64,000 nucleotides of DNA. Source: Scyliorhinus canicula. Taxonomy: Eukaryota. Under the pieces are notes generated by a model. The model ran no database searches, was not told where the DNA came from, and saw only the letters and a program-made list of their open reading frames with translations. Below are positions 1 to 64,000 of the stretch, piece by piece; the first letter of the stretch is position 1, and every line of letters begins with the position of its first letter. The stretch lies in the NCBI RefSeq assembly GCF_902713615.1, contig NC_052154.1, positions 175,283,988 to 175,347,987 of the forward strand, written 5' to 3'. The position numbers were made by a program, and so were the translations under genes.

Positions 1-480
1 AATTGGAAAAAAAATGGAATTGGGTACTTAACAAAGATTTAAAAAACATACATAACATTCCACATATCACACTAACCATAAATCAACAAGGAACAGGCAT
101 GTTGCCATGCACACACAAGTAGCTTTCCGCGAAAGAATATTGGTACAAACAGTTCATTTCCATAAAGAGAACCAAACACCTGATTGTATCCACACACACA
201 CACACACAGGTTGTCAACAGAATGGAGGATCCTTTCTGTGCGGTCATTTTACGTATCAGTCTCTGCCCATGAGCTTCCATTGTACCGGCCTTCTTATACG
301 GCCTAACTACATTGGAACCAAAGCTCGGTGCCCGCATGTTCCACTGACGTTCAAGGTGCAGTAAAACAGCCCCGACGTCCAGCATGTTTGACTCATGACA
401 AAGTGTTAGTCGACATGTAGTACTAACTACACTCACAATACAATTATCAGCAATCTGCAAAAAGTAACACCTTCATCAAG

Positions 481-860
481 TTGCTCATTCGGATCAATTC
501 GCCCCTATCTCTTCCTCCAGCAGCTCCCAGCAGTGGAAACTCGCACCGAACCAGAGCACACCAGAAGAGAGAAACACCTCCCCGTTCCCATTCTCCAGCC
601 CAGCAGGAGGTCATCTTACCATCCTTCCTTTCCTTACTCCAGGCCACAAAAGCAAAGAGGCGGCAGCAAATAAACACACAGCCTCCAGGCACCTGCAGCT
701 GCAAGCAGCAAACACCACTCATTCGGATCAGTCTGCCCCTCTCTCCCCCTCGTGCAGCTCCCAGCAGGAGCCTTATCAGCAATGTAAAGTCGCAGCAACC
801 CAGAGCACGCCAGAAGAAAGAAAGAGCTCCTATTCTCCTTCTCCAACCCAAGCAATAGGT
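481..860. repeat. Imperfect direct duplication of about 110 bp, spaced about 235-250 bp
   Basis: ctcattcggatca...gcccct...gcagctcccagcag...ccagagcac.ccagaaga occurs at about 484-590 and again at about 718-830. Confidence 0.75.
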
Positions 861-1068
861 CAGCTTCAATCTTTGGCATGCCCAGATCAGTGCCGGGCAT
901 AACGGTGTGGTTAAATCACACCCATTGTCTAAGTTGCAAAGTGGAATGTGCCAACAAAGATTTGTTAAAAATATTTAACGGCCAAGTTATTCAGTTAAAT
1001 CTTTGCAAATTTAAATACCCAGAGGATTATCTGCAGGTCCTTTTTCATGGACTCCCTACACTTCACAA

Positions 1069-1334
1069 GCAGGCCATTCGGCTCAGTGAGTCTGCAACCC
1101 ACCTGGGCCCAATCCCCTATCCCCATAACCCCACCCATGGGCAATTTATCATGGCCAACCCACCTAACCTGCACATCTTTGGACTGTGGGAGGAAACCTG
1201 AGCACCCGGAGGAAACCCACGCGGACACGGAGGGAAAGTGCAAATTCCACACACAGTCACCTAAGGTCGGAATTGAACGCGGGTCCCTGGAGTTATGAGG
1301 CAGCAGTGCTAATCACTGTGCCACCGTGTTGCCC
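1069..1334 (-). mobile_element. tRNA-derived V-SINE (HE1-like)
   Basis: Reverse complement has a tRNA-like head with A and B boxes, the core GGTTTCCTCCGGGTGCTC..GGTTTCCTCCCACAGTCCAAAGATGTG and a CR1-like tail. Confidence 0.85.
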
Positions 1335-1604
1335 GTACTGCTGTGATGTGTGAGTTTTGGACTGCAGTCTTTGCCAATAATATTAAAAATAAGACTAATA
1401 TAAAAGGCACTTTTTTTTAACAAATGCACAACTAGAACAAGTCAGGAATTGGTTTAAAAATCTTCATCCTTATCTGTTCAATCGAAATGGGCATTCATCG
1501 TTTAAATGGGATTTATTGTAAATACACCTCTCCGTATTGAGAAACACTGCGAAGCTAAAGCAACCCACAAGATGGCAGTATCTTACATGTCTACAACCAA
1601 AGGA

Positions 1605-1803
1605 CAGTAAGAGGTATGACAACACCAGGTTAAAGTCCAACAGGTTTATTTGGAATCACTAGCTTTCGGAGCGAGTGAGGTGAGTGATGAAGGAGCTACG
1701 CTCTGAAAGCTCATGATTCCCAATAAACCTGTTGGACTTTAACCTGGTGTTGTAAGACTTCTTACTGAGCCCACCCAGTCCAACGCCGGCATCTCCACAT
1801 CAT
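1605..1803. mobile_element. Penelope-derived non-autonomous inverted-repeat element with 13-bp TSD
   Basis: 55-bp inverted arms at 1619-1673 and 1699-1753. Arms match the Penelope end at 15851-15935. TACAACCAAAGGA is duplicated at 1592-1604 and 1804-1816. Confidence 0.85.
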
Positions 1804-1878
1804 TACAACCAAAGGAGATAGAGAACCCTGGTAAATGAAAAGAAGGTTTACTGGTGGTGGAGGGTAATTCATTCAAAA

Positions 1879-2187
1879 GTTAGCACTGCTGCCTCACAGT
1901 GCCAGGGACCTGGATTCAATTCCAGCCTCGGGTGACTGTCTGTGTGGAGTTTGGACTTTTTCCCTGTGTCTGCATGGATTTCCTCCAGCTGCTCCGGTTT
2001 CCTCCCACAGTCCAGAGAAGCGGTTGATTGGCCATGGTAAATTGTCCCTTAGTGTCCAAAAGATTTGGTGAGGTTTACTGAGTTATGGAGATAGGGTTGG
2101 GGCGTGGGCCTAGGTAGGGTACTCTTTCCAAGGATCAGTGCAGACTCGATGGACCGAATGGCCTCCTTCTGCACTATGGAGATTCTA
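1879..2187 (+). mobile_element. V-SINE (HE1-like)
   Basis: GTTAGCACTGCTGCCTCACAG head through GAATGGCCTCCTTCTGCAC...GATTCTA tail. Confidence 0.85.
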
Positions 2188-2364
2188 TTAAAGCAATGGG
2201 TGATAAATATCAATGATAAAATCTAACAGTCAAGATATATTCATCAATTAGATTAGACACATAATAGAAGAAAGTAATGAAAAAGAAAAAAATGAAGAAC
2301 TTAAATAAGATTAAATTGTAAAATGACAATCAAGATTGCGAAAGCTACATGAAGCATCGCTAAT

Positions 2365-2692
2365 TGAATAACGGAGAGAATGCCGCACAGAGTAACATTC
2401 CTGTCGAGGAGTTGTGGTTCAGTGTGATTCTTGATTTCGGGGTGATCTGTGACAGCGGCAGGCCACCGCACCAGCTGCTGCAGGGGTAGCAACAGAAGAG
2501 GTAGAGAGAGTTCCTGTTATTTTGCAGTCAACCTCATGGTTTGGAACAGATGGGAGCCTCTCTGAAAAAACACATTCTGTGAGAGAGGGGGGTCAAACAT
2601 AGAGACTGCCACTGCTGTCAATGCTTGTTGTACAATGACTGGTTTAAAGTGTGGAGCTACTTTCGGAGCTTTGTAACATTGGTCCTGTAAGT
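2365..2692 (+). promoter_or_regulatory. Candidate RAG1 promoter and non-coding exon 1
   Basis: Unique non-repeat block with MYB-type TAACGG (2369), RUNX TGTGGTT (2413), E-boxes CAGCTG (2472) and CAGATG (2547), and a GTAAGT donor at 2687. An alternative donor GAG|GTAAGT lies at 2857. Confidence 0.4.
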
Positions 2693-3139
2693 TTATCAAT
2701 CCTGTATAGTCGAATGCGCCTGTAGATCTTGCGTTTGTTATATGAGATAAGCATAATGTATGCGATTAAATGGAGAAATAATAAGTTGAGCAAGAAACAT
2801 CGCGTTGTTTTAATTGATTTTATATTTTAAAGTTTTTTTAATTTAAATGTTTTGAGGTAAGTGATGGTAGATAAATATGCATCATAAAGGTTATTTTCAA
2901 GTCCTTTAATTGGCAGCAGCTTTTTTACCTGTTGTGCTGGACATAAAGTGATATTGTGGTTTTATTAGATTTTACATTTGAAGGAGCACTAAGTTAGATT
3001 ATGGAGAGATGGTGTGAAACACCTCATAGAAGCTGCAAAATTGATCATTTTTATGGAACAGTGGGGATTAATTTGCTTAGAATTTACCTCAGATTATTAT
3101 TTTGTGGAGAAAACAATCAGTTTGTTCTCCACTCAATTT

Positions 3140-3520
3140 GTTTTTTAAATTTTTTTCATGAGATGTGGGCACCACCAGTGTTTATTGCCCATCCCTAAAT
3201 ACCCGTGCACTCGATACCTTGATGGGCCATTTTAAAAGGCATTTAATAGTCAGTCACATTGCCGCGGGTCTGGAGTCACGTGTTGGTCAGACCGGGTATG
3301 GATGGCAGATTTCCTTCCCCAAAGGACATTAGTGAACCAGATGGGATTTTGTTTTCATTTTATAACAGTCAGTGATAGTTTGAGACTGGCTTTATATTCC
3401 AGATTTCTGAATTGAATTTAAATTCCATCAGCTGCCGTGGTGGGATTTGAACCCATGTCCTCAGAGCTTAGTTTGGACTGCTGGATTTTGGGTCCAAGCA
3501 ACATTGCGGCTACATCCCCG
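3140..3520 (-). mobile_element. Second tRNA-derived SINE family
   Basis: B-box GGGTTCAAATCCC on - near 3442-3454. Body and tail are shared with fragments at about 11820-12000 and 43200-43490. Confidence 0.6.
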
Positions 3521-4309
3521 CCTTCCCCAACACTCACTTCTACTGAGATTTCTTATGCGATAGTATGAATGTACTTTAGTATTAACATTAGTGAGATATG
3601 TTTGTTTTTGGTGTATTAAGTTTTTAACAAGCCCATCCCCATTAACCTCTAAACAAGTGATTGGATTTGGTTGTGAAAGTTTTGAATGTGAGTAATTTTA
3701 AAAAAACAGGAAAAATTGTAATAACCGACATTATCTGTTACCGGGCCTGGAAAATGCCAAATATGTGTTCAAAAATGATCACTGCAGGACCTTTGTTCTT
3801 TGGTTTCATTAGGTCAAGTGTTATGAAGAGCATTAAAAAAATTAAGCTGTGCTCTACTGGTTCTGTCAGCCCAGGTTGTTCAACTGTATCATCTGAAAGC
3901 TTTTAGAACATAGAACATACAGTGCAGGAGGAGGCCATTTGGCCCATCGAGTCTGCACCGACCCACTTAAGCCCTCACTTCCACCCTATCCCCGCAACCC
4001 AATAACCCCTCCTAATAACCTTTCTCGTTCAGTAAGCTGGTTAATATCTGAGCAGAATCTGCTGTTTTATCAATGACTCTTATTAATCTCAAGCAACGTT
4101 TCCTTGAGTGTGAGACCATAAGACCATAGGAGCGTGAAAGTAGACCATTCGGCCCATCGAGTCTACTCTGCCATTCAATCATGGTGGCATCATTTGTCTA
4201 CTTTCACAAGATATAAATTCACATGAAAAAATTGACACATTGCAGACAACATAAGACTCGTATAGGCACGGAATAGGAATCAAAATATACATAAATGAAG
4301 TGTATTAGT

Positions 4310-4609
4310 TAGAATCCTAGAGTGCAGAAGAAGGCCATTGGGCCCATTGAGTCTGCACCAACCCTTTGAAAGACTCCCTTACCTAGGCCCAATCTCCCCC
4401 CCCATATTCCTGCAACCCCACCCTAATGGGCAATTTAGCATGGCCAATCCACCTAACCTGCACATCTTTAGATTGTGGGAGGAAATCTGAGCACCTGGAG
4501 GAACCCCACACAGACACGGGGAGAACGTACGAACTCCACATAGACAGTCACCCGAGGTTCCCTGGCACTGCGAGGCAGCAGTGCTAACCGCTGTGCCTTG
4601 GTGCCGCCC
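4310..4609 (-). mobile_element. V-SINE (HE1-like); tail-only fragment also at about 3903-4025
   Basis: Same consensus as 1069-1334. Confidence 0.85.
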
Positions 4610-5077
4610 ACATTATTATTACTAAAGAATAAGATTCTGTGTCTTTAATCATGAAAAGATCTCAGGGATAATGGGAGAGACTTCAAATTGATATTGTTCT
4701 TCCAAATTTGAAGTCACCCTAACCTGAGGGGAAATATTTTACCTCAGTCTGACAACTGACATTTTGTGTCAATTTAAGATTAATTTCCACAAACCTTTGG
4801 TTTTCGTACTTTTGTTGAACATTCAAGTCAGCAGGAGCCTCTTTTGTGTAACATATCATTTATATTGTCCGCATATACCACTGATAAAAGATCATTGATT
4901 AAAATAGGCGGTAGTGATGTCTGTTCCGTTTGCGCTAAGTGATTGCAGCCAGTTCTGCTTTGTATTCTCAGATACTGAAATTGGTTGAAACTATTTGGTC
5001 ATGTGAAAATAAATACAGATTGGTTAGGTCTGTTGTCGTGTTGTAACTTTTATCTATTTCTATGTATTTATAAATAA

Positions 5078-5270
5078 GTGGTGTGGCGCAGTGGTGCAGT
5101 GGTTAGCACTGCTCCCTTGTGAGCCAAGGACCCGGGTTCGATCCCAGCCCCGGGTCGCAGTCCGTGTGGAGTTTGCATAGTCTCCCCGCCCCCACAACCC
5201 AAAAAGATGTGCAGGGTAGGTGGATTGGCCCCGCTAAATTGCCCCTTAATTGAAAAAAATATTTTAATAA
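5078..5270 (+). mobile_element. Short V-SINE subfamily with AATTGGAAAAA tail; a tail of the same type is at 1-46
   Basis: GGTGCAGTGGTTAGCAC A-box, GGTTCGATCCC B-box, GCTAAATTGCCCCTTAATTG end. Confidence 0.8.
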
Positions 5271-5776
5271 ACAAATAAAAAGTATTTCTGAATAAGAAAA
5301 CGTGAACTGTGGAATCATGAGAATCTTAAATAATAACCTGATATTAATTGGCAATATTCTTCTATTTTTTTCTGCCTTGGTTAAAATATATGCTTTTCAT
5401 CATCAAAGATGGTCGGCTTAACTTTAATCTAACCCACCCAGTGGGTAAAGGGGTTGGTTGTCTGTCTTATTCCCTGCCCAAATTCATTCTTTATTTAGTG
5501 TGAAGTAAGTAGCTTACTCGACCCTGCCAGATTCCCACCAGACAGGTCAGTTTAACTTTAGCCCATTGATATTGGATGTAATGGACTTTTATTGAACGGA
5601 ATCAAAATCTCAACATTTGTGTTGCAAAATGGAGCTCTCTGAATAATGAATGATTAGAATTTGGCAGTTGTACATTGACATTGAATATAAAGCTATGTCA
5701 CTCACGGAGGTACTGAATTGTAATCATGTTTTAATCAATAATCACTTTTTATATCTCTGCTAGGTGCCAACCTTCA

Positions 5777-8700
5777 ATGGAAATGGAGATGCCTCTGCAA
5801 ATGATACCTGGCAGTTTTCGCCATGCAGAAATCACGTCTTTCAGAAATTTCAAAAAGGAAACCATACTTTCAATGGAAAAACTTTATGAGGCAGAGACTG
5901 TTGCACCAGCCAATGGCCACTTGCGGCAGTCCTCAATCTCTCAAACCAAACCAGTGGGAGCTGTGTCTTTGGAAACACTGCCTCTGGATAAGAAGACTTT
6001 GGAAGAAAAGTTCCTGGAACACATGCCTTTAGAGGCCAACCCACCAAAAAACAAGTTCTGTGAATTTACCCAAACGGAGGCAAAATCTTTGGAGGAACAT
6101 ATATTACGGTTACAAAACCTTTGTCGTATATGTGGCGCTTCTTTCAACACCACCAGCTATGACATGAAATACCCAGTTAGTGGCCCTGTGGATGGTGTCA
6201 CACAAGAGGTGCTGAGGAAAATGGGACATGGTGACTGTTTTTGGCCGGAGCTCATTCGTAACGCTTTTAGAATTGACGTCAAGACAGATACAGAAGCCAG
6301 ACAGCCCACCCACTTTTGCTACAACTGCTGGCGGGTTGTCATTCAGACTATCAACAACACGACAAATGAAGATGCCTTCTTTCCCATCACCACAATCGTG
6401 GAGTGGAAGCCACATTCCAATCTTTGCAGCATTTGCAATTTTTCAAGGAGGACTTGCAAACGAAAAGGCTTCAGGCGAAATCCACCAGTCACAAAGAAGC
6501 CCAAAGTAGCAATTGACCCTCCAATCAGACCAAGGGTCATTAAAAGGAAAGATCAAATAAATAGCACAAGTATTTTGTTGGCTAAAAAGATTGTCAACTG
6601 CAAGAAGATCCACCTAAATTCCAAACTCCTCGTACTTGATTATCCCAACAATTTCATCCAGTCAGTGTCCTGTCAGGTTTGTGAGCACTTACTTGCTGAC
6701 CCTGTACAAACACCCTGCAGGCACCTTTTCTGTCGAACATGTATCCTCAAATGTACCGCCGTCCTGGGCAAGTATTGCCCGGTTTGTAGGTTTCCTTGTG
6801 GCCCTGCAGATTTCCGAAGCCCAATTAAATCCTTTATAAATGTCCTGAATTCCCTGGTTTTAAGATGTCCAGTGACAGACTGCGAAGTAGAGGTGAGGCT
6901 CGGTGAATATTCTACCCATGCCCTGGACCACAAAGAAAGAAGAGTGAAGCACGCTTACTCGCCGGTGAACAAGGGTGGTCGACCAAGACAGCATTTGCTC
7001 TCTTTAACCCGACGAGCGCAAAAACACCGTCTGCGAGATCTCAAACTTCAGGTGAAGTCCTTTGCAGACCAAGAGGAAGGCGGCGATGTGAAGTCGGTAT
7101 GCCTCACTCTATTGTTGCTGGCACTTAGAGCTGGGAACGAGCACAGGCAAGCAGATGAGCTTGAAGCTGTCATGCAGGGTCGGGGATCAGAACTGAAGCC
7201 AGCAGTCTGCCTTGCCATTAGAATTAATACATTTCTCAGTTGCAGTCAGTATCATAAAATGTATAAGACAGTCAAAGCTATCACTGGGAAGCAAATCTTC
7301 CAGCCATTGCACGCACTCCGAAATGCAGAGAAGATGTTATTGCCGGGTTATTATTCATTTGAATGGCAACCTCCTCTAACAAATGTCTCCACGAACACAG
7401 AAGTGGGAATAATAGATGGCCTGAGTGGCTGGGCCCCGTGCGTTGATGATTACCCAATGGACGTCATTTCGAGACGGTTTAGGTATGATGTGGCGCTGGC
7501 TTCAGCTGTGAAGGAGATGGAGGACGATATTTTGGAAGGTTTAAAATGCCAAAATGTCGATGAGTTTGTGAGTGGACCATTTACTGTTGTCATCAAGGAA
7601 TCTTGCGACGGAATGGGGGATGTCAGTGAAAAACACGGATGCGGTCCAGCAGTTCCGGAGAAGGCCGTGAGGTATTCCTTTACCATCATGAGTATAAGTG
7701 TGATGAATGAAAACGATGAAAAAGTGAAGGTCTTTGAAGAGCTAAAGCCAAATTCGGAGTTGTGCTGCAAACCACTTTGCCTGATGTTGGCGGATGAATC
7801 TGACCATGAAACGCTGACAGCCATACTGGGCCCAGTAATTGCGGAAAGAGAAGCAATGAAGACCAGCGATTTAATACTGGAAATTGGAGATTTGCACCGA
7901 TCTTTCCAGTTTATCTTTCGAGGCACGGGATACGATGAGAAGCTTGTACGGGAGGTGGAGGGCCTTGAAGCCTCAGGTTCCATCTATGTCTGCACGCTTT
8001 GTGATTCCACGCGAAGTGCGGCCTCAGAGAACATGGTTCTTCATTCCGTAACAAGGAACCATGAAGAGAACTTGGAACGCTATGAAATCTGGCGTTCAAA
8101 TCCATATAACGAGACAGCCGATGAGTTACGTGATAGGGTGAAAGGGATTTCAGCAAAACCCTTCATAGAAACTCAGCCCTCCATAGATGCCTTGCATTGT
8201 GACATTGGAAATGCGACAGAATTCTACAAACTTTTCCAAGGTGAGATTGGGGAGCTATACAAAAATCCCAAATTGCCTAAAGAGGAAAGAAAAAGGTGGC
8301 AAGTAATGCTCGATAAACAGTTAAGACAAAAGATGAACTTGAAACCCATCATGAGATTAAATGGAAACTTTGCAAGAAAACTAATGACAAAAGAGACGGT
8401 AGAAGCCGTGTGTGAATTGATTCCATCTGAAGAAAGGAGAGAGATTCTCAGAGAGTTAATGCACCTTTATCTACTCATGAAACCAGTGTGGCGCTGCACA
8501 TTTCCAGCAAGGGAATGCCCAGATCTTCTTTGTCAGTACAGCTTTAATTCCCAGCGATTTGCAGAACTGCTTCGTACAGAGTTCAAGTACAGGTATGAAC
8601 GGAAGATCACCAACTACCTGCACAAGACTTTGGCTCACGTCCCTGAGCTCATTGAGAGAGATGGTTCCATAGGCGCATGGGCGAGTGAAGGCAATGAATC

Positions 8701-8989
8701 AGGCAACAAACTTTTTCGGCGTTTTAGGAAGATGAACGCAAGGCAGTCCAAAAGTTATGAACTGGAAGATATCCTGAAGCATCATTGGCTGTACACGTCA
8801 AAATATTTACAGAGATTCATGGATGTGAGCAATATGTTAAAGTTTAGAAATGCACCTGTTCCAGATGCAATGATCAGCCAGGGTAATACAATAGCACAAA
8901 GTAATACAATACCTGATGGTCCAATACCTGAAGATGATACAATAGCTGAAGATGATACAATAGCTCAAGATGATTCCTTTAATTTTTAA
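5777..8989 (+). CDS. RAG1: V(D)J recombination-activating protein 1, intact and intronless CDS
   Basis: 1070-aa ORF. C3HC4 RING (CQVCEH...CRHLFCRTC...CPVC), nonamer-binding GGRPRQH, catalytic ESCD(611)G, GYD(720)E and GNE(974)S, and KPIMR(860)LNG. A polypyrimidine tract and TAG acceptor end at 5763, 13 nt before the ATG, so an upstream non-coding exon exists. Confidence 0.99.
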
Positions 8990-11030
8990 GCTGAATTTAT
9001 TGGATCTGAAATTGGGTTCTAAGTATCTTTGACCTACTGGAGACTGTGAACAGTCTGTACAATGTGGGTAGTTGAGCTAATCATCGTCAAACTTGGTATG
9101 CAAAGTTGATGTTGGTGAAAAGGTTCCAACACTGTTGTTGAAAGACTATGGTCAGTGCGGTGTTGGGCGGCTCAGTGACAAATATATGTGTTGACAATAG
9201 CCCGAATAAAAAGTGTTCACAAGTAAGTGAACCTTTCTATAATATTAGGAACATGTTAGATATTCACAAAAATCAGAAATGTTGGTTAGATTTGGCACTT
9301 AAACACGAAAGAAACGTGGGTAAGATAGTAATATTAACATTTTACCAAATGAAGGAGTGGTTAATATTTTCTGAGTTCAAACTTTTTAAAAGCGGGTTTA
9401 ATATGGAAAGGGGAATGTTGATGATGCTCAGTTCCAATTGATGCACATCACTCAATCTTTGCACTGATTTTCTATATTCCCATCCAGCTATCTATTGATT
9501 TATTTTGGCAAATACTGCAGTAATGCCGAAGATTAAATATAAAATTATTTTTAAAATTAGACTGGTAGGTAAACAGAAGCAAGTGATTCCAATGCTACTT
9601 CACAGAAGTCTTTTTTTTTTACAGTGAGGTTTGGAATAAGTTACTCCGCTCCTATATGGTATCAATTAATTTGATTTGATTCATTGATAATTACGACTGG
9701 GTTGTCTATGTCGCTCGTTTAGCCAGGCCAGAAGATTGACTGTTTTGTGAGGATAGGAGCATCGTTAATCCTGCTCCACACCACATCCAGCTGTAAGAAG
9801 GCAGCTTTGCACAGTCATTAAGCTGAAGAGGCATAGTTGCTGCGCTTTCCTTAACTAGAAGTTAATTGTTCTTAGAGAGATCCTCAGCTCAAATGCTGGT
9901 TTTTTTTGGATTTTATATTTTTAGAAACTTATTTGTGAAATCAGTTGGAAGATATTTTCTGTTTTGGCAGGAAACATTTTTTGTACATTGGGAATTATTA
10001 GCTTGCCTTCGTTTTATATGATTTATCCTCTTACTGTACATACAGTAGCCTCCCAATGGTTAGGCATTTTTACTTGGTAGCAATAAATACATCAAGAAAT
10101 TGTGCAAATGCTTCTTAAAGCAAATTAACATTTATTGGAAGAATAAACTATATGTAAAACATTTCAAATTGGTATGTGTTGCATTAGTTATTTGGGCATT
10201 AAACAGGCATAAAGTTTGCATTTGTACAGGCACTGATCTGACTGCTAACTTCATGGAGACCATTTTCTTTTAGGAATCCTGCTCGATTGTGCAAGTTAGG
10301 GACCTAATGCCTCTAAAGGACCCCTTTGAAAAATGAATGGTTAATGTCTGCCTTATTCAAGACTTTTCAGCCACCACTACATCCTCCAAAGGTATTTAAA
10401 ATGTTGTTTTTAAAAAGACATCCTGGGGATCCAGCTGGAGCAGTAATATTCCTACAACTCCACTGGAGACCTTTTCCCTGTAGTTTAACCTTTCTCCCGG
10501 GACTTAGCTTTGCAATTGATCCCTCTAATTGTGCGAGATGTGGAAGCATGAACAACACTGACAGCTTCCCATCGTGAATCAGATGAGACCTGGGAGCTAA
10601 TTTCATTTCCTTGCTTTCCTTGAAATGGGCTTAAACATATTAATTCCCATTTGTTTCGATAAATTACTTTTTTTTACAATTTATCATTTATTTCTTGTAT
10701 GAATCACACTTCATTCTGATCATAGTTCCCGTATCCAAGTCAGATGTCACAATTTAAAGGTCAGATGGTAATGTAAAAGCAACCTTATGGGAGAGCTGCG
10801 AGGATTATTGATATACAGGGTATATATATCGCTGGTGGAACCCATGTATTAAATGTGAACATTTTGTCACATTTTACGTGTCTATTACATTGTAACCATG
10901 GGGCCATTGTCATTTAAAAAAAAACAATTAATACTTTTCTTTTGGTGACAAAGTTTCTAGTTATTGAAGCTTGAGATGACCTTTTATCGGTTTTCTGCAG
11001 AGACACAATGAAAGCTTGGCGATATATATA

Positions 11031-11313
11031 ATAATCTTTATTGTCACAAGTAGGCTTACATTAATACTGCAATGAAGTTACTGTGAAAAGTCCCTATTCG
11101 CCACATTCCGGCGCCTGTGCGGGTATACGGAGGGAGAATTCAGAATGTCCAAATTACCTAACAGCACGTCTTTCGGGACTTGTGGGAGGAAACCGGAGCA
11201 CCCGGAGGACACCCACGCAGTCACAGGGAGAACGTGCAGACTCCGCACAGACAGTGATCCAAGCCTGGAATCGAACCTGGACCCTGGAGCAGTGACGAAA
11301 TAGTGCTAATTGC
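11031..11313 (-). mobile_element. V-SINE subfamily with an alternative tail (GTGACAATAAAGATTATT)
   Basis: Same core as the other V-SINEs with a different 3' tail. Sister copies at 37466-37768 and 46527-46836. Confidence 0.8.
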
Positions 11314-13357
11314 TTCATGGATGAAGGAGTAAGGAGCTTTTAAAACTTTGGCTGTTATTTATTTTCCAACTTTGAAATATAAAGTAATAAAATTGAAAAG
11401 TCGCAGTGTCACTGGACTGGCGTTATTCCAAGATCTGATTATTCATCAGAATACTGGGGAAACACACTCTAATGCATCATATTCATTTTTCCGCATGAGG
11501 TTAATGTTGTACTTGGTTTTGTTCTGTCCAGAGCTAAGTGTTAATACACAAGGTTCCAATGAATGGGCAGCACCTTGTCCATTACCAAGTCGGTTGGAAA
11601 CCACTTTTGCAAGGTAGCTTTCTCTTTAACAAGAAACAACTCTAACTCCTGCTGCCATTGTGCGTTTACCAGTAGTGGCAAAACCAAATAGGGATGGATG
11701 TTTAGAAGCAATATGATACACGCTGTTGGCAAACAAATGAAAGTATAATTAATGGTGTGTCAAATTTCTATTCATCCAGCTTTGAATTGTGATTGAGGAT
11801 TATCTAGTATAGGATGGTCAAATGCTTGATTTTTCTTCACCGGATATGGGTGTCACTGGCAAGGGCAGCATTTATTGTCCATCCCTAATTGTCCTTGAAC
11901 CGAGTGGCCGACTGGACCTGTTCAGAGGGAGGGTTAAGAATCAACCACATTGGTCTGGGTGTTGTGGGTATGGAGTCACATCTAGCCGACTTACCCGAAC
12001 AGTTGCCAGAATGTGACGATTAGGGGCTTTTCACAGTAACTTCATTCATGTGACAATAAAAGATTATTATTAGATAATAGATCGATAGGAGAATGGTTTG
12101 CATTTTATAGCAGACTTAATCTTTAGTTTTGTTCAAGTAAATGATTCTTATGCTTCAGTGATTTTTTTTTTTATTGATCACATGTGGAACTCAAATCAGG
12201 GTTGCAGAATTGTCTATTTGCAAGCTAGTTGCTTATCGTATTGTAATATCAAATTTTTACTGTAATCTGATGCATTTTCAAGGGGTTTTCTGCACATGAA
12301 GTAAATTTTGATGTTGAAAAAAATTGTGCTTTCAGTGAACCAGGACTAAACCAGTTTGCAATATTGATTGATTCAATTGGTATTTAATGAATTCTGTTCA
12401 TTTAAAAGCTGTCCCTTAATGTTAAGCATCAGGATATACTCTGACAATACTGATTGTTTCATTGTCTACTTTTGTGTAGTTTAAAAAAAATAAAGATCTA
12501 TAACTTCAAAACATTTTGTTGCACATAATTTGTAATTTACAGAGTTTTCTACTTATGTTCATTCCGTTCAATTATAGTTTACCCTGGTGAGGTAATGCTC
12601 TACATTTGTTTTAATTTTGGCTGAGAAATTTGACTTTCACCAAAAACTGGTGTGAAGCCTGTGGACAATCATTCTGCAGGATGGTTCCAAATGCAGTTCA
12701 AACCATTTCATCTCTGCTCCTCACTTGGTGCCATTGCTGAGTTGCAAACACTGCACAGGCGCCTTGGGGCAATTCGCGGGATCTGGGAGGCAAGGAAAAC
12801 ATTCGGGCCCTAAGCTGAGGCAGCAACGGCTTGGGAAAGGAGGAAGAGGATCAGGAAATTGTGAATGGATCACTGTTTTCCTGTGGCTCTACAAAAAGCA
12901 ATCCTACTCCCAAAACACAAAAACTCAAAATTGCCTTGCCCAGTTTTTGAGGAACTGATTTAAGAACCTTGGGCTATTCTGCACAATAACTATATAGGGT
13001 GTACATGACCCATGCTCCACCCAATTGGTGCTGAATTGTACATTTAGTGTCCTGGCACCAGTAGAGGACCCTTATTTACACATTTAAGTGGCCCACAATT
13101 ATCTCACTTATTGCTGCTCTTATCTCACCTCCTAGTGCTTCTGGTCCAGTGAAATGAATGTCAACATCTCTCTCCTCTTCCAGCTCAATCATTTGAGCCT
13201 TTACATTTTTATGCACAAAGCTCTTCAATATTCTCCTTCCATCTTTTCCTTATTTCATCCAGGGTTTATTAATGAAACACCTCCTTCATTCTCTATTGCG
13301 GTTGTTTTCAGTCCTTTATGCTGAGCATCACTAACCTCTCTTGTTTGTGCGCACATT

Positions 13358-13575
13358 GGGTGAGGTTTTCCATGCCCGCCCGCCCGCAGTGTGATTTGTG
13401 GCAGCAGAGGTGGCTTGCCATTGACTGGCGGTGGGATCTGCCAGTCCCGCCGCTGTCAATGGGATTTCCCGTTGTTTGCACTCTCTGCAAATTGCCCCAA
13501 GGTGCCTGTGTGGTGTTTGCAGCGGGGGTTGGGTGGATGGGGGGATAACTATAGGCGGGGCCGGAAGATCCGGCC
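13358..13575. mobile_element. GC-rich TIR element (MITE-like)
   Basis: Imperfect terminal inverted ends (GGGTGAGGTTTTCC ... GGAAGATCCGGCC). Internal sequence is shared with 18589-18909 and 19262-19390. Confidence 0.55.
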
Positions 13576-13869
13576 AGTCCAATTCTTCCAACATATCACA
13601 CTGCTCTTATAACCATTGTTTTTGTGTCTTCCTTGACTGTCTTCTTTACTCATTATTCTAGTGTCTGCATTTCAGTATTGATTTTCTTCCATTTTCTCCT
13701 TTTTTTCATCTTTTCCTATGCTGCCCTTGGAAATTGAACGCGGAGAAGTGTGGAGTGACTCATTTTGGTAGGAAGAATTGACAGAGAAATAATATAAAAC
13801 AAAAGGTACAATTCAAAAGTGGGTGCAGGAACAGGAGGACCTCTGTGTGTATAGTGCATAAGTGATTGA

Positions 13870-14150
13870 AGGTGGTCGGTTAGGTTGAGAGTGTGGTTAA
13901 ATAAAGTATGCATTGTCCTGGGCTTTATTAATAGAGGCAGAGAGTACAAGGGCAAGGACGTTATGTTGTATAAAACAGTGGTTCAAGCTCAACTGGAGAA
14001 TTGTGTTCAGCTCTGGTCGCCATACTTTAGGAAAGATGTGAAGGTATTGGAGAGGGGTCAGAAAAGATTCATGAGAATGTTTCCTGGGATGAGGAACTTC
14101 AATTATGAAGACAGATTGGAGAAGCTCGGGCTGTTATCCTTGGAGAAATG
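13870..14150 (+). mobile_element. CR1 LINE RT C-terminal fragment
   Basis: LGFINRGREYKGKDVML...LENCVQLWSPYFRKDVKVLERGQKRF. Confidence 0.85.
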
Positions 14151-14287
14151 AAGTGCAAGATTATTTCGTTACAAACAAGAATACTAATTATTAAAATCTA
14201 ACTACATTATTAGAAACTAAAATCTAACCTTGTAATTTACTTAGAATTGTCTTTATTAGACCTGATGTGGAAAAACACAGGGTGAGG

Positions 14288-14480
14288 GCAGAGGGGTCAA
14301 GGTAGAAGGGTCAAGGTAGAGGAGTCAAGGTAGAGGGGTCAAGGTAGAAGGGTCAAGGTAGAGGAGTCAAGGTAGAGGGGTCAAGTTAGAGGGGTCAAGG
14401 TGGAAGAGTCACAGTAAAGGGGTCAATGTGGCGGGTCACAGTAAATGGATCACAATAAAGAGGTCAAGGTAGCGGGGCCA
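14288..14480. repeat. 14-bp minisatellite (GGTAGAGGGGTCAA)n
   Basis: About 13 units; three variants cycle as a 42-bp period in the left half and decay to the right. Confidence 0.9.
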
Positions 14481-14971
14481 GGGAAGATAGATTCCGGAAG
14501 TTCATGTGAAGTACGTGTCAAGACCTTACTCACAATAAAAATCTACAAGACTCAAAACTATCTTTTGTGTGAGAATGGAATGTGATATATTTCTCTACCA
14601 GATAAGGAACCACAGGGTATGAACACATTGAGATACAAAGGCCATTACAAATTAAAAGTGGTTAGCAACAGACACATTAACTATACTTGATTGGCCAAAG
14701 AAAGAGTCCTCACATACGAGGTTGAAGATGATTGAGGTGAGGAAGGGATTAACTGGATACCAGCCAGGATAAATGATGCCCTGAGTTCGGTGTCGTCACA
14801 GTGGAGTGATGGACCATCCAGAGACAAGAACAAAACAAGACAAGAGACAAGGAGAGAGAAACAGGCAGAAACCATTAGTGTGCTCTACCACCCAGATCTT
14901 GACATGGACGTATAACACATTAAACTGTAAATCACCGCCCAAGATTGTTGACATGGTTCATCTGAGAACTT

Positions 14972-15581
14972 TTTAAAAAAAAATAATTTTTATTGGAATT
15001 TTTTACAGAAAATATAAAAATATAACAACAAGTATAGCAAAAAGCAGTAATATGCAACCAACAGCCCCATAACACCCACAATTCCCCCCATACCGTAACA
15101 TCACATGTATCACACTCCCCCCACCACCCCCCCCCCAACAAGAGAACTTAACCATAAATTAAAATTAAATAAATCAAATTTAAATAAAATAAGCCAACAT
15201 AATCAACGCCCCCCCCCCCCCCCCCCCCCCCCGGGTTGCTGCTGCTACTGTCCCAGTACCTTATCGTTGAGCCAGAAAGTCGAGGAAAGGTTGCCACCGT
15301 TTAAAGAACCCTTGCACCGATCCTCTCAGGGCGAATTTAACCTTCTCAAGCTTAATGAAGCCCGCCATGTCATTGATCCAGGTCTCCACGCTTGGGGGCC
15401 TCGCGTCCTTCCACTGTAGCAAAATCCTTCGCCGGGCTACTAGGGACGCAAAGGCCAGCACACCGGCCTCTTTCGCCTCCTGCACTCCCGGCTCTACCCC
15501 AACCCCAAAGATCGCGAGTCCCCATCCTGGCTTGACCCTGGATCCCACCACCCTTGACACCGTCCTCGCCACCCCCTATTG
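14972..15581 (-). mobile_element. 5'-truncated L1-type LINE (ORF2 C-terminus and 3' UTR) with 12-bp TSD
   Basis: ARRRILLQWK...WINDMAGFIKLEKVKF...FFKRWQPFL in ORF 15261-15572. ATCTGAGAACTT is duplicated at 14960-14971 and 15582-15593. Confidence 0.85.
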
Positions 15582-15850
15582 ATCTGAGAACTTAATAAAC
15601 TTGTCCTGACTTTGTCTCAATGAAGCCGATTCACAACAAAGCTTTGCTGCTGATTCTGTTCCTGTCTTAAAGAGGTACAAAGGTCCCCAAATCTGTACTT
15701 AAGACTGAGAGGAGATTTGATAGAATGTCAAAATCATGAGGGGTCTGGATAGGGTGGACAGGGAGAAACATCCCAATGGTGGAAGGATCGAAAACCAGAA
15801 GGTACAGATTTAAGGTAATTGGTAAAAGAAACAATGACAATGTGAGGAAA

Positions 15851-16445
15851 GTAAGAAGTCTTACAACACCAGGTTAAAATCCAACAGGTTTGTTTCAAAC
15901 ACTAGCTTTCAGAGCACTGCTCCTTCCTCAGGTAAATGAAGAGGTATGTTACAGAAACATATATATAGACAAAGTCAAAGATGCCAGACAATGCTTTGAA
16001 TGCGAGCATTTGCAGGTAATTAAGTCTTTACAGATCCAGAAATAGGGGTAACCCCAGGTTAAAGAGGTGTGAATTGTCTCAAGCCAGGATAGTTGGTAGG
16101 ATTTTGCAAGCCCAGGCCAGATGCTGGGGGATGAATGTAATACGACATGAATCCAAGGTCCCAGTTGAGGCCGTACTCATGTGTGCAGAACTTGGCTATA
16201 AGTTTCTGCTCAGCGATTCTGCGTTGTCGCGTGTCCTGAAGGCCGTCTTGGAGAACGCTTACCTGGAGATCAGAGGCTGAATGCCCTTGACTGCTGAAGT
16301 GTTCCCCAACTGGAAGGGAACATTCCTGCCTGGTGATTGTCACGCAATGTCCGTTCATTCGTTGTCGCAGCGTCTGCATGGTCTCGCCAATGTACCACGT
16401 TTCGGGACATCCTTTCCTGCAGTGCATGACGTAGACAAAGTTGGC
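15851..16445 (-). mobile_element. Penelope-like element 3' end (GIY-YIG endonuclease and terminal repeat), inserted into a CR1 3' fragment spanning about 15705-16700
   Basis: YVMHCRKGCPETWYIGETMQTLRQRMNGH...AEQKLIAKF. CAATGTGAGGAAA is duplicated at 15838-15850 and 16446-16458. Confidence 0.9.
15900..15934 (-). ncRNA. Minimal type I hammerhead ribozyme, apparently intact
   Basis: Minus strand reads UAC-CUGAGGA-A-GGAGC-AGU-GCUCU-GAAA-GCUA-GUG: intact core, stem II, palindromic AGCU stem III, and a 3-bp stem I. Confidence 0.7.
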
Positions 16446-16825
16446 CAATGTGAGGAAAATCCTTTTTATACAGCGAGTGGTTAGGATCTGGAATGCACTG
16501 CCTGTGAACGCGGTGGAGGAAGATTCAATCAAGGCGTTCAAAAGGAAATTGATTCAAGAGAGAATCTGAAAAGGAAGAATGTGCAGGGCTGCAGGGAGAA
16601 GGCAGGAGAGTGACACTGGGTAAATTGCTCTTCAGAGAGCTTGCACAGATATGATGGGCTGAATAGCCTCTTTCTGTGCTGTAACCATTTTATGATTAAT
16701 TCTGAGAACATTTTTCTGAAATGCGTGATTAGGATTTGGAATGCACTGAGCGTGGCAGATGCAGATTTAATAGCATCATCCATTACTGGTTAAGGAGAAT
16801 ATTATAGCCATACTGAGGGAGGGCT

Positions 16826-18570
16826 CATACAATGAGGCAATCTGGGTGGAGCTCAGGAGCAGGAAGGGGGCAATCATAATGTTGGACGTTTATTACAGGT
16901 CCCCCAACTGCCAACAAAAGATAGAGGAGCAGATAGGTAGAGAGATTTTGGATAGATACAAAAGTAACAGTGTTGTTGTGGTAGATAATTTTTATTTCCC
17001 CTATATTGACTGGGACTCGCTTAGTGCTAGGGGCTTGGATGGGGCAGAGTTTGTAAGGTCTATCCAGGAAGGCTTCTTGATGCAATATGTAGATAGTCCA
17101 ACTAGGGAAGGGGCAGTACTGGTTCAGGTATTGGGGAAAGAGTCTGGACAGGTGGTTGAGGTTTCAGCAGGGGAACATTTTGGGAGTAGTGACCACAATT
17201 CCGTAAGTTTTAGGATACTTTTGGATAGGGATGAGGGAAACCCTCATGTTAACAAAGAACAATGAATAATACAGCATAGGAACAGGCCCTTCAGCCCTCC
17301 AAGACTGCGCCGATCACGTGTCCTATCTAGACCAACCGCCTGCATCCTTCTAAACCCCGTCTGTTCATGTGCCTATCCAGATGAGTCTTAAAGGTCGCTG
17401 ACGTTAAGGTCCTAAACTGGGGAAAGGCAAATTACGATAACATTAGATAGGATTTGAAGAATTTTGATTGGGTGCAGTTGTTGGAGGGTAAATCAATATC
17501 GGACATGTGGGAGTCTTTCAAGCGACAGTTGATTAGGATTCAGGAAAGCCATGAACCTGAGAGAACAAAGGATAAGTGTGGGAAATTTAGGGAGCCTTGG
17601 ATAACGAGGGATATTGCGAACCTCGTCAAAATAAAAAGGAAAACTTTGTGCGGTCTAGAAGGGTGGGGACAGTCAAAGGCCTTCTGGAGTATAAAGAGAG
17701 TAGGAAGATACTTAAGCGGGAAATTAGGAGGGCTAGGAGGAGCCATGAAAAGTCCTTGGCAAGTAGGATCAAGGTTAATCCCAAAGCTTTTTATTCATAT
17801 GTAAAAAGCAATAGGGTGGCCAGGGAAAGGATTGGATGACTTAAGGACAGTGGGTCTATGTGTTGAACAAGAGGAAATGGACGAGGTACTAAATGAGTAC
17901 TTTGTATCAGTGTTCACCAAAGAAAGGGACTCTGTGGAAGATGATTCCTGGGCATGGTGTGTGGACAGTCTGAATCATGCTAACATCGAAAGGAGGAGGT
18001 ATTGGGTCTTTTAAAAGATATTAAGGTAGATAAGTCTCCTGGGCCAGATGGGATTTACCCCAGAATACTGAGGGAAGCAAGGGAGGAAGTTGATGGGGCC
18101 TTGACTGACATCTTTGTATCCTCATTGGCTACAGGTGAGATCCCAGAGGACTGGAGAATAGCTAATGTGGTACCACTGTTTAAAAAAGGTAGCAGAGATA
18201 ATCCTGGATATTAGGCCAGTGAGCCTCACGACGATAGCAGGTAAATTATTGGAGAGAATTCTCAGGGACACGATTTATACCCAGGACTCATTAGCAATAG
18301 ACAGCATGGTTTTGTGAGGGGGAGGTCGTGCCTCATTAACTTGATCGAGGTTTTTGAGGAGGTGACAAAGATGATTGATGAGGGAAGGGTGGTAGATGTT
18401 GTTTAAATGGACTTCAGTAAAACCTTTGACAAGGTGTCTTATGGCAGAGTGGTACAAAAGGTGAAGTCACACGGGGTCAGAGGTGAGGTGGTAAGATGTA
18501 TATAGAACTTGCTTAGTCACAAAAGGCAAAGGGTAGCAGTAGAAGGGAGTTTTTCTGGTAAACCAGCAAT
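16826..18570 (+). mobile_element. Fragmented CR1 LINE ORF2 (endonuclease, tether, RT), with an antisense CR1 3' insert at about 17250-17405
   Basis: DVYYRSPN, SDHNSVSF, KSPGPDGIYPRILRE and DFSKTFDKV motifs, with frameshifts and stops. Confidence 0.9.
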
Positions 18571-18588
18571 ATGGGGTGGCTTCAGTGG

Positions 18589-18909
18589 GGGGCTCGATTC
18601 TCCGGTCCCCAGCCGCATGTTTCTCGGTGGCAGGATGCAGGGCACCGTTCGCTGGCGGAGGGATTCTCTGCTCCCGCCAATGACAATGGAAATTCCCATT
18701 CAAGCCACCCCATGCCGCCGGGAAACCCACGGGCGGGGGGGTGCATTGCGGGCGGGACCAGAGAAACCTGGCGCCAGCGAATGGCCGGAGATTTCCGGCC
18801 GGGAAATCCCATTGACAGCGGCATGAACGGAGAATCCCGTCGGCAGCAAACAACGCCCTCCTTCCAGCGCCAAGAAACACGCGGCTGGGAGGCCAGAGAA
18901 TCCCAGCCC
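18589..18909. mobile_element. GC-rich TIR element
   Basis: Ends GGGCTCGATTCTCC ... GAGAATCCCAGCCC. Confidence 0.7.
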
Positions 18910-19984
18910 ACGGGCTTTTCGTGTTGACGCTCAGAGTGAATTCCATTCGTAATAGTTTTGATGTGGCTCATTCCCAATTTTAGTCAGAGCATCAGAGGGA
19001 GACACCAAGAGGAAACTGGAACATTTTCAACACTGCGCGTGGTGGGGGCAGGGGTTTGGGTGGGTGGATGCGGAGCTGTCATTCTCAGTTCCTGATTGAG
19101 TCGCATTGTCCCAGGTAAAGGCCACCTGTGTCCCATTCTCCAGAAGTGGTGCCAGTGATTTGAAAAAGGGAAGGAAACAATCTCTAAAATGGAGCTAAAA
19201 TAAATTTTATGAAGTAAAGCAGGTCTTAGAATGAAGCAAAATAAATTAAGCGAAAGCAATAAGGGGTGGAATTCTCCGTCCGTTCATGCCGATGGAATTC
19301 TCTGGTCCCGCTGCAGTGAATGGAGATTTGGCTGAGCGCCGAATTCCCGCTGGCAGCAGTGGTGAGGCGGATCGAAACAGAGAATCCGACTGAAGAGGGA
19401 TCAGCGTTCATTTGTGTCAAACCAGATGAATCCATAAATTAAAAGCACTTTGAAAAACAACCACTTTAATTCTCAGGGTTGTTGATCTCGCATTTACATC
19501 TCAGCAGTCTAAACTAACACTTAACCTAAACTACAGGTGGCAGTTTGTCGTTATTCTGATGTTCTTCTCTGTGGTATTCGTTCCATATTGTTCGAACCAC
19601 AAGCACAATGTATTTGTGCAGAGGGCTCCGCACATGTCTCAGGTAGAGTTTTTGGTGTCGATGAGATTCCTAAAGTAGCTTTTTGGACCTGTTGGTGAAG
19701 ATAACCGTCTTACCCATCAGAATTCCTTCCTTGGCTCGGACATTCGAAAGTCACGGACAGTGTTATGAAAAGTTGGGTTTCTTCGTGCCTGTAGTTTTTG
19801 CTGCAATTAATGCCTTTTTGGAATCGAAATGGCATCTGCACCGGCAATGTCTGTCATCTTCATATCTCACTTGCAGGTGTCTTATACCAGAGGTAAGGAA
19901 GATGAGGAGTCACCAGTTCACTGCACAGAGAGCTTTTGAGCATACGCACCTTTCCCCGCACCATCCCCTCACCTATTTCCTGTC

Positions 19985-20722
19985 TCCCTGAAGAATGTTC
20001 CCTTTTCAGATCAGGGTCCATTTAGCCTCTTGAAAGTCTCGATTGACAGTGCATTCCAGATCCTAACCATTTGCTGTGCGAAAGGAAACCCTCATGTCTC
20101 CATTGCTTTTTTTTTTTGCTAATTAACTGAAATTTCTGCCCTCTGGTTTCTTGATCCTTCCATTAGTGGGAACGGTTTCTCCCTCTCTACTCTGTTCGGA
20201 AAGCCGATGATCTTGAATACTTCTATCAAATCTCCTCTCAATCTTCTCTTCTCCAGGGAGAACAGTCCCAACCTCTCCAATCTATCTTCATGATTCAAGT
20301 TCATTGTCCCTGGACCCGTTCTCGTGAATCTTTTCTGACTCTCCCCAATGCTTTCACATTCTTCCTAAAGTGCAGCGCTCGGAACATAGAACATAGAACA
20401 GTACAGCACAGAACAGGCCCTTCGGCCCTCGATGTTGTGCCGAGCAATGATCACCCTACTCAACCCCACGTATCCACCCTATACCCGTAACCCAACAACC
20501 CCCCCCAACCTTACTTTTAAGGACACTACGGGCAATTTAGCATGGCCAATCCACCTAACCCGCACATCTTTGGACTGTGGGAGGAAACCGGAGCACCCGG
20601 AGGAAACCGACGCACACACGGGGTGTGTGCAGACTCCGCACAGACAGTGACCCAGCCGGGAACCGAACCTGGGACCCTGGAGCTGTGAAGCATTTATGCT
20701 AACCACCATGCTACCGTGCTCC
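19985..20722 (-). mobile_element. CR1 3' fragment (19985-20380) followed by a V-SINE (20382-20722)
   Basis: EDRLERLGLFSLEKRRLRGDLIEVFKI, then the SINE consensus. Confidence 0.8.
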
Positions 20723-21082
20723 ATATTCCATTTGAAGCCCATTTAGTTTGTAATACAAATTCAGCATAACCTCCTGCCTCCTGTACTCTGGGCCCCAATG
20801 GATAAAGCCCAGGATTTGATTTGATTTATTGTCACATGTACCGAATTATAGTGAAAAGTATTTTTCTGCGGCCAAGGGAATGTACACAGAACGTACATAG
20901 TAGATTAAAAAAAAATAATCGACAGAGAACGTTGAACGGTGATAAGAAACAAAAGAAAAGGGTCTGGGTGAGAGAGCTCGCAGAGAGTCGCCATGCATCG
21001 GCGCCATCTTGGATACTGCAGGCTTCAATTCCTGCTCTCTCAACCCATCCTGCCACCTTCAGTGATTTTTGCACATACACAC

Positions 21083-21347
21083 TGATGCGCGATCAATAAC
21101 TACTGAAACAAAGGAGTAGTCCCAATTGAACGCTTTTATCTACAAGATGTTTCCCCAGCAGCTCGAGTACAGAAAGAAGGATGGCTGCTGGGAAACACGG
21201 GTTCTTATACCCCGCCCCAATGGGCGGAGCTACCTTACGTCTCGACCAATGAAAAGGCAAACACTTGGGCCAATGAGCAGCGAGCCTTCTCCACCAATGG
21301 TAGCTCACATTCCCAGGTACCGTAGTACCTCTAGTCATACTACCACA
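21083..21347 (-). mobile_element. Solo LTR (Gypsy-type) with 5-bp TSD
   Basis: On -, starts TGTGGTA and ends GCGCATCA, with TATAA and AGATAAAA inside. CACAC is duplicated at 21078-21082 and 21348-21352. Confidence 0.85.
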
Positions 21348-21599
21348 CACACCCAGGTCTCTCTTCTCCTCCACCTCATTGAGAATGATACGCCTTATTT
21401 TATATTGTCTCTTCATTGTTTTCCTACCAAAATCAATCACTTCACACGTCTCTGCATTAAATTACATCTGCCACATGTTCTCCCATTCCAGCAGGGTTAA
21501 TAGGATGCACTGCGCTACACTGTCCTCTTCACAGTTTGCAATTCTTCCAAGTTTTAAAATTATCTGCAAACTTCCAAATTCTGCCCTGTACACATTCTT

Positions 21600-22095
21600 C
21601 TTTCTTAGTCAGTTCCTCGGAGTTGAGGGTGACTTGCTTCCACACTAAAACTGAGTTCTCAGGTGACCGAGGAGTCCGATGACTGACCTGCAGTCTCTGT
21701 AGCAGTGGGGCAGATGGCGGTGGGAGGAGCGGGTGGGTGAGGTTCCCCGGTTGCCACGTGCTCCGTTTCCTGTTGATGCTTGGCTCCAGCTTTCTCTCAC
21801 GGATGGAACCTGAGGTCTTCAGCTCCTTCCCACATACTGTTCCTTCAATTCGGGTGGTCTTGGGGCAGGGATTCCCAGGTGTCAGTGGGGACGGTGCACG
21901 TTTCCCATGAGACTTTGAGAGTGACCTCGAAGCCTTTCCTCTACCCTCCTGGGGCTCGCTTGTCGTGTCGAATCTCCAAGTAGAGGGCATGTTGTAGTAG
22001 TCTCGGGTCGGTGGACATTACGGCCCGCCCAGTGGAGCTGAATGTTGCTTGGTCAATGCTCGATGCTGGGAATGTTGGCCTGAGTGTAAACACTG
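21600..22095 (-). mobile_element. RTE-type LINE 3' fragment inserted in a CR1
   Basis: QHALYLEIRHDKRAPGG*RKGFEVTLK resembles the RTE ORF C-terminus. Flanks are contiguous CR1 RT sequence. Confidence 0.6.
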
Positions 22096-22970
22096 ATATT
22101 GGATTTCCAGGACCTTGTACACCAAGCTCTAGGTCATTAACATAGTCCATGAAAAGTTCAGCCCAACACCGACTCCTCATGAACTACATCACAAACCTTC
22201 CTGCAGCGCAAGAACTCTTTGTTTCCTGCCACTCAGCCAATTTCATATCCATGCTGCTCCAAAGCTTGAAAAGTCTTGTGAAGCCTTGTCCCATGATGAC
22301 TGGCATGTTGGGTGACCGATAGCAATATTCTGGGGGAGGATCAGGTAAAGATAGGAAGTCATAGAGTTATAGAGGTCTATCGTGTCACCCATCGTGTCTG
22401 TGCCGGGCAAAAACAACCACCTAAATATTCGATTCCCAGTTTCCAGCACTGGCCCATATCCTTGTATGCCTTGGCATCGCAAGTGCATATCTAGATAGTT
22501 CTAAAATGTTATGAGGGTCTCTGCCTCCACCATCTTTTAAGACAGTGAGTCCCAGACTCCCACTCCCTCTCTGGCTGAAAAGGCTTTTTTCCTTACATCC
22601 CCTCTAAACCTCCCGCCCCTTACCTTAAATCTATGCCCCCGGTCATTGATCGCAATACCAAGGGGAAAAGTTTCTACCAGTCTACTCTATCTATGCCCCG
22701 CATAATTTTATACATCTCAAGCATGTTCCCCCTCAGTCTCCTCTGCTCCAAGGAACACAATCCCAGTATACCCAATCTCTCTTCATAGCTAAATCTCGTA
22801 GCCCAGACAACATCTCCTGATAAATCTCCTCTGCTCCCTTCCCCATCCTATCACATCCCTCCTATAACATGGATTCCAGAACTGCACACAATACTCTCTC
22901 TCTGGCATACCCATCATTTTATCCAGTTCCAGCTTAACCTCCCTGCTCTGAAACTCGATGGTTGCGGTTT

Positions 22971-23329
22971 ACATAGAATTACATAGAATTTACAGTGCAG
23001 AAGGAGGCCATTCGGCCCATCGAGTCTGCATCAGCTCCTGGAAAGAGCACCCTACCCAAGGTTAACACCTCCACCCTATCCCCATAACCCAGTAACCCCA
23101 CCCAACACCAAGGGCAATTTTGGACACCAAGGGCAATTTAGCATGGCCAATCCGCCTAACCTGCACGTCTTTGGACTGTGGGAGGAAACCGGAGCACCCG
23201 GAGGAAACCCACGGCACACACGGGGAGGATGTGCAGACTCCGCACAGACAGTGACCCAAGCCGGGTATCGAACCTGGGACCCTGGAGCTGTGAAGCGATT
23301 GCGCTATCCACAATGCTACCGTGCTGCCC
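22971..23329 (-). mobile_element. V-SINE (HE1-like)
   Basis: Full head-to-tail consensus. Confidence 0.9.
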
Positions 23330-24370
23330 AAGTTTAATGGGGAAAAAAGAATCCTGTTCTGGGCGAGTAGGGAAGCGTGATTCCTGGCACTTACAGCTGA
23401 AAACCTTCCCGTTATTAAACGGAACTCTGCTTCTTTTTCAGGCCCCTGTGAGGAATGCCACACCGAGGTCGCACTCAGACCCATTTCCTGCACCGATATC
23501 TTGAGTCCCCCCAACCCGTGGCTTCCGGACCTCTCCAATTACAACCTACCAATTAGGGAGTCCTCGCTCGACACCACCACATCCCACCTCATAGGAGCAC
23601 AGCACCCCCTGGCCCAATCCCCAGCATGGGCAAGATGCCATTTGGGGTCTTTGGCATTGCCAGGGTGGCACCTGGGTGGCAGTGCCACGATGCCCGGGTG
23701 GCCACGGGGGTGCCAGTGTATCACTCCGCTCAGAGCCCGACCACCCAGGGCCCCACAAATTGCCGTTATGCTTGGTACACGTTTGTAGGGACCAGTGCTA
23801 AACAGCGGCAGGTGTCGGTCTCTGAGGTGAGGCCATTCGATTCCGCACTTTGGGTAAATCCAGCACCAACATTTTTAATGGATCACATCAATACATTCAT
23901 GCCCGGTTCATCGTGCATTCCCTTGCCTTCTTTGTCCTGCCCAAATGCATCACCTCACACTTATCCAAGATTGAATTCCATTTGTCACTGAGTAGCCCAT
24001 CTGACCAGCTATATCCTTCTGCAATCTCAGGCTGTCCTCACTATATACCACCCACCAATTTTCATATCGTCCACGAACTTACTGATTAACCCTCCGACCT
24101 CCATGTCAAATAATTTATATAAACCACAAACAGCAAGGGTCCCAACACTGATCCCTGCTCGACTCCATTCGACACAGGCTTCCAGTCAGAAAAATACCCC
24201 ATTACCATCATCCTCTGCTTCCTGCCACTCAACCAATTTTAGATCCAATTTGCCAAATTTCCTTGGATCCCCTGGGGCTTTACCTTCGCTATGAGTCTCC
24301 CATGTGGGACCTTATCAAAAGCCTTGCTGAAGTCCAAGTATCAAATGCACTGCCCTCATCTACACACCAG

Positions 24371-25082
24371 GGGTGGGATTCTCTGACCCTCCGCCGGGTC
24401 GGAGAATCGCCGGGGGGGGGGGGGGGGGGGGGGCAGCGGGAGTCCCGCCCCCGCCGGCTGCCGAATTCTCCAGCGCCGGAGAATTGGCTGGGGCGGGAAT
24501 CGCGCTGCGCCGGTCGGTGGCCGCTCGCAGCCCCCCCCCCCCCCCCCCCGGCGGTTCTCCGACCCCGCGATGGGCCAAAGTCCTGCCCGCTCTATGCAGG
24601 TCCCGCCAGTGTAAATTAGAGTTGGTCCCTTACCGGCGGGACCTGGCGGCGTGGGCAGGCTCCGGGGTCCTGGGGGGGCACAGGGCGATCTGGCCCCGGG
24701 GGGTGCCCCCACGGTGGCCTGGCCTGCGATCGGGGCCACCGATCCGCGGGCGGGCCTGTGCCGTGGGGGCACTCTTCCTATGCGCCGGCCGTGTAAGCCT
24801 CCGCGATGGCTGACGCAAAGGTGAACACCCCCTGCGCATGCCGCTGACTCTCCTGCACATGCGCGGACCTGTGCTGGCCGGCGGATTCCCTTGGGCCCCG
24901 GGCTGGCGCAGCACCAAAGGCCTTCCACGCCGGCTGGCGCGGCGCAAATCACTCTGGTGCCGGCGTAGCCCCTGACGGTGCGGAGGATTCCGCACCTTTG
25001 GGGCGGCCCGACGCCGGAGTGGTCCAGGCCACTCCGTCCCGGCGGGACCCCCCGCCTCGCCGGGTACGGGAGAATCCCGCCC
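24371..25082. mobile_element. GC-rich TIR element inserted in a minus-strand CR1 RT fragment spanning about 23880-25290
   Basis: TIRs GGGTGGGATTCTC ... GAGAATCCCGCCC. The CR1 reading KSCLTNLIEFYEEVT is interrupted at 25082. Confidence 0.8.
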
Positions 25083-25644
25083 GTGGTCACCTCTTCATAA
25101 AATTCAATCAAGTTGGTCAGACACGACTTCCCCTCAATAAAACCAAGCTGTCTGTTCTTGATTAATCCCTGCCTCTCCAAATACACATGAATTCTGTCTC
25201 TCAGAATTGCTTCCAATAGTTCCTCCGCTGCTGAGGTTAGACTGACTGGCCAGTAGTTTCCTGATTTATGCCTTCCCCCTTCAGGCCATGTGATGACACT
25301 TCAAATTGCATAAACAGTTATGTAATAATCAAGAGAATGAAAGTATTGTGACCAATTAACTGCTGCTTGGACTCCTCTTTGCTGATTTTGGGTAATGTCA
25401 TTTTAGGTGTTGCTGTATTGTGAGATTGGATTTAATGTATTGTGTAGGTAGCAGAGGGAAATGAGGGAATGGCAGTGTAAAGAGGGTATGAGGAAAGCGA
25501 GTGTGAAGTAGGGTCGAGGCGTATGAGGGAAATTTAAGGTATACAAAACCAGTTTGGACCAGTATTCTTATTTCACTATTTTTTACCTTCTGTGTCCTGA
25601 GTAGAGGTATCCTGTTCACCTGCTCCCACAGCGAGAACTTTCTC

Positions 25645-26037
25645 CGTGTATCAGTGCGTGTTTTTGCCCAATTGTCTGCCAGTGTTTGTGTGTCTGTTTG
25701 GAGTCAGTGGTTTTGTCTCTGTCTACAGCCAGCGTCTCTGTCTACCTGTCTACAGCCAGTGCACATGTCTCTGTCTGCAGCCAGTGTGTGCCTTTGTCTG
25801 CAACCAATGTGAATGGCTTTGTTTGCAGCCAGTGTGTGTCTTTGACTACAACCAATGTGTGCTTCTCTGTCGACAGCCAGTGTATGTGTTTACACGTGTC
25901 TGCAGCCAGTACCTCTGTCTATCTGTCTGCACGCAGTATGTGTGTCTCTGCAGCAAATGAGTAAGTCTCTGTCTGCAGTCAGTGCGTGTGTGTCTCTGTC
26001 TATCTGTCTCCAGTCATTGTGTGTGCGTCTCTGTCTA
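25645..26037. repeat. Degenerate GT/CT-rich tandem repeat (about 25-30 bp unit GTGTGTCTCTGTCTGCAGCCA)
   Basis: Recurrent motif over about 400 bp. Confidence 0.8.
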
Positions 26038-27441
26038 TGATGCGCTATCAATTGTACTAAAGACTCGAATGGGTACCAAAGAGGCTTTATTACAGTTAGA
26101 TGTTTGTCCTCCGACTGCAGCTGGTAGAATGGCTGCTCAGGAGAACTCATGCATATTTATACGGCTCCTTGTGGGCGGAGCTAGACGGCAGGGGCTACCG
26201 GCGAACCTGTAGTATAGGTACTACTGTACATCCCCTAATACAGGCACACGCACAATTACACAGTGGATCACCACATTCACCCCCTGTTAAAAATGAGTCC
26301 GGCAGGGGTGGCATGGAACAATATACATGATTGTGAATTATTTACAGAGGGGAGGGAAAAAAATATGTGTCCATCTTGTAACCCGGTGCCCGTCAGAGGT
26401 TAAGTCTGTTCGGTGGTCTGACGGTTCGCTGGGAGCGACGTAACAGTGGTGGCGATGTCTGTACAGGCGGCGGCGGCGTCGTCGGCGTCGGTGCTGGCGG
26501 TGTTGGTGCTGGCGGTGTTGGTGCTGGCGGTGTTGGTGCTGGCCAGTAGCTGGATGACTCTGGGAGCGTGCCAAAATCTTCCTCGTCCTCTAGCGTGGGC
26601 AGGGGAAGGAGGGATGGACCTGGTGGGGCTAATGCTGGGAGCGCTGGGGGAGGGGAGGGTGGCGCGTGGGTGGGGAAGTGTATGGGAGTGGAACCTGAGG
26701 GACCAAGGTCCCTGAGCGAGACCGTATCCTGGCGGCCGTCGGGGAACTCCACGTAGGCATACTGGGGGTTAGCGTGGAGCAGGCATACCCTGTCCACCAA
26801 GGGGTCCGCCTTGTTGAGGCGGACATGCCTACGCAGTAGAACCGGTCCTGGAGCTGCGAGCCAAGTCGGGAGCGACACCCCGGATGTGGACTTCCTAGGG
26901 AAGGTAAAAACACGTTCATGGGGTGTGTTTTTCGTGGCAGTGCACAGTAGCGACTGGATGGAGTGCAGTGCATCCGGGAGGACCTGCTGCCAGCGAGCAA
27001 CTGGGAGGTTCCTGGACTGTAGGGCCAGCTGGACGGCCCTCCATTGCCCGTTTCCCCAGGGGTTGTATCTGGTCGTCCTGCTGGAGGCGATACCCTGCTG
27101 AGCAGGAACTGACGCTGCTCATCGCTCATGAATGAGGATTCCCTGTCGCTGTGGATGTAGTCGGGGAAACCGAACAGAGCGAATATGGAGTCGAGGGCCT
27201 TGATGACGGTGGCAGACATCATATCGGGGCATGGGGTGGCGAATGGGAACCTGGAGAATTCATCGACCACACTAAGGTGTTGCGGTCGGTGGAGGGGAGG
27301 GGCCCTTTGAAATCCACACTGAGGCGTTCAAAGGGGCGGGATGCTTTTACCAGGCGCGCGCAGTCTGGCCGGTAGAAGTGTGGCTTGCACTCCGCACAGA
27401 CCTGGCAGTCTCTGGTGACTGTCCGTACTTCCTCGACAGAG
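26038..27441 (-). mobile_element. Ty3/Gypsy element A: integrase remnant, PPT and 3' LTR (26038-26275)
   Basis: CQVCAECKPHFY, SVDFKGP and HSDRE motifs, PPT at 26276-26285, LTR TGTGGTG...GCGCATCA. Confidence 0.9.
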
Positions 27442-30400
27442 GTTGCTGAAGGAAGGGGTCATCGAGGGCAGCAACAGTCCCTGGCGAGCCCAAGTGCTGG
27501 TGGTCCGGACTGGGGAGAAAAACCGGATGGTCATCGACTATAGCCAGACCATCAACCGGTTTACGCAACTGGACGCGTATCCTCTCCCCCGTATTTCCGC
27601 CATGGTAAACGATATCACGAAATACAAAGTCTTCTCCACTGTGGACCTCAAGTCCGCCTATCACCAGCTCCCCATCCGCGCGAGTGACCGCAAGTACACC
27701 GCTTTCGAGGCTGATGGGCGCCTCTACCACTTCCTCAGGGTTCCATTTGGTGTCACAAATGGGGTCTCGGTCTTCCAACGGGAGATGGACCGAATGGTCG
27801 ATAAGTACGGATTACGAGCTACCTTCCCATACCTCGATAATGTCACCATCTGCGGCCACGACCAGCAGGACCAAGACACCAACCTCCGAAAATTTCTCCA
27901 AACCGCAAAACTCCCTAACCTCGCTTACAATAAGGATAAGTGCATGTTTAGCACCGACCGTCTAGCCATCCTCGGCTACGTAGTGCGTAACGGAGTGATA
28001 GGCCCCAACCCTGAACGCATGCGCCCCCTGATGGAACTCCCTCTCCCCAATACCCTCAAATCCCTCAAACGCTGCCTGCGGTTCTTCGCTTACTACGCCC
28101 AATGGGTTCCCGATTACGCCGACAAGGCCCGTCCCCTCATTCAAACCACGACCTTCCCGCCGTCGTCGGAGGCCTGCCAGGCCTTTAGCCGCATCAAAGC
28201 GGACATCGCAAAGGCCACGATGCACGCCATCGACGAGTCCCTCCCCTTCCAGGTCGAGAGCGACGCATCAGAAGTAGCTCTGGCAGACACCCTGAACCAA
28301 GGGGGCAGACCCGTGGCCTTCTTCTCCAGAACCCTCCAGGCCTCCGAACTCCGCCAATCCTCAGTGGAAAAGGAAGCCCAGGCCATAGTCGAAGCTGTGC
28401 AACATTGGAGGCCCTATTTGGCCGGCAGGACGTTTACCCTCCTCACAGACCAACGGTCAGTAGCCTTCAGGTTCGATAATGCAGAGAGGGGCAAGATTAA
28501 GAATGATCTTACGGTGGTGGACCGAGTTGTCCACGTACAACTATGAGATCTGTATCGTCCTGGGAAGCTCAATGAGCCTCCTGATGTCCTGTCCCGCGGT
28601 ACCTGCGCCAGCGTGCAGATAGACCGCCTCCGCTTCCTCCACGCGGACCTCTGCCATCCAGGGGTGACCCGTTTCTACCATTTCATAAAGGCCCGCAACC
28701 TGTCTTTCTCCATCGAGGAACTCAGGACAGTAACCCGTGACTGCCACATCTGCGCAGAGTGCAAACCGCACTTCTACCGCCCCGAGCGCGCGCATCTGAT
28801 CAAAGCATCGCGCCCCTTCGATCGTCTCAGCATTGACTTCAAGGGGCCCCTTCCCTCTAGCAACCGCAACATTTACTTCCTGACGGTAATCGATGAATAC
28901 TCCCGCTTCCCCTTCGCCATTCCCTGCCCCAACATGACCACATCGACCGTTAAGGCCCTCCTCTCCATCGTCTCCCTGTTCGGCTACCCCGCATACATAC
29001 ATAGCGATCGGGGGTCCTCATTTATGAGCGATGAGCTGCGTCAATTCCTGCTCAACAGGGGCATTGCCTCTAGCAGGACGACCAGCTATAACCCTCGGGG
29101 TAACGGACAGGTCGAGCGGGAGAATGGCACCATCTGGAAGACCATACTACTGGCCCTCCGGTCCAGAGATCTCCCTATTTCCCGATGGCAAGAAGTTATC
29201 CCCAATGCCTTACATTCTATCCGCTCACTCCTCTGTACCACAACAAATCAGACACCTCATGAACGTCTTCTTGTTTTCCCCAGGAAGTCGTCCTCCGGCT
29301 GGATCCCCTCTCCCGACGTGGCTGGCCGCCCCCGGACCCATCTTGCTCCGGAAGCATGTGTGGGTGCACAAGTCCGACCCGTTGGTGGAACAAGTCCAGT
29401 TACTCCACGCTAACCCGCTGTATGCGTACGTGGAGTACCCCGATGGTCGGCAGGACACGGTCTCCCTCCGGGACCTGGCACCTGCCGACGTGCGGCCTTC
29501 CCCCCCTTCACCACAGACCCCCCACCTGTTTTTGTTCCCCCAGTGCCCCACCCAGGCCACCCCTCCCCCATCTATGGCGTCTCCGCCACCAGCCCGGGTG
29601 ACGGAGACAGTTCAAGGACCATCGCTCCCGGAGTCCAGGACATCAGCGGAACCACCACCATTGGCTGAACCAGCATCACGAACTCCACTGCGGCGGTCTG
29701 CCAGGACGTCAAGGGCAACGAAAAGGCTGATCGAGTCTATTTAACTTTCAACAACACCATGGGCCTTGTGTGGACAATATGTACTATTGTTAAATGTCTG
29801 GGCCAGTGGGAAGCCAAACTTTTTTGTTTCCTTCACTGGCTACTACTCATACCACCAGTCCCCCCCCCCCCCCCAGCTCTCGTTGATAACCCCCCCTCCC
29901 CCCCGGCTTCTTTCTCCGCAAGGGGTGAATGTGGTGGTATGATTTTAAAAAATAAATAAATTTAGATTCTCCAATTATTTTTTCCAATTAAGGGGCAATT
30001 TAGCGTGGCCAATCCACCTACTCTGCACATTTTTGGGTTGTGGGGGCGAAACCCACGCAGACACGGGGAGAATGTGCAAACTCCACACAGTGACCCAGAG
30101 CCGGGATCGAACCTGGCACCTCAGCGCCGTGAGGCGGTTGTGCTAACCACTAGGCCACCGTGCTGCCCTAATGTGGTGGTATGATTAACATAGCTGCCTG
30201 CCATTGGTGCAGAACACCGGCTTATCATTGGCCCTGGTCGGTCATGTGCCTCTCGACCGATTGGTTGAGACCAGTCATGTGACGGCGCCCCGATTGGTCG
30301 AGAGGCTGAGTTAACCCCGCCTCCAGTGCGGGGTATAAATAACCAGTACGCCCGGCGGTCGTCCATTTACTATAGTCGACCGCAGGGCTAACATCTAGCT

Positions 30401-30457
30401 TATTAAAGCCTTACTTTTGTACAGCGACTCATCTCGCGTTCAATTGATGGTTCATCA
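27437..30457 (+). mobile_element. Ty3/Gypsy element B: 5'-truncated pol (RT, RNase H, integrase), PPT and 3' LTR (29930-30457, split by a SINE)
   Basis: ORFs 27443-28546 (AYPLPRI, VDLKSAY, YLDN, ESDAS) and 28613-29413 (HHCC, IDFKGP, SDRG, VERENG). PPT at 29920-29929. LTR ends TTCATCA. Confidence 0.93.
29945..30169 (-). mobile_element. V-SINE inserted in LTR B with 17-bp TSD
   Basis: AATGTGGTGGTATGATT at 29928-29944 and 30170-30186. Confidence 0.93.
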
Positions 30458-33400
30458 GCCCACAAACGCTGCCTGGGGTTCTTTTCATACAACGCCCAGT
30501 GGGACAAGGCACGCCCACTCATTTTCCACCTATTTTCCCCTGACGGCCGAGGCTCAACAGGCCTTCGCCCGTATTAGAGCCGATATCGCCAAGGCCGGTA
30601 TGCAAGCAGTAGACGAGACGCTGCCCTTTCAAGTGTAAAGTGACGCATCAGACGTCGTCCTACCCGCCACCCTCAATCAGGCAGGCAGACCCGTGGCATT
30701 CTTTTCCCGCACCCTTCATGCCTCAGAAATGCAGGACTCATCTGTTGAAAAAGAGGCCCAAGCTATTGTTGAAGCTGTGCGGCATTGGAGGCATTACCTG
30801 GCTGGCAGGAGATTCACTCTCCTCACTGACCATCGAGCCGCCGACTACCCGCAACTCAACGCAGTCACGTTGGACCAGTTGCGTCCGAGGCACCTCCAGA
30901 GCTCGATGATGTCCGTTAAAATCAATGGATACAGGACACCGTGCCTCTTCTGGGAGCACCGAGAGCTTCGTACATCCTGACCTGGTAAGACGCTGTTCGC
31001 TCCCTATCTTCCCTGCACGGCAAACTATCTCCCTCGCCTGGGGATTGCACTCGGTCCACATACAAGGGCGCACCGTCACGACCCTAACGATTCAGGGTGC
31101 CAGCTACTCTAATTTCCAGCTGTACGTACTCCCCGACCTCTGCGCCCCACTCTTACTTGGGCTCGATTTCCAATGTAATCTCAAGAGCCTCAAACTCAGC
31201 TTCGGTGTACCCCTACCTCCACTTACTATCTGCAGCTTAGCGACTCTCAAAATCGACCCCCCTCCACTCTTCACTAATCTAACGGCTAACTGCAAACCAG
31301 TAGCCACTCGCAGCAGGCGGTACAGCCTGCTGGATAGAGTATTCATCAGAGCCGAAGTCCAGCGGCTCCCACGTGAGGGAGTCATAACGGCCAGTAACAG
31401 CCCCTGGAGAGCTCAGGTGGTGGTCGTCAAGACCGGGGAAAAGTTCCGGATGGTGGTTGATTATAGCGAAACCATTAACCGGTTCACGCACCTCGATGCG
31501 TACCCCCTCCCCAGAATTGCAGACATGGTCAACCAGATCGGCCAGTACCGCATATTCCCCACGGTGGATCTGAAGTCTGCTTATCGCCAGCTCCCAATCC
31601 GCCCGGAGGACCGCCACCACACGGCGTTCGAGGCAGATGGCCGCCTCTTCCATGTCCTCCGGGTCCCCTTTGGCGTCACGAATTGGGTCTTGGTGTTCCA
31701 ATGAACAATGGACCAAATGGTGGACCAGTACGGGCTGCGGGCCACGTTTCCGTACTTGGACAATGTCACCATCTGCGTGCGGCCATGATCAGCAGGACCA
31801 CGACGCCAACTTCCATCGATTTCTCCAAACCGCCCAGAAACTCAACCTCACCTACAATACGGAGAAATACGTTTTCCGCACTACCAGACTAGCCACCCTC
31901 AGCTATGTTGTGGAAAACGGAGTCCTGGGCCCCGACCCGGACCGTTTGCGCCCCGTCTTACAACTCCCTCTCCCTCATTGTCCCAGGGCCCTCAAGAGGT
32001 GCCTGGGATTCTTCTCTTATTACGCCCAGTGGGTCCCCCAGTATGCGGACAAAGCCCGCCCACTATTTAAGACCACACTCTTCCCACTGTCAGCTGAGGC
32101 CCGCCAGGCCTTCAACTGCATCAAGGAGGACATCACCAAAGCTGCCATGCGGGCGGTGGATGAATCCGTCCCCTTCCAGGTGGAGAGCGACGCCTCAGAA
32201 ATATTTGCCACTCTGAATCAGGCAGGGAGACCAGTAGCCTTCTTCTCCTGGACCCTCTCCGCTTCGGAACTTCGACACTCCTCAGTCGAGAAAGAAGCTC
32301 AAGCCATTGTGGAAGCCGTACGGCACTGGAGGCACTACCTCGCAGGTAGGAGGTTTACCCTCATCACCGACCAAAGATCGGTTGCCTTCATGTTTGACAA
32401 CTCGCAAAGGGGCAAAATAAAAAACGATAAAATCTTGCGGTGGAGGATCGAACTCTCCACCTATAATTATGATATCATATATCGACCGGGGAAGCTCAAC
32501 GAGCCCCCAGATGCCCTGTCCCGCGACACATGCGCCAGCGTGCAAGACGACCGCCTGAAGGCTATCCACAACGACCTCTGCCACCCAGGGGTCACCTGGC
32601 TTGCCCACTATGTCAAAGCCCAAAATCTGCCTTTCTCCACCGAGGAGGTAAAAGCCATCACCAGGGATTGCCCGATCTGCGCGGAGTGCAAACCGCACTT
32701 CTATAGACCAGACAAGGCCCACCTGGTAAAGGCTTCCCGGCTCTTTGAGCGCCTGAGCATCGATTTCAAAGGACCACTCCCCTCGACCAATCGAAATGTG
32801 TACTTTCTCAATGTCATTGATGAATTCTCTCACTTCCCTTTTGCCATCCCGTGCCCCGATATGACCTCCCACACAGTCATCAGAGCCCTGCACAGTCTCT
32901 TCACCCTGTTCGGTTTCCCCAGCTACGTACACAGTGACAGGGGTTCGTCCTTCATGAGCGACGAGCTGCGTCAGTACCTCCTCGACAAGGGCATTGCCTC
33001 GAGCAGGACTACCAGCTAAAACCCCAGGGGGAACGGGCAGGTGGAGAGGGAGAATGCGACGGTCTGGAAGACCGTCCTACTGACCCTCCGGTCCAGGAAT
33101 CTCCCAACCTCCCACTGGCAGGAGGTCCTCCCCGACGCGCTCCATGCAATTAGGTTCCTCCTATGCACCGCCACCAACCAGACCCCCACGAACGATTAAT
33201 TTATTTACCTAGGGGCACTATCACGGGGGCTTCGCTCCCATCCTGGTTGAGGACACCGGGCCCGGTTCTCCTCCGGAAGCACGTCCGGGCACACAAAACT
33301 GACCCACTAGTAGAGAGGGTGCTACTGCTACACTCGAACCCCCACTACGCCTTTATTGAATACCCCAACGTCCGTCAGGACACCATTTCCCTCCGGGACC

Positions 33401-33955
33401 TGGCACCTGTAGGATCCACCACCACCACCACCGGCCCCTCACACTACACCCCACCCAACTCCCCACGCCCTGCGCCCCCGCGCCTATAGGTTTCCTGCAC
33501 CCCTCTTCGACCGTCGCACCGATCAGGAACGAAGCTCGGACGGAAACACCCCCGGAGTCCACCCTCATACCCACACCGACCGTCACTGCCCAACCACCCG
33601 AAGAGGCTGCAACCCCGGTGCTCCGCCGATCCCAAAGGATGACTCGGCCACCGGACCGGCTCAACCTGTAGACCTGTCACCCCCGCCGGACTTGATTTTT
33701 TACAGGGGGTGAATGTGGTGAATGTAATTCACACTGTATTGTATTGCATTGTATTATGTCCTTGTGGGCTCTGTATGTGAGCCGTTGTGCGGCTCTGCCC
33801 ATAGGGGGAGATGAGGGGCTTGTACAGGGCTCCACCCTTGGCTCCGCCCATGGCCCCTCCCACTACCAGAAGTATAAAGTGCTGCAGCCGTGTGAGCCTG
33901 CCCTCAGTTCTTCTGGTCGCAGGCAGGCTCTGTTGTAAGACTATTAAAACCACAT
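30458..33955 (+). mobile_element. Ty3/Gypsy element C: stray RT/RNase H piece, then protease, RT, RNase H, integrase, PPT and a 3'-truncated LTR (33714 to about 33955)
   Basis: ORFs 30925-31704 and 31637-33019 with frameshifts and stops. Protease DSG motif deleted. PPT at 33704-33713. Confidence 0.9.
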
Positions 33956-34679
33956 GGGTAAACAAGTGGAAACTTGTTAAAGAATCCACCATTTTGAGGA
34001 TCTGCAGGATGTATTGAGGGCTAAACAGAGTGCAGCATGGATCCAACTTTTTGGCAATAAGCTCAATCTCTGCAGTTCACATCTCTTCTGCTTGTTTCAT
34101 GTCCATATGAGGATCATAGTGTGTGTCAGCGTTTGTGTTGATGTTTGCTGCACCAAAGTCAAAGAAAACCCTCAAGATTGTGATTATTATTTTTTATTTC
34201 AGTAAATTTATTAGCACCACTGTAAAGTTAGTAACAGATGTTTTAAAAAGCATAGCACCAAAAGTAAACCAGTATTCAAATTCTTCAAAACTTGTTTTGT
34301 GCTCCAGATAGTAGGCTCTGGGCAGGAACACCAAAGAAATGTTGCAGCTAAATTTACAAAATAGCAAATGTTCATTGAACAAATCTCTTGCGTTTCTTCA
34401 CAGCATCATTTAGAAATTAGTCCCTGTCTATAAAATATTGATTATTATTTTATAAACGGTCCCGCTCTGGGACACTATACACTGAGAATTTTGTGCAATT
34501 TATAGCAAAGTAGAACTAAAATCAGCGAATAGCGAGGAAAACTGAGTTAATGTTCCAGGTTAATGACAGAATATTTTGATTCTACCTTTCTGAATTTTTG
34601 TTCTGATGAAAGATCATCAGCCTCTCCCCGCAGACACTGCCTGACCTGCTGAGTATTTCAGACTTGCAGATGAGTATAG

Positions 34680-35321
34680 AATAACAGAGCATTTACAGCA
34701 CAGAAGATCATTCGGCCCATCGTGTCTTTGGTGGATTTCTGAAGGAGCAAAACATCTCCTGTCGCTCTCCTGCTATCACCCCGTAGCCCTGTGCATGCTC
34801 CCATTTCAGATCATAATCAAGTTCCCTCTGAAAGCCTCGATTGAATCTGCTTCTACCACAATCTCAGACAGTACATTCCAGATGCAAGCCACTCGTTGAG
34901 CAAAAAGGTCTCTCTTCATGTCGTCATTTCTACTTCTGCCAGTTATCACAAATCTGTGCCCTTTGCTTCTTGATCCTCCTGCCAGTCATAGAGCCATAGA
35001 ATCACGACAGTGCGGAGGGAGGCCATTCGGCCCATTGAGTCTGCACCCACCCTCCAAAACAGCACCCTTCCTAGGCCCATGCCCCAACCTATCCCTGTAA
35101 CCCCACCTAACCTTTTGGACACTAAGGGACAATTTAGCATGGCCAATCCACCTAACCTGCACATCTTTGGACTGTGGGAGGAAACCGGAGCACCCGGAGG
35201 AAACCCACGCAGACACGGGGAGAACGTGCAAACTCCACACAGTCACCCCAAGGCCAGAATTGAACCTGGGTCCCTGGCGCTGTGAAGCAGCAGTGCTAAC
35301 CACTGTGTCACTGTGCTGCCC
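34680..35321 (-). mobile_element. CR1 3' fragment plus V-SINE (34987-35321) just downstream of the RAG2 stop
   Basis: LGLFSLGKMRLRGNLI and the SINE consensus. Confidence 0.75.
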
Positions 35322-35788
35322 CAATAGGTACACTTTCTCCAGATCTGACCCCTCATGATTTTCTAATGCCGCTATCAAATTTCCTCTGAGCCTCATCTTC
35401 CCCAAGGAAAACAGACCGAGATTCTCCAATTGACCTACACCCCTGAGACCATTCTCGTCAATCTTTTCTGCATCCTCTCTAACGCCAGCAGTATTTTGCT
35501 TTTGTAGAGTATAAAGGTATCAGGTGCCAATTCTATTACATCCTTTGTTAAATAGGAAAATGGACATCGTTTGTGTCTTGGTACATGTCGACTATGCAAT
35601 GCTCAGACACACTGAGATCATTTTTAGCTCAATATGTGTCTTGTACTGCGTATATAAAGCACACACAGTTATGTTGGGTGTTTGTATATAGGAATAAGTT
35701 TAAAATCAGAGTGCACACGTATTGCCATGACCCCAAATGTTAAATTCTATGTTTGCTGCAAATTGTCAATCATTACTAAGCCCAGATT

Positions 35789-37351
35789 TCAATCAAACAG
35801 CCTCTTGAGGAAACTCTTCGTCATGGGTGTCCTCTTCATTGTTGCCGGCGATTTCTTACGCGGCAATTTGATTGGGGTTCGCTTGATCTGTCTTTTCTTT
35901 TGTGGGGTTTGAATTCCTCGGTCAATGCGCAGGTGCTCCTTGCAAAAATACTTTGTGTTTTCCTGCGAAAACTGAATGAGCTGGGACTCTGCCAGGTCCA
36001 TGCACTGGGCGTGTACCCAGTGACCGTCCTCCCTTGCACTGGAACAGAAAATCATGGCAGGTTTGTGGAGCTCTGTGGAGTAATGAGGTGCCCAGATGTT
36101 AACGTTCATGTTGCAGTTGGGGCTGCATTTAATCCAGTAGCCTTCCTCGTCGCCGTTATCCAGGTTCTCCGCATCGTCAGAGCCATCAGCCCCCACTTCA
36201 AAGTGAAATTCTTCCGAGTCTTCAAATGTGCTGCATTCTTCTGGGTCGGTGAATGATTCCTGGCTGCAAGAAACTTGGCTTTCTTCCTCTAACTGGCCGA
36301 AATTGGCGATGTAGAAGAAGTTGGCCTCGGCTGTATCACGTTTGCTATCTCCCGGGATGCCGATTAACACAGCACCATTCCCCATATTGTTCCCAAACCA
36401 GGTTTTGCTGGCTTTGATGTCACTGGTCCAATCTGGGGGCTCCCTTTCTAGGATCTGAATGTTGTTACTGTCCAAAATGATGGTGTTACAAAGCATTCTC
36501 TTCTGACTCTCGGATTCATAGCCACCCACAATGATGAATTCATCTTTGCTGGCTTGGGCCACTATTGCACTTGACACAGCGATGCCACAGTTGAGTATTG
36601 TGCACGTTACACTTGGAGAGGTCGCTAACAGGTCAACTTTCAGACTGAGCAACCTTGCAGGGCGGTGGTTGCTTCCGATGGAGTGACCCCCCAATATGTA
36701 GACGGTGTCCATTCTCGCCATGGAGACGTGGAATGAAAAGCCATCTTCTATTTCTGGCGTCAGGTGAGAGGTGCAATGGCCAGTGTTGATATCAATCAGA
36801 AAAACCCGGGGGGCGCAGTCGACCACACTGTTCCAGTTTTCTGTGGTTCTTTGCCCCGGAGGCCGATATGATCTTCCCCCAAACAAGACACCCAGGGTCA
36901 GCCCGTTGTTCTGAATCACATTGATGGTGTGGCCATATCTCCCCTGAGGGACATCCCCTCCAAGTTTTCTCTCAATGCAGCGGAGCGATGTCCTCTTGTT
37001 GCCCGTGCTGCTGTGAACCATCATGCAATAAAGCACACTGGACAAGTCATTATTTGGATCCCTTCCTCCATGAATGAAGTACAAGAGGCTGCTTGAATCT
37101 GAGGGGTCTGAGTGATGGGTGATTGCGGGGCATCGCAGTGGAGGGAGGTAGCAGGAATCAGGAGAAAACGACACCGCTTTCAGTTTGAGAACATGCCCCT
37201 TGAGCTGCAGGAGGAAAACTCCTGTGCTGCAGGATCTCCTTGGCCAACCTTTCTGACCAAAAAGGAAGATTTCCCCGTGAAAATTGAACAGCGAGAATCC
37301 GGTGGCGATGAGCGCAGTGTTGCTGTTATCTGAAACCATTTGCAGGGACAT
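35789..37351 (-). CDS. RAG2: V(D)J recombination-activating protein 2 (520 aa; true start is Met16 of the listed ORF)
   Basis: Begins MSLQMV...GFSL...FGQKGWPRRSC, has kelch repeats, acidic hinge FEDSEEF, PHD finger (GYWIKC, KPAMIFC, GHWVHAQC) and C-terminal SFLKRLFD. Minus-strand acceptor tttctttgcaAG ends at 37376, 24 nt before the ATG at 37351. Confidence 0.99.
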   Translation of the reverse strand: MSLQMVSDNSNTALIATGFSLFNFHGEIFLFGQKGWPRRSCSTGVFLLQLKGHVLKLKAVSFSPDSCYLPPLRCPAITHHSDPSDSSSLLYFIHGGRDPNNDLSSVLYCMMVHSSTGNKRTSLRCIERKLGGDVPQGRYGHTINVIQNNGLTLGVLFGGRSYRPPGQRTTENWNSVVDCAPRVFLIDINTGHCTSHLTPEIEDGFSFHVSMARMDTVYILGGHSIGSNHRPARLLSLKVDLLATSPSVTCTILNCGIAVSSAIVAQASKDEFIIVGGYESESQKRMLCNTIILDSNNIQILEREPPDWTSDIKASKTWFGNNMGNGAVLIGIPGDSKRDTAEANFFYIANFGQLEEESQVSCSQESFTDPEECSTFEDSEEFHFEVGADGSDDAENLDNGDEEGYWIKCSPNCNMNVNIWAPHYSTELHKPAMIFCSSAREDGHWVHAQCMDLAESQLIQFSQENTKYFCKEHLRIDRGIQTPQKKRQIKRTPIKLPRKKSPATMKRTPMTKSFLKRLFD

Positions 37352-37465
37352 GTTTGCAATGGGAAGCTGACAAACCTTGCAAAGAAAAAGAAACATAAAA
37401 GAATATTAGAGCTGAAAGATTTATCGCAACATTGAGTGTGCTGGGTTTTGAGGAAGCTGAACTTC

Positions 37466-37768
37466 TAATAATGATCTTTATTGTCACAAGTAGGCTCACA
37501 TTAACACTACAATGAAGTTACTGTGAAAAGCCCCTAGTCGCCACATTCTGGCGCCTGTTCGGGTACACAGAGGGAGAATTCAGAAAGCCCAATTCACCTA
37601 ACAAGCACATCTTTCGGGACTTGTGGGGGAAAACCGGAGCACCCGGAGGAAACCCACGCAGACACAGGGAGAACGTGGAGATTTCCCACAGACAGTGACC
37701 CAGCCGGAAATCAAACCTGGGACCCTGGCGCTGTGAAGCATCAGTGCTAACCACTGTGCTACCGTGCC
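37466..37768 (-). mobile_element. V-SINE (alternative-tail subfamily) about 90 bp into the RAG2 intron
   Basis: Same family as 11031-11313. Confidence 0.85.
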
Positions 37769-38289
37769 ACGTAACCCCTCTGGAAACTCTTTGGCAGCTG
37801 CAATGCAGTTTTCCCCTATAATTTGTCTGATAAATCAACATTTAAAAACAAACTTCACTTTATATTTCAGCATTCAATTACTTTAAGTGGTGAAATTATT
37901 TTGTTATGAAACGAAAACATTGTGCATTGATTTTTTTTTTGGTTTTCAAAAAAATCAATTATTTGGAACGCACAAGCTGCAATTTCTTTCACTTTCCTCC
38001 AGCTCACTGTTTATTTCAATCCCAGCTCAGGATATGCTTCGTATTTTAGTTATTGTTCCATCGGTAGAGGGGTGGGGAAATTGTCCTGAGCGGGTTAATT
38101 GTACATCAGCCAGAGACAATGACCTGGAAACTGGTTAGCAGCGGTGGGGTCAGATTAGGAAATAATTCACGTGGTGGGAGAGGTTGGGAGGCTGCAAGTC
38201 TTGCCGGGCATTGGCCACTCATGTACTGAACGCCAGAGACCTCCACGGTATGCACCCTGCAATCTCAAACAGCCTCTCACTACAACACT

Positions 38290-39160
38290 GGATAAAAGCA
38301 AATTACTGCGGATGCTGGAATCTGAAACAAAAGAGAAAATTCTGGAAAATCTCAGCAGGTCTGGCAGCATCTGTAGGGAGAGAAAAGAGCTAATGTTTCG
38401 AGTCCGATGACTCTTTGTCAAAGCTAACAGACAGAGAAAGTGGGAAATATTTATACTGTGGAGTGAGAATGAAAGATGGGTCATAGCCACAGAAACCCAG
38501 GGAAACCGGGTGCTAATGGCCACAGAAACCAAGGGGAAAGAGTGTTAATGGCAGTCCCCAGAGAGAGCAAAAGATGTGAAAAGCCAAACAGCAGAGAAAC
38601 TAACATCAGAGGATGAACTGTAGATGTGGCGGGAGGGGAAGGGGAAGCAAAGAGGAGAAAGGTGCAGGAAAGGTGGATAAGACTGGGGGGGATTAAATAT
38701 ATATTAAGAAAGAAAGAAATGGTAAAAGACAGTTAAAATGAAATGAGATGAAAACAAATGGGTCGAGGTGGGGCTGATCATCTGAAGTTGTTAACTTCGA
38801 TGTTGAGACCGGAAGGCTGTAGCGTGCCTAACTGGAAGATGAGATGTTGTTCCTCCAGTTTGCGTTGAGCTTCACTGGAACATTGCAGCAGGCCAAGAAC
38901 AGACACGTGGGTATGGGAGCAGGGTCTTTTGTCAAAATAGCAAGCAACAGGAAGGTCAGGGTCCTGAATGCGCACAGACCAAAGATGCTCAGCAAAGCGA
39001 TCACCCAGTCTGTGTTTGGTCTCTCCGATATGGAAGAGACCACATTGGGAGCAGCGAATGCAGGAGTAGACCAAATTGGAAGAGATGCAAGTGAAACATT
39101 GCTTAACCTGGAATGAGTGTTTTGGGCCTGGGGTGTTAAGCATGGAAGAGGTAAACCTTA
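38290..39160 (-). mobile_element. Penelope-like element 3' end (GIY-YIG and terminal repeat)
   Basis: NLVYSCIRCSQCGLFHIGETKHRLGDRFAEH...RKLEEQHLIFQLGTLQPSGLNIE. Confidence 0.88.
38388..38425 (-). ncRNA. Hammerhead ribozyme variant (U3-A8 core), probably impaired
   Basis: AGCU-UUGACAA-A-GAGUC-AUCG-GACUC-GAAA-CAUU-AGCU. Stems I and II are perfect; the stem III ACGU palindrome has become ACAU. Confidence 0.55.
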
Positions 39161-39241
39161 ACCTTAACCTTTCTCCTCTTTGCTTCCACCGGCCGCCCAC
39201 TATTGGTGATAATTAATCTCACAAATATCGCAGTGGATAGT

Positions 39242-39564
39242 TGTGGTGAATGTATTATACTAATAATCCACCAGTGTATTTGTATCTGTGCTGTCGCACT
39301 TGTATTTGTATATTTGTATCTGTGCCATACTGTTGCCCTTGTAGGCTTTTCCTATGGGCCATTGTATGGCATTAACCATAGGGGAACATGTTGGGCATGT
39401 ATGGGCGCTGCCCATGGCTTCTCCCCCTTGAAGGGAGGTATAAAGAGCAGTCAACCTGCCGGCAGTTATCAGAATTGGTTCAGTCGCAGGCAGGCACTGT
39501 TCTAAGTTGATTAAAGCCACGGTTTACTTCTACTCAAGTCTCGAGTGAATTGATGGTCGCATCA
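39242..39564 (+). mobile_element. Solo LTR related to LTR C, with 5-bp TSD
   Basis: TGTGGTG...GTCGCATCA with TATAAA and ATTAAA inside. ATAGT is duplicated at 39237-39241 and 39565-39569. Confidence 0.9.
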
Positions 39565-39589
39565 ATAGTAAACAAGACAGTTTTGAATG

Positions 39590-41565
39590 AGAGGTAGACA
39601 CTGGAAGCATACATAAGATCAAGGCGACTGAAACTGATGAAACTTTGGAGGAATATCGTGAAAGTAGGACAAATCTCAAACGCGCAATAAAGAGGGCTAA
39701 AAGGGGTCATGAAATATCTTTGGCTAACAGGGTTAAGGAAAATCCCAAAACCTTTTATTCGTATATAAGGCGCAAGAGGGTAACTAGAGAAAGGATTGGC
39801 CCACTCAAAGACAAAAGAGGGAATTTATGCGTGGAGTCAGAGGAAATGGGTGAGATTCTTAATGAGTACTTTGCATCGGTATTCACCAAGGAGAGGGACA
39901 TGACGGATGTTGAGGCTAGGGATTGATGTTTAAATACTCTAGGTCAAGTCGCCATAAGGAAGGGGGAAGTTTTGGGTATTCTAAAAGGCATTAAGGTGGA
40001 CAAGTCCCCAGGACCGGATGGGATCTATCCCAGGTTACTGATGGAAGCGAGGGACGAAATAGCTGGGGCCTTAACAGATGTCTTTGCAGCATCCTTGAGC
40101 ACGGGTGAGGTCCCGGAGAACTGGAGAATTGCTAATGTTGTCCCTTTGTTTAAGAAGGGTAGTAGGGATAATCCAGGGAATTCTAGACCTGTGAGCTTGA
40201 CGTCAGTGGTAGGCAAACTGTTGGAGAAGATACTGAGGGATAGGATCTATTCACATTTGGAAGAAAATAGACTTATCAGTGATAGGCAGCATGGTTTTGT
40301 GCAGGGAAGGTCATGTCTCACAAACCTAATAGAATTCTTTGAGGAAGTGACAAAGTTAATTGATGAGGGAAGGGCTGTAGATGTCATATACATGGACTTC
40401 AGTAAGGTGTTTGATAAAGTTTCCCATGGCAGGTTGATGGAAAAAGTGAAGTTGTATGGGGTTCAGGATGTACTAGCTAGATGGATAAAGAACCGGCTGG
40501 GCAACAGGAGACAGAGAGTAGTGGTGGAAGGGAGTGTCTCAAAATGGAGAAAGGTGACTAGTGGTGTTCCACAGGGATCCGTGCTCGGACCACTGTTGTT
40601 TGTGATATACACAAATGATCTGGACGAAGGTATAGGTGGTCTGATTAGCAAGTTTGCAAATGATACTAAGATTGGTGGAGTTGCAGATAGCGAGGAGAAC
40701 TGTCAGAGAATACAGCAAAATATAGATAGATTGGAGAGTTGGGCAGAGAAATGGCAGATGGAGTTCAATCCAGGCAAATGCGAGGTGATGCATTTTGGAA
40801 GATCTAATTCAAGAGCGGACTATATGGTCAATGGAAGAGTCCTGGGGAAAATTGATGTACAGAGAGATCTGGGAGTTCAGGTCCATTGTACCTTGAAGGT
40901 GGCAACGCAGGTCGATAGAGTGGTCAAGAAGGCATACAGCATGCTTGCCTTCATCGGACGGGGTATTGAGTACAAGAGTCAGCAGGTCATGTTACAGTTG
41001 TATAGGACTTTGGTTTGGCCACATTTGGAATACTGCGTGCAGTTCTGGTCGCCACATTACCAGAAGGATGTGGATGCTTTAGAGAGGGTGCAGAGGAGGT
41101 TCACCAGGATGTTGCCTGGTATGGAGGGTGCTAGCTATGAAGAAAGGTTGAGTAGATTAGGATTGTTTTCGTTGGAAAGACGGAGGTTGAGGGGGGACCT
41201 GGTTGAGGTCTACAAAATTATGAGAGATATGGACAGGGTGGACAGCAATAAGCTTTTTCCAAGAGTGGGGTGTCAATTACAAGGGGTCATGATTTCAAGG
41301 TGAAAGGGGGAAAGTTTAAGGGAGATGTGTGTGGAAAGTATTTTACGCAGAGGGTGGTGGGTGCCTGGAACGCTTTGCCAGCGGAGGTGCTAGAGGCGGG
41401 CACGATAGCATTATTTAAGATGCTATATGAACGTGCGGGGAACAGAGGGAAGTAGATCCTTGGAAAATAGGTGACAGGTTTAGATAAAGGATCTGGATCG
41501 GTGCAGGCTGGTAGGGCCGAAGGGCCTGTTCCTGTGTTGTAATTTTCTTTGTTCTTTTTGTTCTA
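39590..41565 (+). mobile_element. 5'-truncated CR1 LINE (tether and RT, ORF 39972-41303) with 3' tail
   Basis: KSPGPDG, DFSKVFDKV, GVPQGSVLGP, and FADD mutated to FAND. (TTGTTCT)n tail at about 41545-41565. Confidence 0.93.
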
Positions 41566-41759
41566 ATTCAGTCACTCCTGTCACATCACCTTCCCTTAGT
41601 TCTTGTTTACTATCCACTGTGATATTTGTGGGATTCATTATTTGGGAGCACTGGTAATAATATATTCAACATATTTCTAGGATACATCATCTTCTTATGG
41701 AATACTATAAGAGACATAACAAGATGGGACATCTGTTCCCCCCTACTTGCTCCCCCCCG

Positions 41760-42013
41760 GATTCCGGAACTAACATTGAGTGGATGAATTTACTCGGAAG
41801 GCTCATTTCCAGGGGGAAAATGCCGCTTGGATTTGTGGGTTTTGTAGTTTCCAGTGGGAAAATGCCGCTTGCGATTGTGGGGGTTGTAGTTTCCAGTGGG
41901 AAAATGCCGCTGCGGTTGTGGGGGTTGTAGTTTCCAGTCTCGCCCACCCAGACTACAGCTCCCAGAAAACCCCGCACCGGCTCTGCCCCGCCCCCTCAGC
42001 GTTGCTAAGCGAC
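41760..42013 (+). promoter_or_regulatory. IFTAP/NWC promoter inside the RAG2 intron, probably bidirectional
   Basis: Four ACTACAnnnCCCA motifs (three on - within a tandem repeat, one on + at 41952-41964), TTCCGGAA and CGGAAG ETS sites at 41762-41800, GC box CCCCGCCCCC at 41986-41995, X-box GTTGCTAAGCGAC at 42001-42013, and local CpG enrichment. Confidence 0.8.
41806..41937. repeat. 41-42 bp tandem repeat, three units plus a partial unit, in the NWC promoter
   Basis: Unit TTTCCAGTGGGAAAATGCCGCTTGCGATTGTGGGGGTTGTAG. Units start at 41806, 41848, 41890 and 41931. Confidence 0.95.
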
Positions 42014-42023
42014 AGGAAGGAAG
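41995..42023 (+). other. IFTAP: Putative IFTAP non-coding exon 1 (5' end uncertain)
   Basis: Strong donor AAG|GTAAGA with GT at 42024, immediately after the promoter motif cluster. Confidence 0.6.
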
Positions 42024-42189
42024 GTAAGAGCGCTGGAAACTGCACCAAAAATCTTTAAAATATTCATAACAAAATCCAAGTTTTTACTTATTACAGAATA
42101 AACTTATAGCAACGGCTGCTTAATAATACCCAGATGCATCTGAATCCTCAAACCCCAATCTGTAATAAATAATTAAATAACTCCCACAG

Positions 42190-43020
42190 CGGGATCAGGA
42201 TCTGGAACAGGATTTGTATCAGGAGCTGGAACAGGATTTGTAACAGGAGCTGGAGCAGGATTTGGATCAAGAGCTGGCTAAGGTTCAGGAACTGTATCTG
42301 GATCTGGAGCAGGAGCTGGACCAGGATCTGGAATAGGATTTGTATCAGGATCTGGAGCAGGATTTGGATCAGGAGCTGGCTAAGGTTCAGGAACTGCATC
42401 TGGATCAGGATCTGGAATAGGATTTGGATCAGGATCTGGAGCAGGATTTGTATCAGGATCTGGAGCAGGATTTGGATCACGAGCTGGCTAAGGTTCAGGA
42501 ACTGTATCTGGATCTGGAGCAGGAGCTGGACCAGGATCTGGAATAGGATTTGTATCAGGATCTGGAGCAGGATTTGGATCAGGAGCTGGCTAAGGTTCAG
42601 GAACTGCATCTGGATCAGGATCTGGAATAGGATTAGTATCAGGATCTGGAGCAGGATTTGTATCAGGATCTGGAGCAGGATTTAGATCAGGAGCTGCCTA
42701 AGGTTCAGGAGCCGGATCAGGAGCAGGAGCTAGATCAGGAGCCAGAGCAGGAGCTAGATCTTGATCAGGAGCAGGAAGGATCAGAATCAGGAACAAGATA
42801 AAGAAAAGCAGTTGTAGCTGGAGCAGGAGCTGGATCTAGATAAGGAGCTGGTTCTAGATCGGGAGCAGGAGCTGCACAGGATTGGGAATGAGATCAGAAT
42901 TAAGAGCAGTAGCTTTATCGGGAGTAGGATCAGGAGTGGGAACACAATCTGGTTTAGGAGCCACAATGAATTACAGGAATAGGAGCAGGAGAATCAGGGT
43001 TAGGAGCAGCAGAAGGCCTT
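42190..43020. repeat. Hexamer-based minisatellite with a 210-bp higher-order repeat
   Basis: GGA(T/G)C(T/A)-type units. Marker TAAGG at 42279, 42381, 42489, 42591 and 42699, giving spacings of 102, 108, 102 and 108. Confidence 0.92.
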
Positions 43021-44419
43021 GGATACCCTCCTCACCAGTGCCTTCACCCCAATCACTTCCCCACATTCCTAGAATATCCAAATTACCTAACAAGCACGTT
43101 GTTCGGGACTTGTGGAAGGAAACCGGAGCACCCGGAGGAAACCCACCCACATACAGAGTATCACCAAAACCTAATAATCTATGTGCCTTTAGGAGAGCGG
43201 TCAATCTTAATTGTTTCATGGGATGTCACTGGCTAGGCCTTGAACCGCGGCAGTCCATGTGGTGTAGGTACACCCACAGTCCTGTTCGGGAGGGAGTTCC
43301 AGAATTTTGACCCAGCGACAGTGAACAAACATGATATATTTCTAAGTTAGGATGGTGAGTGGCTTGGAGGGGAACCTCCAGGTTGTGGTGTTGCCATGTA
43401 TCTGCTACCCTTGTCCTTCTGGGTGGTAGTGGTCGTGGGTTTGGAAGTGCTGTCGAAGGACCCTTGGTGAGTTCCTGCAGTGAATCTTGTAGATGGTACA
43501 GATGGTCGGTGCAGACTCGATGGGTCGAATGGCCACCTTCTGCAATGTAGGGATTCTATGGATTCTATGCATGTTTGGCAGACTGTGTTCAGAGCTTCTG
43601 CTGTTTCATCTCTGACTTCATTCCATGTTCAAGGATGCTTCCCCTTGGGGCGCAGTGTTTTTAACTTTTGAGTTGCACGACTTTCTATTACTCTAGCCTA
43701 TGGTAGAGGTATAATTTTGCAATATTGCAATAACATTTTGCAATATCAGTTTTGTTACGGACATTTCATTTTCTCTTCTGAATTCTAACATTCCTTCTCT
43801 TGCCTTTCGGCTTGGTACATGTGTAGGCCTCAGAAAGCAATACCTTAAGTTTCAGTGAACCAATGTTTTCTCCTGAAATGCAGTTAATTGAAACGAGGCC
43901 CTGGTGGCACTCGTTGCAATAAAAGATAGTGTTAATCACTGAGCAACCTGCATTGCCGAGCAATTCACTTTTCATCTTGTGGCAACTAGGGGATTTTCAC
44001 AGTAACTTCACTGCAGTGTTAATGTAAGCCTACTGGTGATACTAATAAAGATTATTATTATTAAACCATTTTTTTTCAAAGAATCTGGCTTTCCTTAAGA
44101 AACCAAAACCAATTTCTTACAGAAATCTGACAAAATCATGTCATTTTCATTTCTAGAATTGTTCCTTGAATTTTTTTTTAATATGGAATTTCGATTGAAA
44201 TTCTTCAATTTCCAATCAAATATTTAAACTGGACCTAATCAGCGTCTTAAAAATGTGAATTCTTCAACCATGGAATCAGTTGAAAATGAGCCTTGTGCTA
44301 CTTCTTAATGTTCGGAAGGTATTTGCGAAAATGGAAAATCTTCATTAATAAGTAATGTAAATTAAGAGGGTGGATTATGGTTGCTTTTTGAAGTAATTAG
44401 TCGTATCCCAGAAATACAG

Positions 44420-44975
44420 GGCGGGATTCTCCGTAGCCTGACGCCGAAATTGGGATCGGCGATCGGATGGAGAATGGCTTCCGAAGCCGGAATCGGGGCA
44501 GGCGCTGGTTTGACGCCGGTTTGCGATGCTCCGCCCCCTCCAAATCGGCATCATCGGGACGTGCATTGAGTGCAGTCGCAACACCGTTGGCACGTCATCA
44601 GCCTGGTCACCCATGCTGCTCCGCTCCCGATGGGCCAAGTTCCCGACAGCACGGGCCATGTGTGGTCCCAGCGGTCAGGAACCTGGCGTGCCGGCTGTAG
44701 ACAGTGTTCAGCGGTGATAACTCGGCCGGGATCTGTGTCGCTGGCTAAAGAACTTTTGCTAAGGCTGGGGGGAGTGGTGAGGGGTGGCCAGGGGGTGGGT
44801 TGTGGGGTCGGGGTGGGCGGGTACGTGGTCCACACAACCGACGCCATGTTTCCCAGCGCGACTGGTGGGGGCTTAGACGTGCGCAGCGATTCTCCGGCTG
44901 TTCTCAACGCAACCTGCGGGTGTTCCATGCGGCGCCGGTGCTAGCCCCTCACCGGTACCAGAATTGGGGAGGGAT
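44420..44975. mobile_element. GC-rich TIR element
   Basis: Starts GGCGGGATTCTCCG. Internal CCGATCGCCGATCCC-type inverted motifs are shared with the other copies. Confidence 0.7.
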
Positions 44976-45610
44976 TTAATTTCCCTGTTGTAGAGCACTA
45001 TGGCAAACAGTAAGTGCTCCTGCTGAGAGGATGGGAGATTATGTTTGAATTTCACTGGTTGATATTCTATCCAGTGATGCTGTCTGGGACATTCAGTGAT
45101 AATTATTGCCAGTTTTGAATATGCATAACTGCAGAAACTGCAACATGGAGACTATTGCGTTTTTAGTTTTCATGGTTAATGATAATCACGGCAGACCAGG
45201 TATTAAATAATATTTCCCTTTCATTAAGTATTCACTAAAATTCAACATTTACACAAAATTTACATTTACAGTAATCTTTGTCCAAATTTATAATTCATTT
45301 GACTTTTGTATGTAGAGTGGTTACTCTGTGGAAACCTTTCAGATTTTTGCACTTTTTAAAAAGGCAACTAACCAATATCCAGTTTGTTAATTGTATTCTT
45401 GATAGATTAGAAACTGGAGGGAGTTTGTGGACTGTCCTTCCCTGATCCTCCAGTTTTCTTAATTTTCCTTTACTCGGAGATTGGGGTGGGAGACAGTTTC
45501 ACATTCACCAACTGCCCTCTGGTATCTCACCATCTGACCATACTTGATGTCTGAGACTCGTTTGATTATGGATAGACCTGACATCTCTCCCAAATATCGA
45601 AATCGGGTGA

Positions 45611-45816
45611 GGCCGGCACGGTGGTGCAGTAGTTAGCGCTGATGCCTCAGGGCACCGAGGACCAGGGTACGATCCAGGCCCCGGGTCACTGTCCGTGTGG
45701 AGTTTGCACATTCTCCCCATGTCTGCGTGGACCTCACCCCCACACATCCCAGAGATGTGCAGGGTGGTAGATTGGCCACGCTAAATTGACCCTGAATTGG
45801 AAAAACTTTCAAAAAA
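45611..45816 (+). mobile_element. V-SINE (short subfamily)
   Basis: A and B boxes plus AATTGGAAAAA tail. Confidence 0.8.
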
Positions 45817-46526
45817 GAAATTGCCAGGGTGCAAATCACCATAAGTATCATTTTAATTGGGTTTTGGATTTAAATTCTGAGGCAGTCACAATTGGAAACG
45901 AACTGAACTATTTCAAGAGTTTAAATTCAACATGTTTGTTCTCAGATTATGCACGTTACAGGGTCACATTATAGTGTATCGGAGGTTGGAGCAGCATCAA
46001 GTTTAAATGGAAAAAAAACAAATCTCACAATCTGGGCAAAATAAATGGTTGCTTGTCACTGTTTATAGTTAATGATAAATCTATTTTAGTTTATCTTTTA
46101 TCTCTATCTCTGTACTAAATGTATTTCAAGTCACCTTAACTTTCTTCCAATACAAAGGCAGTTGCAAAATATTATAGGTTTTTAATCACTGTCTTTTCTG
46201 GCTTCAGGTTTCCTTTCAATAGAACTTGAGTAGATTAGCTACCAGCCTATTCTGTCTCTGATCCATTTTGCTGACTGCATTATTATTCTTTGAATACAAA
46301 AATTAAACTTAATCAGGATTGATAAGATTTTTATCTGTAAATACAGTATGGAGATCTTCACTGTTAGAGAATAAATAGAGCACAAATATGATAATCAGCT
46401 TTAATCACCTGTATAAGGACATGATTTCTCCCCCACTCAATTATCTGTACCATTTACTCTCTTGAGTTACAAATGGTAATTTTAAATAATATTCTAACTT
46501 TATTTTCAGTTTGTTCCTTATTAACT

Positions 46527-46836
46527 ATAATCTTTATTATTGTCACAAGTAGGCTTACATTAACACAGCAATGACGTTACTGTGAAAATCCCCTGCTCGC
46601 CACACTCCCTCAGTGTACCTGTTGGTGTACACTGAGCGAGAATTCAGAATGTTCAATTCACCTAATAAGCACGTCGTTTGGGACGTGTGGGAGGAAACCG
46701 GAGAACCCGGAGGAAACCCACGCAGACACGGGGAGAACGTGCAGACTCCGCACAGACAGTGACTCAAGCCGGGAATCAAATCTGGGTCTCTGGCGTTGTG
46801 AAGCAACAGTGCTAACACTGTGCTGCGGCACCACCC
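46527..46836 (-). mobile_element. V-SINE (alternative-tail subfamily)
   Basis: Same family as 11031-11313. Confidence 0.85.
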
Positions 46837-47984
46837 GATATAACCATAGCATTAATGGATACAATTTTGTAACAAATTGTATTTAATATTTTTCTGCACT
46901 AAGTTATTTATGCAAAGCTTGGCTCTGATTATAAGAACTCCTGGCCAACAGTCAACAACTTTTTTATACTTTAGAGTCTGCGATAAATCAGTCAATGATA
47001 AGAACCTTTCAAAACAGTTCCACTATTTTAAACCTGTAAATAATCTATTGAAACACATGATTGCTCTGGGCTGGATCAGCCAATGTGGTAGGACTGTAAT
47101 CCTTACCTCTAATCGATTTTTTCAGACAATTTTAACTGGACAATACCAGGCACTTTAGAAGACTGAACTTGCTTGTAGAATTAGAAGGTGCAGAACACTT
47201 GGTAAATACGTAGCATAGGTCCGTGTTGGAGATTTTTGAGAGTTTACAGCTGGGTGCAGATGGTACCAAGCACTACCCTGATGACAGTAACTGTCTGATT
47301 ACTGCCGTACAACAGATGCAATAATGACGTGGCATGTTCCAAATGTACAAGATAACCAATACATCAATGCACACAAGTTACTATCTGCAAAGTTTAATCT
47401 TAAGTCCTTTCTGAACACTCACATCCTCCCAAAACTTGGTAAAACCCTTAAAAGTAAGTTTCCTTAGTTAGTTAGCTTATTATTAATCTCATTTTAAATT
47501 GAAACCGGAGCTTGAGTATGAAGGAGAGACTTTCTGCTGGCTTAGGCCAGTGATAGCAGCACAATCTGGATGGAATTGGACAAACCAGCACAACATAATT
47601 GAGGCATTTTAAATGTGCATGACGCCCAAAACCACTTTGAGAGTTCTGTGATCTGTTACACTAGGTTCAATATTCAACCTGACCCCATGCACCAAGTTGA
47701 GAGATTCCACCAATTGTGCATTTCGGGAAAACATATTCTTTAGATGTTACAGGTGTAGACTCATTTTACGTTTATCATGTCAAAAATATATGCAAAGGAA
47801 CTGACTTGTGTACATCAAGAAATTAGCAAATAGTTCGGGATAGTTTAAAAAAAATTATTTTTAGTGATTTGAAATAAAGTTACATTCAGATGGAGGACTG
47901 CGTACCTTTATAACAAATGCTTATTTTTGGTGATAAACCCATTTTGAACACTTTTGCTCAGCCCATAAGCATAAGCCTGACCCC

Positions 47985-48715
47985 GACCTTCCTGACGCTT
48001 GCGATTGCAACTTAGCATCCTGCTCTCATGCCCACATGTACACCTTTGGCCTGCTGCAATGTTCCAGTGAAGCCCAACGCAAGCTGGAGGAGCTACACCT
48101 CATCTTCTTACTCGGCACGTTACTCAGGACTCAACATTGAGTTCAACAACTTTAGGCTGAGACCTTTCTCCTCCATCTTGACCGTTTTGAAAAATATCCC
48201 AATGCAACACCCCGGTCCCCCCCCTCATCACCGGGCCATCTGTCACTTGTTCTTAAGTTTCTCTTTCACTGAACACTAATTGTTATCCTCCCATTAATTT
48301 ATTGTGATATTTGACCTTTATGCAACTACTAGCACCTTCTCCTGTCATTAACATTTTCTCTGTCTCGTGATCTACGCACCGGAATGTGGCGACTAAGGGC
48401 CTTTCACAGTAACTTTATAACTTAATTGAAGCCTACTTGTGACAATAAGCGATTATTACTTATCTTGTTGCAATCTCTCCGAGCTCCCACCAATCACTGA
48501 CCTTTTTTCTCCTCTGCTCCAGCTGTTCCACCCGCTCTTATACACTCTATCACCCAACACATTCCCTCTCTCTATAGCTCTGAAGAAGAGTCAGATGGAT
48601 TTGAAACGTTCTTTCTATTTTTTCTCTCTCCACAGATTGTTGCCAGACCTGCTAAGTTTTTCCAGCATTTTGTTTTTGTTTCAGATTCCAGCATCCATAA
48701 TATTTTGCTTTGATG
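47985..48715 (+). mobile_element. Penelope-like 3' end, same family as 38290-39160, with a hammerhead remnant at 48576-48610
   Basis: GLLQCSSEAQRKLEE-like coding remnant, and AGCT-CTGAAGA-A-GAGTC-AGATG-GATTT-GAAACGTT. Confidence 0.8.
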
Positions 48716-48765
48716 TTGTTAATAAAGGTTAATAAAGGCACCAGGTTTCCACTCTTAAATACACC

Positions 48766-49364
48766 AGGTGGGATTCTCCACCCCGCGCCGGGTTGGAGAA
48801 TCGCTGGGGGCGGTGGGGGGGCGCGAATTGGCCGGTCCGCCATCGGCACCGGCGCGGTTGCCATGGCGCCAGTTGGGGGCCGCTCAACACCCCTCCCCAC
48901 CCCCCTGCCGGCGATTCTCCGCACGCGATGGGCCGAGTGCCCGCCGAGTTAGGCCGAGTCCCGCTGCGTCGTTCTCGTATGGTCCTACTCGGCGGGACCT
49001 CGGCGTTCATGCTGCGGGGGGTGGCCTGGTTGGGGGGGGGGGGGGGGGGGGGAGGGGGTACCGACCCCGGAGCGGGGTGGGGGGGGGGGGGGCATCCACA
49101 GTGGCCTGGCCCGCGATCGGGACTTATCCCAGCGCCGGGCCCCTGTAGGTCTCCGCCATGTTGCATCGGGGCCGTCGCGGAGACGGCAACCCACACGCAT
49201 GCACAAACGCGCGCCTGCTAACGCAGGGTGAGGCTCTCCAGTGCCGGGCTGGCCCCTGTGCGGCACAGGATCGCTGATCCTAGGGGCCAGATGACGCCGT
49301 CGTAAAACGCTCCGGCGTTTACAACAGCGTCAACACTTAGCCCCAGGATTGGCAAATCCCACCC
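48766..49364. mobile_element. GC-rich TIR element, same family as 24371-25082
   Basis: GGTGGGATT ... AATCCCACC termini. Confidence 0.8.
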
Positions 49365-49689
49365 AGCACCTTCAGTAGAAAAGACAGAATTATGTTTCAT
49401 TATTCAGCCTCATTGTGCTGGCTCATTGACGCTTTTACATTTGTGATGAAGCAAATTAGTTTCAGCAGAAACTTGAACTGTGACCTAACCTGTGCAATTA
49501 TGAGCATATTTTGTGACCGTAATTTCCTGATCCTGCCCAAAGTGGAAACTGTGCTCTAATTTAGCAAAACATTTTCGAAAAGAATTACCTAGTTTTGGTG
49601 CATGATTTGGAAGACAGGTTATGTTTACGTGAAGTTGTTTGTGTTATAATACAAATGCACACTAATGTTAATTCAGTAACCAAGCACCT

Positions 49690-49870
49690 TTTGATTACAA
49701 GGTGATCTTGTGGTGTAGTGGGTACTGTCCCCGTCTCTGAGCCAGGCACTCCAGGTTCAAGTCCCACCCCTGGATTTGATGGCCAATGAAGGTATGTTCA
49801 TCAAGCGGCCAATCAGGTTAAATATCAACCTGTAAATCCTCCATCACGATCCAATGGCAGATGGTAAGAG
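49690..49870 (+). mobile_element. tRNA-derived SINE head of a third family
   Basis: A-box TGGTGTAGTGG and B-box GGTTCAAGTCCC. Confidence 0.55.
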
Positions 49871-52154
49871 CGGGAGAGGTTCCATCGGAGCTTCTCCCAT
49901 CACTATCCACACCTTCAGACGCCAACTTGCAGGAAAAAGTGCATGACTGTAACACATGATTGTATAGAATTCATAAGATAATTTTTGGCATAATTTGAGA
50001 CTTCTAATGGAAACATTCCTGATTTATTTCCCATAGATATAGTCACGATATACTACTAGAAATAGGAAAATAATGGGCAGGATCCTCCAGAATCGGGAAA
50101 CGCGATTGGGCGGAGGATCGGTTTTGCTGCCGAAATTGTGGCGGCTGCCGGTTTCACGCTAAATTACAATTCTCCATTGTCTCTATAGCGGCATTAATGC
50201 GTTCCAGAATGCACATACAGCACATTCCAGAATGCACATACAGTAAACGGCATTGGCATATCATTAGCAGGCCTGACCCGGTGTTCCCAGGTCCTCCGTG
50301 ATTCTCCGCATCCACTGTGGTGAATTCCCCACGCCGAGGTTCACTTGTGCTTTTAAAAATCGTGAAACATACGCCGTGGCTGCTGAGGGAGAGAGAGGAG
50401 GTACGGAAAGTGTCCAATATCGCCATAGTTTGCTGACAGTTGTACCACTGGCTGGGGGGGCTTCTGTGTAGTGGAGAGTTGGCCTGGAGGATAGTGTGGG
50501 AAGGTGAAATTGAGCTGGAAGATCAGTCTTTATCTTGTTGAATGGCAGAATGGGCTTGAGGGGTCGAATGGCCTCCTCCAGTTCCTGTTCCTTATGTAAT
50601 CTTGATGAAGTTCTGCTCTTATGATACAACCCCAAACTTTGCATTCCCTCTCATGCTAACGGCCCATTGTGCTTAGTTAACTGACATCATGAACTCAACC
50701 AAGGTGATTTTAACACTGCCTTTATCACCTGCCACTGGCGATTCACCACCACCAACAGACAGCTGCTCTGGCACCCTAACACCCCGTCAATCTCCATTCA
50801 ACTGAACAAATGAGTCTCAGCCAGGCTGATCCACCCCCAGTCCAGACCATCTCTTCAGCGTTCTTCACCTCTTGGTCTACATCAGCAACATGAATTTATG
50901 TTAGCCTAATATATAGTGTATGCAACAATATTTCTCTTTACCGCAGCACTTACATGAGCAGCTTACACATACATGCCTCAGTGTTGAAGCATGTGCCAGA
51001 TCTCACACTCTTAACTGCAGCATGCAGATGTGACCTTTTCCTTAGACCTCTCTGTGGATGAGCCAAGCTACTCACCTTGCTGAATACAGCAGGTCATTGA
51101 ACCTTTTCTTGCACTGAACGAGGGAATGCCTGTGCTCTCTATTGCGCTTATCCCAGTTGTAAATTGTGTTCAGACCTTCTTGGTTGTGGCAGATGGATAT
51201 CGAGGGCCACCTGGGTAGAGGGTAGATTTCCTGCTCTGGACTCCTTCCTGATCAGAGAAGCGGGGGCAGCTGGTTCCATCCCTTACCCCACAGCTCCCCA
51301 GTGTGACATTCAATCAATGAAAATGTAAGGATAAAAGAGTCCTGGGCCAGTCCGATTACAATGCTCTCATTCACTTTTACAGCCACTCAACAGTTTCACC
51401 ACATCGTCAATGATTACTGTTAACAGCGTGGTGGAGACGTGCAATTTATGTTGCGGCTCTGTGACCCCAAGGCAGCGAGCTGTGTTCCGTGACCACTGAT
51501 GCCCTACTGGTTTACTCCCTTTAAGTCAGGCTGCTATGCCATGACAGTACGCAGCTGTGAAGGAGCTGGTGAAGGGACAACAGTGTGGGCACATCTTGAT
51601 AGATGGGTGACAAGAGGGCAAGTGGCTGGGATTATGAGCATGGTACTGTTCATCGTTCATCCACTGAGTCGCGGTAACTAACTACGTGACTGCAGCATAT
51701 CTGAATGAGGTAAGGGTGGTAAGACAGTACCATCTCCCTGACTGTGCTGTGAACCCACACCATGCTTTCAATGGTTCACTTTGATTAGGCAGCAATGATG
51801 ACAATTCTCCCATAGGGAAAGCCCATGATGGGCCATCTGTTTCAGAGTCAGCCATCAGTTGAACAACGTATAGATTGCTCACACTCGCCTGACAAGTCAA
51901 TGATATCCCCTCTGAGGCACAGGGACTTCACCATGGATGAACAAACCCCTCAAATATGCCTTTCCGAAGGTCCACTTTTCATGTGCACCCAAGTTCCCTG
52001 ACCCAAGCCGGGCAAGCCTCCGACCTGTCAATACTCCAATGTTGCCTACCCTGACTCATAATATAGCCCGCCACCGCAGAACACAAATCTAATGCGCATT
52101 TCTAAAGGCACATCTTAGGCATCTAATGCGCATTTCTAAAGTCAGGTTGCTTCC

Positions 52155-52400
52155 AAAAATCCAGACCATGGTCTTTGTTGCCAGAAATATCCAAGAAAAA
52201 TGTCAAGAACAACGCCACAAACCTCATTGCATTCATCGACGTGACCAAAGCATTTAAATAAAAGCAAAATACTGAAGATGCTGTAAACCTGAAATGAAAA
52301 CTGAAAGTGCAAGAAAAACTCAGCAGGACTGGCAGTATCTGTGGAAAAACAAACAGCTAACTTTTTGAGTCGAAAAAGACTTTTTCCAGAACTGCCGGAG
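52155..52400. mobile_element. RTE-type RT remnant (+) abutting a decayed Penelope terminal repeat (-)
   Basis: MVFVARNIQEKCQEQ...AFIDVTKAF, followed by a decayed copy of the 38290-38430 sequence. Confidence 0.6.
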
Positions 52401-52699
52401 TTGCACTTTGACTGTACTATCTTGAGTGGTAGATCAGAAACTGATGTCTTTGAAATCTGGACTGGATTGGGGTACCAGGGATGGGACCGTAGATCAGGAA
52501 ATGCACTCGGTTTTAATTGGTTAAGGTATCATCAGCTGTTAAGTGGAAGGCTGAATTTTAAATGTTGCAAAGTGAACATTCTAGATTCTAGAAATCTTGC
52601 TCTAATTTTACTGTTAACTGAAAATCACTATTCTGCAACGTGTAGTTTTTCAATGCCCAGGGATTATCACCTCCACAACTGAAGGTGGGTGGAGTTAAT

Positions 52700-54156
52700 G
52701 ATGCAATTCTCCGGAAAAATGTGGCAGCAGCTGTCAGCTCGGGGAGTATGACTAGGAAGACTGACCTTTAGAACAGGAAGAAGGTCAATGACCTACACCG
52801 GGCAACACGAGTGAGTAGATACCCAATGGTGCCGCCCCCCCGGTGAAGGGAGCATCTGGTCCCAACACCCCATGCGAGCCCCAGCCCTCTCTCCACCCCC
52901 TCCCCCCTCAGCATCTCCCCCCTCCTTACACCCCCTCTCCCCCCACTGTAAACCGCACATGTGGTTAACGATGCCTTCTCTGTGTCTCCTCGGGAAAAGC
53001 TCTCCCATAATTGTCGGGAGTGGGCCCAGTCTGGTGAAGGGGTGCTGGACTTGATAACCCTCACCTCCTTTAAGGGGTGGGCCCTGGAGTTGGCCAGTGT
53101 GGCCGAGGACAGATGGGTCAGCCACGCGGAGGCTGGCGGACGCCGCAGAGGTGAGGACCCACCGGATTCCACCCGGAGGACCTGTCAAACACGAGTTGTT
53201 ATTGCCTTACTGACTGACCCATCCCTCCCATTGACCACATGTCCATTCTCCCACAGGTCCAGCAGCCGACGGCGCCAGCCCATCGCGGGGGCCCCCTCTC
53301 CTGACTCCGAGGAGATCGCCTCAGAGGAGAGCTCCAAGGATGCATGCGTGGTCGCGGCACAGCTGTCATCCCCATCCCCACCAGTGCAGATGTGGACATG
53401 CCAGTGGACAGGCTTCTGGGGCACAATCTGGTGAGCACCACCGCTAATGATGTACATCAGGTGGAGGCAGGAACCCCCAGGCGTGACAACAGTTGGAGAG
53501 CTGCTGGATCCCAAGACCCAACTGGGTCCCAGCCGGATGCTGAGCCTGTGGAACCCTTTGTCCTCGGTCCCCGATACCCCGTTTTGCTGGGGGCTAGCAG
53601 GGAGGCAGCATAGAGCTCGCAGCTCCAGCTGCCGATATGGCCCGCGGCACTTCCAGTTCAGAGGCCGCACACGGTCTGCAGCAGCCGCGCCGTGCTCCAT
53701 GGTGGACTCACCCGCGTACCTGGACCGCCAAAGCAGTACCCCCCATTTGGCCGCTTGCGCGCCTCGGACCGCCCGCCCACAGTGCCCCCAGCCCCAACTG
53801 AAGCCCCCCCTGCCCGCCGATCGGCCCTCCCCCGACTGTGGCGGCCCCGGACCGCGTCCGCAGCCGACATGCCGAGTTCACGAATGGTGTGAGCAGACAT
53901 AACCCACACTGTCGGGAACTCGGCCGGTTGGGGTTGGAGCATCGCAGGGCTGTCCTCAGGCAATGGCCTGAGTCGGTGGATACTCGGCGCGGCGTACTCT
54001 AAAGTACACCGCTTTTCAGGAGACGGAGAATTCAAAAACCAGCGGCGCTCCCGATTTTGGAGGCAAAACGGATTCTCCGCCCCGTCGCCAAACGCGATTT
54101 TGGCGTCGGGGAGCGAAGAATCCAGCCCTTAGTCTCCAAGACGGAGAATCCGGCCC
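52700..54156. mobile_element. Larger GC-rich TIR element or elements, Harbinger-type inferred
   Basis: Ends GAAGAATCCAGCCC (54128) and GGAGAATCCGGCCC (54156) match the MITE termini. GC-rich interior. Confidence 0.55.
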
Positions 54157-57100
54157 CAAATGTCTCTCTAATTCATATATAAGAATGGACATGCCTTAAT
54201 TATTACCCAAAGCAATTTTGAAATGATTTGATGGGGTAATCCAGTCCTTGATGCCCACTCTGGTTCTGAATGAAGTATGTTTGGAGCATCAGTCTGCTGC
54301 AGTGCTAACGTGTGACTTGACACTTTCGTGAGGAAACCGAAAAAGTGAAAAAATGCACCATTTTGAATCTGATGTTTCAAATGTATGATATACCGTAAAC
54401 TGATCACTGGAATAGAATTCTCTAGTCTTTAATATTATGATTATAGAGGGTGCACACTGCCTCTCTCTGACTGTTTACATTCTTTATAATGTACCTTGCC
54501 AAATGTTACATTTTTTTGTGGTTGTTACTGTATGAAGAACTCTTCGAAGAATGGGAGCTGACAGATGCTACATCTCATTAGTCAAAACCACAGAAAAACA
54601 GTTCTTTGCCTTGTTTAATTCATCACAAACGAACTCTTCTCCAAGATTTAGAGACTTAGATTAGTAAGCTTACAGCTTGGCTTATTTAAAAAAATTAATA
54701 TTTAGATGCCATTCTCATTATGGACAGAAAATGAAGTCCTGGATTTTTAATGTTCAGGTGCAAGGTGAAGTCAGCTCATTATAATATATATTTGATCCTC
54801 TTAGTATTGTTGGGACAGGATAAAGATAAGGGGCAGATTATCTACGACAAGAGCTCCAAAGAGGCTGATGGTCACTTTAAAGCAACTGAGGGCATAAATG
54901 GCAATGGATGAGTTTGAGTAATGCCCCTTTCAGTAACATAGCTTTAGAGTTCTTGCAGGAAAGGCTGGCTTAAACAGCAATGTCAAAGTAACATGGATGA
55001 TGGAGATAGAACATGTGGATTTTACGTTGCCCAAGGTCAAAACCTAGCAGCAGGAGGGAAGACATTTGCTGGGCTTTGCAATGTTTCTCAGGTAAGTGTA
55101 CGAATGTATGAATGTATGTCGTTTTCAGCAAGCATAAGTTAGCCACATTACCAGCTTGACTGATTATCTTAAATCGGTTGTTAGTGTAGCTATTAGGCCA
55201 CTCAGCAATGTTAGCCATAGGCTGTACGTCCAAGGGATTGACTGATTGAAACAAGCAGCATGTTCCTTCAGTTACTCATATTAGGCAGCGTATAGACTAT
55301 GCTCATCCAGCCCATTCTTGCAAAAGTCACTTAGATGTGATGCCACGATAGGGCGGCACTGTCACTCAATTTGTTCTATGCTATGTAATGTTGACCATAT
55401 GTCTCTTAGAAGCACTAAATACGCTGTCAGAACAAGGAGCCTCAAATCTCATGTTCATATGCACAGAAGGTGACTGAAGACTTGAATGATTGGATGGCAC
55501 ATGTCTACTGTTTTACTCTCTTCCTGACATATATATCCCTTTTATCTTTGAAGATGTGACACCTTCCTAGCGCTAGAGAGAAAAGGAATAAAATAAAACA
55601 TACCAACCATGTGAGTTTGGGGAGGACCTTCCATCTGCCCGATCCCACTGCCTCTTTGCCACCACCCCAGAATCTCTATGACTCTTTCCTCATAAAGACT
55701 GAAGGGTTACAGCTTCCCCAATTGCATTTTCTGTCTCCAGTTACCTCTGAAGACAGGTGACTATGTACATGTTCACTTACGGGAGCCTGACCCTGTGTTT
55801 ATGGGTGGCACGGAGCACGTTCGGACGAGTGGTTGCTTGTCAGGCCTCGATGAACGCGAAGATTATTACCGCTTTCTTAACTTTGTTTCCATGAGCTATG
55901 ACCTCCGATGTTGGGAACTGAAAGGAGTCACGTGTTGGCTGAGGTCCTGTCTGCTGGCTCAGGTAGATCTAAAAATAATCCCATGACAGTTTTTGCAGAG
56001 GAGCAGTGAGCTCTCCCAGTGTTCAGAATTATTTCCTTAACCGGCAGCACTGAAACAGATTAACTAGACATGCATCCCGATTGCTGTTTGTGGAATCTGC
56101 AAATTGTTGGCGGTGGCACATTTTGGGACATCTTAAGAATGTAAAATGTGCTTTATAAATTACAAGTTACTCATTCTTTCGACAGGAAAATTATTCTGCT
56201 ACTTGTCTGAAGATAAACAATGCAATGAGCACGATTATTTGCACACAATGGTGCTATAAGAAAGTTGTCTGATCACTTACTTGATAACAGTTGCCTTCTC
56301 CAGGATATCATTTGCCTCTCCAGGGTGTCAGTTGTCACCTCACCAAATATATACGTAATATCATTGATTAAAAGATATTCCAAACAGACTTTCCAGGTAA
56401 ATTCTTTTAAATTCTGCAGCAGTTTGTATGTTTCCTAACTCAGTTGTCAGTGATAGAAGTCAAAACAATCGATAGCAAGAATGTTTCCTGTTACAAAACC
56501 ACTGGGTTTTGCATAAACCATTCAGAATGCCTTGTGTAAACATTTTGTGCAGGTTCATTCGAGATTCCCCAGAGAACAGATTTGCAGAAGTTTGAGTTTT
56601 GTTCTATTACAGACTTTAACTGTTATTTTTTAAAATGCTAGACAGCATGCTTCATGATGCGGCATCCTTCTTTCATTGTCAAAAAGCATTTTACATTTCA
56701 GAAACGTGTCAGAGTATTTTATGTTCCATTTTGCTTTGGAAGCTTCTCAGTAAAAATGCCAGAAATGTGTTTCTTAAGCAGTTCAATTTTATCACCTTTA
56801 ATGATAAATCACAATTACGCCAGTAAAAAGCAAGCAATGGCAAGTCTGCCATTCCCAATAAAAATCTTGCTGGAATTAATTTCAGCAAGACACATAGCCC
56901 TGTTTGGTGCTTTTTTGTCCTTGGGTTTCCTCTTAGTTTTGTGAGCTGCATATATACAGCAGTTTTTGCTGTAGAATTTTAAAAAAAAGTCACATATGTC
57001 CTTGCTATTCACCATATTGTAAACTGATGAAAATGGCCAAGAAGTTCGGTGACACCATGCCTGTAATTCAGACACCAAGTGGGTGTTACAGAATCCGATA

Positions 57101-57229
57101 TGGTGAACGCGCATTATAGATTGCTCTATTGGGTTAGACAGCCCTGTCCACGGTACCAGCCAGGACTATTGGAGATAATGACAAAAATATTCAAATTAGG
57201 GTCTTACACCTGCTGCTTTAGGGGCACTC

Positions 57230-57497
57230 TTGTGAGACATTATTTTTTAAAAGTTGCTTTTCATGGTTGAATAAAGCCACCATTGTCCCAGATGACCATA
57301 AGCTGCTCTCCTCTTTGAGGGGGAGAGCTGATTGGTGGCGATTTAACCTCAGGGTCACCACACCTCAGGCAAGGGGCAAAGTTGAGAAGTCAGGGCCTTC
57401 ATGAATAACCTCAGCTGGTATAGGACTTGAACCCGCACTGTTGGCCTTGCTTTGCATCACGAACCAGTTATCCAGCCAACCGAGCTAAACTGGCCCT
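57230..57497 (-). mobile_element. tRNA-derived SINE of a further family
   Basis: On -, head GGGCCAGTTTAGCTCGGTTGG with B-box GGGTTCAAGTCC. Confidence 0.65.
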
Positions 57498-58673
57498 CAT
57501 GATTGAATAGTTGGTATGCAGTGTCTAAGATGTTGGGTGTGGGAAAACACGGGTTGCAATAGTGGTGAGTGTGTGAACATGAAGAGGAGATGGTGGAGTG
57601 ATTATGGGAGTGTGAAGAGAAACAGGGTAGGATGTATTGTGCATAGTGAGGTTAGAGGTGTGAGCAGATAATTAGAGAGCAGTATTCTTCCCTTAACAAC
57701 CTGGTCAATTCATTGATTTTTTTTCCCCCCAGCATTGTAGTCATGACCTGGAAGATAAGTTCCTGGCATTGGCCTCATCAGCACCCTCTTTTCATTGGTA
57801 GCAAAGGTGTAATCTGGAGGACTTCCTGCCCCAAACAGAGACTAGGATTTCCATTCTTCTGTCCACTGTCTGCATCAGGGGTACTCTGCCTAAACCCCTT
57901 GCAGTCAAATTATCCCTTTGAAGATGACTCTTCATGTCTGCAGCCAAAGTGCACCTATCCTTTATAGGTGCTCAATCCCTTTAAGTGATGTTGAAGATGT
58001 CCAGTTTCCTGAGAGAATCTTCTGGCAACCTCACATTTGTAATTTTACATGGAAGTTCTGAAGTTCCGGTCAATGATTCCATGCTCCTCCAGAGATTGTG
58101 TTGAAGTCTCTACAGATGGAATTCATTATTATAAAAATTCCAACGATTTAAAAAAAATGTTTTAAAGTTTGTTTATGGTTTTTTGCTTTCTTTCAAAGTC
58201 CTACTTACATCCTAACCTTTATTTTGCTGTGAAGTGATTAAAAAATGAAGGATAATCACTAGATTTTGTTTCCTGGTTTAAAAACAAAAACATGGCTGGA
58301 AATACGCAGCAGGTGAGGCAGCACCTATTGGAGAGAAACCGAGAATGAGCTCGATGACCTTTCATCAGAACTGGCTACTTCCTAGTTGACTGTTGGTGAG
58401 AATCCTTCAATGTGATTGGTTCCTTAACCTTTCTGATGACAGCAATATTGCTGGACACTGACAGAATTCAGACTCCCCGATAGTTGTCGGCAGGAAGGTG
58501 AAATACCTGCCACAGAGGTTGCTGGATCTTTGTGGGCAATGTTCTTTGACACTAGTGTTGAGTGCCCTCGCTTCACCACTAACCAAAATATATACAGGTA
58601 CATATTTTATATCTTTCATTTAACTATTCCCACCCTCCTTATGTATTCTAGATTAAATATCTCTGCATTCGAT

Positions 58674-58803
58674 ATGCCTGCTGTGTTTGGATCCCAAACT
58701 ATGGAGGAAGGATTAATAGTCTTTGATGTTTTGGATAGATTTTGTAGCAGCCATGAGCAAACGTATGCTGAATTCCTGAAATCGTTTATGCACTTAAAAA
58801 AAG
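58674..58803 (+). CDS. IFTAP: IFTAP (C11orf74/NWC) first coding exon; exon starts at 58652
   Basis: Acceptor ttctAG ends at 58651, ATG at 58674, donor AAG|GTAAGC at 58804 (phase 1). Peptide MPAVFGSQTMEEGLIVFDVLDRFCSSHEQTYAEFLKSFMHLKK resembles the IFTAP N-terminus as I recall it (DVLDKF..HEQTY.EEFL..F.HL). Synteny with RAG2 fits. Confidence 0.88.
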
Positions 58804-59195
58804 GTAAGCATTTTCGTCAGAAGATGAATATTAAATGATGGATGAAGATGAGGAAAGCATAGAGAGATGCTTTCCCTTTTTGGGCATAATTGGTAATTCC
58901 AGTGCAAATAATGTCTGCACTGCATTTGTTTTAAAAGGTGTTCCTCCTCACCAGCTATAGGATCCGGCCAATCCTATTTGCATGTCGCCAATGTAAAATC
59001 TGCAATGAAATTGTGTAATTAGTCAGCATATTAAAAAATAATTTAAATTAGAAGTCAATCCCTGACATATTTTAAAGATGGTAACATGGTAAAGTTTAAT
59101 TAATTTAACTGAAAAAGGGTTTCTCATAAGAAAATAATCATTTTAAATCCGTGTCAATTCACCACTTGCGACTACCCTGATTTTAAACGATGAAA

Positions 59196-59376
59196 GTCCA
59201 AAGATGTGCAGGGTAGGTGGGTTAGCTATGCTAAATTGTCCCGTAGTGTCCAAGGATGTATGGGGTCAAGGGAATAGGGTGGCGTGGGTGGACCTGGGTG
59301 GAGCGCTCTTTCGAAGGGTCAGTGCAGATGCAATGGGCTGAATGGCCTCCTTCTGCACTGTAGGGATTGGGATTCT
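59196..59376 (+). mobile_element. V-SINE 3' half
   Basis: GTCCAAAGATGTGCAG through GAATGGCCTCCTTCTGCACTGTAGGGATT. Confidence 0.8.
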
Positions 59377-59938
59377 TTGAAACATGACAAAATATATAGA
59401 AAATTATTTTCTAGTTAAATTGGCATGTTCGGTTCCTTTGCAAATGGAAAATAATCCAGGTGAAACCTTTTAAAATGAACCTATTTAAGTCATTGTGCCT
59501 ATAAATGAACACAATTAGTGGAAACTCCCAATGGAGATTAATTCACTCTGGGGAGCATGGAGAGTTTTGTGAGCGGGGCCTGCTTGGAGGATAAATTTTT
59601 CGCTCCCACTAGCAGCCGGATTTCTGGTGGGCTGAAAAACAAAATTAGGCATGAGGCCAAAAATCGGATGGTGGAAAAACAAGTTGGAATTTCCCCTCAG
59701 GGCTTTTATGGTGGTCTCATGGCAGATCGACTTTCCTGCTGATCCCTGTCGGGAATGCAATTTACATATAATAGCATGTCATGAATACTCATTAAAATCA
59801 CAACTCGCCAGATGCACGTTCTCTCTTCTAACTTAGTGCCGTGTCAGTGGCTAATTAGACCAGTCTGATTTACAACTGGATAAAAGTGTTTGCACCTACC
59901 CACCATTTTTCACTCATGATTTTGAGGTGTGTATACGT

Positions 59939-64000: not shown

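Follow-up and report, generated by a model that had tools for sequence, protein, structure and literature searches.

We found that the segment at positions 41760–42030 of the window (here, the whole stretch of 64,000 nucleotides of the Scyliorhinus canicula genome that was analyzed) is very likely the shark NWC/IFTAP promoter, in which the ZNF143-type site on the RAG2 side has been tandemly duplicated twice within the lineage, and we infer that all four sites now present are competent to bind ZNF143. Judged by comparison of sequences, the region is the cartilaginous-fish orthologue of the conserved ZNF143-dependent NWC/IFTAP promoter. The pair of sites and the X-box half-site are common to the six cartilaginous fishes compared, and the order of elements is collinear with that of the whale shark and the zebra shark; on these grounds the orthology is established and the three-unit state is derived. 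For the catshark promoter itself we infer bidirectionality, factor binding and the start site.

In the mouse, the NWC promoter lies in the second RAG2 intron, lacks a TATA box, is associated with a CpG island and is bidirectional (Laszkiewicz et al., 2012, PMC3439442). For both directions it needs two ZFP143 sites, which form imperfect inverted repeats about 40 bp apart and follow the consensus RRACTACANNTCCCRNNNNNCNNGCG; within the site, the strictest requirement is placed on the T of TCCC, and site pairs 40–50 bp apart are also present in human, dog, Xenopus and Latimeria (PMC3439442). The mouse sites were placed at −10/−37 and −74/−100 (2014, PMC4157847), and in lymphocytes Ikaros binds TGGGAA, competes with ZFP143 and represses the promoter (PMC4157847). 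The mouse also has a second NWC promoter, downstream of exon 1 (PMC3035778). We found no description of the NWC/IFTAP promoter in cartilaginous fishes; a search of the literature for it in sharks brought up nothing beyond one review of general scope.

A 42-bp tandem array was revealed at 41806–41938 by Tandem Repeats Finder (period 42, 3.2 copies, 92% matches), and a repeat search resolved it into three in-register copies (units 1–3 in Table 1). Read on the minus strand, every unit opens with AAACTACA, followed by 2–3 bases, a CCCA core and a distal GCG; each of the three carries a minus-strand ACTACA-N3-CCCA site facing RAG2. The motif ACTACANNNCCC occurs four times in the 64-kb window, as against about 0.5 occurrences expected from its nine fixed bases. 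All four matches fall within 41837–41963, three of them on the minus strand (5' ends at 41848, 41890 and 41931) and one on the plus strand (41952). The repeat and motif searches therefore bear out the sequence-only reading, which had described a 41–42 bp unit repeated three times with a minus-strand motif in each and a fourth motif on the plus strand. The paired ETS sites, the GC box and the splice donor at 42024 that it had placed around these motifs can be read directly in the sequence. In the genome as a whole ACTACANNTCCCAGNA is rare and about two-fold enriched, with 284 matches vs. 139 for the reversed control.

All four sites possess the ACTACA box, the 2–3 nt spacer, the CCCA core and the distal GCG, with 1–2 mismatches at the 17 specified positions in one of two spacings. 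The minus-strand site of unit 3 is the partner of the plus-strand site that faces IFTAP: the two are inverted, their centers lie about 42 bp apart, and they differ from the published consensus at 2/17 and 3/17 positions, respectively. The arrangement of two inverted ZFP143 consensus sites 40–50 bp apart is thus found here together with two additional RAG2-side copies. In units 1–3 the T of TCCC is replaced, giving ACCC or CCCC. Since none of the three copies has lost its ACTACA box, CCCA core or distal GCG, all four sites could recruit ZNF143 together with THAP11/HCFC1. The spacing of 42 bp corresponds to about four helical turns, so that the array copies would lie on the same side of the helix.

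The box, the spacer of 2–3 bases, the core and the distal GCG are those of ACTACA-extended Staf sites (ZNF143/THAP11/HCFC1); we know of no description of tandem reiteration at a fixed 42-bp period for this motif class. The array also resembles promoter minisatellites (VNTRs), in which head-to-tail units containing a factor site arise by slippage or unequal exchange at short direct repeats, but it differs from them in having 3.2 already diverged copies and in being known from one copy number.

Table 1. Coordinates of the promoter elements, exons and neighboring features in the window.
Feature	Position	Strand	Details
Palindromic ETS pair GGATTCCGGAAC (TTCCGGAA)	41760–41771		Read in the sequence; GATTCCGGAAC unchanged at the corresponding position of whale shark and zebra shark
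Unit 1	41806–41847	−	ZNF143-type site at about 41824–41850 (AAACTACAAAACCCACAAATCCAAGCG); 1/17 mismatch to the ZFP143 consensus with one extra spacer base
Unit 2	41848–41889	−	ZNF143-type site at about 41866–41892; 2/17 mismatches with the extra spacer base
Unit 3 (41 nt)	41890–41930	−	ZNF143-type site at 41908–41933; 2/17 mismatches to the consensus RRACTACANNTCCCRNNNNNCNNGCG
Partial fourth copy TTTCCAGT	41931–41938		Aligns to whale shark TTCTCAGA
IFTAP-facing ZNF143/THAP11-type site AGACTACAGCTCCCAGAAAACCCCGCA (AGACTACAGCTCCCAG from 41950)	41950–41976	+	1/17 mismatch with an extra spacer base, 3/17 without
GC box CCCCGCCCCC	41986–41995		Within a 16-nt insertion absent from whale shark and zebra shark
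RFX-type X-box GTTGCTAAGCGAC	42001–42013		Between the IFTAP-facing site and the exon 1 donor; whale shark has GTTGCCTGGCGAC
Putative non-coding IFTAP exon 1	41986–42023	+	Start by analogy with mouse; donor AAG/GTAAGA, GT at 42024–42025
Alternative IFTAP 5' exon ending ATGTTTCTCAG/GTAAGT	55048–55091	+	Left boundary uncertain; single copy in the genome
First coding exon of IFTAP	58652–58803	+	ATG at 58674; Pfam PF17722 IFTAP, E = 2.6e-12; present in 19 runs from 9 studies
RAG2 coding exon	35789–37375	−	ATG at 37351 (MSLQMV...); acceptor AG at 37377–37376; Pfam RAG2 and RAG2_PHD
LINE insertion	39972–41575	+	Reverse-transcriptase ORF at 39972–41303 (Pfam RVT_1) and 3' end; between the promoter and the RAG2 exon
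Deeply conserved block, candidate RAG2 promoter and 5' exon	47100–47400	−	77% mean column identity among chimaera, skate and sharks

To place the array in an evolutionary context, RAG2 loci with 10-kb flanks from five other cartilaginous fishes were compared with the window: the sevengill shark Heptranchias perlo, the skate Amblyraja radiata, the chimaera Callorhinchus milii, the whale shark Rhincodon typus and the zebra shark Stegostoma tigrinum. All five contain, upstream of RAG2, exactly one RAG2-facing and one IFTAP-facing ACTACA...CCC site in head-to-head orientation. The distance between the ACTACA starts is 18–21 nt in four of these species, 62 nt in Callorhinchus and 20 nt in the window. 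Every site in the six species has 0–2 mismatches at the 17 specified consensus positions in one of the two spacings. Thus, the number of units, which the sequence-only reading had suggested comparing across sharks, is one on the RAG2 side in 5/5 outgroups vs. three in the catshark.

A version of the window with a single unit aligns collinearly with the Rhincodon and Stegostoma sequences; the alignment begins at the ETS palindrome, extends to the start of the intron and covers about 204 nt at about 74% identity. The single-unit versions were used for this alignment; with the full-length window, MAFFT misplaced the left flank of the outgroups. The three species have the same order of elements, namely GATTCCGGAAC, the unit, the IFTAP-facing site, the X-box, GCGACAGGA, the donor and the first bases of the intron, and the window differs from the whale shark and the zebra shark by the two extra units and the 16-nt insertion. 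The array is located between the end of the RAG2 exon at 37375 (minus strand) and the IFTAP exon beginning at 58652 (plus strand). This position and the collinearity with the two sharks agree with the identification, made in the sequence-only reading, of the region as the counterpart of the known NWC/IFTAP promoter. We picture the ancestral core as two head-to-head ACTACA-type ZNF143/THAP11 sites with about 20 nt between the ACTACA starts, followed on the IFTAP side by an RFX X-box, a short non-coding exon 1 and its donor.

Because the five outgroup species have one unit, the extra sites can be attributed to local tandem duplication. Unit 1 matches the whale shark unit at 32 of 40 positions, unit 2 at 29 and unit 3 at 28. 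Units 2 and 3 share the derived states CAGT for CAGG and GGGGG for GGTTT; a single substitution and a single indel separate the two. The proximity of unit 1 to the outgroup and the derived states common to units 2 and 3 fit two successive duplications. In our reading, the first of them produced unit 1 and a precursor of units 2 and 3, and the second, after several substitutions, produced units 2 and 3. The sequence TTTCCAG opens the unit and also opens the sequence just after the array, where the whale shark has TTCTCAG. Since TTTCCAG flanks the segment, the joins lie within a short direct repeat, the pattern that slippage or unequal exchange would leave; a 42-bp segment containing the RAG2-side site would have been duplicated twice and joined at TTTCCAG. 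Aligned with the whale shark, the partial copy at the right end of the array is the original right flank and the source of this short direct repeat. On the sequences compared, the duplications postdate the split from Orectolobiformes, and the five outgroups give no finer date. It should be mentioned that the array had been ascribed to recent local tandem duplication: its local and tandem character stands, while "recent" is unproven, as the units are separated by one to several changes and point to a two-step history.

The array is a single-copy feature. Both the 301 bp around it and the 43-nt unit (searched with up to 3 mismatches) have their own locus as the sole match in the 4.22-Gb genome. 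A dispersed repeat, a transposon-derived array or the 3' tail of a LINE can therefore be ruled out, since there are no other genome copies and homology to the neighboring LINE stops at about 41557–41575. An snRNA-type gene with Staf sites was likewise rejected (no Rfam match at E up to 0.1 in 37000–48000).

The extra units may be neutral products of slippage, so that only unit 3 and its plus-strand partner work, whereas units 1 and 2 make no measurable contribution and are bound to decay. We regard this as a genuine possibility, though one we tentatively disfavor. The five outgroups get by with a single site on the RAG2 side, ACCC or CCCC stands in place of TCCC in the duplicated sites, and a join at a short direct repeat arises by slippage or unequal exchange without any selection; in addition, a contig of one transcriptome run (X1) shows indel variation in unit 3. 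Decay of this kind is, however, hard to see in the units themselves, as all three copies retain ACTACA, CCCA and the distal GCG with 1–2 mismatches at 17 positions, and unit 1 is still close to the outgroup sequence. Whatever the contribution of the two extra copies, the change in output that they cause is probably modest in either direction.

On the IFTAP side of the array, the IFTAP-facing ACTACA is followed 32–59 nt downstream by a GTTGCY half-site, and then by a splice donor, in 6/6 of the cartilaginous fishes compared. The conserved X-box fits the role of IFTAP as a cilia gene. The position of the exon 1 donor is kept in the whale shark and the zebra shark (CAG/GTAGG). No TATA box was seen between 41950 and 42000. 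In the mouse, the start lies 10–20 nt past the IFTAP-side (proximal) site; by this analogy, IFTAP transcription in the catshark probably starts at about 41986–42000, with an exon 1 of roughly 25–40 nt spliced from 42023. The CpG enrichment of the array region is borderline: at 41800–41999 the GC content is 0.57 and the observed/expected CpG ratio 0.55, and at 41900–42099 these values are 0.49 and 0.75, as compared with ratios of 0.0–0.4 in the promoter flanks and a whole-window mean of 0.55. Beginning 170 bp into IFTAP intron 1, the interval 42192–42873 is occupied by a nested minisatellite that has periods of 12, 24, 102 and 210 with up to 96% matches and is nearly free of CpG.

The array may not be the sole or the main start of IFTAP, because the annotated isoform X1 has a different 5' exon, the one that ends at 55091. 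The N-terminus of this isoform is MFLR-LNISAFDM, and its MFLR part needs that upstream exon. A matching MFLG start was observed in S. torazame IFTAP. In the annotated isoform X2, the N-terminal 46 residues lie in one open frame at 62184–62321 (plus strand), which replaces the exon at 58652–58803. IFTAP thus has several 5' exons, as the two isoforms use exons at 55091 and 62184. The exon ending at 55091 may be internal, or may be an alternative first exon, as with the second mouse NWC promoter (PMC3035778).

Among the listed contigs and joints of the transcriptome runs, neither a transcription start at the array nor a junction from 42023 to 58652 was seen. The mean depth of run X1 is 28.5 in the bin 41876–42042 vs. 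5.0 and 2.2 in the bins on either side. Only about 1.5 of the 28.5 can be ascribed to the 5-deep contig listed for this run, so a commoner short piece must be present there, as a short exon 1 would be. In run X2, one unspliced 4-deep contig crosses the donor at 42024. Run X9 has no contig over 41709–42190, though IFTAP exon 2 is complete in this run, and a raw-read run (X5, an oligo-dT library) has no reads over the same interval, a blank to which we attach no weight. An exon 1 of about 25–40 nt yields almost no 31-letter words, which may explain the blank runs. A search for short N-terminal fragments reading through the junction of exons 1 and 2 gave no candidate, and exact look-ups with the IFTAP proteins P0137 and P0152 found no transcript contig on record.

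These data bear on the view that the array has lost its role as principal IFTAP promoter and survives as a weak or relic start, with most transcripts arising downstream, either from the exon that ends at 55091 or from that of isoform X2 at 62184. The first exons of the two isoforms, the blank over the array in run X9 and the downstream promoter of the mouse speak for it. We nevertheless consider it unlikely: the promoter core, the X-box and the exon 1 donor are kept from chimaera to sharks, the exon ending at 55091 could be internal and spliced from 42023, an exon 1 of about 30–40 nt could escape contig alignment, and the depth of run X1 is raised in the exon 1 bin.

Turning to the RAG2 side of the promoter, Pfam matches place RAG1 on the plus strand (5777–8989) and RAG2 on the minus strand. 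A contig of run X1 matches 37200–37375, ends exactly at 37375 and continues with 28 more letters that are unplaced in 37376–42190 among the matches listed; therefore, RAG2 mRNA is spliced at the acceptor in front of 37375, the one given in the sequence-only reading. More than 3500 candidate copies of the LINE were found in the genome, and the 40 that were scored are about 91% identical and end at 41557–41575 of the window. Since this LINE lies in the interval in the opposite orientation, the array could be coupled to the RAG2 exon only by splicing or by read-through over a long distance. The proximal RAG2-side site lies 4.6 kb from the RAG2 start codon in the catshark; this distance is 313 nt in Callorhinchus, reaches 1.2 kb in the skate and amounts to 2.9 kb in both the whale shark and the zebra shark.

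The sequence-only reading had suggested that the motifs, pointing outward in both directions, could drive antisense RAG2 transcripts outside lymphocytes. This wording has to be corrected, as minus-strand output toward RAG2 would be RAG2-sense, as it is in the mouse (PMC3439442). It had also named a candidate minus-strand donor, AAG/GTGATG, with 41590 as the last exon base. This sequence is present, but its use as a donor found no support. No joint from 41590 to 37375 was found among the joints listed (15 of 42) in the read layout over 37200–42190, an interval that includes the LINE and SINE-like repeats with tens of thousands of pieces; the X1 contig over 41599–41925 has no spliced end at this donor; and the segment 41576–41755, which holds the donor just outside the LINE end, has no match in other sharks.

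The conserved block at 47100–47400 carries TTATCTTG and CAGCTG motifs and, in the RAG2 direction, ends with GAG/GTAAG in the window and in the two orectolobiform sharks. If this block, which is a good candidate, is the RAG2 5' exon and promoter, the array would sit inside a RAG2 intron. BLAST revealed collinear conserved blocks past the promoter at 43730–44410, 45044–46423 and 46841–47368. Other conserved non-coding blocks common to sharks are located at 54454–54570, 56433–56705 and 37802–37991, the first two of them being also present in Callorhinchus. Such blocks may be RAG regulatory elements. A very high-copy element occupies 37367–37867 directly upstream of the RAG2 acceptor, and the loose ends of its reads resemble a tRNA-derived SINE (GGTACGGGAATCGAACC). 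A hammerhead proposed at 38388–38425 in an earlier note had no Rfam match at E up to 0.1; the segment falls within a very high-copy repeat at 38202–38535, where contig depths reach tens of thousands.

Taken as a whole, the catshark promoter and the mammalian NWC (IFTAP/C11orf74) promoter are alike in their position upstream of the RAG2 coding exon, in their divergent orientation relative to RAG2, in two inverted ACTACA-type ZFP143 sites about 40 bp apart and in a short non-coding first exon, which is putative in the catshark; a TATA box is absent in the mouse and was not seen between 41950 and 42000 in the catshark. They differ in that the catshark has three tandem RAG2-side sites instead of one, and in that the LINE and other repeats separate its promoter from the RAG2 start codon, while the mouse NWC start lies 313 nt from the RAG2 exon. 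Furthermore, the CpG island is borderline in the catshark, and its duplicated sites have another base in place of the T of TCCC.

The spacer of the units offers another explanation of their multiplication, namely that selection multiplied a TGGGAA (Ikaros-type) core and thereby strengthened silencing in lymphocytes rather than activation. This core occurs on the plus strand at 41855 (unit 2) and 41897 (unit 3), once per unit; it was made by a G-to-T change common to these two derived units alone and is absent from the homologous 226 bp of the whale shark and the zebra shark. The idea draws on the Ikaros-mediated repression known from the mouse, but there the Ikaros core overlaps the ZFP143 core, whereas in the catshark the two are 21 nt apart, and six-base cores easily arise by chance. 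We therefore consider this explanation very unlikely. A broader proposal, that the two added units are non-neutral and that three in-phase sites and two new TGGGAA cores together retuned the balance of IFTAP and RAG2 transcription, also seems improbable to us.

Finally, an error of assembly in which a single unit was wrongly expanded to three is hardly credible: short tandem repeats are occasionally miscounted in assemblies, but the units of the array differ from each other and are hence distinguishable, and contigs from two public runs cross it, that of run X2 spanning 41788–42118 with no gaps and one differing letter and that of run X1 spanning 41599–41925 with units 1, 2 and most of unit 3. 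Compared with the assembly, the X1 contig has one C fewer in a C-run (41752), one A fewer in unit 3 (41904, AAA for AAAA) and an added T (41910), which gives CTTGCG as in unit 2. The differences in unit 3 may be real polymorphism or a mixture of units 2 and 3 produced by graph assembly.

The array is thus a lineage-specific variant of a known promoter, small and probably mild in its regulatory effect, and not a new kind of element. This promoter is the third conserved element in the RAG locus, and its bidirectional ZNF143-dependent activity has been proposed as an aid to the survival of the RAG transposon in the ancestor of jawed vertebrates. With the two-site architecture extended to a chimaera, a skate and four sharks, its origin can be placed at the base of jawed vertebrates. 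Of these cartilaginous fishes, the catshark alone departs from the one-plus-one arrangement, whose spacing is near constant in four of the five outgroups. The lineage with three sites is a natural variant in which one could examine how the number and orientation of sites set the two directions of transcription. Should the transcription balance have been retuned, one would expect either RAG2-sense transcription to be stronger in testis or another non-lymphoid tissue, or IFTAP to be shut off more tightly in lymphoid cells, and the catshark would amount to a dosage experiment of nature on a promoter that has been proposed as the shelter of the ancestral RAG transposon.
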